Part shown: positions 1 to 24,000 of the stretch, piece by piece
How the letters are laid out: every line of letters starts with the position of its first letter
How positions within the stretch are numbered: the stretch's first letter is position 1
Origin: Actinomycetota bacterium
GTDB lineage: Bacteria > Actinomycetota > Actinomycetes > Mycobacteriales > Micromonosporaceae
DNA length: 24,000 nt
Direction of reading: 5' to 3'
NCBI GenBank assembly: GCA_005885555.1
Contig: VAWN01000043.1
Coordinates: 100,192 to 124,191, forward strand
Program-made: the position numbers and the translations under genes
Notes under the pieces: model-generated
The model's database searches: none
What the model saw: only the letters and a program-made list of their open reading frames with translations
Told to the model about the DNA's origin: nothing

Positions 1-90
1 GATCGCACTGGCGCTCGCTCCCGGCGGGTCGTAGCGTCGCGAATGAGGCCGGGGGACGATCCACCGGCCTTCTTCCGTCTGGAGGCAACG

Positions 91-909
91 ATGCCGGAAT
101 GGGACGCGACCACCTTTGACGCCAAGGACAACCTCCTACGCGTGGTACGGCACGAAGCGGACCGGTTCTTCGCGCTGGCCCAGGCTCCGGGCGCCTGGGA
201 GGCACCGACCGCCTGCCCGCGGTGGCAGGTGCGTGACCTGGTCGGCCACATCATCGACGTGACCGAGAGCTACTTCGTCGGCTTCGACGCCGCCCGCAGC
301 GGCGCCGAGCACCCCGACGCGTTCGGTACCCGGGCGATGCAGACCATGCTCGACGAGGGCGCCAAGGCGCACCGGGTGCTGAGCCAGGCCGACGCGGTCG
401 AGCGGCTGCGGTCCGACTTCGCCAAGCTGATGGAGCTGTGCGCGGCGCTCGGTCCGGACGAGTGGACCAACCTGGTGGTGCCGCACAAGTACATGGGTCC
501 GCTGCCGGCGTTCTTCTACCCGGTGTTCCAGCTCATGGACTACGGCGTGCACTCGTGGGACATCCGGCAGGGCACCGGCCGCGCGCACGGCCTCGACGGC
601 GACGCCGCCGACCTGCTCACGCCGTTCATGCTGATCCTGTGGTCGGCCACGACCGACATCCCGGCGGGCGCCGAGCCGTGCGAGATCGGGGTACGGGTCA
701 CCTCCGGGCACAACGCCGGAAGCTGGCGGCTGACCGCCGGGCCGGACGGGCTGAGCTACGCGCCCGGCGAGGTCGACGGGCTGCCGGCGACCATCGAGTT
801 CGACCCGGGCAGCTTCGTGCTCACCGCGTTCGGGCGCAGCAACTCCGGTACCATCCGGGGCGACACGGCGACCGCGGAGCGCTACCTCAACCTGTTCTTC
901 CGGATCTGA
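91..909 (+). CDS. DinB-superfamily / mycothiol-dependent maleylpyruvate-isomerase-like protein (TIGR03083-type)
   Basis: Lies in ORF 43..909. The N-terminal motif 'WEAPTACPRWQVRDLVGHI' is typical of the MDMPI_N/DinB fold. GGAGG sits 6 nt upstream of the ATG at 91, which favours 91 over 43. Third codon positions are mostly G/C. Confidence 0.65.
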   Translation: MPEWDATTFDAKDNLLRVVRHEADRFFALAQAPGAWEAPTACPRWQVRDLVGHIIDVTESYFVGFDAARSGAEHPDAFGTRAMQTMLDEGAKAHRVLSQADAVERLRSDFAKLMELCAALGPDEWTNLVVPHKYMGPLPAFFYPVFQLMDYGVHSWDIRQGTGRAHGLDGDAADLLTPFMLILWSATTDIPAGAEPCEIGVRVTSGHNAGSWRLTAGPDGLSYAPGEVDGLPATIEFDPGSFVLTAFGRSNSGTIRGDTATAERYLNLFFRI

Positions 910-917
910 GGCGACCG

Positions 918-1403
918 ATGGTCGACTACGCCAAGCTCGACGAGGCGCGCGACGCGATCCGCGCGGCACACCTGCGGGCGGACCGCCCGGAGAGCAGCGC
1001 CCGCGGGCTGCACCACGTGGCGCTGCTGTCCTCCGACGTGGAGCGGACCGTCCGGTTCTACCAGGACCTGCTGGAGTTCCCGCTCACCGAGATCTTCGAG
1101 AACCGCGACTACCGCGGGTCCAACCACTTCTTCTTCGACATCGGCAACGGCAACCTGCTGGCGTTCTTCGACTTCCCCGGCCTGGACCTCGGGCCGTACG
1201 CCGAGGTGCTCGGCGGGCTGCACCACATCGCGATCTCGGTGCAACCGCAGCGCTGGGAACGGCTCAAGGACAAGCTCGACGAGGCCGGGGTGGAGTACCA
1301 GACGGAAAGCGGTACCTCCATCTACTTCCGCGACCCCGACGGCGCCCGGCTGGAGCTGATCGCCGACCCGCTCGGCGAGATGTACGGCACCGTCGTCAGG
1401 TGA
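918..1403 (+). CDS. VOC-family (glyoxalase/bleomycin-resistance/dioxygenase fold) protein
   Basis: In-frame ATG at 918 inside ORF 438..1403, preceded by GAGG. The sequence 'GLHHVALLSSDVERTVRFYQDLLEFPL...GLHHIAISV...YFRDPDGARLELI' shows the paired beta-alpha-beta-beta-beta VOC signature. Confidence 0.8.
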   Translation: MVDYAKLDEARDAIRAAHLRADRPESSARGLHHVALLSSDVERTVRFYQDLLEFPLTEIFENRDYRGSNHFFFDIGNGNLLAFFDFPGLDLGPYAEVLGGLHHIAISVQPQRWERLKDKLDEAGVEYQTESGTSIYFRDPDGARLELIADPLGEMYGTVVR

Positions 1404-1911
1404 GCGCCGCGACCTTGGCCAGGGCGGCGCGCAGGACCGGCGCCCCGGCCGGGCCGGTGTAGCGCAGCACCACGACGGTCCGGCCGGCCCGGGCGGCGAC
1501 GAGGTACCCGCCGGTGAACTCCACGAGGTAGCCGGCGGGCCGCCGCTGTACCACGAACGCACAGCTGCCGAGGCGGTACCGCAGGTCGGCCAGCACGTCG
1601 CCGGCCGGCCGGGCGGCCGCCTCCCAGACCAGGGCGCCGGTGCCCACCTGCCGGTACCGCCGCTTCACCGCCCCGTCCCACCCGGCCGCCGGATCGGCGA
1701 GCAGCGCGGCGCAGGCGTCCCCGGCGGCCGGCCCGGACAGTGCCGTCTCGGGCGCGAACCCGGGCGGCAGGTCGTCGGCGGTGAGCAGCGCGGCGGCCGG
1801 CGGCTTGGTCACGGTCGGGACGACCGGCACCCCGATGAACGCGAAGCCGGCGAGAATCACCAGGCCCAGCGCCGTGCCGCCCAGCCCGCAGCGTACGGCG
1901 GCGCGGAACAC
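1396..1911 (-). CDS. hypothetical membrane-anchored/secreted protein (N-terminal TM helix, two Cys)
   Basis: This is the C-terminal part of the artefactual 1162-aa minus ORF. It has very high GC3. The first usable start is the GTG at 1911 (VFRAAVRCGLGGTALGLVILAGFAFIG...). I recognise no family. It overlaps the convergent VOC gene by 8 nt. Confidence 0.5.
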   Translation of the reverse strand: MFRAAVRCGLGGTALGLVILAGFAFIGVPVVPTVTKPPAAALLTADDLPPGFAPETALSGPAAGDACAALLADPAAGWDGAVKRRYRQVGTGALVWEAAARPAGDVLADLRYRLGSCAFVVQRRPAGYLVEFTGGYLVAARAGRTVVVLRYTGPAGAPVLRAALAKVAALT

Positions 1912-1989
1912 ACCGGTTTCAACGCTTGATCGGGCGGTGGCGTAACGTCGCCGTAACGGGAGCGGAGGAGACTCTCCCGAGGGTGAGGG

Positions 1990-3351
1990 GTGGAACCAGT
2001 GGACCGTCAGCAGGAGTTCGTGCTGCGCACGCTTGAGGAGCGGGACATCCGCTTCGTGCGGCTGTGGTTCACCGACGTGCTCGGGACATTGAAGTCGGTG
2101 AGCGTCGCGCCGGCCGAGCTGGAGGCGGCGTTCGACGAGGGGATCGGGTTCGACGGGTCGGCGATCGAGGGGTTCGCCCGGGTACACGAGTCGGACATGG
2201 TGGCGATGCCCGATCCGACGACGTTCCAGGTGTTCCCGTTCGAGGGCGGGGTCAGCGGGGAGAGCGCCCGGATGTTCTGCGACATCCTGCAGCCGGACCG
2301 CTCGCCGTCCTGGGCCGACCCGCGGCACGTGCTGCGCCGGGCGCTGTCCCGGGCGGCGGAGAAGGGCTTCACCTTCTACACCCATCCGGAGATCGAGTTC
2401 TTCCTGCTGGAGGCGCTGCCGGTGGACGGCTCCCCACCGGTACCGGTGGACGCCGGCGGTTACTTCGACCACACCACGCACGCGGTGGCCCGCGACTTCC
2501 GGCGCCAGGCGGTACTGGCCCTGGAGCGCATCGGCATCTCGGTGGAGTTCAGCCACCACGAGGTCGCGCCCGGCCAGCAGGAGATCGACCTGCGCTACGC
2601 CGACGCGCTGACCACGGCCGACAACGTCATGACGTTCCGGCACGTGGTCAAGGAGGTGGCGCTGTCGCAGGGCGTGGAGGCCAGCTTCATGCCCAAGCCG
2701 TTCACCGACCAGCCGGGCTCCGGGATGCACACCCACCTGTCGCTGTTCGAGGGGGAGCGCAACGCCTTCCACGACCCGGGCGACCCGATGAAGCTGTCCA
2801 AGGTCGGGCGGGCGTTCATCGCCGGGCTGCTGCACCACGCGCGGGAGTACACCGCCGTCACCGACCAGTGGGTGAACTCGTACAAGCGGCTGTTCCCGCA
2901 GGCGCTGCCCGACCGGATCACCGAGGCGCCGGCGTACGTGTGCTGGGGGCACCTGAACCGCTCGGCGCTGGTGCGGGTACCGGCGTTCGGCAAGCCGAAC
3001 TCCGCCCGGGTCGAGGTGCGCTCGCTGGACTCGGCGTGCAACCCGTACCTGTCCTTCGCGGTCCTGCTCGGTGCCGGGCTCAAGGGCATCGAGGAGGGGT
3101 ACGAGCTGCCGCCCGGGGCGGAGGACGACGTGTGGGCGCTGTCGCCCGAGGAGCGCAAGGCGATGGGGTACGCCCCGCTGCCGGAGAACCTGTCCGAGGC
3201 GATCGACGTGATGGCCGGCTCGGAACTGGTCGCCGAGATCCTGGGCGAGCACGTGTTCGAGTTCTTCCTGCGCAACAAGCGCAGCGAATGGGAGGAGTAC
3301 CGGCGCGAGGTCACCCCCTACGAGCGCCAGCGCTACCTCGGCATCATGTAA
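1990..3351 (+). CDS. glnA2: glutamine synthetase, GlnA2-type (GSI-beta-like, 453 aa)
   Basis: Carries 'FVRLWFTDVLGTLKSVSV', 'GFDGSAIEGF', 'FMPKPF...GSGMHTHLSLF' and 'NSYKRL..PAYVCWG..NRSALVRVP', which are classic GS motifs. It is syntenic with glnE as in mycobacteria. GTG start at 1990 follows GAGGG; GTG at 1999 is an alternative. Confidence 0.88.
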   Translation: MEPVDRQQEFVLRTLEERDIRFVRLWFTDVLGTLKSVSVAPAELEAAFDEGIGFDGSAIEGFARVHESDMVAMPDPTTFQVFPFEGGVSGESARMFCDILQPDRSPSWADPRHVLRRALSRAAEKGFTFYTHPEIEFFLLEALPVDGSPPVPVDAGGYFDHTTHAVARDFRRQAVLALERIGISVEFSHHEVAPGQQEIDLRYADALTTADNVMTFRHVVKEVALSQGVEASFMPKPFTDQPGSGMHTHLSLFEGERNAFHDPGDPMKLSKVGRAFIAGLLHHAREYTAVTDQWVNSYKRLFPQALPDRITEAPAYVCWGHLNRSALVRVPAFGKPNSARVEVRSLDSACNPYLSFAVLLGAGLKGIEEGYELPPGAEDDVWALSPEERKAMGYAPLPENLSEAIDVMAGSELVAEILGEHVFEFFLRNKRSEWEEYRREVTPYERQRYLGIM

Positions 3352-3418
3352 CCCCCCGGCCCCCCGCCCCGGCCCCCAGCCGCCCGCCCGCTGCGCGGCG
3401 CGGCGCGGCCGCCCCGCC

Positions 3419-3486
3419 GATCTTGGAGTTGTGTCGGGGACATAAGGGATGCCGCTCCGCGAGTCGGGCACCACAAGTCCAAGATC
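3419..3486 (+). repeat. 68-bp palindrome-ended intergenic repeat, copy A (MITE/REP-like)
   Basis: Termini are GATCTTGGAGTTGTG ... CACAAGTCCAAGATC (about 15-bp imperfect inverted repeats). 60/68 positions are identical to the reverse complement of 16176..16243. It lies 68 nt downstream of the glnA2 stop. Confidence 0.8.
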
Positions 3487-3534
3487 GACGCGGTCGGGGG
3501 GTTTGTGTCGGACCCCGGCGCTACGGTGCCGGGC

Positions 3535-4227
3535 ATGAACCGCACCGACCGGCTCTACGCTCTCGTCGAGGAGCTGCGCGCGGCCTGCCCGCGGCCACGC
3601 AGCGCGCGCTGGCTGGCCGACCGCTTCGAGGTGTCCGCGCGCACCGTCGAGCGCGACATCGGCGCGCTCCAGCAGGCCGGGGTGCCGATCTACGCCGAGC
3701 CCGGGCGCACCGGCGGCTACGTGCTCGACAAGACGCGCACACTGCCACCGGTCAACGTGTCGCCGGCCGAGGCCGTGGCCATCGCGGTGGCGCTGGAGGG
3801 GCTGCACGGCACGCCGTTCGCCGACGCGGCCCGGTCGGCCCTGCGCAAGGTGGTCGCCGTGATGCCGGCGGCCGACGCCGGCGCGGCGCGTGAGATGGCC
3901 GGGCGGGTGGTGCTGCTCGGCGATCCTTCCGCGCCGCGGGTACCCACGGCCGTCGCCCGTGCGCTGTCCGCGCACCGGGTGCTGCGGTTCGGGTACCGGG
4001 ACCGGCACGGCGCGGCGACCATCCGGCTGATCGAGCCGCTGGGCTACATCGGCGGGCGCGACCACTGGTACCTGCTGGGCTGGTGCCGGCTGCGCCAGTC
4101 GACGCGCTGCTTCCGGCTGGACCGGATCGTCGACCCGGTCGCCACCGACGAGGTCGTCAAGCCGCGCCCGGTCGACTTCGCCGCGTTGCAGATCCCGCAC
4201 CAGCTGCGCGCTCCGGCGCTTGTCTAA
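3535..4227 (+). CDS. HTH + WYL-domain transcriptional regulator (YafY-like)
   Basis: 'MNRTDRLYALVEEL...LADRFEVSARTVERDIGALQQAGVPI' is an HTH_11/DeoR-type N-terminus. 'HWYLLGWCRLRQSTRCFRLDRI' is the WYL signature. I chose the ATG at 3535 because family members begin with the 'R.DRL' helix. Confidence 0.85.
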   Translation: MNRTDRLYALVEELRAACPRPRSARWLADRFEVSARTVERDIGALQQAGVPIYAEPGRTGGYVLDKTRTLPPVNVSPAEAVAIAVALEGLHGTPFADAARSALRKVVAVMPAADAGAAREMAGRVVLLGDPSAPRVPTAVARALSAHRVLRFGYRDRHGAATIRLIEPLGYIGGRDHWYLLGWCRLRQSTRCFRLDRIVDPVATDEVVKPRPVDFAALQIPHQLRAPALV

Positions 4228-4967
4228 TGGTTGCGGAGGAACGCCTCGATGGTGGTGGAGGTGGCATCGTCGAGCAGCGAGATGCCGTGCAGGCCGCCGA
4301 CCTCCAGGTCGACCTTCTTGTCCGGCGAGGGGCAGGCGTCGTAGAACCGCTGCGCGTCCGCGCCGGCCGTAACGTCGTCCTTCGCCGCGACGAAGAACAC
4401 CGGAGCGGTCAGCTTGCGCACGGCGGCGAGCGCGTCGACGCCGCTGATGTCCGTATGCGCCGACAGGCTCACCACGCCGGCAACAGGCGGCCGGGCCTGC
4501 GCTGCGGCGGCGAGCACCGCGTTGGCGCCCATGGAGGCGCCGACCAGGAACACCTTCTGCACGCTGCGGCGGCGTAACGCGTCGATGCCGGCGATCACGT
4601 CCTGGTCCGCCGGGCCGCCCGAGTAGTCGAAGACGAGGGCGCGGTACCCCTTGGCCAGCAGCGGGCCGACCCACCCCTTCCAGGTGCACAGGGTGTCGCC
4701 GGCCTGGTTGGCGAAGACGATCCCGGTGCCGCCGGCACCGAGTACCACGCCCTGCACCGTCGCGCCGTTGCCGACGTCGAGCGCCACGCCGCCCAGGCGC
4801 TGCTCGTCGTCGCTGACGCAGCCCTCGGCGGGGGTGGGTACCGGAGTCGTCGTCAGCGAGGCGTGCGGCATGCCGGCGCCGCACCCGCTGAGCACCGTGG
4901 CCACCAGCACGGCGCCCACCGGCACGGCGGCCACCAGCACGGCGCGCACCGCGAGCCGTCCCCTCAT
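4224..4967 (-). CDS. alpha/beta-hydrolase lipoprotein (dienelactone-hydrolase-like)
   Basis: Signal peptide with lipobox 'LSGC'. Nucleophile elbow 'GASMG', with later 'AAKDD' and 'GGLHG' as candidate Asp/His. The start at M19 of ORF 4224..5021 gives a canonical signal peptide. Confidence 0.7.
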   Translation of the reverse strand: MRGRLAVRAVLVAAVPVGAVLVATVLSGCGAGMPHASLTTTPVPTPAEGCVSDDEQRLGGVALDVGNGATVQGVVLGAGGTGIVFANQAGDTLCTWKGWVGPLLAKGYRALVFDYSGGPADQDVIAGIDALRRRSVQKVFLVGASMGANAVLAAAAQARPPVAGVVSLSAHTDISGVDALAAVRKLTAPVFFVAAKDDVTAGADAQRFYDACPSPDKKVDLEVGGLHGISLLDDATSTTIEAFLRNH

Positions 4968-5053
4968 GCGGCGCACTTTAGCCGCAAACACCGACAGGAC
5001 GCTGTCGCGGCCGCCCGGCACGCTGCGTTGGTCAACCCACGAAGGAGGCTCCG

Positions 5054-5434
5054 ATGGCCACGATGACCCACGGGATCGGCTGGTTCGAAATCGGCACCGA
5101 CAACCCCGAGGCGGCGCAGCAGTTCTACGGCAGCGTGTTCGGCTGGACGTTCGCCGCCGAAGACGGTCCGGTGCCGTACCACGTCGTCACCACGCCGGCA
5201 CCCGACTCGATCAAGGGCGGGATCTTCCCGACCGGCGGGCAACTGCCGAACTACGCGGTGTTCTACATCGTCGTGCAGGACGTGGCGGCCACCTGCGTGT
5301 CGGCCGAGGCGGCCGGCGGCAAGGTCGTCGTACCGCCGACCGAGGCCGGCGGCGGGCTGGTGTTCGCCCAGCTGCTCGACCCGTCCGGCAACCGGTTCGC
5401 CGTGTACACGCCGCCCGCCGGTCAGGACTCCTGA
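5054..5434 (+). CDS. VOC-family protein (small glyoxalase-like, 126 aa)
   Basis: 'GIGWFEIGTDNPEAAQQFYGSVFGW' and 'LLDPSGNRFAVY' are typical of single-domain VOC proteins. A strong RBS (GAAGGAGG) lies upstream of the ATG. Confidence 0.8.
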   Translation: MATMTHGIGWFEIGTDNPEAAQQFYGSVFGWTFAAEDGPVPYHVVTTPAPDSIKGGIFPTGGQLPNYAVFYIVVQDVAATCVSAEAAGGKVVVPPTEAGGGLVFAQLLDPSGNRFAVYTPPAGQDS

Positions 5435-6354
5435 CGCCCGGCCGGTGCGACGGTGAGGGTACCGGCGGCGACGTCGAGCGTCGCCGGTACCCCGAGCGGC
5501 ACGGTCAGCTGCCCGAAGCCGTGCCCGACCGGCAGCCCGCCGAGCACCGGTACCCCCAGGTCGCCCAGCCGTTCGGCAAGCACCTCGGCGACGGTGACCG
5601 GCCACTCGTCGGTGCACCGGGTGAACTGGCCGACCGCGAACCCGACGACCCCGGCGAGCGCGCCGGCCCGGCGCAGCTGGGTCAGCATCCGGTCGACCTT
5701 GTACGGCGCCTCGTCGATCTCCTCCAGCAGCAGCACCGCGCCGCGCAGGTCGGGGAAGTCCGGGGTACCCAGCGTCGAGGAGAGCAGGCACAGGTTGCCG
5801 CCGAGCAGGGTACCGGTGACCGCCGGCCCGCCCACCACGACCGGCCCGGTCTCCGCGGCCGGATCCGCGGGTACCACCACCGGCTCGGCGCTCATCAGCG
5901 CGGCCCGCAGCGAGTCGGCGGACACCTGCGGGGTACGCGCGTCGATCCACGCCGCCCCCGGCCCGTGTACCGTGGCCAGCCGCGCCCGCGCCCACAGCGC
6001 CAGCTGCAGCGCGGTGATGTCGGAGAACCCGACGACGAGCTTCGGATCGGCCCGGACCGCATCGATGTCCAGGCCGTCGACGATGCGCTGCACGCCGTAC
6101 CCGCCCCGGGTGCAGACCACCGCCCGGACCGCCGGGTCGCGCAGGGCGGCGTTGAGCGACGCGAGCCGCTGCGCATCGGTACCGGCGAAGAAGCTGTGCC
6201 GCCCGTACACGTCCGCGCCGAGCACCACGGTCAGCCCCCAGCCGGACAGCAGCTCGGTGCCCCGGGCGACCCGGTCGGCGCTGGGCGGGCCCGCCGGCGA
6301 GATCAGCATCACCGGGTCGCCGGGCCGCAGGACCGGCGGCTGCAGTATGGACAT
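5422..6354 (-). CDS. S66-family LD-carboxypeptidase (LdcA/MccF-like serine peptidase)
   Basis: Starts 'MSILQPPVLRPGDPVMLISPAG'. Has 'GGYG', the nucleophile motif 'VGFSDITAL', 'LLLEEIDE.PY..DRML.QL' and a C-terminal 'GHG'. ATG at 6354 lies within ORF 5422..6969. It overlaps the convergent VOC gene by 13 nt. Confidence 0.85.
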   Translation of the reverse strand: MSILQPPVLRPGDPVMLISPAGPPSADRVARGTELLSGWGLTVVLGADVYGRHSFFAGTDAQRLASLNAALRDPAVRAVVCTRGGYGVQRIVDGLDIDAVRADPKLVVGFSDITALQLALWARARLATVHGPGAAWIDARTPQVSADSLRAALMSAEPVVVPADPAAETGPVVVGGPAVTGTLLGGNLCLLSSTLGTPDFPDLRGAVLLLEEIDEAPYKVDRMLTQLRRAGALAGVVGFAVGQFTRCTDEWPVTVAEVLAERLGDLGVPVLGGLPVGHGFGQLTVPLGVPATLDVAAGTLTVAPAGRQES

Positions 6355-6372
6355 CGCCCGGCAGCTTAACCC

Positions 6373-7182
6373 GTGTCGTTGGATAGCCTGAGGGGCGTGG
6401 CGAGCGACCGCACCCCCGTGACCAACCGGACCCTTGTCGTGGAGAACGACCCGACCGACGACGCGCGCCGGCTCGGCGGGTGGCTCACCGAGGGCGGCCT
6501 GGCCCTGGAGGTCTGCCGGCCGCACGCCGGCGATCCGCTGCCGGAGCAGCTGGACGGGTACGCCGCGCTGGTCGTCCTCGGCGGGGAGCAGCCGGCCTAT
6601 CCGGCGCCGGACGGCACCCCGGGGGCGCCCTGGTTCCCGGCGCTGGAAGGGTTGCTGCGCAAGGCGGTCCGGTACGAGGTGGCGACCCTCGGGGTGTGCC
6701 TGGGCGGGCAGCTGCTGGCGGCCGCGCTCGGGGGTACCGTCGAGCGCAGCGCCGCCGGGCCGGAGATCGGGCCGCGGCTGGTCGCCCGCCGCGACGCCGC
6801 CGAGCGTGACGCGCTGTGGGCACCGGTACCGCTGGCGCCCGACGTCCTGCAGTGGCACCTCGACGAGATCACCGAGCTGCCCGCCCGGGCGACCCTGCTC
6901 GCCGCCTCGACCTACTACCCGCACCAGGCGTTCCGGGCTGGTACCCGCGCCTGGGGGCTGCAGTTCCACATCGAGTGCGACACCGCGATGGTGGCCGACT
7001 GGGTGGCCGGCAACCCGACCGCGCTGGCCGAGCTGGGCATCGCACCGGATCGGCTGGTCGCCGCGTGCGACGCGGTCATGCCGGACCTTGCGGAGGTGTG
7101 GCGGCCGTTCGCGCTGCGGTTCGCCGCGATCGCACTGGGCACGCTGGCTCCCGGAGCCGGCCGCGAGCTTCCGGTGTTATGA
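6373..7182 (+). CDS. class-I (type 1) glutamine amidotransferase-like protein
   Basis: Has 'LVVLGG', the nucleophile elbow 'GVCLGGQLL' and 'GLQFHIE' (His/Glu of the triad). The start is uncertain (GTG at 6373, 6397 or 6418). The stop overlaps the glnE start (ATGA). Confidence 0.75.
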   Translation: MSLDSLRGVASDRTPVTNRTLVVENDPTDDARRLGGWLTEGGLALEVCRPHAGDPLPEQLDGYAALVVLGGEQPAYPAPDGTPGAPWFPALEGLLRKAVRYEVATLGVCLGGQLLAAALGGTVERSAAGPEIGPRLVARRDAAERDALWAPVPLAPDVLQWHLDEITELPARATLLAASTYYPHQAFRAGTRAWGLQFHIECDTAMVADWVAGNPTALAELGIAPDRLVAACDAVMPDLAEVWRPFALRFAAIALGTLAPGAGRELPVL

Positions 7183-10016
7183 GTACCCCGCCCGGGATGG
7201 CGAGACCGGTCGGCGCCGCGGCGGCACTGGCCCGGTACCGGCTCGCCGACCCGGGGCGGGCGCACCAACTGCTGCGCGCGCTGGCGCTGTGGGACGGCAC
7301 CCCGGCCGATCCGGGCGCCGAGGCGATCCTCGACGCGCTCGGCCGCACCGCCGACCCGGACCTCGCGCTGCGCCAGCTGCACCGGCTCGCCGAGGGCGAC
7401 GAGGACCTGCTGTTCCGGCTGCGGGTCAACCCGAGCCTGCGCGCGCGGTTGCTGGCGGTGCTCGGCGCATCCGACGCGCTCGGCGACCATCTGGTCGCCA
7501 ACCCGGGGGAGTGGCGGACGCTGGCCGCGCCGAACGGGTACGCGCTGCGGTTCGACGGTTCGACCGTGCCGCGGCTGCGGATCGCCTACCGGCGCAGCCT
7601 GTTGCGCGTCGCCGCCGGCGACCTGACCGGGGCGCTGGACGTGGAGCAGACCATGACCGCGCTGTCCGCACTCGCCGACGCCACGCTGGCGGCCGCGTTC
7701 GAGCTGGCCGGCGGCGACGGTACCGGCCTGGCCGTCATCGCGATGGGAAAGTGCGGCGGCAACGAGCTGAACTACGTGTCCGACGTGGACGTCATCTTCG
7801 TCGCCCGCGCCGACGAGCACCTCGACGTGGGTACCCGGGTCGCCGCGCGGCTGATGGAGATCTGCGGCCAGGTCGCCTGGCCGGTCGACGCCGCGCTGCG
7901 TCCGGAGGGCAGCCGCGGTGCGCTGGTCCGGACGCTGGCCAGCCATCTGGCGTACTACACGAAGTGGGCGCGCACGTGGGAGTTCCAGGCGCTGCTCAAG
8001 GCCCGCCCGGCGGCCGGGGATCTCAATTTGGGACGCGAGTGGCTGGAAGCGTTGCAGCCACTCATCTGGCACGCGGCCGAGCGGCCCGAGGCGGTACCCG
8101 ACATCCGCGCCATGCGCCAGCGGATCGTCGAGGCGGTACCCCGTGCCGAGCGCGACCGGGAGATCAAACGCGGTCCGGGCGGCTTGCGGGATATCGAGTT
8201 CGCCGTGCAGCTGCTGCAGCTCGTGCACGGCCGTGCCGACGAGTCGCTGCGCTCACCGTCCACATTGGACGCTCTGCGCGCGCTCTCACATGGTGGATAC
8301 GTGGGACGCGCCGCCGGAGAGGCACTCGACCGCGCGTACCAGTTCCTGCGTACCGTCGAGCACCGGCTGCAGTTGCAGAAGCTGCGCCGCACGCATCTGG
8401 TACCGGCCGACCCGGAGGGCCAGCGGTGGCTCGCCCACGCGCTGGGGTACCGCGCCGGCAGCGGCCAGGACGCCGTCGAGCGCTTCCGTGCCGACTGGCT
8501 CGCGATGGCCACGGAGGTCCGGCGGCTGCACGCCAAGCTGCTGTACCGTCCGCTGCTTGACGCGGTGGCCCGGGTACCCGGTGACGACCTGCGACTGACC
8601 CCGGATGCGGCCCGGCTGCGGTTGGAGGCGCTGGGGTACGCCGATCCGGCCGGTGCGCTGCGCCACATCGAGGCGCTCACCGGTGGCGTGTCGCGAACCG
8701 CGGCGATCCAACGGCAGTTGCTGCCGGTACTGCTGTCCGAGTTCGCCGACGCACCCGAGCCGGACCGCGGGCTGCTCGCCTACCGCCAGGTTTCCGAGAA
8801 GCTCGGCGCGACACCCTGGTACCTGCGACTGCTGCGCGACGAGGGACCGGTGGCGCTGCGCCTGTCCCGGCTGCTGGGCCTGTCCCGGTATGTCACCGAC
8901 CTGCTCGCCCGCGACCCGGAAGCGTTGCGGCTGCTGGCCGACGACGCGGAGCTGGCACCCCGCCCGCGGGAGACGCTGCGCGACGGGTTCGCCGCGGCGG
9001 CGGCGCGGCACGGCGACCCGGTGGCCGCGATCGCGGCGGTCCGCGCGCTGCGCCGCCGGGAGCTGTTCCGCATCGCGTGCGCCGACCTGCTCGGGCTGGT
9101 CGAGCTGACGGCGGTCGGCGGCGCGCTCGCCGACGTCACCGACGCGACGCTCGCCGCGGCGCTGGCCGTCACGAACCGCACCGGGTTGCCGTTCACCATC
9201 ATCGGCGTGGGACGGCTCGGCGGGTACGAGGTGAGCTATTCGTCCGACGCCGACGTGCTTTTCGTGTACGACGGGGACCGCGGTTCGGCCGCGCATGAGG
9301 TCGCCGAGGAGCTGCGCCGGCTGCTCGCCGCGCCCGCGCCGGATCCGCCGCTGGGCGTGGACGCGGACCTGCGCCCGGAGGGCCGGCAGGGGCCGCTGGT
9401 GCGCAGTCTCGCCGCGTACACGCAGTACTACGACCGCTGGGCGCACGTGTGGGAGGCGCAGGCGTTGCTGCGGGCGCGGTACGTCGCCGGGGATGCCGCG
9501 CTCGCGCAGCGGTTCCTGGAACTGGCCGGCCGGATCCGGTACCCGGCCGGTGGGCTCACCCGTGAACAGGTCACCGAGATCCGGCGCATCAAGGCCCGGG
9601 TGGACAGCGAGCGGCTGCCCCGCGGTGCGGATCCGGCGTTGCACGCGAAGCTGGGCCGGGGCGGGCTGGCCGACATCGAGTGGACGGTACAGCTGCTGCA
9701 GTTGCGCTACGGCGACCAGGTACCGGAGCTGCGCACCACGCGGACCCTGCCGGCTCTGGAGGCCGCGCGCCGCGCGGAGCTGGTCGACGGCGCCGACGCG
9801 CTGGCCCTGTCCCGGGCGTGGACCCTGGCCAGCCGGGTGCGTAACGCGCTGATGCTGGTGCGCGGGCGGCCCACCGACGAGCTGCCCCGGCACGGTCCGG
9901 AACTGGCCGGCGTGGTACGGATCCTGCGCGCACCCGAGGCCGGTGCGTTCGTCGACGACTACCTGCGCACCGCACGCCGCGCCCGCCAGGTCTTCGAGCG
10001 CCTCTTCGGCGGCTGA
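7179..10016 (+). CDS. glnE: bifunctional [glutamine synthetase] adenylyltransferase / adenylyl-removing enzyme
   Basis: 945 aa with two nucleotidyltransferase halves ('GKCGGNELNYVSDVDVIFV' and 'GRLGGYEVSYSSDADVLFV'), each followed by a 'D..LRPEG..G.LV' GlnE repeat. ATG at 7179 (alternative 7197). Confidence 0.93.
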   Translation: MSTPPGMARPVGAAAALARYRLADPGRAHQLLRALALWDGTPADPGAEAILDALGRTADPDLALRQLHRLAEGDEDLLFRLRVNPSLRARLLAVLGASDALGDHLVANPGEWRTLAAPNGYALRFDGSTVPRLRIAYRRSLLRVAAGDLTGALDVEQTMTALSALADATLAAAFELAGGDGTGLAVIAMGKCGGNELNYVSDVDVIFVARADEHLDVGTRVAARLMEICGQVAWPVDAALRPEGSRGALVRTLASHLAYYTKWARTWEFQALLKARPAAGDLNLGREWLEALQPLIWHAAERPEAVPDIRAMRQRIVEAVPRAERDREIKRGPGGLRDIEFAVQLLQLVHGRADESLRSPSTLDALRALSHGGYVGRAAGEALDRAYQFLRTVEHRLQLQKLRRTHLVPADPEGQRWLAHALGYRAGSGQDAVERFRADWLAMATEVRRLHAKLLYRPLLDAVARVPGDDLRLTPDAARLRLEALGYADPAGALRHIEALTGGVSRTAAIQRQLLPVLLSEFADAPEPDRGLLAYRQVSEKLGATPWYLRLLRDEGPVALRLSRLLGLSRYVTDLLARDPEALRLLADDAELAPRPRETLRDGFAAAAARHGDPVAAIAAVRALRRRELFRIACADLLGLVELTAVGGALADVTDATLAAALAVTNRTGLPFTIIGVGRLGGYEVSYSSDADVLFVYDGDRGSAAHEVAEELRRLLAAPAPDPPLGVDADLRPEGRQGPLVRSLAAYTQYYDRWAHVWEAQALLRARYVAGDAALAQRFLELAGRIRYPAGGLTREQVTEIRRIKARVDSERLPRGADPALHAKLGRGGLADIEWTVQLLQLRYGDQVPELRTTRTLPALEAARRAELVDGADALALSRAWTLASRVRNALMLVRGRPTDELPRHGPELAGVVRILRAPEAGAFVDDYLRTARRARQVFERLFGG

Positions 10017-10052
10017 GCGCGCCTGTCCGGCGGCTGAGCGCGCCTGTCCGGC
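10011..10052. repeat. perfect 2 x 21-bp tandem duplication spanning the glnE stop codon
   Basis: GGCTGAGCGCGCCTGTCCGGC occurs at 10011..10031 and again at 10032..10052. The unit is 7 codons long, in frame, and each copy carries TGA. Confidence 0.95.
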
Positions 10053-10059
10053 GGCCGGC

Positions 10060-10785
10060 TCACCGGTTGAACGTGGGCTGCCAGCCCAGCACCGCCCGCG
10101 CCTTCTCGACGCTCCACAGCCCGGCGGACCGGTCACCGGCGATGGTGAACGCCTGGCAACCGTCGCGGTGGTCGAGCGCGGCGAGCACCGCCCGGCCAAG
10201 GTCGCTCGCCGCGGTCGCGTCGATCGGTGTGCCGTCGTCGGCGTACCGCTGGATGTGCTCCCCGTGGGCGTTCCACTTCGGCCACACCTCGTCGGGCGTG
10301 GGGAACGCCAGGCGCAGCATGTTCACCGTCATGCCCCACGTCTCGTAGGCCGCCCGGCACACCTCCTCACCGAGCCGCTTGCTGAGGCCGTACACGTCGA
10401 CGGCGTCCGGCGGGTCGGCCTCGGTCACCCGGCGCGCGAACAGGTTGCGGTACACCGACAGGCTGCTGATGTGCACGGCGTGTGTCACCCCCGCGTCGTG
10501 TGCGGCGCGCAGCGTCACGTGTACCGACACCACGTTCACCTCGAACGCATCCGTTGCGCCGCCGGGGGAGTCGACGTCGAGGTCGCCCATCGCGCAATGC
10601 AGCACGGCGTCGCACCCGTCGACCGCGCGCCGGGCGGTGTCGTAGTCTGTCGCGCTGCCGACCACGTGGTCGATCCCGTCGGCGGGCGGGCGCCGGTCCA
10701 GTACCCGCACCGCATGCCGCCCGGTCAGCTGCGGCCGGACAAGGCCCGCCACGTTACCCGCCCCGCCGACGATGAGTACCCGCAT
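10060..10785 (-). CDS. NAD(P)-dependent epimerase/dehydratase-family (SDR) protein
   Basis: 'MRVLIVGGAGNVAG' is a Rossmann GxxGxxG motif and 'YGLSK' is the YxxxK catalytic motif. ATG at 10785 lies inside ORF 10060..10929. It starts 7 nt after the upstream acylase stop, so an operon is likely. Confidence 0.8.
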   Translation of the reverse strand: MRVLIVGGAGNVAGLVRPQLTGRHAVRVLDRRPPADGIDHVVGSATDYDTARRAVDGCDAVLHCAMGDLDVDSPGGATDAFEVNVVSVHVTLRAAHDAGVTHAVHISSLSVYRNLFARRVTEADPPDAVDVYGLSKRLGEEVCRAAYETWGMTVNMLRLAFPTPDEVWPKWNAHGEHIQRYADDGTPIDATAASDLGRAVLAALDHRDGCQAFTIAGDRSAGLWSVEKARAVLGWQPTFNR

Positions 10786-10792
10786 GGCGCTC

Positions 10793-13225
10793 CTATGGTT
10801 GCAGGACAAGGGTGTCGGTCGAGGCGGCCCGGACCGCCGCCGCGCTCCACCGCATCGGCAGCAGCTGCCCGGTGCGCCACAGGTCGAACTGGTCGCGGTA
10901 GTGGTCGGTGAACGGGTGCCCCGACTCACCGGTCAGCTGCACCCAGCGCGAACCGTCCAGATTGGACAGATCGACGACCATCCGCATCGACGGTACCGCG
11001 TCGACGCCGTACCCGGCCGACGGGTTCCAGCCGGTGGCGTCCACAATGGACGATCCACCGGACACCGCGACCGGCCCGTAGTTGAACAGCCATTCCACCG
11101 GCCCCACGCCGGACGTGCCGAAGCTGGCGTTGCGCAGGGTCAGCGTGTGCAGCCGGCCCCACCGCCAGGTACCCGGATCCTTGCCCAGCTTCGCGGTCAG
11201 CTCGTCGGCCGCGTCGTTCATCGCCGCGGTGACGATGTCGTCGCGGGTCTCCACCTTCGGCGTGGACCGGTCGTCCCACCACGGCGAGTTCTCCTGGTTC
11301 AGCAGCCGCAGCAGGACGAACCACCAGCGGTCGCCGCCCTCCGGCCGGTACCCGTCGGGCAGTTCGTCGAAGGTGCGCGCGAGCAGGTGCCGGTACACCG
11401 CGTTGAAGTACGCCGCCGCGGCCGAACTGTGCGCCTGCGGGCTGCCGGCCGGCCCGTCGGCCGGTTGCTGGAAGTCCCAGCCGGTCAACAGGTCCACGGC
11501 CTTCGCCGGTACCGGCTCGTTCAGCAGGCCCGGCACGATCTGTCCGGCGAAGCCGTTGAAGTTGTCGAACTGCATGCGCTGCACGGCGTCGACGGTCAGC
11601 TTTCCGCCGTTCCTCGTGGCAGTGTCGATGAGGTCGGCGATGCGGCTGCTGCGGTACCCGTAGGCCCAGTCGTTGGTGAGCAGGTACGGGTACTTCCGCT
11701 CGTCGACGACGGCCTGGTTCGCGGTGACCAGGTAACCGCCCGGCGGGTCGTACACCGACGGCAGCGCGTCGAACGGGACAAAGGACTTCCAGTCGTACCC
11801 GGAGTCCCAGCCCGGTGCCGGCCAGCGCCCGTCGCCCTTGCCGCGCACCGGTACCCGCCCCGGCGCCTGGTACCCGATGTTGCCGTCCACGTCGGCGTAG
11901 GTCATGTTCTGCGCGGGTACGTCGAACAGCCGCGCGGCTGCCCGGAACTGCGCCCAGTCGCCGGCCCGGTCGAGGGCGAACAGCGCGTCCATGGTGTGGC
12001 CGGGATCCAGCGCGGTCCACCGCAGCGCGACGGCGTACCCGTTGCCCGCCCGGCTCAACTGGCTGGACGCGTCGGACAGCAGTGGCCCGTTGTTCGTGCT
12101 GCGGATCGTCAGCTGCACCGGGTCGCCGCCGGCCACCGTGATGGTCTCGTGCCGTACCGCGAGCGGCCGCCACTGCCCGTCCACCTGGTACCGGTCGCCG
12201 TCCACCTTCTCCAGGTACAGGTCTGTGACGTCCGGGTTGAGGTTGGTGAAGCCCCAGGCGATGCGCGCGTTGTGCCCGATGACCACGCCGGGCATCCCGG
12301 AGAACGTGAACCCCTCCACGTCGTATCCGCAGTCGCAGTGCAGGCCCATCTGGTACCAGATCCCGGGCATCGACGGGGACAGGTGCGGGTCGTTGGCGAG
12401 GATCGGCTTACCGGTCGCGGTCAGCGCCCCGGACACGACCCAGCTGTTGGATCCGATCCCGGGCAGGTCGGCGGCTTCCCCGATCCCGCCTTCCACCGCG
12501 GCGGCCGTGAACACTCCATTGTGGACAGTCCCACCGTCCACAATGGGCGGATGCAACGCGTACGGGTACTGCGGGTACAGGTCCTCGATCCGTTGCCGGG
12601 GCAGGCCGGAGGCGAGCAGGACCGCCCGGGTGGTCTCGTCGACCATGTTGCCACGCAGGTCCCACGCCATCGCCTTGAGCCAGGCGAGGCTGTCGATCGG
12701 ATCCCACGGCGCGATCCGGTACCCGCCGTTGGACAGCCCCAGCAACGCGAACTCCAGGCCGGCCGCCGGACCGGAGTGCTCGTGCAGCCAGGCGTTCACA
12801 CCGGTCGCGTAGTCCTGCAGGTACCGCCGGGTCTGCGGGGCGAGGATGAGCCATTCCTGTTCAGCGACGCGGCGCCAGCCCATCGTGCGAAGGTACCGGT
12901 CGGTCTGCACCTGGGCCCTGCCGAACAGCTCGGCGAGCCGGCCGGCGGTCAGGTGCCGGCGGAAGTCCATCTCCCAGAACCGTTCCTGCGCGTGCACGTA
13001 CCCCTGCGCGGTGAACAGGTCGTCGGCGCTGTGCGCGTACACCTGCGGGATGGCCTGCGCGTCGCGGTACACGGTGACCGGTGCCGACAGCCCCGCCAGC
13101 CGCAGCTGCCCGTCGTAGACCGGAAACGCCGAGCGTACCGTCCACACCGCGCCCACGAGCGCGACCAGCGCCAGCGTCACGACGGACACGCCGGCCCACA
13201 GAGCGATCCGCCGCCAGCGCGCCAC
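10793..13225 (-). CDS. penicillin-acylase-family Ntn hydrolase (S45; possible acyl-homoserine-lactone/antibiotic acylase)
   Basis: 810 aa with an N-terminal TM/signal anchor. Has 'DDLFTAQGYVHAQERFWEMDFRR', and 'GSNSWVVSG' is the autoprocessing Ser nucleophile motif. GTG start at 13225. Confidence 0.88.
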   Translation of the reverse strand: MARWRRIALWAGVSVVTLALVALVGAVWTVRSAFPVYDGQLRLAGLSAPVTVYRDAQAIPQVYAHSADDLFTAQGYVHAQERFWEMDFRRHLTAGRLAELFGRAQVQTDRYLRTMGWRRVAEQEWLILAPQTRRYLQDYATGVNAWLHEHSGPAAGLEFALLGLSNGGYRIAPWDPIDSLAWLKAMAWDLRGNMVDETTRAVLLASGLPRQRIEDLYPQYPYALHPPIVDGGTVHNGVFTAAAVEGGIGEAADLPGIGSNSWVVSGALTATGKPILANDPHLSPSMPGIWYQMGLHCDCGYDVEGFTFSGMPGVVIGHNARIAWGFTNLNPDVTDLYLEKVDGDRYQVDGQWRPLAVRHETITVAGGDPVQLTIRSTNNGPLLSDASSQLSRAGNGYAVALRWTALDPGHTMDALFALDRAGDWAQFRAAARLFDVPAQNMTYADVDGNIGYQAPGRVPVRGKGDGRWPAPGWDSGYDWKSFVPFDALPSVYDPPGGYLVTANQAVVDERKYPYLLTNDWAYGYRSSRIADLIDTATRNGGKLTVDAVQRMQFDNFNGFAGQIVPGLLNEPVPAKAVDLLTGWDFQQPADGPAGSPQAHSSAAAAYFNAVYRHLLARTFDELPDGYRPEGGDRWWFVLLRLLNQENSPWWDDRSTPKVETRDDIVTAAMNDAADELTAKLGKDPGTWRWGRLHTLTLRNASFGTSGVGPVEWLFNYGPVAVSGGSSIVDATGWNPSAGYGVDAVPSMRMVVDLSNLDGSRWVQLTGESGHPFTDHYRDQFDLWRTGQLLPMRWSAAAVRAASTDTLVLQP

Positions 13226-13269
13226 GCGGAGATCCTATCCGGACAACCGGCCGACGGGGTTGCGCCGGT

Positions 13270-13475
13270 TCAGCCGCTCGGCTCCTCGTCGGGATCCCCA
13301 CTCCACCCTGCCCTGCGGCGCAGCTGCTCGGCGATCTGCTCGGGCCGCGACGCAGGTCGGCCAGGCGTACCCGCGCGTGCGCAGCCCGCTCCCGCGCCTG
13401 AGCGGCACGGTCGTGGGCCTCGGCGGCCCGGCGGAAGAGCCGCTCACGCTCCGGATGTTCGTCCGGCTCACTCAT
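13270..13475 (-). CDS. small hypothetical Arg/Ala/Glu-rich ORF, apparently frameshifted
   Basis: ATG at 13475 gives 'MSEPDEHPERERLFRRAAEAHDRAAQARERAAHARVRLADLRRG'. That frame then runs 360 nt into the acylase gene. The -1 frame continues 'PEQIAEQLRRRAGWSGDPDEEPSG*' and stops at 13270, 44 nt before the acylase start. The 206-nt length is not a multiple of 3. Confidence 0.3.
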
Positions 13476-13520
13476 GACCGCAGCATGCCACGGTGAACGC
13501 CCGGAGTCGCCCGGTCAGGT

Positions 13521-13575
13521 GGAACGGCGGTTACGCCGGTGTGGAGCCGGGCACGACCGCCGTCCGTCCGATCGG
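13521..13575 (+). repeat. 55-bp structured direct repeat, copy 1
   Basis: GGAACGGCGG...CCGCCGTCCGTCCGATCGG. It is 48/55 identical to 14109..14163. It contains the stem ACGGCGG/CCGCCGT. Weaker similarity extends about 13 nt upstream. Confidence 0.8.
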
Positions 13576-13684
13576 GAGGCACCATCGCGCGAGATCGCGC
13601 AGACCGGCCCGGTCGCTCCGGCACGCCGCACCCCGCACACGTTCCGGTCCAAGCCGGCGGCAGGCTCGGCGGTAGATTCCTCGC

Positions 13685-14050
13685 GTGCGACGCGAGACCC
13701 TCTGTCTACGGATCGGGTGGATCTGCCTGCTTGTCGTCGGGGCCGGCATCCTCACCTTCGGCCTGGTCGCGGTGGCGGTGCCGGCATCGGGCAACCAGAA
13801 GCTTCTGGTAGCTGACGGCGTGGCCTCGATCGGCTTGGGGCTGTTCGGCGTGCTGATCGCGGTGATCCCGTTTCGACGCCGCGAACGGTGGGCCTGGTTC
13901 GCGCTCTGGTTCTATCCGGCCTTCTGGATGGTGCATCTGGTCGGCCGGTTGCCGCCGGGCAGGGACCACGTCCACCAGATCGCATTCATCATGCTGTCGC
14001 TGGCGGGACTGCTGGTGCCCATCCGCCTGTTCTTCGCGCGCGGCGGCTGA
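13685..14050 (+). CDS. small integral membrane protein (about 4 TM helices, 121 aa), family unknown
   Basis: GTG start. Four hydrophobic stretches (LRIGWICLLVVGAGILTFGLVAVAV / VASIGLGLFGVLIAVIPF / WAWFALWFYPAFWMVHLV / IAFIMLSLAGLLVPIRLFF). Third codon positions are mostly G/C. Confidence 0.6.
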   Translation: MRRETLCLRIGWICLLVVGAGILTFGLVAVAVPASGNQKLLVADGVASIGLGLFGVLIAVIPFRRRERWAWFALWFYPAFWMVHLVGRLPPGRDHVHQIAFIMLSLAGLLVPIRLFFARGG

Positions 14051-14108
14051 GTGGCCGGAGGTGCTGGACCGGACCCGGGCGCGGGTGGACAACGCGCTCG
14101 GTCGACGG

Positions 14109-14163
14109 GGAACGGCGGCCACGCCGGCGCGGAGCCGGGCCTGACCGCCGTCCGTCCGACCGG
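14109..14163 (+). repeat. 55-bp structured direct repeat, copy 2
   Basis: Same unit as 13521..13575 in the same orientation. It ends 2 nt from the glnA1 stop codon. On the minus strand it forms nested stems (ACGGCGG/CCGCCGT and CCGGC/GCCGG), so it could be the glnA1 terminator. Confidence 0.8.
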
Positions 14164-14165
14164 CC

Positions 14166-15590
<1,425 letters not shown>

Positions 15591-15662
15591 CACGTCCTCC
15601 TGGTTGATCCACAGGTGGTCAGCGCCGATGCTGGATATTGGCCGCGACGCTATGACTATGGC

Positions 15663-15700
15663 ATTGCCCGAGCATGTCTCAATTGTTTCCGCCGTGTTAC
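15663..15700 (-). promoter_or_regulatory. candidate GlnR operator (four 5-mers at 11-nt phasing) upstream of glnA
   Basis: The minus strand reads GTAAC-n6-GAAAC-n6-GACAT-n6-GCAAT. The first pair matches the actinobacterial GlnR a-site/b-site consensus gTnAc-n6-GaAAc exactly. It lies about 75-110 nt upstream of the glnA start in the most AT-rich patch of the window. Confidence 0.5.
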
Positions 15701-15755
15701 GTCCCTGGCGGCCCACCTCGGGCCGGTCGCGGGTAGCCGGCTACGCTCGGTACCC

Positions 15756-16154
15756 GTGGCACAGCGTACGACCTCGTCCGGCGATCCGGCAGTTGCCGAC
15801 CTTCCGGCGAGCCTCGCGCGCCGCTTCGGGGCGGTGCTCGTCGACTGGCTCCTGTGCGTGCTCGCCGCCGGCCTGTTCGTCGATCCGCGACACGACCCGT
15901 GGGTCGCGCCGCTGGTACTGCTCGTCGAGTACACCGTGTTCCTCGGCTTCTTCGCGCAGACGCCGGGGATGCGGATGGCGCGGATCAGGTGCGTGGCGGT
16001 CGAGGACGGTGGCCGGCTCGGGGTGCTGCGGGCCGCGCTGCGCGGTGCGCTGCTCTGTCTTCTGGTACCCGCGCTGATCATGAAGGATGGTCGCGGCCTG
16101 CACGACCGCGCGGCCGGCTCCGTGGTCCTGGACGGCCACCCGGCGCGCGCCTGA
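15756..16154 (+). CDS. RDD-family membrane protein (Rv2219-like)
   Basis: 'LARRFGAVLVDWLLCVLAAGL' plus further TM segments and a C-terminal 'GLHDRAAGSVV' form the RDD-domain pattern. It is divergent from glnA, as in mycobacteria. GTG start at 15756, in frame with the tail of ORF 14193..16154. Confidence 0.75.
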   Translation: MAQRTTSSGDPAVADLPASLARRFGAVLVDWLLCVLAAGLFVDPRHDPWVAPLVLLVEYTVFLGFFAQTPGMRMARIRCVAVEDGGRLGVLRAALRGALLCLLVPALIMKDGRGLHDRAAGSVVLDGHPARA

Positions 16155-16175
16155 CCGCGCGCGCCCCCTCTCGCC

Positions 16176-16243
16176 GATCTTGGACTTATGGTGCCCGACT
16201 CGCGGAGCCGCGCGGCTTTTGTCGCCGACACAACTCCAAGATC
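16176..16243 (-). repeat. 68-bp palindrome-ended intergenic repeat, copy B (inverted relative to copy A)
   Basis: Its reverse complement matches 3419..3486 at 60/68 positions. The flanks extend the palindrome (GCGCCCCCTCTCG ... CGAGAAGGGGGGCGC, about 16158..16262). It sits between the convergent RDD and DUF4191 genes. Confidence 0.8.
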
Positions 16244-16257
16244 GACGAGAAGGGGGG

Positions 16258-16287
16258 CGCGCGCTCAACGGCCGCGCGCTCAACGCC
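16258..16287. repeat. 2 x 15-bp tandem duplication spanning the DUF4191 gene stop codon
   Basis: CGCGCGCTCAACGGC / CGCGCGCTCAACGCC (1 mismatch). Each copy carries TCA (TGA on the minus strand), in frame and 5 codons apart. Confidence 0.9.
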
Positions 16288-16978
16288 CCCGCATCGCCCG
16301 GAACGCGCCCTTCGGCGGCCGCATATTCTTCGGGATCGCGCCCTTGGGCATCTGCGGCCGGGCGGTCAGTGCCTTGAGCCGCAGGTCCAGCGCGTTGACC
16401 TCTTTGCCGGACAGGCTGCGCGGCAGCTTCATGAGGGTGACCCGCAGCTTGCTGATCGGCACCTGGCCCTCGTCGTGCCCGATGACCACGTCGTGCAGTT
16501 CGGCCGAGCCGATCACCTTGGCCAGCCGACGCTTCTCCTGGCCGAGCAGGCTGCGTACCCGCGACGGGTTGCCCTCCGCGACCAGGATCACGCCCGGCCT
16601 GCCGATCACCAGGTGGACGAAGTCCATCTGCGTCGTCGAGGCGAGGCCCGGCGTGACCCGCCAGTCGCCGCGCATGTTCTCGATGATGGAGGCGGCCGCG
16701 CCCGGCTGCCGCTCGGCCTCGATCATCATCGCCTTGTTGGACCGGACGCTGAGCACGGCCATCGCGGCCACCAGCGCCGCCATGAGGCCGCTGATCAGCC
16801 AGATCCAGCCACCGGTGAAGGTGGCCAGCAGGGTACCCCCGACCAGCGGCAGCAGGAACGCGGTGATGACCAGCGGCAGGAACCACTTGTCGCGCTTGGC
16901 GGTGAACGAGAACACCATGCCGATCTGCCGGAGTCGCTGGCGGAACGACACCTTCTCCGGACCCGCTGCCTTAGCCAT
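16280..16978 (-). CDS. DUF4191-domain membrane protein
   Basis: 'MAKAAGPEKVSFRQRLRQIGMVFSFTAKRDKWFLPL...' followed by two TM helices, then 'GRPGVILVAEG...RLL..E.RR' and 'GQVPISKL'. This matches the conserved actinobacterial family found beside lipA. ATG at 16978. Confidence 0.8.
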   Translation of the reverse strand: MAKAAGPEKVSFRQRLRQIGMVFSFTAKRDKWFLPLVITAFLLPLVGGTLLATFTGGWIWLISGLMAALVAAMAVLSVRSNKAMMIEAERQPGAAASIIENMRGDWRVTPGLASTTQMDFVHLVIGRPGVILVAEGNPSRVRSLLGQEKRRLAKVIGSAELHDVVIGHDEGQVPISKLRVTLMKLPRSLSGKEVNALDLRLKALTARPQMPKGAIPKNMRPPKGAFRAMRGR

Positions 16979-17020
16979 GCCGCCGAGTCTATGCGGCCCG
17001 CGACTCGGCGCGCAGAGCAC

Positions 17021-17069
17021 GCTCCCCGGGACTCAGCGCTCCCCGGACTCAGCGCCGCCCGGACTTACC
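17021..17069. repeat. about 3 tandem copies of a 16-17-bp unit overlapping the lipA stop codon
   Basis: GCTCCCCGGGACTCAGC / GCTCCCCGGACTCAGC / GCCGCCCGGACTTACC. The third, degenerate copy contains the lipA TAA (17065..17067). Confidence 0.85.
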
Positions 17070-17997
17070 GCGCAGTACGCGCTGCCATGGCCTGAGCGTA
17101 GAGCCGGCCGGCGCGGTACGAGGAACGCACCAGCGGGCCGCTCATCACGCCGGCGAAGCCGATCCGCTCCGCCTCCTCGCGCAGCTCGACGAACTCCTCG
17201 GGCCGCACCCAGCGCTCGACCGGATGGTGGCGCGGAGTCGGCCGCAGGTACTGGGTGATGGTCACCAGTTCGCAGCCGGCGTCGTGCAGGTCGCGCAGCG
17301 CCTGGGACACCTCGGCCCGCTCCTCGCCCAGCCCGAGGATCAGGTTGGACTTGGTCACCAGTCCGGCGGCGCGGGCCCGGCGCAGCACGTCGAGCGAGCG
17401 CTCGTACCGGAACGCCGGCCGGATCCGCTTGAAGATCCGCGGTACCGTCTCCACGTTGTGCGCGAGCACCTCCGGCCGCGCGCCGAACACCTCGCCCAGC
17501 TGTGCCGGGTCGGCGTCGAAGTCCGGGATCAGCAGCTCCACTCCGCAGCCGGGCAGCAGCTTGTGGATCTGCCGGACGGTCGCCGCGTAGAGCCACGCGC
17601 CGCCGTCGGGCAGGTCGTCGCGCGCCACGCCGGTCACGGTCGCGTACTTCAGTCCCATCGTGGCCACCGACTCGGCCACCCGGCGCGGTTCGTCGGCGTC
17701 GAACTCGGCCGGCCGGCCGGTGTCGATCTGGCAGAAGTCGCACCGCCGGGTACATTGATCGCCGCCAATGAGGAAGGTGGCCTCGCGGTCCTCCCAGCAT
17801 TCGTAGATGTTGGGGCAGCCGGCTTCCTGGCAGACGGTGTGCAGACCCTCCCGCTGCACCAGCCCGCGCAGTGCGGTGAACTGCGGCCCCATCCGCGCCG
17901 TCACCTTGATCCAGGGCGGCTTGCGTTCGATGGGGGTCTCCGCGTTACGCGCTTCGATGCGCAGCATGCGGCGGCCGTCGGGCTGGGCGAGGGTCAC
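17065..17997 (-). CDS. lipA: lipoyl synthase (radical SAM)
   Basis: Has '[12 protein letters not shown]' and '[12 protein letters not shown]' (auxiliary cluster), '[10 protein letters not shown]' (CX3CX2C radical-SAM cluster) and a C-terminal 'RSSY'. I prefer the GTG at 17997, which gives '[18 protein letters not shown]'. In-frame alternatives are 18018, 17967 and 18063. Confidence 0.92.
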
Positions 17998-18094
17998 AAG
18001 CGCAGCGTACGCCCTCATCAGCCGAAACCGGACGGTGGAAAGCGGTGGGGCGACGAGGGTCACGTCCGGTAGCCTGGGCGGTCACGGCGTTGAC

Positions 18095-18295
18095 GGAACC
18101 GAGTAGCGCGCCGACCCGCCAGTCGAGAGAGCCGCCGGTAGCTGGGAAGGCGGTCTGGCGCCGGCGCGTGAAGACACTCCCGAGCCGCGGCACGGCAGAG
18201 AGGCCGTCCGTTCCGGGCGGCGAAGGTGTGGTGGCACCGCGAGGCACCCTTCTCGCCCGCACCTCCGAAGGGGACACAACCATCGGAGGTGACCA
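18095..18295 (+). promoter_or_regulatory. T-box riboswitch leader, Asp (GAC) specifier, translational (SD-sequestering) type
   Basis: Stem I carries AGUA (18103-18106) opposite a GAA-GAC-A specifier loop (18170-18176). An AGAGA-containing bulge (18121-18131) and a distal loop (18137-18148) follow. There is an F-box-like CCGUUC (18208-18213). The T-box core is GGUGUGG-UGGCACC-GCGAG (18225-18243). In the antisequestrator, helix A2 is GCGAG/CUCGC and helix A1 is GGUGUGG/CCGCACC (18257-18263). A competing 9-bp helix, CACCUCCGA (18260-18268) / UCGGAGGUG (18283-18291), buries the SD 5 nt before the ATG at 18296. Confidence 0.85.
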
Positions 18296-19516
18296 ATGAA
18301 CCGCATCCTTTCCACGCAGCTGCCCGAGCACGCCGGGCAGACCGTGACGCTGGCCGGCTGGGTACACCGGCGTCGGCTGCTCAAGTCGGTCGGCTTCCTG
18401 GTCCTGCGCGACCGGGCCGGCCTGGCCCAGGTGGTTGCCGCGCCGCCGGCGCTCGCCGCCTTTCCGGAAGAGACGGTGGTACTGGTGACCGGCGTGGCCA
18501 CGGTCAACCCGGCCGCCCCGGGCGGCGTGGAGGTCGCCGGGCCGACCATCGTCGCGTTGACCGACCCGGCGCAGCCGCCGCCGTTCGACCTGTACCGTCC
18601 CGAACTCGCCGCCGCCCTGCCGACCCTGCTCGACCATGCACCGGTGGCGCTGCGCCATCCGCGGCTGAGCGCGTTGCACCGGTTGTCGGCCAGAGCCGTG
18701 GCCGGGTTCCGTCAGGCGCTCGACGCGCTGGACTTCATCGAGATCCACACGCCGAAGCTGGTCGCCTCGGCGACCGAGTCCGGCGCCAACGTGTTCGGCA
18801 TCGACTACTTCGGCCGTCCCGCATACCTCGCGCAGAGCCCGCAGTTCTACAAGCAGATGATGGTCGGGGTCTTCGAGCGGGTCTACGAGGTCGGGCCGGT
18901 GTTCCGGGCCGAGCCGCACGACACGGTACGGCATCTGGCGCAGTACACGTCGCTGGACGCCGAACTCGGGTTCATCACCGACCACCGCGAGGTCATGGCG
19001 GTCGTCCGTTCCGTCGTGGCCGGAATGCTCGACGGCACCGGCGTCGAGGTGCCCGCCGAGATCCCCGCGATCCACTTCGCCGACGCCATGGACCTGCTCG
19101 GTGCCGACGAGCCCGACCTCGCTCCGGCGCACGAGCGCTGGCTGGGTGAGTGGGCGGTGCGGGAGTACGGCAGCGAACTGCTGTTCGTCACCGGGTACCC
19201 GATGGTCAAGCGGCCGTTCTACACCCACCCGGAACCCGGCCGGCCCGGTTACTCCAACAGCTTCGACCTGCTGTTCCGGGGGATGGAGATCGTCACCGGC
19301 GGCCAGCGGCTGCACCGGTACGGCGACTATGTGTCGGCGCTGCACGGCCAGGACCTCGCGCCGTACGAGGCGTACCTGCAGGCGTTCCGGCACGGGATGC
19401 CGCCGCACGGCGGCTTCGCGCTGGGGCGGGAGCGGTTCGTGGCGCGACTGACCGGGGCGGCCAACGTCCGGCAGACCACCCTGTTCCCGCGGGACCTGCA
19501 CCGCCTGTCGCCGTGA
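18296..19516 (+). CDS. aspS: aspartate--tRNA ligase, archaeal/eukaryal type (type 2, 406 aa); second-copy AspRS
   Basis: N-terminal OB fold ('GQTVTLAGWVHRRRLLKSVGFLVLRD'). Class IIb motifs 'QSPQFYKQMMV', 'GPVFRAEPHDTVRHLAQYTSLDAE' and 'GGFALGRER'. The C-terminal 'LFPRDLHRLSP' is typical of archaeal-type AspRS. The upstream T-box specifier is the Asp codon. Confidence 0.85.
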   Translation: MNRILSTQLPEHAGQTVTLAGWVHRRRLLKSVGFLVLRDRAGLAQVVAAPPALAAFPEETVVLVTGVATVNPAAPGGVEVAGPTIVALTDPAQPPPFDLYRPELAAALPTLLDHAPVALRHPRLSALHRLSARAVAGFRQALDALDFIEIHTPKLVASATESGANVFGIDYFGRPAYLAQSPQFYKQMMVGVFERVYEVGPVFRAEPHDTVRHLAQYTSLDAELGFITDHREVMAVVRSVVAGMLDGTGVEVPAEIPAIHFADAMDLLGADEPDLAPAHERWLGEWAVREYGSELLFVTGYPMVKRPFYTHPEPGRPGYSNSFDLLFRGMEIVTGGQRLHRYGDYVSALHGQDLAPYEAYLQAFRHGMPPHGGFALGRERFVARLTGAANVRQTTLFPRDLHRLSP

Positions 19517-19518
19517 AT

Positions 19519-19562
19519 CGTCAACTCGGACTTGACGCGCCGGCGTCAACCCACACTTGACG
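19519..19562 (+). promoter_or_regulatory. two tandem 19-bp palindromes CGTCAA-n7-TTGACG (candidate operators / alternative hairpins)
   Basis: CGTCAActcggacTTGACG lies at 19519-19537 and CGTCAAcccacacTTGACG at 19544-19562, with 25 bp between centres. The inner arms can also pair (TTGACGC gccg GCGTCAA, 19532-19549). The array ends 1 nt before the ATG at 19564. No SD is visible. Confidence 0.6.
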
Positions 19563-19563
19563 C

Positions 19564-20268
19564 ATGACTCCACTCACCGTGAAGCTGCAGGAGCTGATCG
19601 ACCAGATCGAGGCCGACCTGCCCGACGCGGATCCTGTCGCCAAGATCGGCGAGGCCCGGCTGCGCAGCCGTACCCTTGTCGATCTCGGCGACCAGCTCGT
19701 CGACCACTACGTGCACGCGGCCCGCGCGGACGGCGCCTCGTGGAGCCAGATCGGCGACGCGCTCGGCGTCACCAAGCAGGCCGCCCAGCAACGCCGGTCC
19801 GACCCGCAGTTCGAGCGGTACACCGGCCGGGCGCGGCACGTCGTCGTACTGGCGCAGGACCGGGCGCGCACGCTCAAGCACGACCGGATCGACACCGGCC
19901 ACCTGCTACTCGGCCTGCTCGGCGAGCCGGACGGGCTGGCGGCGAAGGTGCTCGTCTCGCTGCTCGGCTCGCTCGACCCGGTCTCCGCGGCGGCGCACGC
20001 GGCGCTGACCCCCGGGGAGGGCAAGCCGCCGAGCGGGCACCTGATGCTCACCGAGGACGCCAAGCACACCCTCGGCCTGTCCGTCGAGATCGCCCTCGAC
20101 ATGAGCCACAACTACGTCGGTACCGAACACATCCTGATCGCACTGACGCGGATCCCGCAGGGGCAGGCCGCCCGGATCCTGACGGAGCTGGGCGTGACGC
20201 ACGACCGTGCGTACGACGCGGTCTCGGCCGCGCTGGTCGGGTACCAGCACAAGGCGCGCAAGACCTGA
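19564..20268 (+). CDS. ClpC2-like protein: N-terminal HTH-like region + Clp N-terminal (Clp_R) repeat domain, no ATPase module
   Basis: The C-terminal 150 aa align by eye to the ClpC N-domain ('FERYTGRARHVVVLAQDRARTLKHDRIDTGHLLLGLL.E.DG.AAKVL' and 'SGHL.LTEDAKHTLGLSVEIALDMSHNYVGTEHILIAL'). The N-terminal part contains 'GASWSQIGDALGVTKQAAQQR', as I recall it from mycobacterial ClpC2 (Rv2667). Confidence 0.75.
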   Translation: MTPLTVKLQELIDQIEADLPDADPVAKIGEARLRSRTLVDLGDQLVDHYVHAARADGASWSQIGDALGVTKQAAQQRRSDPQFERYTGRARHVVVLAQDRARTLKHDRIDTGHLLLGLLGEPDGLAAKVLVSLLGSLDPVSAAAHAALTPGEGKPPSGHLMLTEDAKHTLGLSVEIALDMSHNYVGTEHILIALTRIPQGQAARILTELGVTHDRAYDAVSAALVGYQHKARKT

Positions 20269-20277
20269 GCCGCGAGA

Positions 20278-20922
20278 TCAGAGCAGCATCGGCAGGTGGC
20301 GCTCGACGACCGGCAGCATCTGCGCGACGGTCACCTCGCGACCCAGCTCCCTGGACAGCGAGGTGACCGCGGCGTCGGTGATGCCGCAGGGCACGATGCG
20401 GTCGAAGCGGGTCAGGTCGCAGTCGCAGTTGAGGGCGAAGCCGTGCAGCGTCGTGTTGCGGGCGACGCGGATGCCGATCGCGGCCACCTTCCGGTCCGGT
20501 CCGCGGTCGTCGGCGGGTACCCACACCCCGGTGCGCCCCTTGATCCGCTGCGCCGACGGCACGCCGACCTCGGCGCAGACCGCGATGAGCATGGCCTCCA
20601 CCCGGCGCACGTAGGCCACGACGTCGAGGCGGCCGGCCGTAAGGCGCAGGATCGGATACCCGACGATCTGCCCCGGTCCGTGCCAGGTGATCTTCCCGCC
20701 CCGGTCGGTGTCCACCACAGGGGTACCGTCCAGCGGCCGCTCCCACGCTTCGGTGCGCTTTCCGGCGGTGTACACGTCGCGGTGTTCGAGCAGCAGAACC
20801 GTAGGCGGCGCAAGCCCTTCAGCCACCGCGGCGTGCAGCCGGCGCTGCTCGTCCCACGCGTCCTGGTAGTCGACGAGCCCCGGAAGGCGGACGGGCACGG
20901 GAGTCTGCACCGCGGTGGTCAT
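20278..20922 (-). CDS. lipB: lipoyl(octanoyl) transferase
   Basis: Has '[14 protein letters not shown]', '[19 protein letters not shown]', '[17 protein letters not shown]' and 'IVPCGI', which are canonical LipB motifs (Cys/Lys dyad). Confidence 0.92.
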
Positions 20923-21049
20923 GCGGCCAAGCGTAATCCCACCACTGTGCGGTGCGTTCCGTCACAGGTCGCCGGCCCGGTTCTCTCAGGACGCATCGGT
21001 ACCGTCACTCTGGCAGCCAGTGAACGCGTCGCACTTCGGGGGAGGGCAC

Positions 21050-23179
21050 GTGACGACGATCCGGGAAAAGGAACCGACCAGGCTCGAACCACCCGCGCCA
21101 CGGGTGACCGCGTGGCGCTGGCTCGTACCCGCGCTGCTGATCCTGGCGTGGCTGGTGGCCGGCGGCGCGCTGGGGCCGCTGTCGGGCAAGACGAACGAGG
21201 TACAGAAGAACGACAACAGCGCGTTCCTGCCGCAGAGCGCCGAGTCGACCAAGGTTCAGGAGCTGATCCCGCGGTTCACCACGAGCCAGTCGAGCGCCGG
21301 CATCGTCCTCTACGTCCGGCCCGGTGGGCTGACCGACGCGGACAAGGCCAAGATCCAGGATGACAAGGCGGCCATCGGCGGCCACTTCGACGGCCAGTTG
21401 GTCGGCGCACCGCTGGGGCCGGTGTGGAGCAAGGACGGCAAGGCCGCCGAGATCCTCGTGCAGTTCTCCGCGAGCGACCCGACCAAGCTCGGTGACGGCG
21501 TCCAGTGGATCCGCAACCAGGCCGGTACCAGTCCGGGGCTGGAGACGCACGTGGCCGGCCCGGCGGGCCTGTACGCCGACTTCGGCAACTCCTTCAAGGG
21601 CATCGACGGCCGGCTGCTGCTCGTGTCCGGCCTCATCGTGCTGGTCATCCTGATCCTGGTGTACCGCAGCCCGATCCTGCCGTTCGTGGTGCTCGGCAGC
21701 GCCGCCTTCGCCTCCACCATCGCCAACGGCGCGGTGTACCTGCTGGCCAAGCACGGCGTCATCACGCTCAACGGGCAGAGCCAGGGCATCCTCAACGTGC
21801 TCGTGCTCGGCGCCGGTACCGACTATGCGCTGCTGCTGGTCTCCCGGTACCGGGAGGAACTGCGCCGGTACCCGAGCCGCTTCGAGGCGATGAAGGTCGC
21901 CTGGCGGGCCGCGTTCGCGCCGATCGTGGCCAGCGGCGGCACCGTCATCGTCGCGCTGATGTGCCTGCTGCTGTCGGACCTGAAGTCCAACCAGGGCCTC
22001 GGCCCGGTCGGCTCGATCGGTATCGCGGCGGCGCTGCTGGCCATGCTGACCCTGCTGCCGGCGATCCTGACGCTGGTCGGCCGGGTGGCGTTCTGGCCGT
22101 TCCGGCCGACGTACGGCTCGCACCCGGCCGAGGAGCACGGCCTGTGGGGCCGGGTGTCCCGGGTGGTCGGCCGCCGGGCCCGCTGGGTCTGGGTGGTCGT
22201 CACGCTGATCCTGCTGGCGATGTCGGCCGGCCTGGTCCGGCTCAACCCCAACGGGGTACCGCTGGACAAGTCGTTCACGACCACCCAGGACTCGGTCGTC
22301 GGGCAGCGGGTGCTCGCGGAGCACTTCGACGCGGGTACCGGTACCCCGACGGTGATCATCGCAACTGCCGGCTCGCTCGACGACGTGATCGCCGCCGCTG
22401 GCCAGGTGCCCGGTGTCGGCAAGCCGATCGTGCCGTACACGGGTGCGCCGCCCGGGGTACCCGCACCGACCAAGGTGGTCGACGGGCTGGCCCGGGTCGA
22501 CGTCACGCTGACCGTCGCGCCGGACACCCCGGCCGGGCACGACGTCATCAAGGCGCTGCGGACCAGGGTGCACGCGGTACCCGCGGCGGACGCCAGGGTC
22601 GGCGGGTTCAGCGCGATCAACCTCGACGTGCAGGACACCGCCAAGCGCGACCGCAACGTCATCATCCCGCTCGTGCTCGTCGTGGTGTTCATGATCCTGG
22701 TGCTGCTGCTGCGGGCGGTACTGGCGCCGCTGGTGCTGATCCTCACCGTGGTGCTGTCGTTCGTCGCCACGCTGGGCGCGTCCGGCCTGATCTTCCGCGG
22801 CGTCTTCGGGTTCGTCGGCACCGACTCGGCGTTCCCGCTGTTCGCCTTCGTGTTCCTCGTCGCGCTCGGGGTCGACTACAACATCTTCCTGATGACCCGG
22901 GTACGGGAGGAGGCCGGAAAGCGCGGGCACCGGGCCGGTACCCTCACCGGGCTCGCGGTCACCGGCGGGGTCATCACGTCGGCGGGCCTGGTACTGGCGT
23001 CGACGTTCGCGGCGCTGTCGGTACTGCCGCTGGTGTTCCTGGCGGAGCTGGCGTTCACCGTGGCATTCGGCGTGCTGCTGGACACGCTCGTGGTGCGGAC
23101 CCTGCTGGTGCCTGCGCTGACCGTGGACATCGGCCGCATCTCCTGGTGGCCGAGCAGGCTGTCGCGCGGCGAACCGTAA
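21050..23179 (+). CDS. MMPL-family (RND superfamily) membrane transporter
   Basis: 709 aa from the GTG at 21050, which is preceded by GGGGGAGGG. There are two 6-TM bundles, each followed by the conserved 'G.DY.L.L..R.REE' / 'GVDYNIFLMTRVREE' motifs, with large extracytoplasmic loops. Confidence 0.88.
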   Translation: MTTIREKEPTRLEPPAPRVTAWRWLVPALLILAWLVAGGALGPLSGKTNEVQKNDNSAFLPQSAESTKVQELIPRFTTSQSSAGIVLYVRPGGLTDADKAKIQDDKAAIGGHFDGQLVGAPLGPVWSKDGKAAEILVQFSASDPTKLGDGVQWIRNQAGTSPGLETHVAGPAGLYADFGNSFKGIDGRLLLVSGLIVLVILILVYRSPILPFVVLGSAAFASTIANGAVYLLAKHGVITLNGQSQGILNVLVLGAGTDYALLLVSRYREELRRYPSRFEAMKVAWRAAFAPIVASGGTVIVALMCLLLSDLKSNQGLGPVGSIGIAAALLAMLTLLPAILTLVGRVAFWPFRPTYGSHPAEEHGLWGRVSRVVGRRARWVWVVVTLILLAMSAGLVRLNPNGVPLDKSFTTTQDSVVGQRVLAEHFDAGTGTPTVIIATAGSLDDVIAAAGQVPGVGKPIVPYTGAPPGVPAPTKVVDGLARVDVTLTVAPDTPAGHDVIKALRTRVHAVPAADARVGGFSAINLDVQDTAKRDRNVIIPLVLVVVFMILVLLLRAVLAPLVLILTVVLSFVATLGASGLIFRGVFGFVGTDSAFPLFAFVFLVALGVDYNIFLMTRVREEAGKRGHRAGTLTGLAVTGGVITSAGLVLASTFAALSVLPLVFLAELAFTVAFGVLLDTLVVRTLLVPALTVDIGRISWWPSRLSRGEP

Positions 23180-23231
23180 AACGCCTGGCGGGCTCAGCCG
23201 CCGTAGCCGGCGTAGGCCAGAATCGGCTGCG

Positions 23232-24000
23232 ATGCAGCCGCAGCAGATTCTGGTCGCGCTCGCCGACCTGGCTCCGACCGGCGGCGAGCGGATCCTCGAC
23301 GTGGCCAGGGGAGGCCGCGGGGCGGGGGCTGAGCCGCTGGTCTGGCTGGCCGCCCCCGACCGTGCGCCACGCAACCGTGCGGTGGACCGGCTCGCCGCAC
23401 TCGACGCGCTGCACCGCGACGAGCGCAGCCTGCGCCGGGGCTGGGCGGCCGGGTTGCCGGTGGCGCGCGTGGTCGGCCGGCCGCCCCGCCGCCGGCCCGA
23501 GGACGAACTGGTCGGGCTCGCCGCGGCGGTGCTGTTCGTCGCCCGCGAGGCGCGCACCCCGAGCCTGCGCGGCACGCTGCTGCGCTGGGCCGGCCGCACG
23601 GGTCTTGCGAAGACCGCGCTCGCCGCGGTATACGGCTGCACGACGCCGCCACCGTCCACTGTGGACGATCCGGAGGTCCGGTCGCCGATGCCGCTCAACG
23701 CCGCCCAACGGGAGGTGGTCCGGCGCACCCGGTCCGAGGTTGCGGTCGCCGTGTCGGGGCCGCCAGGTACCGGAAAGAGCCATGCGGTCGTGGCGGCCGG
23801 GATCGACGCGGTGTACCGCGGCGGGTCGGTGCTCATCGCGGCGCAGTCCAGCCACGCGGTCGATGCGCTGCGCGAACTGCTGCGCCGGTACCCGGGGGCG
23901 GTGCCGGTCCTGTTCGGTGACGCCGAGCGGCGCGAGGCGATCGCCGCCGAGCTCAGCGACGGGTTGCTGGCCGGTGTCGGGGAGGAGCGGCTGCGCGCCC
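23232..24000 (+). CDS. SF1 (DNA2/Upf1/AAA_11-like) helicase/ATPase with an unassigned 150-aa N-terminal region; 3'-truncated by the window end
   Basis: This frame is not in the supplied track because it runs off the window, so I translated it by hand. 'PLNAAQREVVRRT...VAVSGPPGTGKSHAVVAAGIDAV..G.SVLIAAQSSHAVDAL' shows Walker A in the typical AAA_11 context. GC3 is high from the ATG at 23232. Confidence 0.6.
   Translation, partial: MQPQQILVALADLAPTGGERILDVARGGRGAGAEPLVWLAAPDRAPRNRAVDRLAALDALHRDERSLRRGWAAGLPVARVVGRPPRRRPEDELVGLAAAVLFVAREARTPSLRGTLLRWAGRTGLAKTALAAVYGCTTPPPSTVDDPEVRSPMPLNAAQREVVRRTRSEVAVAVSGPPGTGKSHAVVAAGIDAVYRGGSVLIAAQSSHAVDALRELLRRYPGAVPVLFGDAERREAIAAELSDGLLAGVGEERLRA

Follow-up and report, generated by a model that had tools for sequence, protein, structure and literature searches.

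Between lipA and lipB, on the plus strand, lies the gene of a probable second aspartyl-tRNA synthetase, aspS2, under a T-box of the tRNA-Asp-sensing type, followed by a gene of the self-repressing ClpC2 type, and both are known systems. Probably aspS2 and clpC2 represent two independent, separately sensed modules that are adjacent by lineage-specific synteny, and nothing pointed to joint action of the two. This reading is built on the sequence and structure elements, conservation, covariation, homologies and distribution of both genes as observed here. An earlier note on the window, the whole 24-kb stretch of DNA that was analysed, had described the same elements, all of which were found where it had placed them.

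Organization of the lipA-lipB interval

The left flank is lipA (lipoyl synthase; Radical_SAM and LIAS_N domains), which as the longest open reading frame occupies 17065..18063 on the minus strand and is 84-89% identical to the lipA of Micromonosporaceae loci. Its true start is probably the ATG at 17967, giving a shorter gene, because lipA of the relatives is called at 300-317 aa. The right flank is lipB (octanoyltransferase; LplA-B_cat domain) at 20278..20922 on the minus strand, 69-76% identical to lipB of Micromonosporaceae and convergent with clpC2, the two stop codons being 9 nt apart. The interval has a GC content of 0.70-0.72, the same as its flanks, without compositional anomaly. Neither tRNA genes nor biosynthetic or resistance genes were found in the 24-kb window, and a generic scan of 17900-20500 for sigma-70 promoters and terminators gave no matches.

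An Asp-specific T-box leader upstream of aspS2

The leader occupies 18081-18291 (+) and carries the specifier GAC and a UGGC bulge. RF00230 matched 18081-18263 (+) over the full model with 51.1 bits and E=1.2e-9, which does not reach the gathering score of 93, and the leader is seen in E-value mode and absent at the default threshold. Elsewhere RF00230 scores were 67 in Nonomuraea, 43 in Micromonospora and 104 in Paenibacillus. Despite the sub-threshold score, the E-value and the context argue for a place among the T-box riboswitches. A putative -10 element of the leader promoter, TAGCCT at 18070..18075 (+), would set the transcription start at about 18081, and in 17 of 17 actinobacterial aspS2 leaders a TANNNT hexamer precedes the modelled start of Stem I by 11-13 nt.

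Stem I spans 18081..18187 (+) according to the Rfam alignment, alignment A1 and the covariance model. It contains a K-turn (TGA at 18091-18093 with AGTA at 18102-18105), the AG bulge GAGAGA (18125-18130), the distal loop GGTAGCTGGGAA (18137-18148) and a specifier loop in which the S-turn GAA (18170-18172) is followed by the codon GAC (18173-18175) and the purine A (18176), all on the plus strand, so that every element by which a T-box Stem I is recognised is present. TGA, AGTA, AGAGA and GAAGACAC are invariant in alignment A1, where 81.8% of cells are paired, 15 pairs are changed on both sides and none of 500 shuffles reached the covariation score. The structure was set by hand, since RNAalifold on the MAFFT alignment gave the outer helices only, and a covariance model was used instead of a specifier/K-turn regular expression, which missed many loci. 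With this Stem I covariance model (R1) the window leader scored 111 bits.

The antisequestrator, or T-box sequence, was placed at 18225..18263 (+) by the Rfam alignment and by covariation. Helix A1 (GGTGTGG, 18225-18231, with CCGCACC, 18257-18263) encloses the bulge TGGCA (18232-18236, the UGGC being 18232-18235) and helix A2, formed by GCGAG/CTCGC pairing, and the whole reads GGTGTGG-TGGCA-CCGCGAG...CTCGC-CCGCACC, a helix with the UGGN bulge. In alignment A4, 92.5% of the cells are paired and seven pairs are changed on both sides, with G-C/A-U exchanges, a result matched by 0 of 500 shuffles. The motif TGGNACCRCG was present 5' of aspS2 in most loci. tRNA-Asp has G73, and the UGGC bulge therefore fits tRNA-Asp. 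The Asp specificity that had been claimed for this leader was thus borne out by the GAC behind the GAA S-turn, by the UGGC bulge and by the occurrence of GAC in 55 of 57 aspS2 leaders.

The less ordinary detail of the locus is that this Asp T-box is without the whole Stem II domain, a loss known from glycine T-boxes. Between AGAGAG and GAA, the linker at 18188..18224 (+) contains Stem III (GCCGTCC/GGGCGGC) and neither Stem II nor the IIA/B pseudoknot, 40 RF00230 model positions being replaced by 2 nt. The linker measures 39 nt in the window, compared with 74-174 nt in 47 other leaders, and the related Nonomuraea leader keeps Stem II. An RRRxG-Stem III-AA motif has been described, and Stem II is not universal, glyQS leaders being without it (PMC7583486). 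As Stem II is normally needed by non-glycine T-boxes, the tRNA affinity predicted for the window leader is uncertain.

A sequestrator hairpin is predicted at 18260..18291 (+), an inverted repeat of 12 nt with 92% complementarity that overlaps the 3' strand of the antisequestrator by 4 nt. Its arms are the anti-Shine-Dalgarno CACCTCCGA (18260-18268) and TCGGAGGTG (18283-18291), the latter including the Shine-Dalgarno sequence GGAGGTG (18285-18291). The minimum free energy is -20.6 kcal/mol with the Shine-Dalgarno sequence fully paired, and per-sequence folds gave a like pattern in Micromonosporaceae relatives; this close family is where the support lies, covariation of the hairpin across phyla being weak and not significant. 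No terminator-like site was found in the leader in the 17900-20500 scan. Judged from these folds, the expression platform appears to act on translation. The literature searched gave no description of a T-box on actinobacterial aspS2; an earlier description may exist, and TBDB may list such leaders.

aspS2 encodes a probable second AspRS

The aspS2 gene (18296..19516, +) encodes an AspRS of 406 aa with an OB-fold (PF01336) and a class II core (PF00152). The product passes the NCBIfam model NF003483, 'aspartate--tRNA(Asn) ligase', with 487 bits, the cut-off being 353, and falls far below the cut-offs of bacterial-type AspRS models, and the domain search found no match to a GAD domain. Its best PDB match is 1N9W, the non-discriminating AspRS2 of T. 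thermophilus (352 bits), and its catalytic motifs are intact. GWVH and APGG are common to the window AspRS2 and the non-discriminating enzyme of Thermus; in T. kodakarensis the motifs read GWVW and AKLG. The His of GWVH and the Pro of loop L1, both present in the anticodon domain here, are the signature of tRNA-Asn acceptance. By these profiles and motifs AspRS2 is probably archaeal-type and non-discriminating.

The Actinomycetota have an AspRS of the bacterial type, which includes a GAD domain, and Planosporangium has no aspS2 at the lipA/lipB site, both of which speak against AspRS2 as the main or only AspRS, whose T-box would then be routine feedback control of an essential synthetase, comparable to that of mycobacterial ileS. 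Two aspS genes are tabulated for Actinoplanes friuliensis and Verrucosispora maris, and one for Micromonospora aurantiaca and Salinispora arenicola (PMC4206432 Tables S1/S2). The reading draws on the intact motifs, on a housekeeping locus conserved family-wide and on the common T-box control of sole-copy synthetases (PMC1262725), but is on the whole unlikely. AspRS2 is a second AspRS in many actinomycetes, and its description as an alternate, archaeal-type enzyme agrees with the profile matches and with the two aspS genes in related genera carrying AspRS2 (Actinoplanes, Verrucosispora).

clpC2 and its twin operators

The clpC2 gene (19564..20268, +) encodes 234 aa with two Clp_N repeats as the sole domain family and without an AAA+ module. 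Residues 3-69 match PDB 8ADA, the N-domain of Rv2667 (E=2.9e-7), and correspond to a domain like Rv2667 4-72, and residues 83-231 match the N-terminal domain of M. tuberculosis ClpC1 with 119 bits. The protein is thus predicted to combine an N-terminal dimerisation and DNA-binding domain with a ClpC1-type N-domain, present as a copy at its C-terminal end.

Upstream of the gene are two operators, CGTCAACTCGGACTTGACG (19519..19537) and CGTCAACCCACACTTGACG (19544..19562), each with one mismatch to CGTCAAC-n5-GTTGACG, a motif with two matches in the window where 0.19 would be expected by chance. The downstream copy stops 1 nt 5' of the clpC2 ATG (19564), an offset that is equal in all nine other loci, and the dual operator is kept in these nine other clpC2 loci, including those of Streptomyces and Actinomadura. 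The published clpC2o is CGTCAAC-n5-GTTGACG, located 1-2 nt upstream of the open reading frame, usually duplicated and associated with a leaderless transcript (PMC10030653). The ATG has no Shine-Dalgarno sequence, and the operator spacing is 25 bp, not 28 bp, so that the putative -10 follows the first operator's TTGACG after only 14 nt. The assignment of the gene to the autoregulatory ClpC2 type on a twin operator was borne out, the operator being exactly the published clpC2o (PMC10030653).

The equivalents of ClpC1 F2, F80 and E89 have been called conserved in ClpC2 (PMC10030653). In the window only part of this set of cyclomarin-contact residues is present, F2 being kept and F80 and E89 replaced by L and G, respectively (ClpC1 numbering), and the F80 position is relaxed in the window clade. 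F80L and E89G bear on antibiotic binding and not on ClpC2 family membership; the two substitutions in the cyclomarin pocket weaken the case for a predicted role as antibiotic decoy.

Distribution and ancestry of the gene pair

Of 80 genome loci searched with the covariance model, drawn from Actinomycetota, Chloroflexota and Bacillota, 57 have the T-box in front of aspS2. In these and six further loci there was one Stem I match per locus, always 5' of aspS2. Almost all of the 57 lack clpC2, leaving more than 50 T-box-aspS2 loci in three phyla without it, and T-box(Asp)-aspS2 is an old module. The order lipA-aspS2-lipB is common in the Micromonosporaceae (Micromonospora, Actinoplanes, Catellatospora and Rugosimonospora), and in Catellatospora, Actinoplanes and Micromonospora the lipA-lipB interval contains aspS2 but no clpC2. 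For M. cathayae, M. inyonensis and WMMD882 the order was lipB-aspS2-lipA, and in one locus (L008) the interval is filled by other genes (TetR, DUF4166, cyclase and FUSC). The opposite-strand insertion of two genes between lipA and lipB that had been described is real as an arrangement, but the interval is no recent insertion, because lipA-aspS2-lipB is usual in the family and old. Inversely, clpC2 with the dual operator occurs in unrelated neighbourhoods in Streptomyces, Actinomadura and other actinobacteria.

All loci with clpC2 in the interval fall in one monophyletic Micromonosporaceae sub-clade of the AspRS2 tree, which implies one event. This window clade with both genes includes L006, L027, L063, L081, L082 and L088, and AspRS2 and ClpC2 matches on contigs of matching length suggest further contigs with both. 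At least 10 related contigs keep the two genes side by side, and the spacer between aspS2 and clpC2 ranges from 47 to about 430 nt across loci. Such retention agrees with selection and with descent alike. Two other interpretations of the survey were rejected. A patchy occurrence of aspS2 in Micromonospora, suggested by a single Micromonospora among the best 120 matches, was dropped because M. cathayae, M. inyonensis and WMMD882 have aspS2. An apparent aspS2 pseudogene in L088, which would have suggested that the gene is dispensable, was ascribed to assembly errors, since the lipA of that contig also carries a frameshift.

The earlier note had joined the two genes into a unit, an inducible 'target backup plus decoy' island that would protect translation and Clp proteolysis from natural-product antibiotics, and this claim was not supported. 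Both genes are paralogues of drug targets with a stress-type sensor each, their adjacency is kept within the window clade, and the mycobacterial ClpC2 has been proven to sponge up cyclomarin and rufomycin (PMC10030653). However, the co-occurrence expected in relatives was confirmed within the window clade only, with one origin and no extension beyond the sub-clade, each gene is found apart from the other, the sensors are separate with no common cis element, and the spacer is variable. Neither anomalous composition nor neighbouring biosynthetic or resistance genes mark the locus in the window, F80L and E89G alter the cyclomarin pocket, and the T-box merely reports Asp-tRNA charging, as for ordinary housekeeping synthetases. 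Such a co-selected island is very unlikely. It is likewise highly improbable that clpC2 was recruited and kept beside aspS2 in the sub-clade as part of a dual protection module against the natural products of competitors, with a ClpC2 pocket (F80L, E89G, P79M) tuned to a non-cyclomarin ligand and AspRS2 as an inhibitor-insensitive backup induced by charging stress. Transcriptional coupling, whereby read-through from the aspS2 promoter would feed clpC2 and make its expression track aspS2, is extremely unlikely although in the window and L082 the first operator begins only 2-3 nt past the aspS2 stop and no terminator was detected, since an apparently translational T-box would pass no Asp signal to read-through transcripts, the clpC2 ATG without a Shine-Dalgarno sequence is built for a leaderless start from its own promoter, the spacers in relatives measure 75-430 nt and bound ClpC2 would block read-through.

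Proposed function of the two modules

For the two independent modules, the tRNA response, translational control, leaderless start, repression and ligand release are modelled on published work on homologues. The aspS2 mRNA would begin at about 18081 with the Asp-specific T-box, whose Stem I GAC would read the anticodon of tRNA-Asp and whose Stem I would contact the tRNA elbow. The UGGC bulge would pair only with uncharged tRNA-Asp, through its free GCCA-3' end, and this pairing would stabilise the antisequestrator (18225-18263) and keep the anti-Shine-Dalgarno (18260-18268) off the Shine-Dalgarno sequence (18285-18291), so that AspRS2 is translated. With charged tRNA-Asp the sequestrator hairpin would form and translation of aspS2 would be blocked. 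ClpC2 oligomers would bind the two operators overlapping their own leaderless promoter and thereby repress the gene, ligands of the ClpC1-like domain (phosphoarginine or ClpC1-targeting cyclic peptides) would release ClpC2 from the DNA, and the induced ClpC2 would soak up the ligand. Some read-through from aspS2 into clpC2 is possible because the window shows no terminator and 2 nt lie between the aspS2 stop and the first operator.

The tempting story of a resistance island is removed, the adjacency of drug-target paralogues being one ancestral rearrangement and not a repeated association. The experimentally defined ClpC2/clpC2o circuit is extended to the Micromonosporaceae with its operator intact, and the relaxed F80 of the window clade fits the view, put forward in a 2026 preprint, that the primary role of ClpC2 may be other than the sponging of antibiotics (PMC13345244). 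An Asp-specific T-box family is documented that in Actinomycetota and Chloroflexota is widespread in front of the archaeal-type aspS2, and it is likely unannotated because it stays under the Rfam gathering score in high-GC genomes. The loss of Stem II in glycine T-boxes has been attributed to how strong the GGC-GCC pair is, an explanation that a GAC variant without Stem II would test. The leader also unites a full-length Stem I and an apparently translational platform, a combination outside the solved ileS and glyQS examples.

Comparison with known systems

The window ClpC2 shares with the Rv2667/MSMEG proteins (Taylor et al. 2023, PMC10030653; 2026 preprint PMC13345244) the two-domain architecture, the two-copy CGTCAAC-n5-GTTGACG with the downstream copy 1 nt from the ATG and the leaderless geometry. 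It keeps the equivalents of F2, Q17, H77 and K85 and the threonines T6 and T105, but F80 is changed to L, E89 to G, P79 to M and E31 to G, the operator spacing is 25 bp where it is 28 bp there, and the gene follows immediately after aspS2 in the lipA-lipB interval.

Like the actinobacterial ileS translational T-boxes (Seliverstov 2005, PMC1262725; PMC7583486), the leader opposes a hairpin that would sequester the Shine-Dalgarno sequence to a tRNA-stabilised antisequestrator, has no terminator and controls a synthetase gene. It differs in the specifier, which is Asp (GAC) and not Ile, in its full-length Stem I with the elbow-binding platform, truncated in ileS leaders, and in the absence of the Stem II on which ileS leaders depend. 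With Stem I, a short linker, Stem III and the discriminator in a compact order and both Stem II and the IIA/B pseudoknot missing, the window leader resembles the glyQS type, but it reads GAC and not GGC, has an apparently translational platform in place of a terminator and belongs to a high-GC actinomycete.

AspRS2 is like the Thermus/Deinococcus AspRS2 (1N9W) in being short, in having no GAD match and in the His of GWVH and the Pro of the APGG loop. It is probably also, as there, an additional AspRS in organisms using GatCAB, and the argument from thermophily is not applicable here. The Clostridium leader of Saad et al. (2012) reportedly senses tRNA-Asn and controls an aspS-gatCAB operon, whereas the window leader would sense tRNA-Asp and controls aspS2 alone. 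Judging by its citation in PMC4206432, the T-box-controlled extra aspS of Clostridium acetobutylicum is a precedent for the arrangement found here.

Gene content of the lipA-lipB interval

The window is high-GC, actinobacterial DNA in which glnA (14166-15716), a DUF4191 gene (16280-17020) and lipA (17065-18063) lie on the minus strand, followed on the plus strand by the class II synthetase gene aspS2 (18296-19516) and by clpC2 (19564-20268), a gene with two Clp_N repeats, and then by lipB (20278-20922, minus strand) and an MMPL transporter gene (20915-23179, plus strand). An LD-carboxypeptidase gene (5422-6969, minus strand), GlnE (6816-10016, plus strand) and an epimerase gene (10060-10929, minus strand) were also assigned. 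The GC content of aspS2 and clpC2 (0.706-0.716) is the same as that of their flanks. Gene and domain assignments agree with the geometry of the earlier note, in which these two plus strand genes separate lipA from lipB, and the sole adjustment is the start of lipA, probably the ATG at 17967 because lipA is called at 300-317 amino acids in relatives. At their 5′ ends the longest ORFs of lipB and of the divergent MMPL gene share 8 nt (20915-20922), so that one or both of the true starts probably lie further inside; an MMPL gene adjoins lipB also in locus L082 and in Planosporangium (L091). Pfam gave no match for the longest ORFs at 1396-4884, 4651-6369, 10772-13477 and 10926-12173, and no glnA2, which mycobacterial synteny would lead one to expect, was recognised in these stretches.

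Origin of the aspS2-clpC2 adjacency

lipA and lipB flank aspS2 in 11 of 80 genome-derived aspS2 loci, belonging to Catellatospora, Rugosimonospora, Micromonospora, Actinoplanes and related MAGs, and clpC2 is present in only three of these eleven. The order lipB-aspS2-lipA without clpC2 was found in Micromonospora cathayae, M. inyonensis and Micromonospora sp. WMMD882 by a search started from lipB, and in Planosporangium flavigriseum lipB is directly beside lipA. TetR, DUF4166, cyclase-like and FUSC genes stand between aspS2 and lipB in Micromonospora sp. KLBMP9576 (L008, 11300-14700). The lipA-lipB neighbourhood of the Micromonosporaceae is a variable spot. An amine-oxidase gene was observed between lipA and DUF4191 in several others (L089, L090 and L092, at about 9650-11280).

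The arrangement lipA-aspS2-clpC2-lipB is kept in the closest metagenomic relatives (AspRS2 identity 86-90%), and a neighbour-joining tree of AspRS2 places all loci with clpC2 in a single clade, whose sister group is the clpC2-free Micromonosporaceae. The clpC2 orthologues of Streptomyces, Actinomadura and another actinobacterium are located amid unrelated genes, aspS2 and clpC2 are each far commoner without the other, and the spacer between them varies in length, from 47 nt up to about 430 nt. Because of the single AspRS2 clade, the separate occurrence elsewhere and the varying spacer, the adjacency is concluded to have arisen once and then been inherited. No regulatory element common to aspS2 and clpC2 was found. 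The two genes had been read as an inducible target-backup and decoy unit, for which a comparison of the lipA-lipB interval across relatives was proposed; this comparison confines their co-occurrence to one clade, and with the genes mostly apart elsewhere and no common element the evidence does not support a functional pairing. Each component is a correctly identified member of a known system.

On one metagenome contig (L088, 1-4300) aspS2 and lipA are both split into several reading frames. With both genes broken on one contig, assembly errors are most likely, rather than pseudogenes; cbiQ-type genes, not lipB, follow clpC2 there.

clpC2 operators and the ClpC2 protein

The clpC2 operator was defined as CGTCAAC-n5-GTTGACG (Taylor et al. 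2023, PMC10030653). According to a 2026 preprint (PMC13345244), two operators together tighten the binding of ClpC2 oligomers about 24-fold, and ClpC2 comes off the DNA in response to phosphoarginine and to antibiotics that target ClpC1. Two operator matches were found against 0.19 expected by chance, CGTCAACTCGGACTTGACG at 19519-19537 and CGTCAACCCACACTTGACG at 19544-19562, the latter followed by the clpC2 ATG at 19564. The twin palindromes that the earlier note placed beside a ClpC2-type protein are thus both matches to the published operator. The pair also precedes clpC2 in L006, L027, L063, L081, L082 and L088 and in Streptomyces (L083), Actinomadura (L085) and another actinobacterium (L087), and the second operator always ends 1 nt before the ATG in the window and in these nine other loci. 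In the protein, residues 3-69 correspond to the Rv2667 (ClpC2) N-domain as crystallised (8ADA, E=2.9e-7), and residues 83-231, beginning at the F2 equivalent, match the N-domain of M. tuberculosis ClpC1 (119 bits). Since domains, operator pair and offset match published and related clpC2 loci, the window holds, as judged from sequence, a textbook clpC2 locus.

The two operators start 25 bp apart in the window; eight other loci have a spacing of 28 bp and L082 one of 29 bp. The 25-bp spacing shortens the gap from TTGACG of operator 1 to the putative -10 to 14 nt. In L087 (5001-10702) the dual-operator clpC2 orthologue is located approximately 1.7 kb upstream of an NRPS gene with Condensation, AMP-binding, PP-binding and Thioesterase domains. 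The ClpC2 N-domain (19564-19770) also matches PDB 9sdc (E=1.2e-5), the RelI antitoxin of the M. tuberculosis RelS-RelI system (Rv2663-Rv2664), which suggests a DNA-binding/dimerisation fold common to the two.

Two of the three residues named critical for cyclomarin binding (Taylor et al. 2023, PMC10030653) are altered in the window ClpC2, F80L (residue 161) and E89G (residue 170), and further differences from ClpC1 are P79M (residue 160) and E31G (residue 112). At the F80 position, close aspS2-linked homologues have L in nine, F in eight and M in five cases, and 87 of the 92 ClpC2 proteins that are more distant have F. F80 is relaxed in the aspS2-linked clade only.

AspRS2 is an archaeal-type enzyme

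AspRS2 reaches 487 bits with the NCBIfam equivalog NF003483, 'aspartate--tRNA(Asn) ligase', well over the model's cut-off of 353, and scores far under the cut-offs of the bacterial-type AspRS and AsnRS models. The only domains found by Pfam are the OB anticodon-binding domain and the class II core, and the catalytic motifs are intact (motif 2 FRAEPH, motif 3 GGFALGRER). The closest solved relative is Thermus thermophilus AspRS2 (1N9W, 352 bits), described as a 'non-discriminating and archaeal-type' enzyme. In the alignment both enzymes have GWVH and APGG, and their counterparts in the discriminating enzyme of T. kodakarensis are GWVW and AKLG; the literature describes these two positions as governing tRNA-Asn acceptance. 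A published survey tabulates two aspS genes for Actinoplanes friuliensis, Verrucosispora maris, Streptosporangium roseum, Kitasatospora setae and others, and one for Micromonospora aurantiaca and Salinispora arenicola, the extra AspRSs outside Deinococcus-Thermus being mainly in Actinomycetales (PMC4206432). Based on this survey AspRS2 is likely a second AspRS, a status already documented.

An aspartate T-box precedes aspS2

The aspS2 leader had no Rfam match at the gathering threshold. In Rfam E-value mode, the T-box model RF00230 aligns end to end with 18081-18263 (51.1 bits, E=1.2e-9), and the hallmarks are all present: K-turn, AG bulge, distal loop and an S-turn GAA followed by GAC and a purine, together with Stem III and a T-box helix bearing the UGGC bulge. 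An alignment of 16 regions from related loci with a Stem I structure drawn by hand was 81.8% paired with 15 pairs altered on both sides, and neither shuffles nor register shifts came near this result. Pairing reaches 92.5% in the antisequestrator helix, which also shows G-C/A-U exchanges. A Stem I covariance model built from this alignment and run on 80 genome loci gave one match per locus in 57 of them, from Actinomycetota, Chloroflexota and Bacillota, every match being just upstream of aspS2 on the same strand; six further loci are also matched. The specifier is GAC in 55 of the 57 leaders, and with the RF00230 match and the Stem I covariation this bears out the Asp T-box claimed earlier. 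High-GC leaders score 43-67 bits with RF00230 against a cut-off of 93, compared to 104 for a Paenibacillus leader, and because of these low scores the high-GC aspS2 T-box leaders are probably unannotated. No description of a T-box on actinobacterial aspS2 was found in a literature search whose coverage of key T-box surveys was incomplete.

A TANNNT hexamer is located 11-13 nt upstream of the Stem I model start in all 17 actinobacterial leaders (the window and 16 related), being TAGCCT at 18070-18075 on the plus strand in the window. This hexamer probably serves as the -10 element, and its conserved distance suggests that the aspS2 transcript begins at the T-box.

The terminator scan found no terminator-like site at the aspS2 leader. 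The 3′ strand of the antisequestrator, CCGCACC (18257-18263), overlaps an anti-SD, CACCTCCGA (18260-18268), predicted to pair with TCGGAGGTG (18283-18291), which holds the Shine-Dalgarno 4 nt ahead of the ATG, and an equivalent SD-sequestering geometry is predicted in Micromonosporaceae relatives. Because covariation of the sequestrator helix across phyla was not significant, it is by analogy with the translational ileS T-boxes of actinobacteria (PMC1262725) that we infer translational control of aspS2.

Loss of Stem II

The Stem II and IIA/B domain is wholly absent from the window leader (linker at 18188-18224), and 40 positions of the model go unmatched in the Rfam alignment. Between the end of Stem I and the UGGN bulge lie 39 nt in the window, 34-44 nt in the leaders of L081, L082, L003, L006, L012, L022 and L030, and 74-174 nt in 47 other aspS2 leaders; the Nonomuraea leader (L004) can still be aligned over Stem II and IIA/B. 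A review ascribes the natural loss of Stem II to glycine T-boxes and explains it by strong GGC-GCC pairing (PMC7583486). The window leader likewise lacks Stem II, but its specifier is the Asp codon GAC, and an Asp (GAC) T-box combining this loss with a full Stem I and a putative translational platform is a small variant of specialist interest.

What the first reader, a model, noticed from the sequence alone, without database searches (positions are those of the whole stretch)
18095..18295. Complete translational T-box riboswitch with GAC specifier and UGGC bulge (tRNA-Asp)
All diagnostic elements can be read directly. The AGUA/GAA S-turn specifier loop presents GAC followed by the conserved purine. 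The 7-nt antiterminator-type bulge is UGGCACC, and its variable C would pair with the G73 discriminator of tRNA-Asp. The 3' strand of helix A1 (18257-18263) overlaps an anti-SD (18260-18268) that otherwise forms a perfect 9-bp helix over the GGAGG SD. No terminator U-tract is present, so control should be at translation initiation. That is the mode characterised for actinobacterial ileS T-boxes. An Asp-specific actinobacterial T-box with a full-length Stem I would extend that class.
Basis: partly seen in the sequence, partly recalled or inferred. Interest (0 to 1): 0.75.

Follow-up and report, generated by a model that had tools for sequence, protein, structure and literature searches.

The report
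Aspartate tRNA-sensing T-box leader of aspS2
The RNA leader in front of a second aspartyl-tRNA synthetase gene in this actinomycete is a genuine T-box riboswitch that most likely senses uncharged tRNA-Asp and unmasks the ribosome-binding site; this is a known kind of switch, in a conserved but under-annotated high-GC branch.

Summary
Window 18084-18295 (+) has the full anatomy of a T-box leader:
- Stem I with K-turn, AGUA/GAA specifier loop presenting GAC+A, AGAGA bulge and distal loop;
- Stem III;
- the UGGCACC bulge between helices A1 and A2;
- a perfect 9-bp anti-SD/SD helix that shares 4 nt with the A1 3' strand.

There is no U-tract. RF00230 matches end to end (51.1 bits, E 2e-10), but below Rfam's curated cut-off of 93.

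The downstream gene is an archaeal-type aspartyl-tRNA synthetase (aspS2), wedged between lipA and lipB as in other Micromonosporaceae. Orthologous genes in 80 fetched loci mostly carry the same leader with a GAC specifier. Stem I and A1/A2 show strong covariation. Low-GC relatives pass the Rfam cut-off (95-117 bits) and use U-tract terminators. None of 29 actinobacterial leaders has a U-tract; in many the Shine-Dalgarno instead pairs with an anti-SD next to A1.

Best reading: a tRNA-Asp-responsive T-box acting on translation initiation. This is inferred, not tested.

It is a new member of a known kind. Its modest twists are a long Stem I, no Stem II domain, and a conserved extra pairing (A2 loop with a G-run) that looks like the retained outer stem of an ancestral terminator.

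The parts
18087..18185 (+). Stem I (tRNA-decoding domain). K-turn strands GC-GUUGAC 18087-18094 and CGA-GC 18181-18185; lower helix GGAA 18095-98 / CUCC 18177-80; upper helices and distal platform.
   Evidence: RF00230 alignment. The MFE fold recovers Stem I. In a 39-leader alignment 87.2% of cells are paired and 16/16 pairs have compensatory changes; slid controls give 37-49%.
18099..18105 (+). Specifier loop, 5' side: CCGAGUA with the S-turn AGUA (18102-18105).
   Evidence: Sequence. (G/A)AGUA is invariant in alignment A2.
18126..18154 (+). Distal Stem I platform: AG bulge AGAGA 18126-30, helix GCCGCC 18131-36 / GGCGGU 18149-54, distal loop GGUAGCUGGGAA 18137-48. This is the presumed tRNA-elbow docking site.
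   Evidence: Aligned to the AGAGA and distal-loop consensus of RF00230 with high posterior probability. AGAGAGCC and the helix are conserved with covariation: helix 4 is 93% paired.
18170..18176 (+). Specifier loop, 3' side: GAA-GAC-A. The specifier GAC (Asp) is at 18173-18175 and the following purine is A18176.
   Evidence: Sequence and Rfam alignment. GAC is present at this position in all 41 parsed orthologous leaders.
18186..18202 (+). 17-nt single-stranded linker that replaces the Stem II / IIA-B domain.
   Evidence: RF00230 alignment: 2 nt where the model has a 40-nt stretch. The distance from Stem I to the T-box motif is 45 nt here and 80-180 nt in most relatives.
18203..18221 (+). Stem III: GCCGUCC / GGGCGGC with loop GUUCC, followed by the purine linker GAA 18222-24.
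   Evidence: RF00230 alignment. A hairpin is present at this position in all aligned leaders, though its length varies.
18225..18263 (+). Antisequestrator (T-box discriminator): A1 GGUGUGG 18225-31 / CCGCACC 18257-63; 7-nt bulge UGGCACC 18232-38 (UGGC would pair with the tRNA 3' GCCA); A2 GCGAG 18239-43 / CUCGC 18252-56; A2 loop 18244-51.
   Evidence: Across 25 actinobacterial leaders 96.3% of cells are paired, 15 cells have changes on both sides, 0/500 shuffles reach this, and slid controls give 37-61%. Energy -17.5 kcal/mol.
18260..18291 (+). Sequestrator hairpin: anti-SD CACCUCCGA 18260-68 pairs with UCGGAGGUG 18283-91 (SD GGAGG 18285-89), plus inner GG 18270-71 / CC 18280-81. It shares 18260-63 with the A1 3' strand.
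   Evidence: Exact 9-bp complement. Present in the MFE fold. P(SD paired to this zone) = 1.00. Chance of 9 bp is 0.0006. Own-partner versus other-partner permutation test P = 0.0004 over 29 leaders.
18247..18272 (+). Extra conserved long-range pairing 'P-a': A2-loop CCCUU(C) 18247-52 with (G)AAGGG 18267-72. It encloses the A1 3' strand and the anti-SD and crosses the sequestrator helix.
   Evidence: Found at 4-8 bp in 28 of 29 actinobacterial leaders, with variants CCCG/CGGG, AGCCC/GGGCU, UUCCCAAA/UUUGGGGA; permutation P = 0.002. The column test gives a covariation score of 0.341 against 0.196 (0/500), but the register is ambiguous because slide -1 does as well. It corresponds to the outer stem of the terminators in Chloroflexota relatives.
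18296..19516 (+). aspS2: archaeal-type (GAD-less, 406 aa) aspartyl-tRNA synthetase. This is the regulated gene.
   Evidence: Pfam tRNA-synt_2 plus OB anticodon-binding domain. NCBIfam PRK05159 aspartate--tRNA(Asn) ligase, 487 bits against a cut-off of 353. Best PDB match 1N9W, Thermus AspRS2, E 4e-104. GC1/2/3 0.74/0.47/0.93.
19564..20268 (+). Gene for a protein with two Clp_N repeats, 48 nt downstream of aspS2 on the same strand. Probably co-transcribed and so under the same leader.
   Evidence: Pfam Clp_N. Homologues follow aspS2 in L006, L027 and L063. Co-transcription is inferred.

Best explanation
Window 18084-18295 is the 5' leader of aspS2 and is a T-box riboswitch specific for tRNA-Asp.

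Proposed mechanism:
- Stem I reads the tRNA anticodon GUC with its GAC specifier and docks the tRNA elbow on its distal platform.
- If the tRNA is uncharged, its 3' GCCA end pairs with UGGC in the 7-nt bulge. This stabilises the antisequestrator (helices A1 and A2), which holds the CACC start of the anti-SD inside A1 and leaves the Shine-Dalgarno free, so aspS2 (and probably the Clp_N gene behind it) is translated.
- If tRNA-Asp is charged or absent, the more stable alternative forms. The A1 3' strand is released and CACCUCCGA pairs with UCGGAGGUG, burying GGAGG six nucleotides before the ATG and blocking initiation.
- The choice is probably made while the leader is being transcribed, as reported for the ileS translational T-box.

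Shown here: the sequence anatomy, the family-level homology, covariation of Stem I and A1/A2, conservation of GAC, the mutually exclusive folds and their energies, and the absence of a terminator.

Inferred: tRNA binding, charge sensing, and that the output is translational.
For: - Family match: RF00230 matches full length at 51.1 bits, E 2e-10. Orthologous leaders in low-GC relatives pass the gathering score at 95-117 bits.
- Stem I covariation: 87% of cells paired, 16/16 pairs compensatory, 0/500 shuffles.
- A1/A2 covariation: 96% of cells paired, with slid controls at 37-61%.
- Specifier: GAC in all 41 parsed leaders, UGGC or UGGU in all. The downstream gene is AspRS.
- Sequestrator: exact 9 bp with chance 0.0006; A2 plus sequestrator is -28.0 kcal/mol against -17.5 for the antisequestrator. 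The SD pairs to this zone with P = 1.00 in the window and P >= 0.5 in 13 of 29 actinobacterial leaders. The own-partner test gives P = 0.0004.
- No terminator: no U-tract in the window or in any of the 29 actinobacterial leaders, whereas 18 other leaders have one.
- Not coding: the leader ORF has GC1/2/3 of 0.71/0.71/0.72.
- Literature: SD sequestration by T-boxes and their co-transcriptional control are described for actinobacterial ileS (PMC7583486; PMC12647780).
Against: - The RF00230 score is below the curated gathering score (51.1 against 93).
- No tRNA-Asp gene is in the window or in any fetched locus. The GUC anticodon and G73 therefore rest on general knowledge of tRNA-Asp.
- The column-based covariation test of the sequestrator is weak (62% of cells paired; 2/500 shuffles reached that percentage and 5/500 reached the covariation score).
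- In 16 of 29 actinobacterial leaders the predicted SD pairing to the anti-SD zone is below 0.5.
- In 72%-GC sequence many segments can pair with a G-rich SD. A bulge-tolerant duplex scan found an equally good partner about 200 nt upstream in the window.
- No promoter was recognised. The annotated lipA start lies only 18 nt from the leader's 5' end, so the transcript's 5' end is unknown.
- There are no experimental data.
Confidence: 0.78

Rival explanations
1. It is a genuine tRNA-Asp T-box, but the output is transcriptional. The 18260-18291 hairpin would act as a U-tract-less intrinsic terminator, or the untranslated leader would expose the transcript to Rho, so that mRNA level rather than initiation is what changes.
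For: - The ancestral platform in Chloroflexota and Bacillota relatives is a U-tract terminator.
- The actinobacterial leaders keep the terminator's outer stem, P-a.
- The hairpin is stable and GC-rich at -20.6 kcal/mol.
- Blocking translation commonly triggers Rho-dependent polarity (general knowledge).
Against: - There is no U-tract after the hairpin.
- The hairpin's 3' arm is the SD itself, 6 nt from the ATG, which is the geometry of a sequestrator.
- The CCUCC anti-SD is an addition specific to the U-tract-less leaders.
Confidence: 0.12
2. The leader responds to tRNA-Asn as well as, or instead of, tRNA-Asp. The enzyme belongs to the non-discriminating type that makes Asp-tRNA-Asn; tRNA-Asn also has G73; and its GUU anticodon could read GAC through a G.U pair at the first codon position.
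For: - NCBIfam places the enzyme in aspartate--tRNA(Asn) ligase and its best PDB match is the non-discriminating Thermus AspRS2.
- Actinomycetales with an extra AspRS mostly lack AsnRS (PMC4206432).
- A Clostridia relative (L079) seems to carry an AAC-containing specifier region.
- Partial cross-induction of a T-box by a near-cognate tRNA is reported in the title of PMC2916919 (listed).
Against: - GAC, not AAC, is invariant in 41 parsed leaders.
- Watson-Crick pairing with tRNA-Asp would be stronger than pairing that relies on a wobble.
- No tRNA sequences from this genome were available to test the idea.
Confidence: 0.06
3. The leader is a decaying relic with T-box motifs that no longer regulates, and aspS2 is expressed constitutively.
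For: The Rfam score is low and the Stem II domain has been lost.
Against: - All functional motifs are intact.
- Compensatory changes maintain Stem I, A1 and A2 across dozens of lineages.
- The same Stem II-less form is kept in at least 8 Micromonosporaceae-like genomes.
- Glycyl T-boxes work without Stem II (PMC7583486).
Confidence: 0.03

Closest known systems
Actinobacterial ileS translational T-box (Mycobacterium tuberculosis / M. smegmatis / Nocardia farcinica; PDB 6UFG, 6UFM)
   Same: It has the same discriminator (Stem III, A1/A2, UGGN bulge). It has the same output logic, an anti-SD overlapping the A1 3' strand that pairs with the SD when the tRNA is charged or absent. It lacks a U-tract terminator and occurs in the same phylum (PMC7583486; PMC12647780).
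   Different: - Specifier GAC (Asp) rather than AUC (Ile), and the gene is aspS2 rather than ileS.
- Stem I is full length with the AG bulge and distal-loop platform, whereas most ileS leaders have a short or ultrashort Stem I.
- The Stem II/IIA-B domain, essential in the ileS leaders, is absent here.
- There is an extra A2-loop/G-run pairing.
glyQS T-box (Bacillus subtilis, Geobacillus kaustophilus; PDB 6POM, 4MGN)
   Same: The overall architecture is the same: long Stem I, a short linker, Stem III and the discriminator, with no Stem II domain (PMC7583486).
   Different: glyQS has a Gly specifier GGC and an intrinsic terminator, so it acts on transcription. The published rationale for doing without Stem II is the all-G/C GGC:GCC codon-anticodon duplex. 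The GAC:GUC duplex here has one A-U pair.
Asp-specific T-boxes of Firmicutes, and the orthologous aspS2 leaders of Chloroflexota and Bacillota
   Same: They share the GAC specifier and an AspRS gene downstream. The orthologous leaders are homologous along their whole length and pass RF00230's gathering score. TBDB lists 510 Asp T-boxes and notes that GAC-type codons are preferred.
   Different: Those leaders carry a Stem II domain and a hairpin followed by a U-tract. The window has neither.
Clostridium acetobutylicum T-box controlling the ND-AspRS/GatCAB operon (Saad et al. 2012, 2013; cited in PMC4206432; details from my own knowledge)
   Same: A T-box controls an extra, archaeal-type non-discriminating AspRS.
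   Different: The Clostridium leader is reported to use an Asn (and Glu) specifier and transcription antitermination. Here the specifier is Asp and the platform is an SD sequestrator.
Thermus thermophilus AspRS2 (PDB 1N9W, 3KFU)
   Same: It is the closest solved homologue of the regulated enzyme (352 bits, E 4e-104, aligned over residues 3-406). Both are archaeal-type and lack the GAD insertion.
   Different: Whether the window's enzyme also charges tRNA-Asn was not tested. I know of no T-box reported for the Thermus gene (not checked here).

Membership tests
T-box leader (Rfam RF00230) | Covariance-model score at or above the curated gathering score | tested here: not met
   The window scores 51.1 bits against a gathering score of 93 and gives no hit in gathering mode. 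The match is nevertheless full length (model 1-219) with E 2e-10, and orthologous leaders in low-GC relatives score 95-117 bits. The shortfall reflects the missing Stem II region and the high GC content, not the absence of core elements.
T-box leader (Rfam RF00230) | Stem I with a K-turn at its base and a specifier loop with the S-turn (AGUA/GAA) presenting a codon followed by a purine | tested here: met
   K-turn strands 18087-94 and 18181-85; AGUA 18102-05; GAA-GAC-A 18170-76. Stem I covariation: 16/16 pairs compensatory, 0/500 shuffles.
T-box leader (Rfam RF00230) | Distal Stem I AG bulge and distal loop (interdigitated T-loops that stack on the tRNA elbow) | tested here: met
   AGAGA 18126-30 and the loop GGUAGCUGGGAA 18137-48 align to the consensus with high posterior probability and are conserved in 39 leaders. 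The three-dimensional fold itself is not testable here.
T-box leader (Rfam RF00230) | T-box sequence forming helices A1 and A2 around a 7-nt bulge that begins UGGN | tested here: met
   GGUGUGG-UGGCACC-GCGAG...CUCGC-CCGCACC at 18225-18263. Across 25 leaders 96.3% of cells are paired, with U-A to C-G exchanges in A1.
T-box leader (Rfam RF00230) | A mutually exclusive, more stable alternative helix (terminator or sequestrator) that uses the A1 3' strand | tested here: met
   The sequestrator 18260-68/18283-91 shares 18260-63 with A1. Energies are -28.0 kcal/mol (with A2) against -17.5.
T-box leader (Rfam RF00230) | Downstream gene belongs to the metabolism of the amino acid named by the specifier | tested here: met
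   GAC (Asp) sits in front of an aspartyl-tRNA synthetase gene.
T-box leader (Rfam RF00230) | Binds the cognate uncharged tRNA and switches in response to its charging state | not testable with these tools
   Needs binding, probing and reporter experiments. No tRNA-Asp gene was available from this genome.
Actinobacterial ileS-type ('class II') translational T-box | SD sequestered by an anti-SD adjoining the A1 3' strand, with no U-tract terminator | tested here: met
   This is a prediction from sequence and folding only.
Actinobacterial ileS-type ('class II') translational T-box | Truncated (short or ultrashort) Stem I lacking the distal platform | tested here: not met
   The window's Stem I is full length, 99 nt with the AG bulge and distal loop. 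Some orthologous Asp leaders (L025, L066, L032, L039) do appear to have an ultrashort Stem I.
Actinobacterial ileS-type ('class II') translational T-box | Stem II with S-turn plus the IIA/B pseudoknot between Stem I and Stem III | tested here: not met
   Only a 17-nt linker, 18186-18202, lies there. Most other actinobacterial Asp leaders keep a region of 80-180 nt (measured from Stem I to the T-box motif) carrying a CCCCGU(C/U)A signature.
Actinobacterial ileS-type ('class II') translational T-box | Ile specifier upstream of ileS | tested here: not met
   The specifier is GAC and the gene is aspS2.
glyQS-type (Stem II-less) T-box | No Stem II domain; Gly specifier GGC; intrinsic terminator | tested here: not met
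   Only the first feature is shared. The specifier is GAC and there is no terminator.

The most novel reading that the evidence does not exclude
The actinobacterial aspS2 leaders may use a three-helix expression platform rather than a simple two-state hairpin swap. The retained outer stem of the ancestral terminator (A2-loop CCCUU(C) 18247-52 with (G)AAGGG 18267-72) would form as soon as it is transcribed, about 12 nt before the SD emerges. It would present the anti-SD in its loop and then capture the SD as an H-type pseudoknot. That would act as a co-transcriptional timing lock that sets the tRNA decision window.

Together with the loss of Stem II inside Micromonosporaceae and the ultrashort-Stem-I versions elsewhere, one orthologous leader family would then document the stepwise conversion of a transcriptional T-box into translational ones.
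Probability: 0.3. Interest if true: 0.6.

Novelty: new member of a known kind. Interest (0 to 1): 0.4.

Why it matters
- Translational T-boxes have been characterised almost only for ileS, and TBDB's translational model was built from ileS leaders. A conserved Asp-specific set extends the class to a second amino acid. It also offers natural variants of one orthologous leader: with and without Stem II, with long or ultrashort Stem I, and with terminator or sequestrator. These variants could test current ideas on why Stem II is needed and how expression platforms convert.
- Practically, the whole high-GC branch scores 47-71 bits against Rfam's cut-off of 93. Threshold-based annotation therefore misses it, and a clade-specific model would recover it.
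- It also suggests that the extra archaeal-type AspRS of Actinomycetales (PMC4206432) is an inducible back-up switched on when tRNA-Asp charging falls.

Tried and rejected
- **Rfam in gathering mode** on the whole window gave nothing. Only the permissive mode showed the T-box. The other two weak hits there (HDV ribozyme E 4.2, Yfr1 E 4.4) are chance-level and were dismissed.
- **Bulge-tolerant duplex scan** of each leader for the best partner of the SD window did not discriminate in GC-rich sequence. Only 8 of 29 leaders put the best partner at A1, and in the window a segment about 200 nt upstream scored -22.5 against -21.1. I replaced it with full-leader pair probabilities and a contiguous-helix own-versus-other permutation test.
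- **Column-based pair counting for the sequestrator** was blurred by register shifts between lineages (62% paired).
- **The regex for the Stem IIA/B signature** gave false positives and false negatives, so I relied on linker length and on reading the sequences.
- **Leader peptide or real ORF** across the leader (18045-18299, stop overlapping the ATG): rejected, because GC by codon position is flat.
- **Source genome:** the exact protein is not on record. The organism was placed only by synteny and identity as Micromonosporaceae-like.
- **tRNA-Asp gene** to verify the anticodon and G73: none in the window or in 80 loci.
- **Key primary papers** (Vitreschak 2008, Sherwood 2015, Gutierrez-Preciado 2009, Kreuzer and Henkin 2018) are not held. 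I therefore cannot exclude that Asp T-boxes of Actinobacteria are listed there. Five full-text searches found no description.
- **Promoter scan:** no sigma-70 consensus, which is uninformative in a high-GC actinomycete.
Full report
**What is there.** The window is 72% G+C. By gene content it is core actinomycete chromosome: two glnA genes, glnE, a penicillin amidase, DUF4191, lipA (17065-18063, minus strand), lipB (20278-20922, minus strand) and an MMPL transporter. Two plus-strand genes sit between lipA and lipB:
- a 406-aa class II aminoacyl-tRNA synthetase (18296-19516);
- a protein with two Clp_N repeats (19564-20268).

The synthetase passes NCBIfam's curated cut-off for the archaeal-type aspartate--tRNA(Asn) ligase (PRK05159, 487 bits against 353). 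Its closest solved homologue is Thermus thermophilus AspRS2 (1N9W, E 4e-104). The arrangement lipA | aspS2 | lipB recurs in Micromonospora, Actinoplanes, Catellatospora, Rugosimonospora and related MAGs, with lipA 82-88% identical. The source is therefore a member of, or close to, Micromonosporaceae. The exact protein is not in the public collection. A survey paper reports that an extra AspRS occurs in only about 15 genera outside Deinococcus-Thermus, mainly Actinomycetales that lack AsnRS (PMC4206432). That fits reading this gene as a second copy, aspS2, although the 24-kb window cannot show the first copy.

**Checking the observation.**
- AGUA at 18102;
- GAAGACA at 18170 (GAC 18173-75, then A);
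- UGGCACC at 18232;
- GGUGUGG 18225-31, complementary to CCGCACC 18257-63;
- CACCUCCGA 18260-68, the exact reverse complement of UCGGAGGUG 18283-91, which contains GGAGG six nucleotides before the ATG at 18296.

Rfam's T-box model does not reach its gathering score (no hit). In the permissive mode it aligns from its first to its last position over 18081-18263 with 51.1 bits and E 2e-10. That alignment places the K-turn, S-turn, AGAGA bulge, distal loop, specifier, Stem III and T-box bulge as expected. It shows 2 nt where the model has the 40-nt Stem II region. The unconstrained MFE fold of 18081-18300 reproduces Stem I and the SD hairpin. A 9-bp perfect complement to the SD window appears in 0.06% of shuffles. 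No terminator-like hairpin with a U-tract exists.

The only corrections concern the extent and the word 'complete'. The base of Stem I begins at 18087, not 18095, and the optional Stem II domain is missing.

**Comparative evidence.** A scan of one genome per species for relatives of the protein returned 80 loci in Actinomycetota, Chloroflexota, Bacillota and a few other phyla.
- About 60 of them carry GGUGG(C/U)ACC(G/A)CG, mostly 50-150 nt upstream of the start.
- In the 41 leaders that could be parsed (38 plus the window with a full-length Stem I, 2 with a short one) the specifier is GAC every time.
- On a sequence-only alignment of 39 Stem I regions, 87% of cells are paired. All 16 predicted pairs show compensatory changes, and none of 500 shuffles reaches any measure. 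Sliding the partners drops pairing to 37-49%.
- On 25 actinobacterial leaders, A1 and A2 are 96% paired, with U-A to C-G exchanges, against 37-61% for slid controls.
- The Rfam model scores the orthologous leaders of low-GC relatives at 95-117 bits, above the gathering score: Anaerolineae L054, Clostridia L079, Symbiobacteriaceae L077, Paenibacillus L073 and L076, Chloroflexia L016 and L029, Chloroflexota L035. It scores the actinobacterial ones at 47-71 bits.

The window's leader is thus a divergent member of one continuous T-box lineage, not a look-alike. About 13 loci from other phyla or classes have no T-box at all.

**How it most likely works.** The antisequestrator (A1+A2) is worth -17.5 kcal/mol. 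The alternative with A2 plus the anti-SD/SD hairpin is worth -28.0, and the overall MFE is -35.3. This is the usual T-box asymmetry, in which the ON fold needs the tRNA to persist.
- The two folds compete for 18260-18263.
- In the ensemble of the whole leader, the SD pairs with the A1-3'/anti-SD zone with probability 1.00 in the window. The probability is at least 0.5 in 13 of 29 actinobacterial leaders.
- Each leader's anti-SD arm fits its own SD window better than those of other leaders (permutation P = 0.0004). For example, CACCUCC/GGAGGUG changes to GCACUCCCA/UGGGAGUGC.
- None of the 29 actinobacterial leaders has a U-tract. Of the other leaders, 18 have one, and in most of those examined it follows a hairpin.

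I therefore conclude, with about 0.78 confidence, that uncharged tRNA-Asp holds A1 closed and frees the SD, and that otherwise the SD is masked. The tRNA-Asp features are a GUC anticodon pairing with GAC and a 3' GCCA pairing with UGGC; G73 comes from established tRNA-Asp identity rules. Recent single-molecule work on the ileS T-box indicates that the choice is made co-transcriptionally and that the sequestrator, once formed, barely reverts (PMC12647780). The 10 kcal/mol gap here suggests the same.

Steps not shown: tRNA binding, charge discrimination, the transcript's 5' end (no promoter recognised), and the translational nature of the output.

**Rivals.**
- A transcriptional output, through a U-tract-less terminator or Rho acting on the untranslated leader, cannot be excluded by sequence (0.12).
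- Cross-response to tRNA-Asn is conceivable because the enzyme type is non-discriminating and GUU could read GAC with a G.U pair. The invariance of GAC argues against it (0.06).
- A dead relic is unlikely given the covariation (0.03).
- The ORF that spans the leader is not coding: GC by codon position is 0.71/0.71/0.72, against 0.74/0.47/0.93 for aspS2.

**Comparison with what is known.** It works like the actinobacterial ileS translational T-boxes but is not a member of that subclass. It has a full-length Stem I with the elbow-docking platform, lacks the Stem II/IIA-B domain that those leaders depend on, and reads Asp.

Its architecture (long Stem I, short linker, Stem III, discriminator) is that of the glyQS T-boxes. 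The review literature treats the lack of Stem II as a peculiarity of the glycine class and explains it by the strong GGC:GCC duplex (PMC7583486). The same review notes that a few translational T-boxes have long Stem I, and TBDB allows for long-Stem-I T-boxes with sequestrators.

TBDB holds 510 Asp T-boxes overall, but its translational model was trained on ileS only. I found no paper describing Asp-specific translational T-boxes in Actinobacteria. However, the key surveys (Vitreschak 2008, Sherwood 2015) are not in the library, so prior listing cannot be excluded.

I rate the finding as a new member of a known kind.

**Things seen on the way.**
- *Three architectures.* The orthologous leaders come in three forms:
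  - long Stem I with a Stem II domain;
  - long Stem I without it, in the window and seven Micromonosporaceae-like leaders. Other leaders from the family or sharing its lipA/lipB synteny (L008, L021, L027) keep Stem II, so the loss appears to have happened within the family;
  - an apparently ultrashort Stem I with GAC in a small loop, which the Rfam model misses.
- *An extra pairing.* A C-run in the A2 loop (CCCUU(C) 18247-52) pairs with a G-run just after the anti-SD ((G)AAGGG 18267-72).
  - It is found at 4-8 bp in 28 of 29 actinobacterial leaders, with true compensatory variants (CCCG/CGGG, AGCCC/GGGCU, UUCCCAAA/UUUGGGGA; permutation P = 0.002). The exact register is ambiguous.
  - In the terminator-type relatives the terminator's 5' arm starts in this same A2-loop C-run and its 3' arm ends in a G-run. 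The pairing is therefore the retained outer stem of the ancestral terminator.
  - It crosses the sequestrator helix, so the two together would form an H-type pseudoknot. Alternatively they act in sequence during transcription. Its role is unexplained. It is the basis of the novel case.

**Verdict.** The element is real, conserved and almost certainly functional. Its mechanism is the known T-box mechanism with a translational platform. The interest lies in the under-annotated clade and its natural architectural series rather than in a new principle.

Noticed in passing
window 18247-18252 with 18267-18272; same positions in L001-L075 actinobacterial leaders: A conserved extra pairing links the A2-loop C-run to a G-run just 3' of the anti-SD. 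It has compensatory variants (CCCG/CGGG, AGCCC/GGGCU, UUCCCAAA/UUUGGGGA; P = 0.002). It crosses the sequestrator helix, so a pseudoknot is possible. It matches the outer stem of the U-tract terminators of Chloroflexota relatives. Its function is unknown.
   Followed up: partly
L025, L066, L032, L039, L034, L020, L075, L002 (about 100-170 nt upstream of the aspS2 start): In these actinobacterial, Acidimicrobiia and Solirubrobacter relatives Stem I appears reduced to a short hairpin with GAC in or near its loop, followed by a Stem II-like region. This would be an Asp counterpart of the 'ultrashort' ileS Stem I. RF00230 did not detect the five that were scanned (L002, L020, L032, L034, L039) at E <= 0.01; the other three were not scanned.
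   Followed up: partly
L009, L011, L016, L029, L047, L060, L065, L069, L073, L076, L077 and others, compared with 29 actinobacterial leaders: The same orthologous leader uses a hairpin followed by a U-tract in Chloroflexota and Bacillota. In Actinomycetota there is no U-tract, and in many leaders an SD-pairing anti-SD takes its place. This looks like a within-family switch of expression platform. Some Chloroflexota leaders (L024, L031, L035, L051) have a terminator-like hairpin without a clear U-tract.
   Followed up: partly
all fetched T-box leaders: Rfam's gathering score of 93 bits excludes every actinobacterial member of this leader family (47-71 bits), while low-GC members pass (95-117 bits). 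Threshold-based annotation will systematically miss them.
   Followed up: yes
specifier loops of 41 parsed leaders (window A18176): The 'conserved purine' after the specifier is A in 24 leaders, C in 15 and U in 2. This position is therefore not conserved as a purine in this clade. The window has A.
   Followed up: no
L079:430-470 (Clostridia MAG): The specifier region reads GAAGGAACAC. It seems to present AAC (Asn), overlapping GAA, rather than GAC. This is reminiscent of the two-codon T-box reported upstream of the Clostridium acetobutylicum ND-AspRS/GatCAB operon.
   Followed up: no
window 19564-20268 (+); L006, L027, L063 downstream of aspS2: A 234-aa protein made of two Clp_N repeats follows aspS2 by 48 nt on the same strand, and also follows it in three relatives. 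It is probably co-regulated by the T-box. Nothing obvious links it to aspartate or tRNA metabolism.
   Followed up: partly
window 17065-20922; L002, L003, L006, L008, L012, L022, L030, L027, L063: The T-box-aspS2 cassette is inserted between the divergently oriented lipA and lipB genes in all these Micromonosporaceae-like genomes. The longest lipA ORF starts at 18063, only 18 nt from the leader's 5' end, so either lipA starts further in (candidates at 18018, 17997, 17967) or the two promoters overlap.
   Followed up: partly
window 18225-18238: In the tRNA-free MFE fold, GGUGU (18225-29) pairs with GCACC (18234-38). This small hairpin would mask the UGGC bulge in the OFF state.
   Followed up: no
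window 1987-3351, 6810-10016, 14166-15716: Two glutamine synthetase genes and glnE (the adenylyltransferase) lie within 15 kb upstream. This is the usual actinomycete nitrogen-assimilation neighbourhood and is unrelated to the finding.
   Followed up: no

Follow-up and report, generated by a model that had tools for sequence, protein, structure and literature searches.

The window, by which we mean the whole stretch of 24,000 nucleotides that was analysed, carries at 19564..20268 on the + strand a gene that, judged by its sequence, is a genuine member of the ClpC2 family with the canonical double operator, and adds one more member to a system already known. It is quite likely that the product of this clpC2-like gene is both a repressor of its own promoter and a decoy of the ClpC1 N-domain. 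The N-terminal four-helix domain would form a dimer with the helix GVTKQAAQQR turned towards two pseudo-palindromic operators; these would fill the 47-bp spacer in front of the gene and lie across the promoter, from which a leaderless transcript would start. The C-domain, apparently a copy of the ClpC1 N-domain, would bind the ligands of that domain. Ligand would loosen the oligomer, the DNA would be released and the protein would accumulate, and the accumulated protein would soak up the ligand and spare ClpC1. Within this mechanism we infer that the protein binds DNA, that a ligand releases it, and which ligand this is.

ClpC2 is actively studied as a protein that blunts ClpC1-targeting antituberculars and may link phosphoarginine (pArg) signalling to transcription. 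The locus described here is nothing new in kind. The module of operator plus repressor is conserved far beyond mycobacteria and comprises two old subfamilies, of which the little studied subfamily B, without the arginines of the C-domain that are at present proposed to contact DNA and in the window clade also without the Phe that anchors the drug, provides a natural test case, both for the domain that recognises the operator and for the ligand that was the trigger ancestrally. Noteworthy features of the present gene are its apparent membership of subfamily B, the seemingly clade-wide loss of a drug-anchoring Phe together with a fast-evolving groove, and an N-domain helix as the probable reader of the operator. 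The neighbourhood of a T-box aaRS gene, which made the locus look unusual, is a secondary and lineage-specific juxtaposition.

Architecture of the ClpC2-like protein

The gene, taken from the list of open reading frames, starts with ATG and encodes 234 residues followed by a stop codon. Pfam recognises Clp_N twice in the product (E 9.5e-24) and no AAA+ domain, the reading frame stopping at residue 234; a match to HTH_23 at residues 54-79 is sub-threshold, and the segment SWSQIGDALGVTKQAAQQR corresponds to residues 59-77. The NCBIfam models of ClpB, ClpK and ClpG match the N-domain part only and score far under their cut-offs. Lacking D1 and D2 modules, the protein stands outside the AAA+ unfoldases ClpC1 and ClpB, the genes of which are found on other contigs of the same assembly (C138 and C29), as are two further stand-alone Clp_N proteins (C172 and C187). 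The original prediction of a ClpC N-domain repeat that is fused to an HTH-like N-terminal region and has no AAA+ module is thereby confirmed, and so is its assignment to the ClpC2 architecture: the N-terminal part aligns with the N-domain of Rv2667 (Mtb ClpC2) and the C-terminal part with the ClpC1 N-domain. The ClpC2 proteins of Mtb and M. smegmatis likewise consist of a dimerising N-domain and a C-domain that resembles the ClpC1 NTD, without AAA+. In the AlphaFold2 model of the 234-residue protein (mean pLDDT 87) the N-domain is helical, residues 79-81 form a linker of low confidence, and the fold of the C-domain is predicted at pLDDT >90 over most of its length.

Matches to PDB entry 8ADA and to the RelI antitoxin assign residues 1-80 (19564..19803, + strand) to an N-terminal dimerisation/HTH domain. 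Residues 3-69 align with the crystallised N-domain of Rv2667/ClpC2 (8ADA, Rv2667 residues 8-72) with a phmmer E-value of 4.4e-8, so that pairwise alignment bears out the relationship to Rv2667 that had been predicted for this region; the RelI antitoxin (9SDC) is also matched, with E 2e-6. In Mtb ClpC2 the salt bridge of the N-domain dimer is formed by D46 and R57 (PMC10030653), with which D43 and R54 of the window protein align, and both residues of the bridge are thus kept. A homodimer model of residues 1-80 scored 0.54 against 0.00 for the best control, a result that, because a like dimer (8ADA) had already been solved, speaks for likeness to 8ADA and not for binding by the window copy itself. 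Of 30 proteins with structures of one-chain pairs 20 reach this mark, as does one of 23 with single-chain structures; the runs had at least 81% of their contacts in common, with a partner pLDDT of at least 76. The predicted dimer interface leaves residues 68-78 free. These residues make up the putative recognition helix GVTKQAAQQRR (19765..19797, + strand), which is distinguished by its conservation and by its co-variation with the operator: K71, Q72, A73, A74 and Q75 are invariant or nearly so across 156 ClpC2-like proteins of both subfamilies.

The putative decoy domain, which resembles the ClpC1 N-domain, comprises residues 83-234 (19810..20265, + strand) and is recognised by phmmer and Foldseek alike. 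Its homology is evident: against PDB sequences, residues 83-231 match the Mtb ClpC1 NTD with a phmmer E-value of 1.8e-33, and the domain also matches the C-domains of S. thermoviolaceus ClpC2 (9P2P; E 8.5e-21) and of Mtb ClpC2 (8AD9; E 3e-15). Foldseek superposes it on ClpC1 NTD structures with a TM score of 0.91, an rmsd of 1.3-1.7 Å and 46-49% identity, whereas its identity to the ClpC2 C-domains of Mtb and M. smegmatis amounts to 34% and 37%, respectively. The protein shares the end ...GYQ with ClpC1, from which it differs in the absence of the AAA+ rings. Stand-alone Clp_N proteins of the ClpC3 type are small look-alikes of the ClpC1 NTD as well, and compete for its ligands; they are not known to have an N-terminal DNA-binding domain.

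The double operator

The ClpC2 operator has been defined as CGTCAAC-n5-GTTGACG, a site that lies 1-2 nt before the ORF, is often repeated further upstream and overlaps the -35 and -10 elements of a leaderless mRNA (Taylor et al., PMC10030653). The double site is bound about 24-fold tighter than the single one (Anderson et al.). Two copies are present in the window, both within the 47-bp spacer between the stop codon of the upstream gene aspS2 (TGA 19514-19516) and the ATG at 19564. The upstream operator, CGTCAACtcggaCTTGACG (19519..19537), begins 2 nt behind the aspS2 stop, and the downstream operator, CGTCAACccacaCTTGACG (19544..19562), ends 1 nt before the ATG; each has one mismatch to the published 19-mer, in both copies a C that replaces the G with which the right half begins. 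The operator-like palindromes that had been taken to fit autoregulation are therefore real, and represent the published ClpC2 operator, doubled and placed as is usual for it. In sequence and place they agree with the operator of Mtb and M. smegmatis, and they are doubled as in M. smegmatis. A reading of the palindromes as an RNA attenuator was dropped in favour of DNA operators, since such sites have been defined by experiment as the operator of ClpC2.

The palindromes do not owe their presence to chance: in the genome of 6.7 Mb six sites have at most one mismatch to the published 19-mer, and a tandem pair occurs at the clpC2-like locus only; the exact core GTCAAC-n5-[GC]TTGAC is confined to this locus and one intragenic site. 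The same two sites recur at the same position in about 35 further loci for full-length ClpC2-like proteins. These loci represent many families of actinobacteria and come from Nocardia, Saccharopolyspora, Amycolatopsis, Actinomadura, Micromonospora, Streptomyces, Kitasatospora and further genomes. A scan of genome contigs gave ClpC1 genes for the most part, with no named close relative among them, and was used for this operator survey only. The spacing of the sites sets the window apart: from start to start it is 25 bp, compared to 28-29 bp in every other locus, those of Mtb and M. smegmatis and of the nearest relatives (28 in L093 and L122, 29 in L125) included.

The right half of the upstream operator contains a -35-like TTGACG (19532-19537), and a possible -10 element, CACACT (19552-19557), with A-11 and T-7 kept, lies inside the downstream operator; as a consequence of the 25-bp spacing the two hexamers are separated by merely 14 nt. 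A consensus scan for sigma-70 promoters and terminators across 17900-20500 returned no sites, and hence neither supports nor excludes such a promoter. No Shine-Dalgarno sequence precedes the ATG at 19564, between which and the operator there is a single nucleotide. By the sequence of this region the promoter elements would lie inside the operators and the transcript would be leaderless.

Two subfamilies and the reader of the operator

In a FastTree phylogeny of the C-domain (142 columns, with many weak forks) the ClpC2-like proteins split in two. Group A holds the Nocardia, Saccharopolyspora and Micromonospora proteins and most of those from Streptomyces; group B holds the window protein, with the ClpC1 N-domains nested inside. 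Given the weakness of the forks, the split rests equally on signature columns of the N-domain, which read IGDALGV...QQR in the window protein and IGKSMGV...QKRF in the Rv2667 type, the Mtb N-domain carrying the group A signature IGKSMGV. Because the N-domain columns mirror the split of the C-domain, it does not stem from a domain swap. These characters indicate that the window gene is a member of the paralogous subfamily B and not an orthologue of Rv2667, and they place it outside subfamily A, the group of Mtb, M. smegmatis, Nocardia and Saccharopolyspora with R185 and R189. S. thermoviolaceus ClpC2, in contrast, is of the Rv2667 type, being 63% identical to Rv2667.

This distinction bears on the question which domain recognises the DNA. 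A helix of the C-domain with R185 and R189 has been proposed as the DNA contact of Mtb ClpC2, the DNA binding of which is reduced by mutation of these arginines (Taylor et al., PMC10030653). In group A these two columns hold Arg in 27/29 and 26/29 proteins, respectively; in group B the R189 column is Asp, Glu or Gly in 108 of 127, and the window protein has Glu175 and Asp179 in place of the two arginines. The operator and the N-domain motif SW..IG...GV[ST]KQAAQ[QK]R, on the other hand, are common to both groups, and the motif is invariant. Where helix and operator do change, they change together: all six loci with the helix TRQAAQKR have the operator TGTCAAC...GTTGACA, and both loci with KQAARKR have GACAAC...GTTGTC, so that K to R accompanies a switch of the operator from CGTCAAC to TGTCAAC, and Q to R one from GTCAAC to GACAAC, although the co-varying loci are related to one another and the counts are not independent events. 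Such co-variation points to the HTH of the N-domain as the part that reads the operator sequence, which agrees with the HHpred assignment in the RelI paper.

We advance more tentatively, as something that may well prove otherwise, that subfamily B is an uncharacterised group that keeps the operator and the N-domain helix without the arginines of the C-domain, and that the window clade also lacks the Phe anchor. If so, operator recognition would be performed by the N-domain HTH throughout the ClpC2 family, the window clade would sense a different ligand of the ClpC1 N-domain with a fast-evolving groove, and two ClpC2 paralogues could coexist within a genome, insulated from each other by a switch of recognition helix and operator. 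The same assembly contains a second, divergent ClpC2-like gene at the end of a contig (C90). Its protein is nearest to group A (42% identity to a Micromonospora protein), and the gene has a private operator, CGACAACttatgGTTGTCC, 1 nt before its own ATG.

Ligand sites and the trigger

The phosphoarginine pocket, which in Mtb ClpC2 is defined by T100 and T197, is intact in the window protein, where T87 and T187 take the place of these residues and are followed in the second case by E188. The pocket is conserved throughout 157 homologues (T in 156, E in 154), and the window protein shares its threonines, like the salt bridge of the N-domain, with the ClpC2 of Mtb and M. smegmatis. The pocket residues are also those of the S. 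thermoviolaceus protein (PDB 9P2P family), a ClpC2 from a non-mycobacterial actinomycete whose binding of pArg frees it from DNA. In the dimer of that protein, however, the acidic tip of the C-terminal helix alpha-8 mediates dimerisation of the C-domains and plugs the pArg pocket; the window protein has a basic tail (QHKARKT) in its place.

The contacts of the cyclic peptides have fared differently. Cyclomarin A touches F96, F172, E181 and Q94 of Mtb ClpC2 (PMC10030653), the first three of which correspond to F2, F80 and E89 of ClpC1. In the window protein the F2 equivalent is kept as F83, but the counterpart of F80 is Leu162, that of E89 is Gly171, and P79 of ClpC1 is replaced by Met161. All of the 25 sampled ClpC1 N-domains retain P79, F80 and E89, and a Phe at the F80 position is kept in 118 of the 157 ClpC2-like proteins. 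In all but two members of the 21-member clade to which the window protein belongs (SH-like support 95), the position is taken by Leu, Met, Val or Thr. The counterpart of the second ClpC1 pocket is degraded as well, since E31 of the first repeat is Gly112, as in mycobacterial ClpC2, whereas each of the 25 sampled ClpC1 NTDs has both E31 and F80.

A Phe anchor that is lost beside a phosphoarginine pocket that is intact makes the sensing of phosphoarginine or proteotoxic stress likelier than the sponging of cyclomarin. Phosphoarginine-tagged or other endogenous clients of ClpC1 are accordingly ranked above cyclomarin-type peptides, and on the residues described above we lean, by a little better than even chance, towards such clients as the trigger in the window clade.

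The alternative that fares best, although it appears rather unlikely on these residues, is that cyclomarin-type peptides are the trigger, i.e. that the protein is a dedicated sensor and sponge for peptides of the cyclomarin/rufomycin type, as in mycobacteria, with self-protection of a producer as a possible purpose. According to the literature, the ClpC2 proteins of Mtb, M. smegmatis and S. thermoviolaceus bind cyclomarin A (CymA) and rufomycin, and both peptides induce these proteins; the original prediction had stated correctly that ClpC2 binds cyclomarin A, represses itself, is de-repressed by the drug and acts as a sponge (PMC10030653). The retention of F83 is in favour of an extension of this role to the window protein. 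The loss of the Phe argues against it, given that even the conservative change of F to Y weakens binding about 10-fold or more: at the F80 position it does so about 10-fold in ClpC1, and it probably explains why the S. thermoviolaceus protein binds >35-fold more weakly. The antibiotic-sensing role was the weakest part of the original prediction, the expected conservation of the cyclomarin-binding residues holding for the F96 contact and failing for F172 and E181.

As had been suggested, the genome was searched for a biosynthetic cluster for a ClpC1-targeting peptide, of the cyclomarin/ilamycin type. The genome is rich in NRPS modules (45 condensation-domain matches on at least nine contigs), yet the 124-kb contig with the clpC2-like gene contains no NRPS module, and a search for a Trp-prenyltransferase (Trp_DMAT), run without a positive control, gave no match. 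An ORF with a NOS domain is located on contig C19, on which no NRPS module was found. These data speak neither for nor against the self-protection of a producer.

The aspS2 neighbourhood

Upstream of the clpC2-like gene lies aspS2 (18296..19516, + strand; NF003483, 487 bits), a short AspRS paralogue of the non-discriminating type, while a normal bacterial-type AspRS is encoded elsewhere in the genome. It is preceded by a T-box leader (18081..18263, + strand; RF00230, 51.1 bits, E 8.4e-10), which falls short of the gathering score of 93: at gathering thresholds Rfam reports nothing in the window, and the T-box is seen only with an E-value threshold. The specifier, read from the alignment, is GAC. 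Downstream, lipB (20278..20922, - strand; Pfam LplA-B_cat) is convergent with the clpC2-like gene at a gap of 9 bp, and the terminator scan gave no terminator-like site between the two.

One could suppose that the clpC2-like gene forms a functional unit with the T-box-controlled aspS2, either through read-through co-transcription that responds to the charging of tRNA-Asp or as a cassette that travels together, a proposal we regard as improbable. The aspS2 stop is next to the upstream operator, and no terminator-like site separates the two genes, so that read-through could occur. Linkage is also constant at close range: the order lipA, T-box-aspS2, clpC2, lipB recurs without exception in the six contigs and genomes that make up the close clade, and in the same-genus genome G001 and in metagenome contigs (proteins 75-99% identical) it extends from lipA through T-box-aspS2 and clpC2 in forward orientation and lipB in reverse to an MMPL gene. 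Against such a unit, aspS2 adjoins lipB in three other genera of the family (G005, G008 and G019), where a hairpin is present and clpC2 is absent, and no AspRS gene neighbours any of the other ClpC2 loci, about 35 in number. In two contigs (L122 and L123), moreover, aspS2 is broken into pieces of 71 and 149/165 residues while clpC2 and its operators are intact, and since the ATG lacks a Shine-Dalgarno sequence, translation from it as an internal AUG of a read-through mRNA would be poor. AspRS-like matches beside ClpC1 genes (not ClpC2 genes) are merely 24-29% identical and belong to what we take to be LysRS genes.

In the same genus, G002 (91% complete) has no clpC2, and lipA there adjoins lipB with an apparent remnant of the T-box stem I in the gap. 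No conclusion depends on G031, an unpublished member of the panel of relatives, which was counted in one tally only. The occurrence of aspS2-lipB without clpC2 in other genera, together with the AspRS-free state of the other ClpC2 loci, suggests that aspS2 is the older resident, that clpC2 was inserted behind it later, and that the pair can be lost. The linkage to a T-box aaRS stated in the original prediction is present, but we read the gene orders as giving it no special significance: it would be a secondary, lineage-specific and incidental juxtaposition that resulted from the later insertion of clpC2.

Constraint on the two domains

The two domains of the protein evolve at very different rates. 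Within the clade the dN/dS of the N-domain is 0.13-0.16, compared to 0.46-0.67 for the C-domain (Nei-Gojobori, three pairs), and the N-domain is, by this measure, under strong purifying selection. The most variable stretch of the C-domain, residues 151-181, matches the groove in which ClpC1 takes up cyclic peptides; conservation within the domain is highest in the pocket segments 83-103 and 182-197. The fast evolution of the C-domain in the clade could reflect relaxed constraint. Together with the absence of clpC2 from G002 it would fit a decaying paralogue, the C-domain of which has no ligand and which merely regulates itself. We nevertheless consider decay still more improbable than a unit with aspS2: the reading frame and the operators are intact in every clade member examined, most of the C-domain is predicted with a pLDDT above 90, its pArg-pocket segments are the ones that are conserved, and its dN/dS is still below 1.

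As points against the autorepressor and decoy model we counted the assignment to subfamily B, Glu175/Asp179, the 25-bp operator spacing, the basic tail and the fast C-domain.

That the protein is a RelI-like antitoxin or a general HTH regulator of other genes, and not a decoy of ClpC1, is very improbable, even though its N-domain is homologous to RelI (Rv2664) and RelI has been described as derived from ClpC2: RelI is a short HTH-only protein of about 85 residues without Clp_N that is paired with the toxin RelS, whereas the operator core has no other intergenic occurrence in the genome, the place of an adjacent RelS-like toxin gene is taken by aspS2 and lipB, and the window protein has 234 residues with a full C-domain.

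Helix and operator variants of ClpC2

The putative recognition helix of ClpC2 and its operator appear to have changed together. In all ClpC2 loci in which the helix reads TRQAAQKR, with arginine replacing Lys71 of the window protein (L017, L018, L022, L042, L062 and L108), T/A replaces C/G at the outermost operator position (TGTCAAC...GTTGACA), and judged from the sequences this looks like protein-DNA co-variation, in six loci that are related to one another. A second, ClpC2-like paralogue is encoded in the window's own assembly (locus L010, G000:C90, in a reading frame that begins near position 2367 and is cut off where the contig stops): its N-domain helix is KQAARKR, and its C-domain is without a motif equivalent to F2, a cyclomarin-contacting residue of ClpC1. 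The sequence upstream of this gene consists partly of masked bases and carries a variant of the operator, CGACAACttatgGTTGTCC, at a distance of 1 nt from the ATG. The identical pairing of helix and operator occurs in Pseudonocardia eucalypti (L041). Outside the window, the core of the window's own clpC2 operator (GTCAACgcggcCTTGAC) has a single further exact match in the genome, at G000:C178:55887-55903, which is probably due to chance because it is located within long open frames.

The aspS2-clpC2 locus and its fate in relatives

The T-box leader upstream of aspS2 (window 18081-18263, plus strand) scores 51.1 bits (E 8.4e-10) with the Rfam model, below the gathering score of 93, and is therefore unseen at default thresholds; in the alignment its specifier loop carries GAC (Asp) 3' of the conserved GAA. 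The gene itself (18296-19516, plus strand) encodes a short AspRS of the non-discriminating type, the second of a genome whose main, bacterial-type AspRS is encoded on contig C126. In three other genera aspS2 adjoins lipB without clpC2, and in two related metagenome contigs it is fragmented into pieces of 71 and 149/165 aa (L122:3299-3967, L123:3055-3771). The same-genus genome G002 has lipA directly beside lipB (L126, G002:C1, about 1220-1500), and the presence of a T-box stem I-like sequence (…GAGAGAGCTGCCGGTAGCTGGG…) in the 280-bp gap between them suggests that aspS2 and clpC2 have been deleted there.

In the window, clpC2 and lipB are convergent, with stop codons just 9 bp apart (20266-20280) and no terminator-like hairpin between them; in L122 the two reading frames overlap by 4 nt.

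Other genes of the assembly

A nitric-oxide-synthase domain lies within a 1173-aa open frame (G000:C19:33264-34373), on a contig with no NRPS module. Two additional stand-alone Clp_N proteins are encoded at G000:C172:12023-12841 (reverse strand) and G000:C187:96324-97154, one with a ClpC1-like start (MFERF...) and an insertion of ~45 residues separating the repeats, the other with a coiled-coil-like C-terminal extension.
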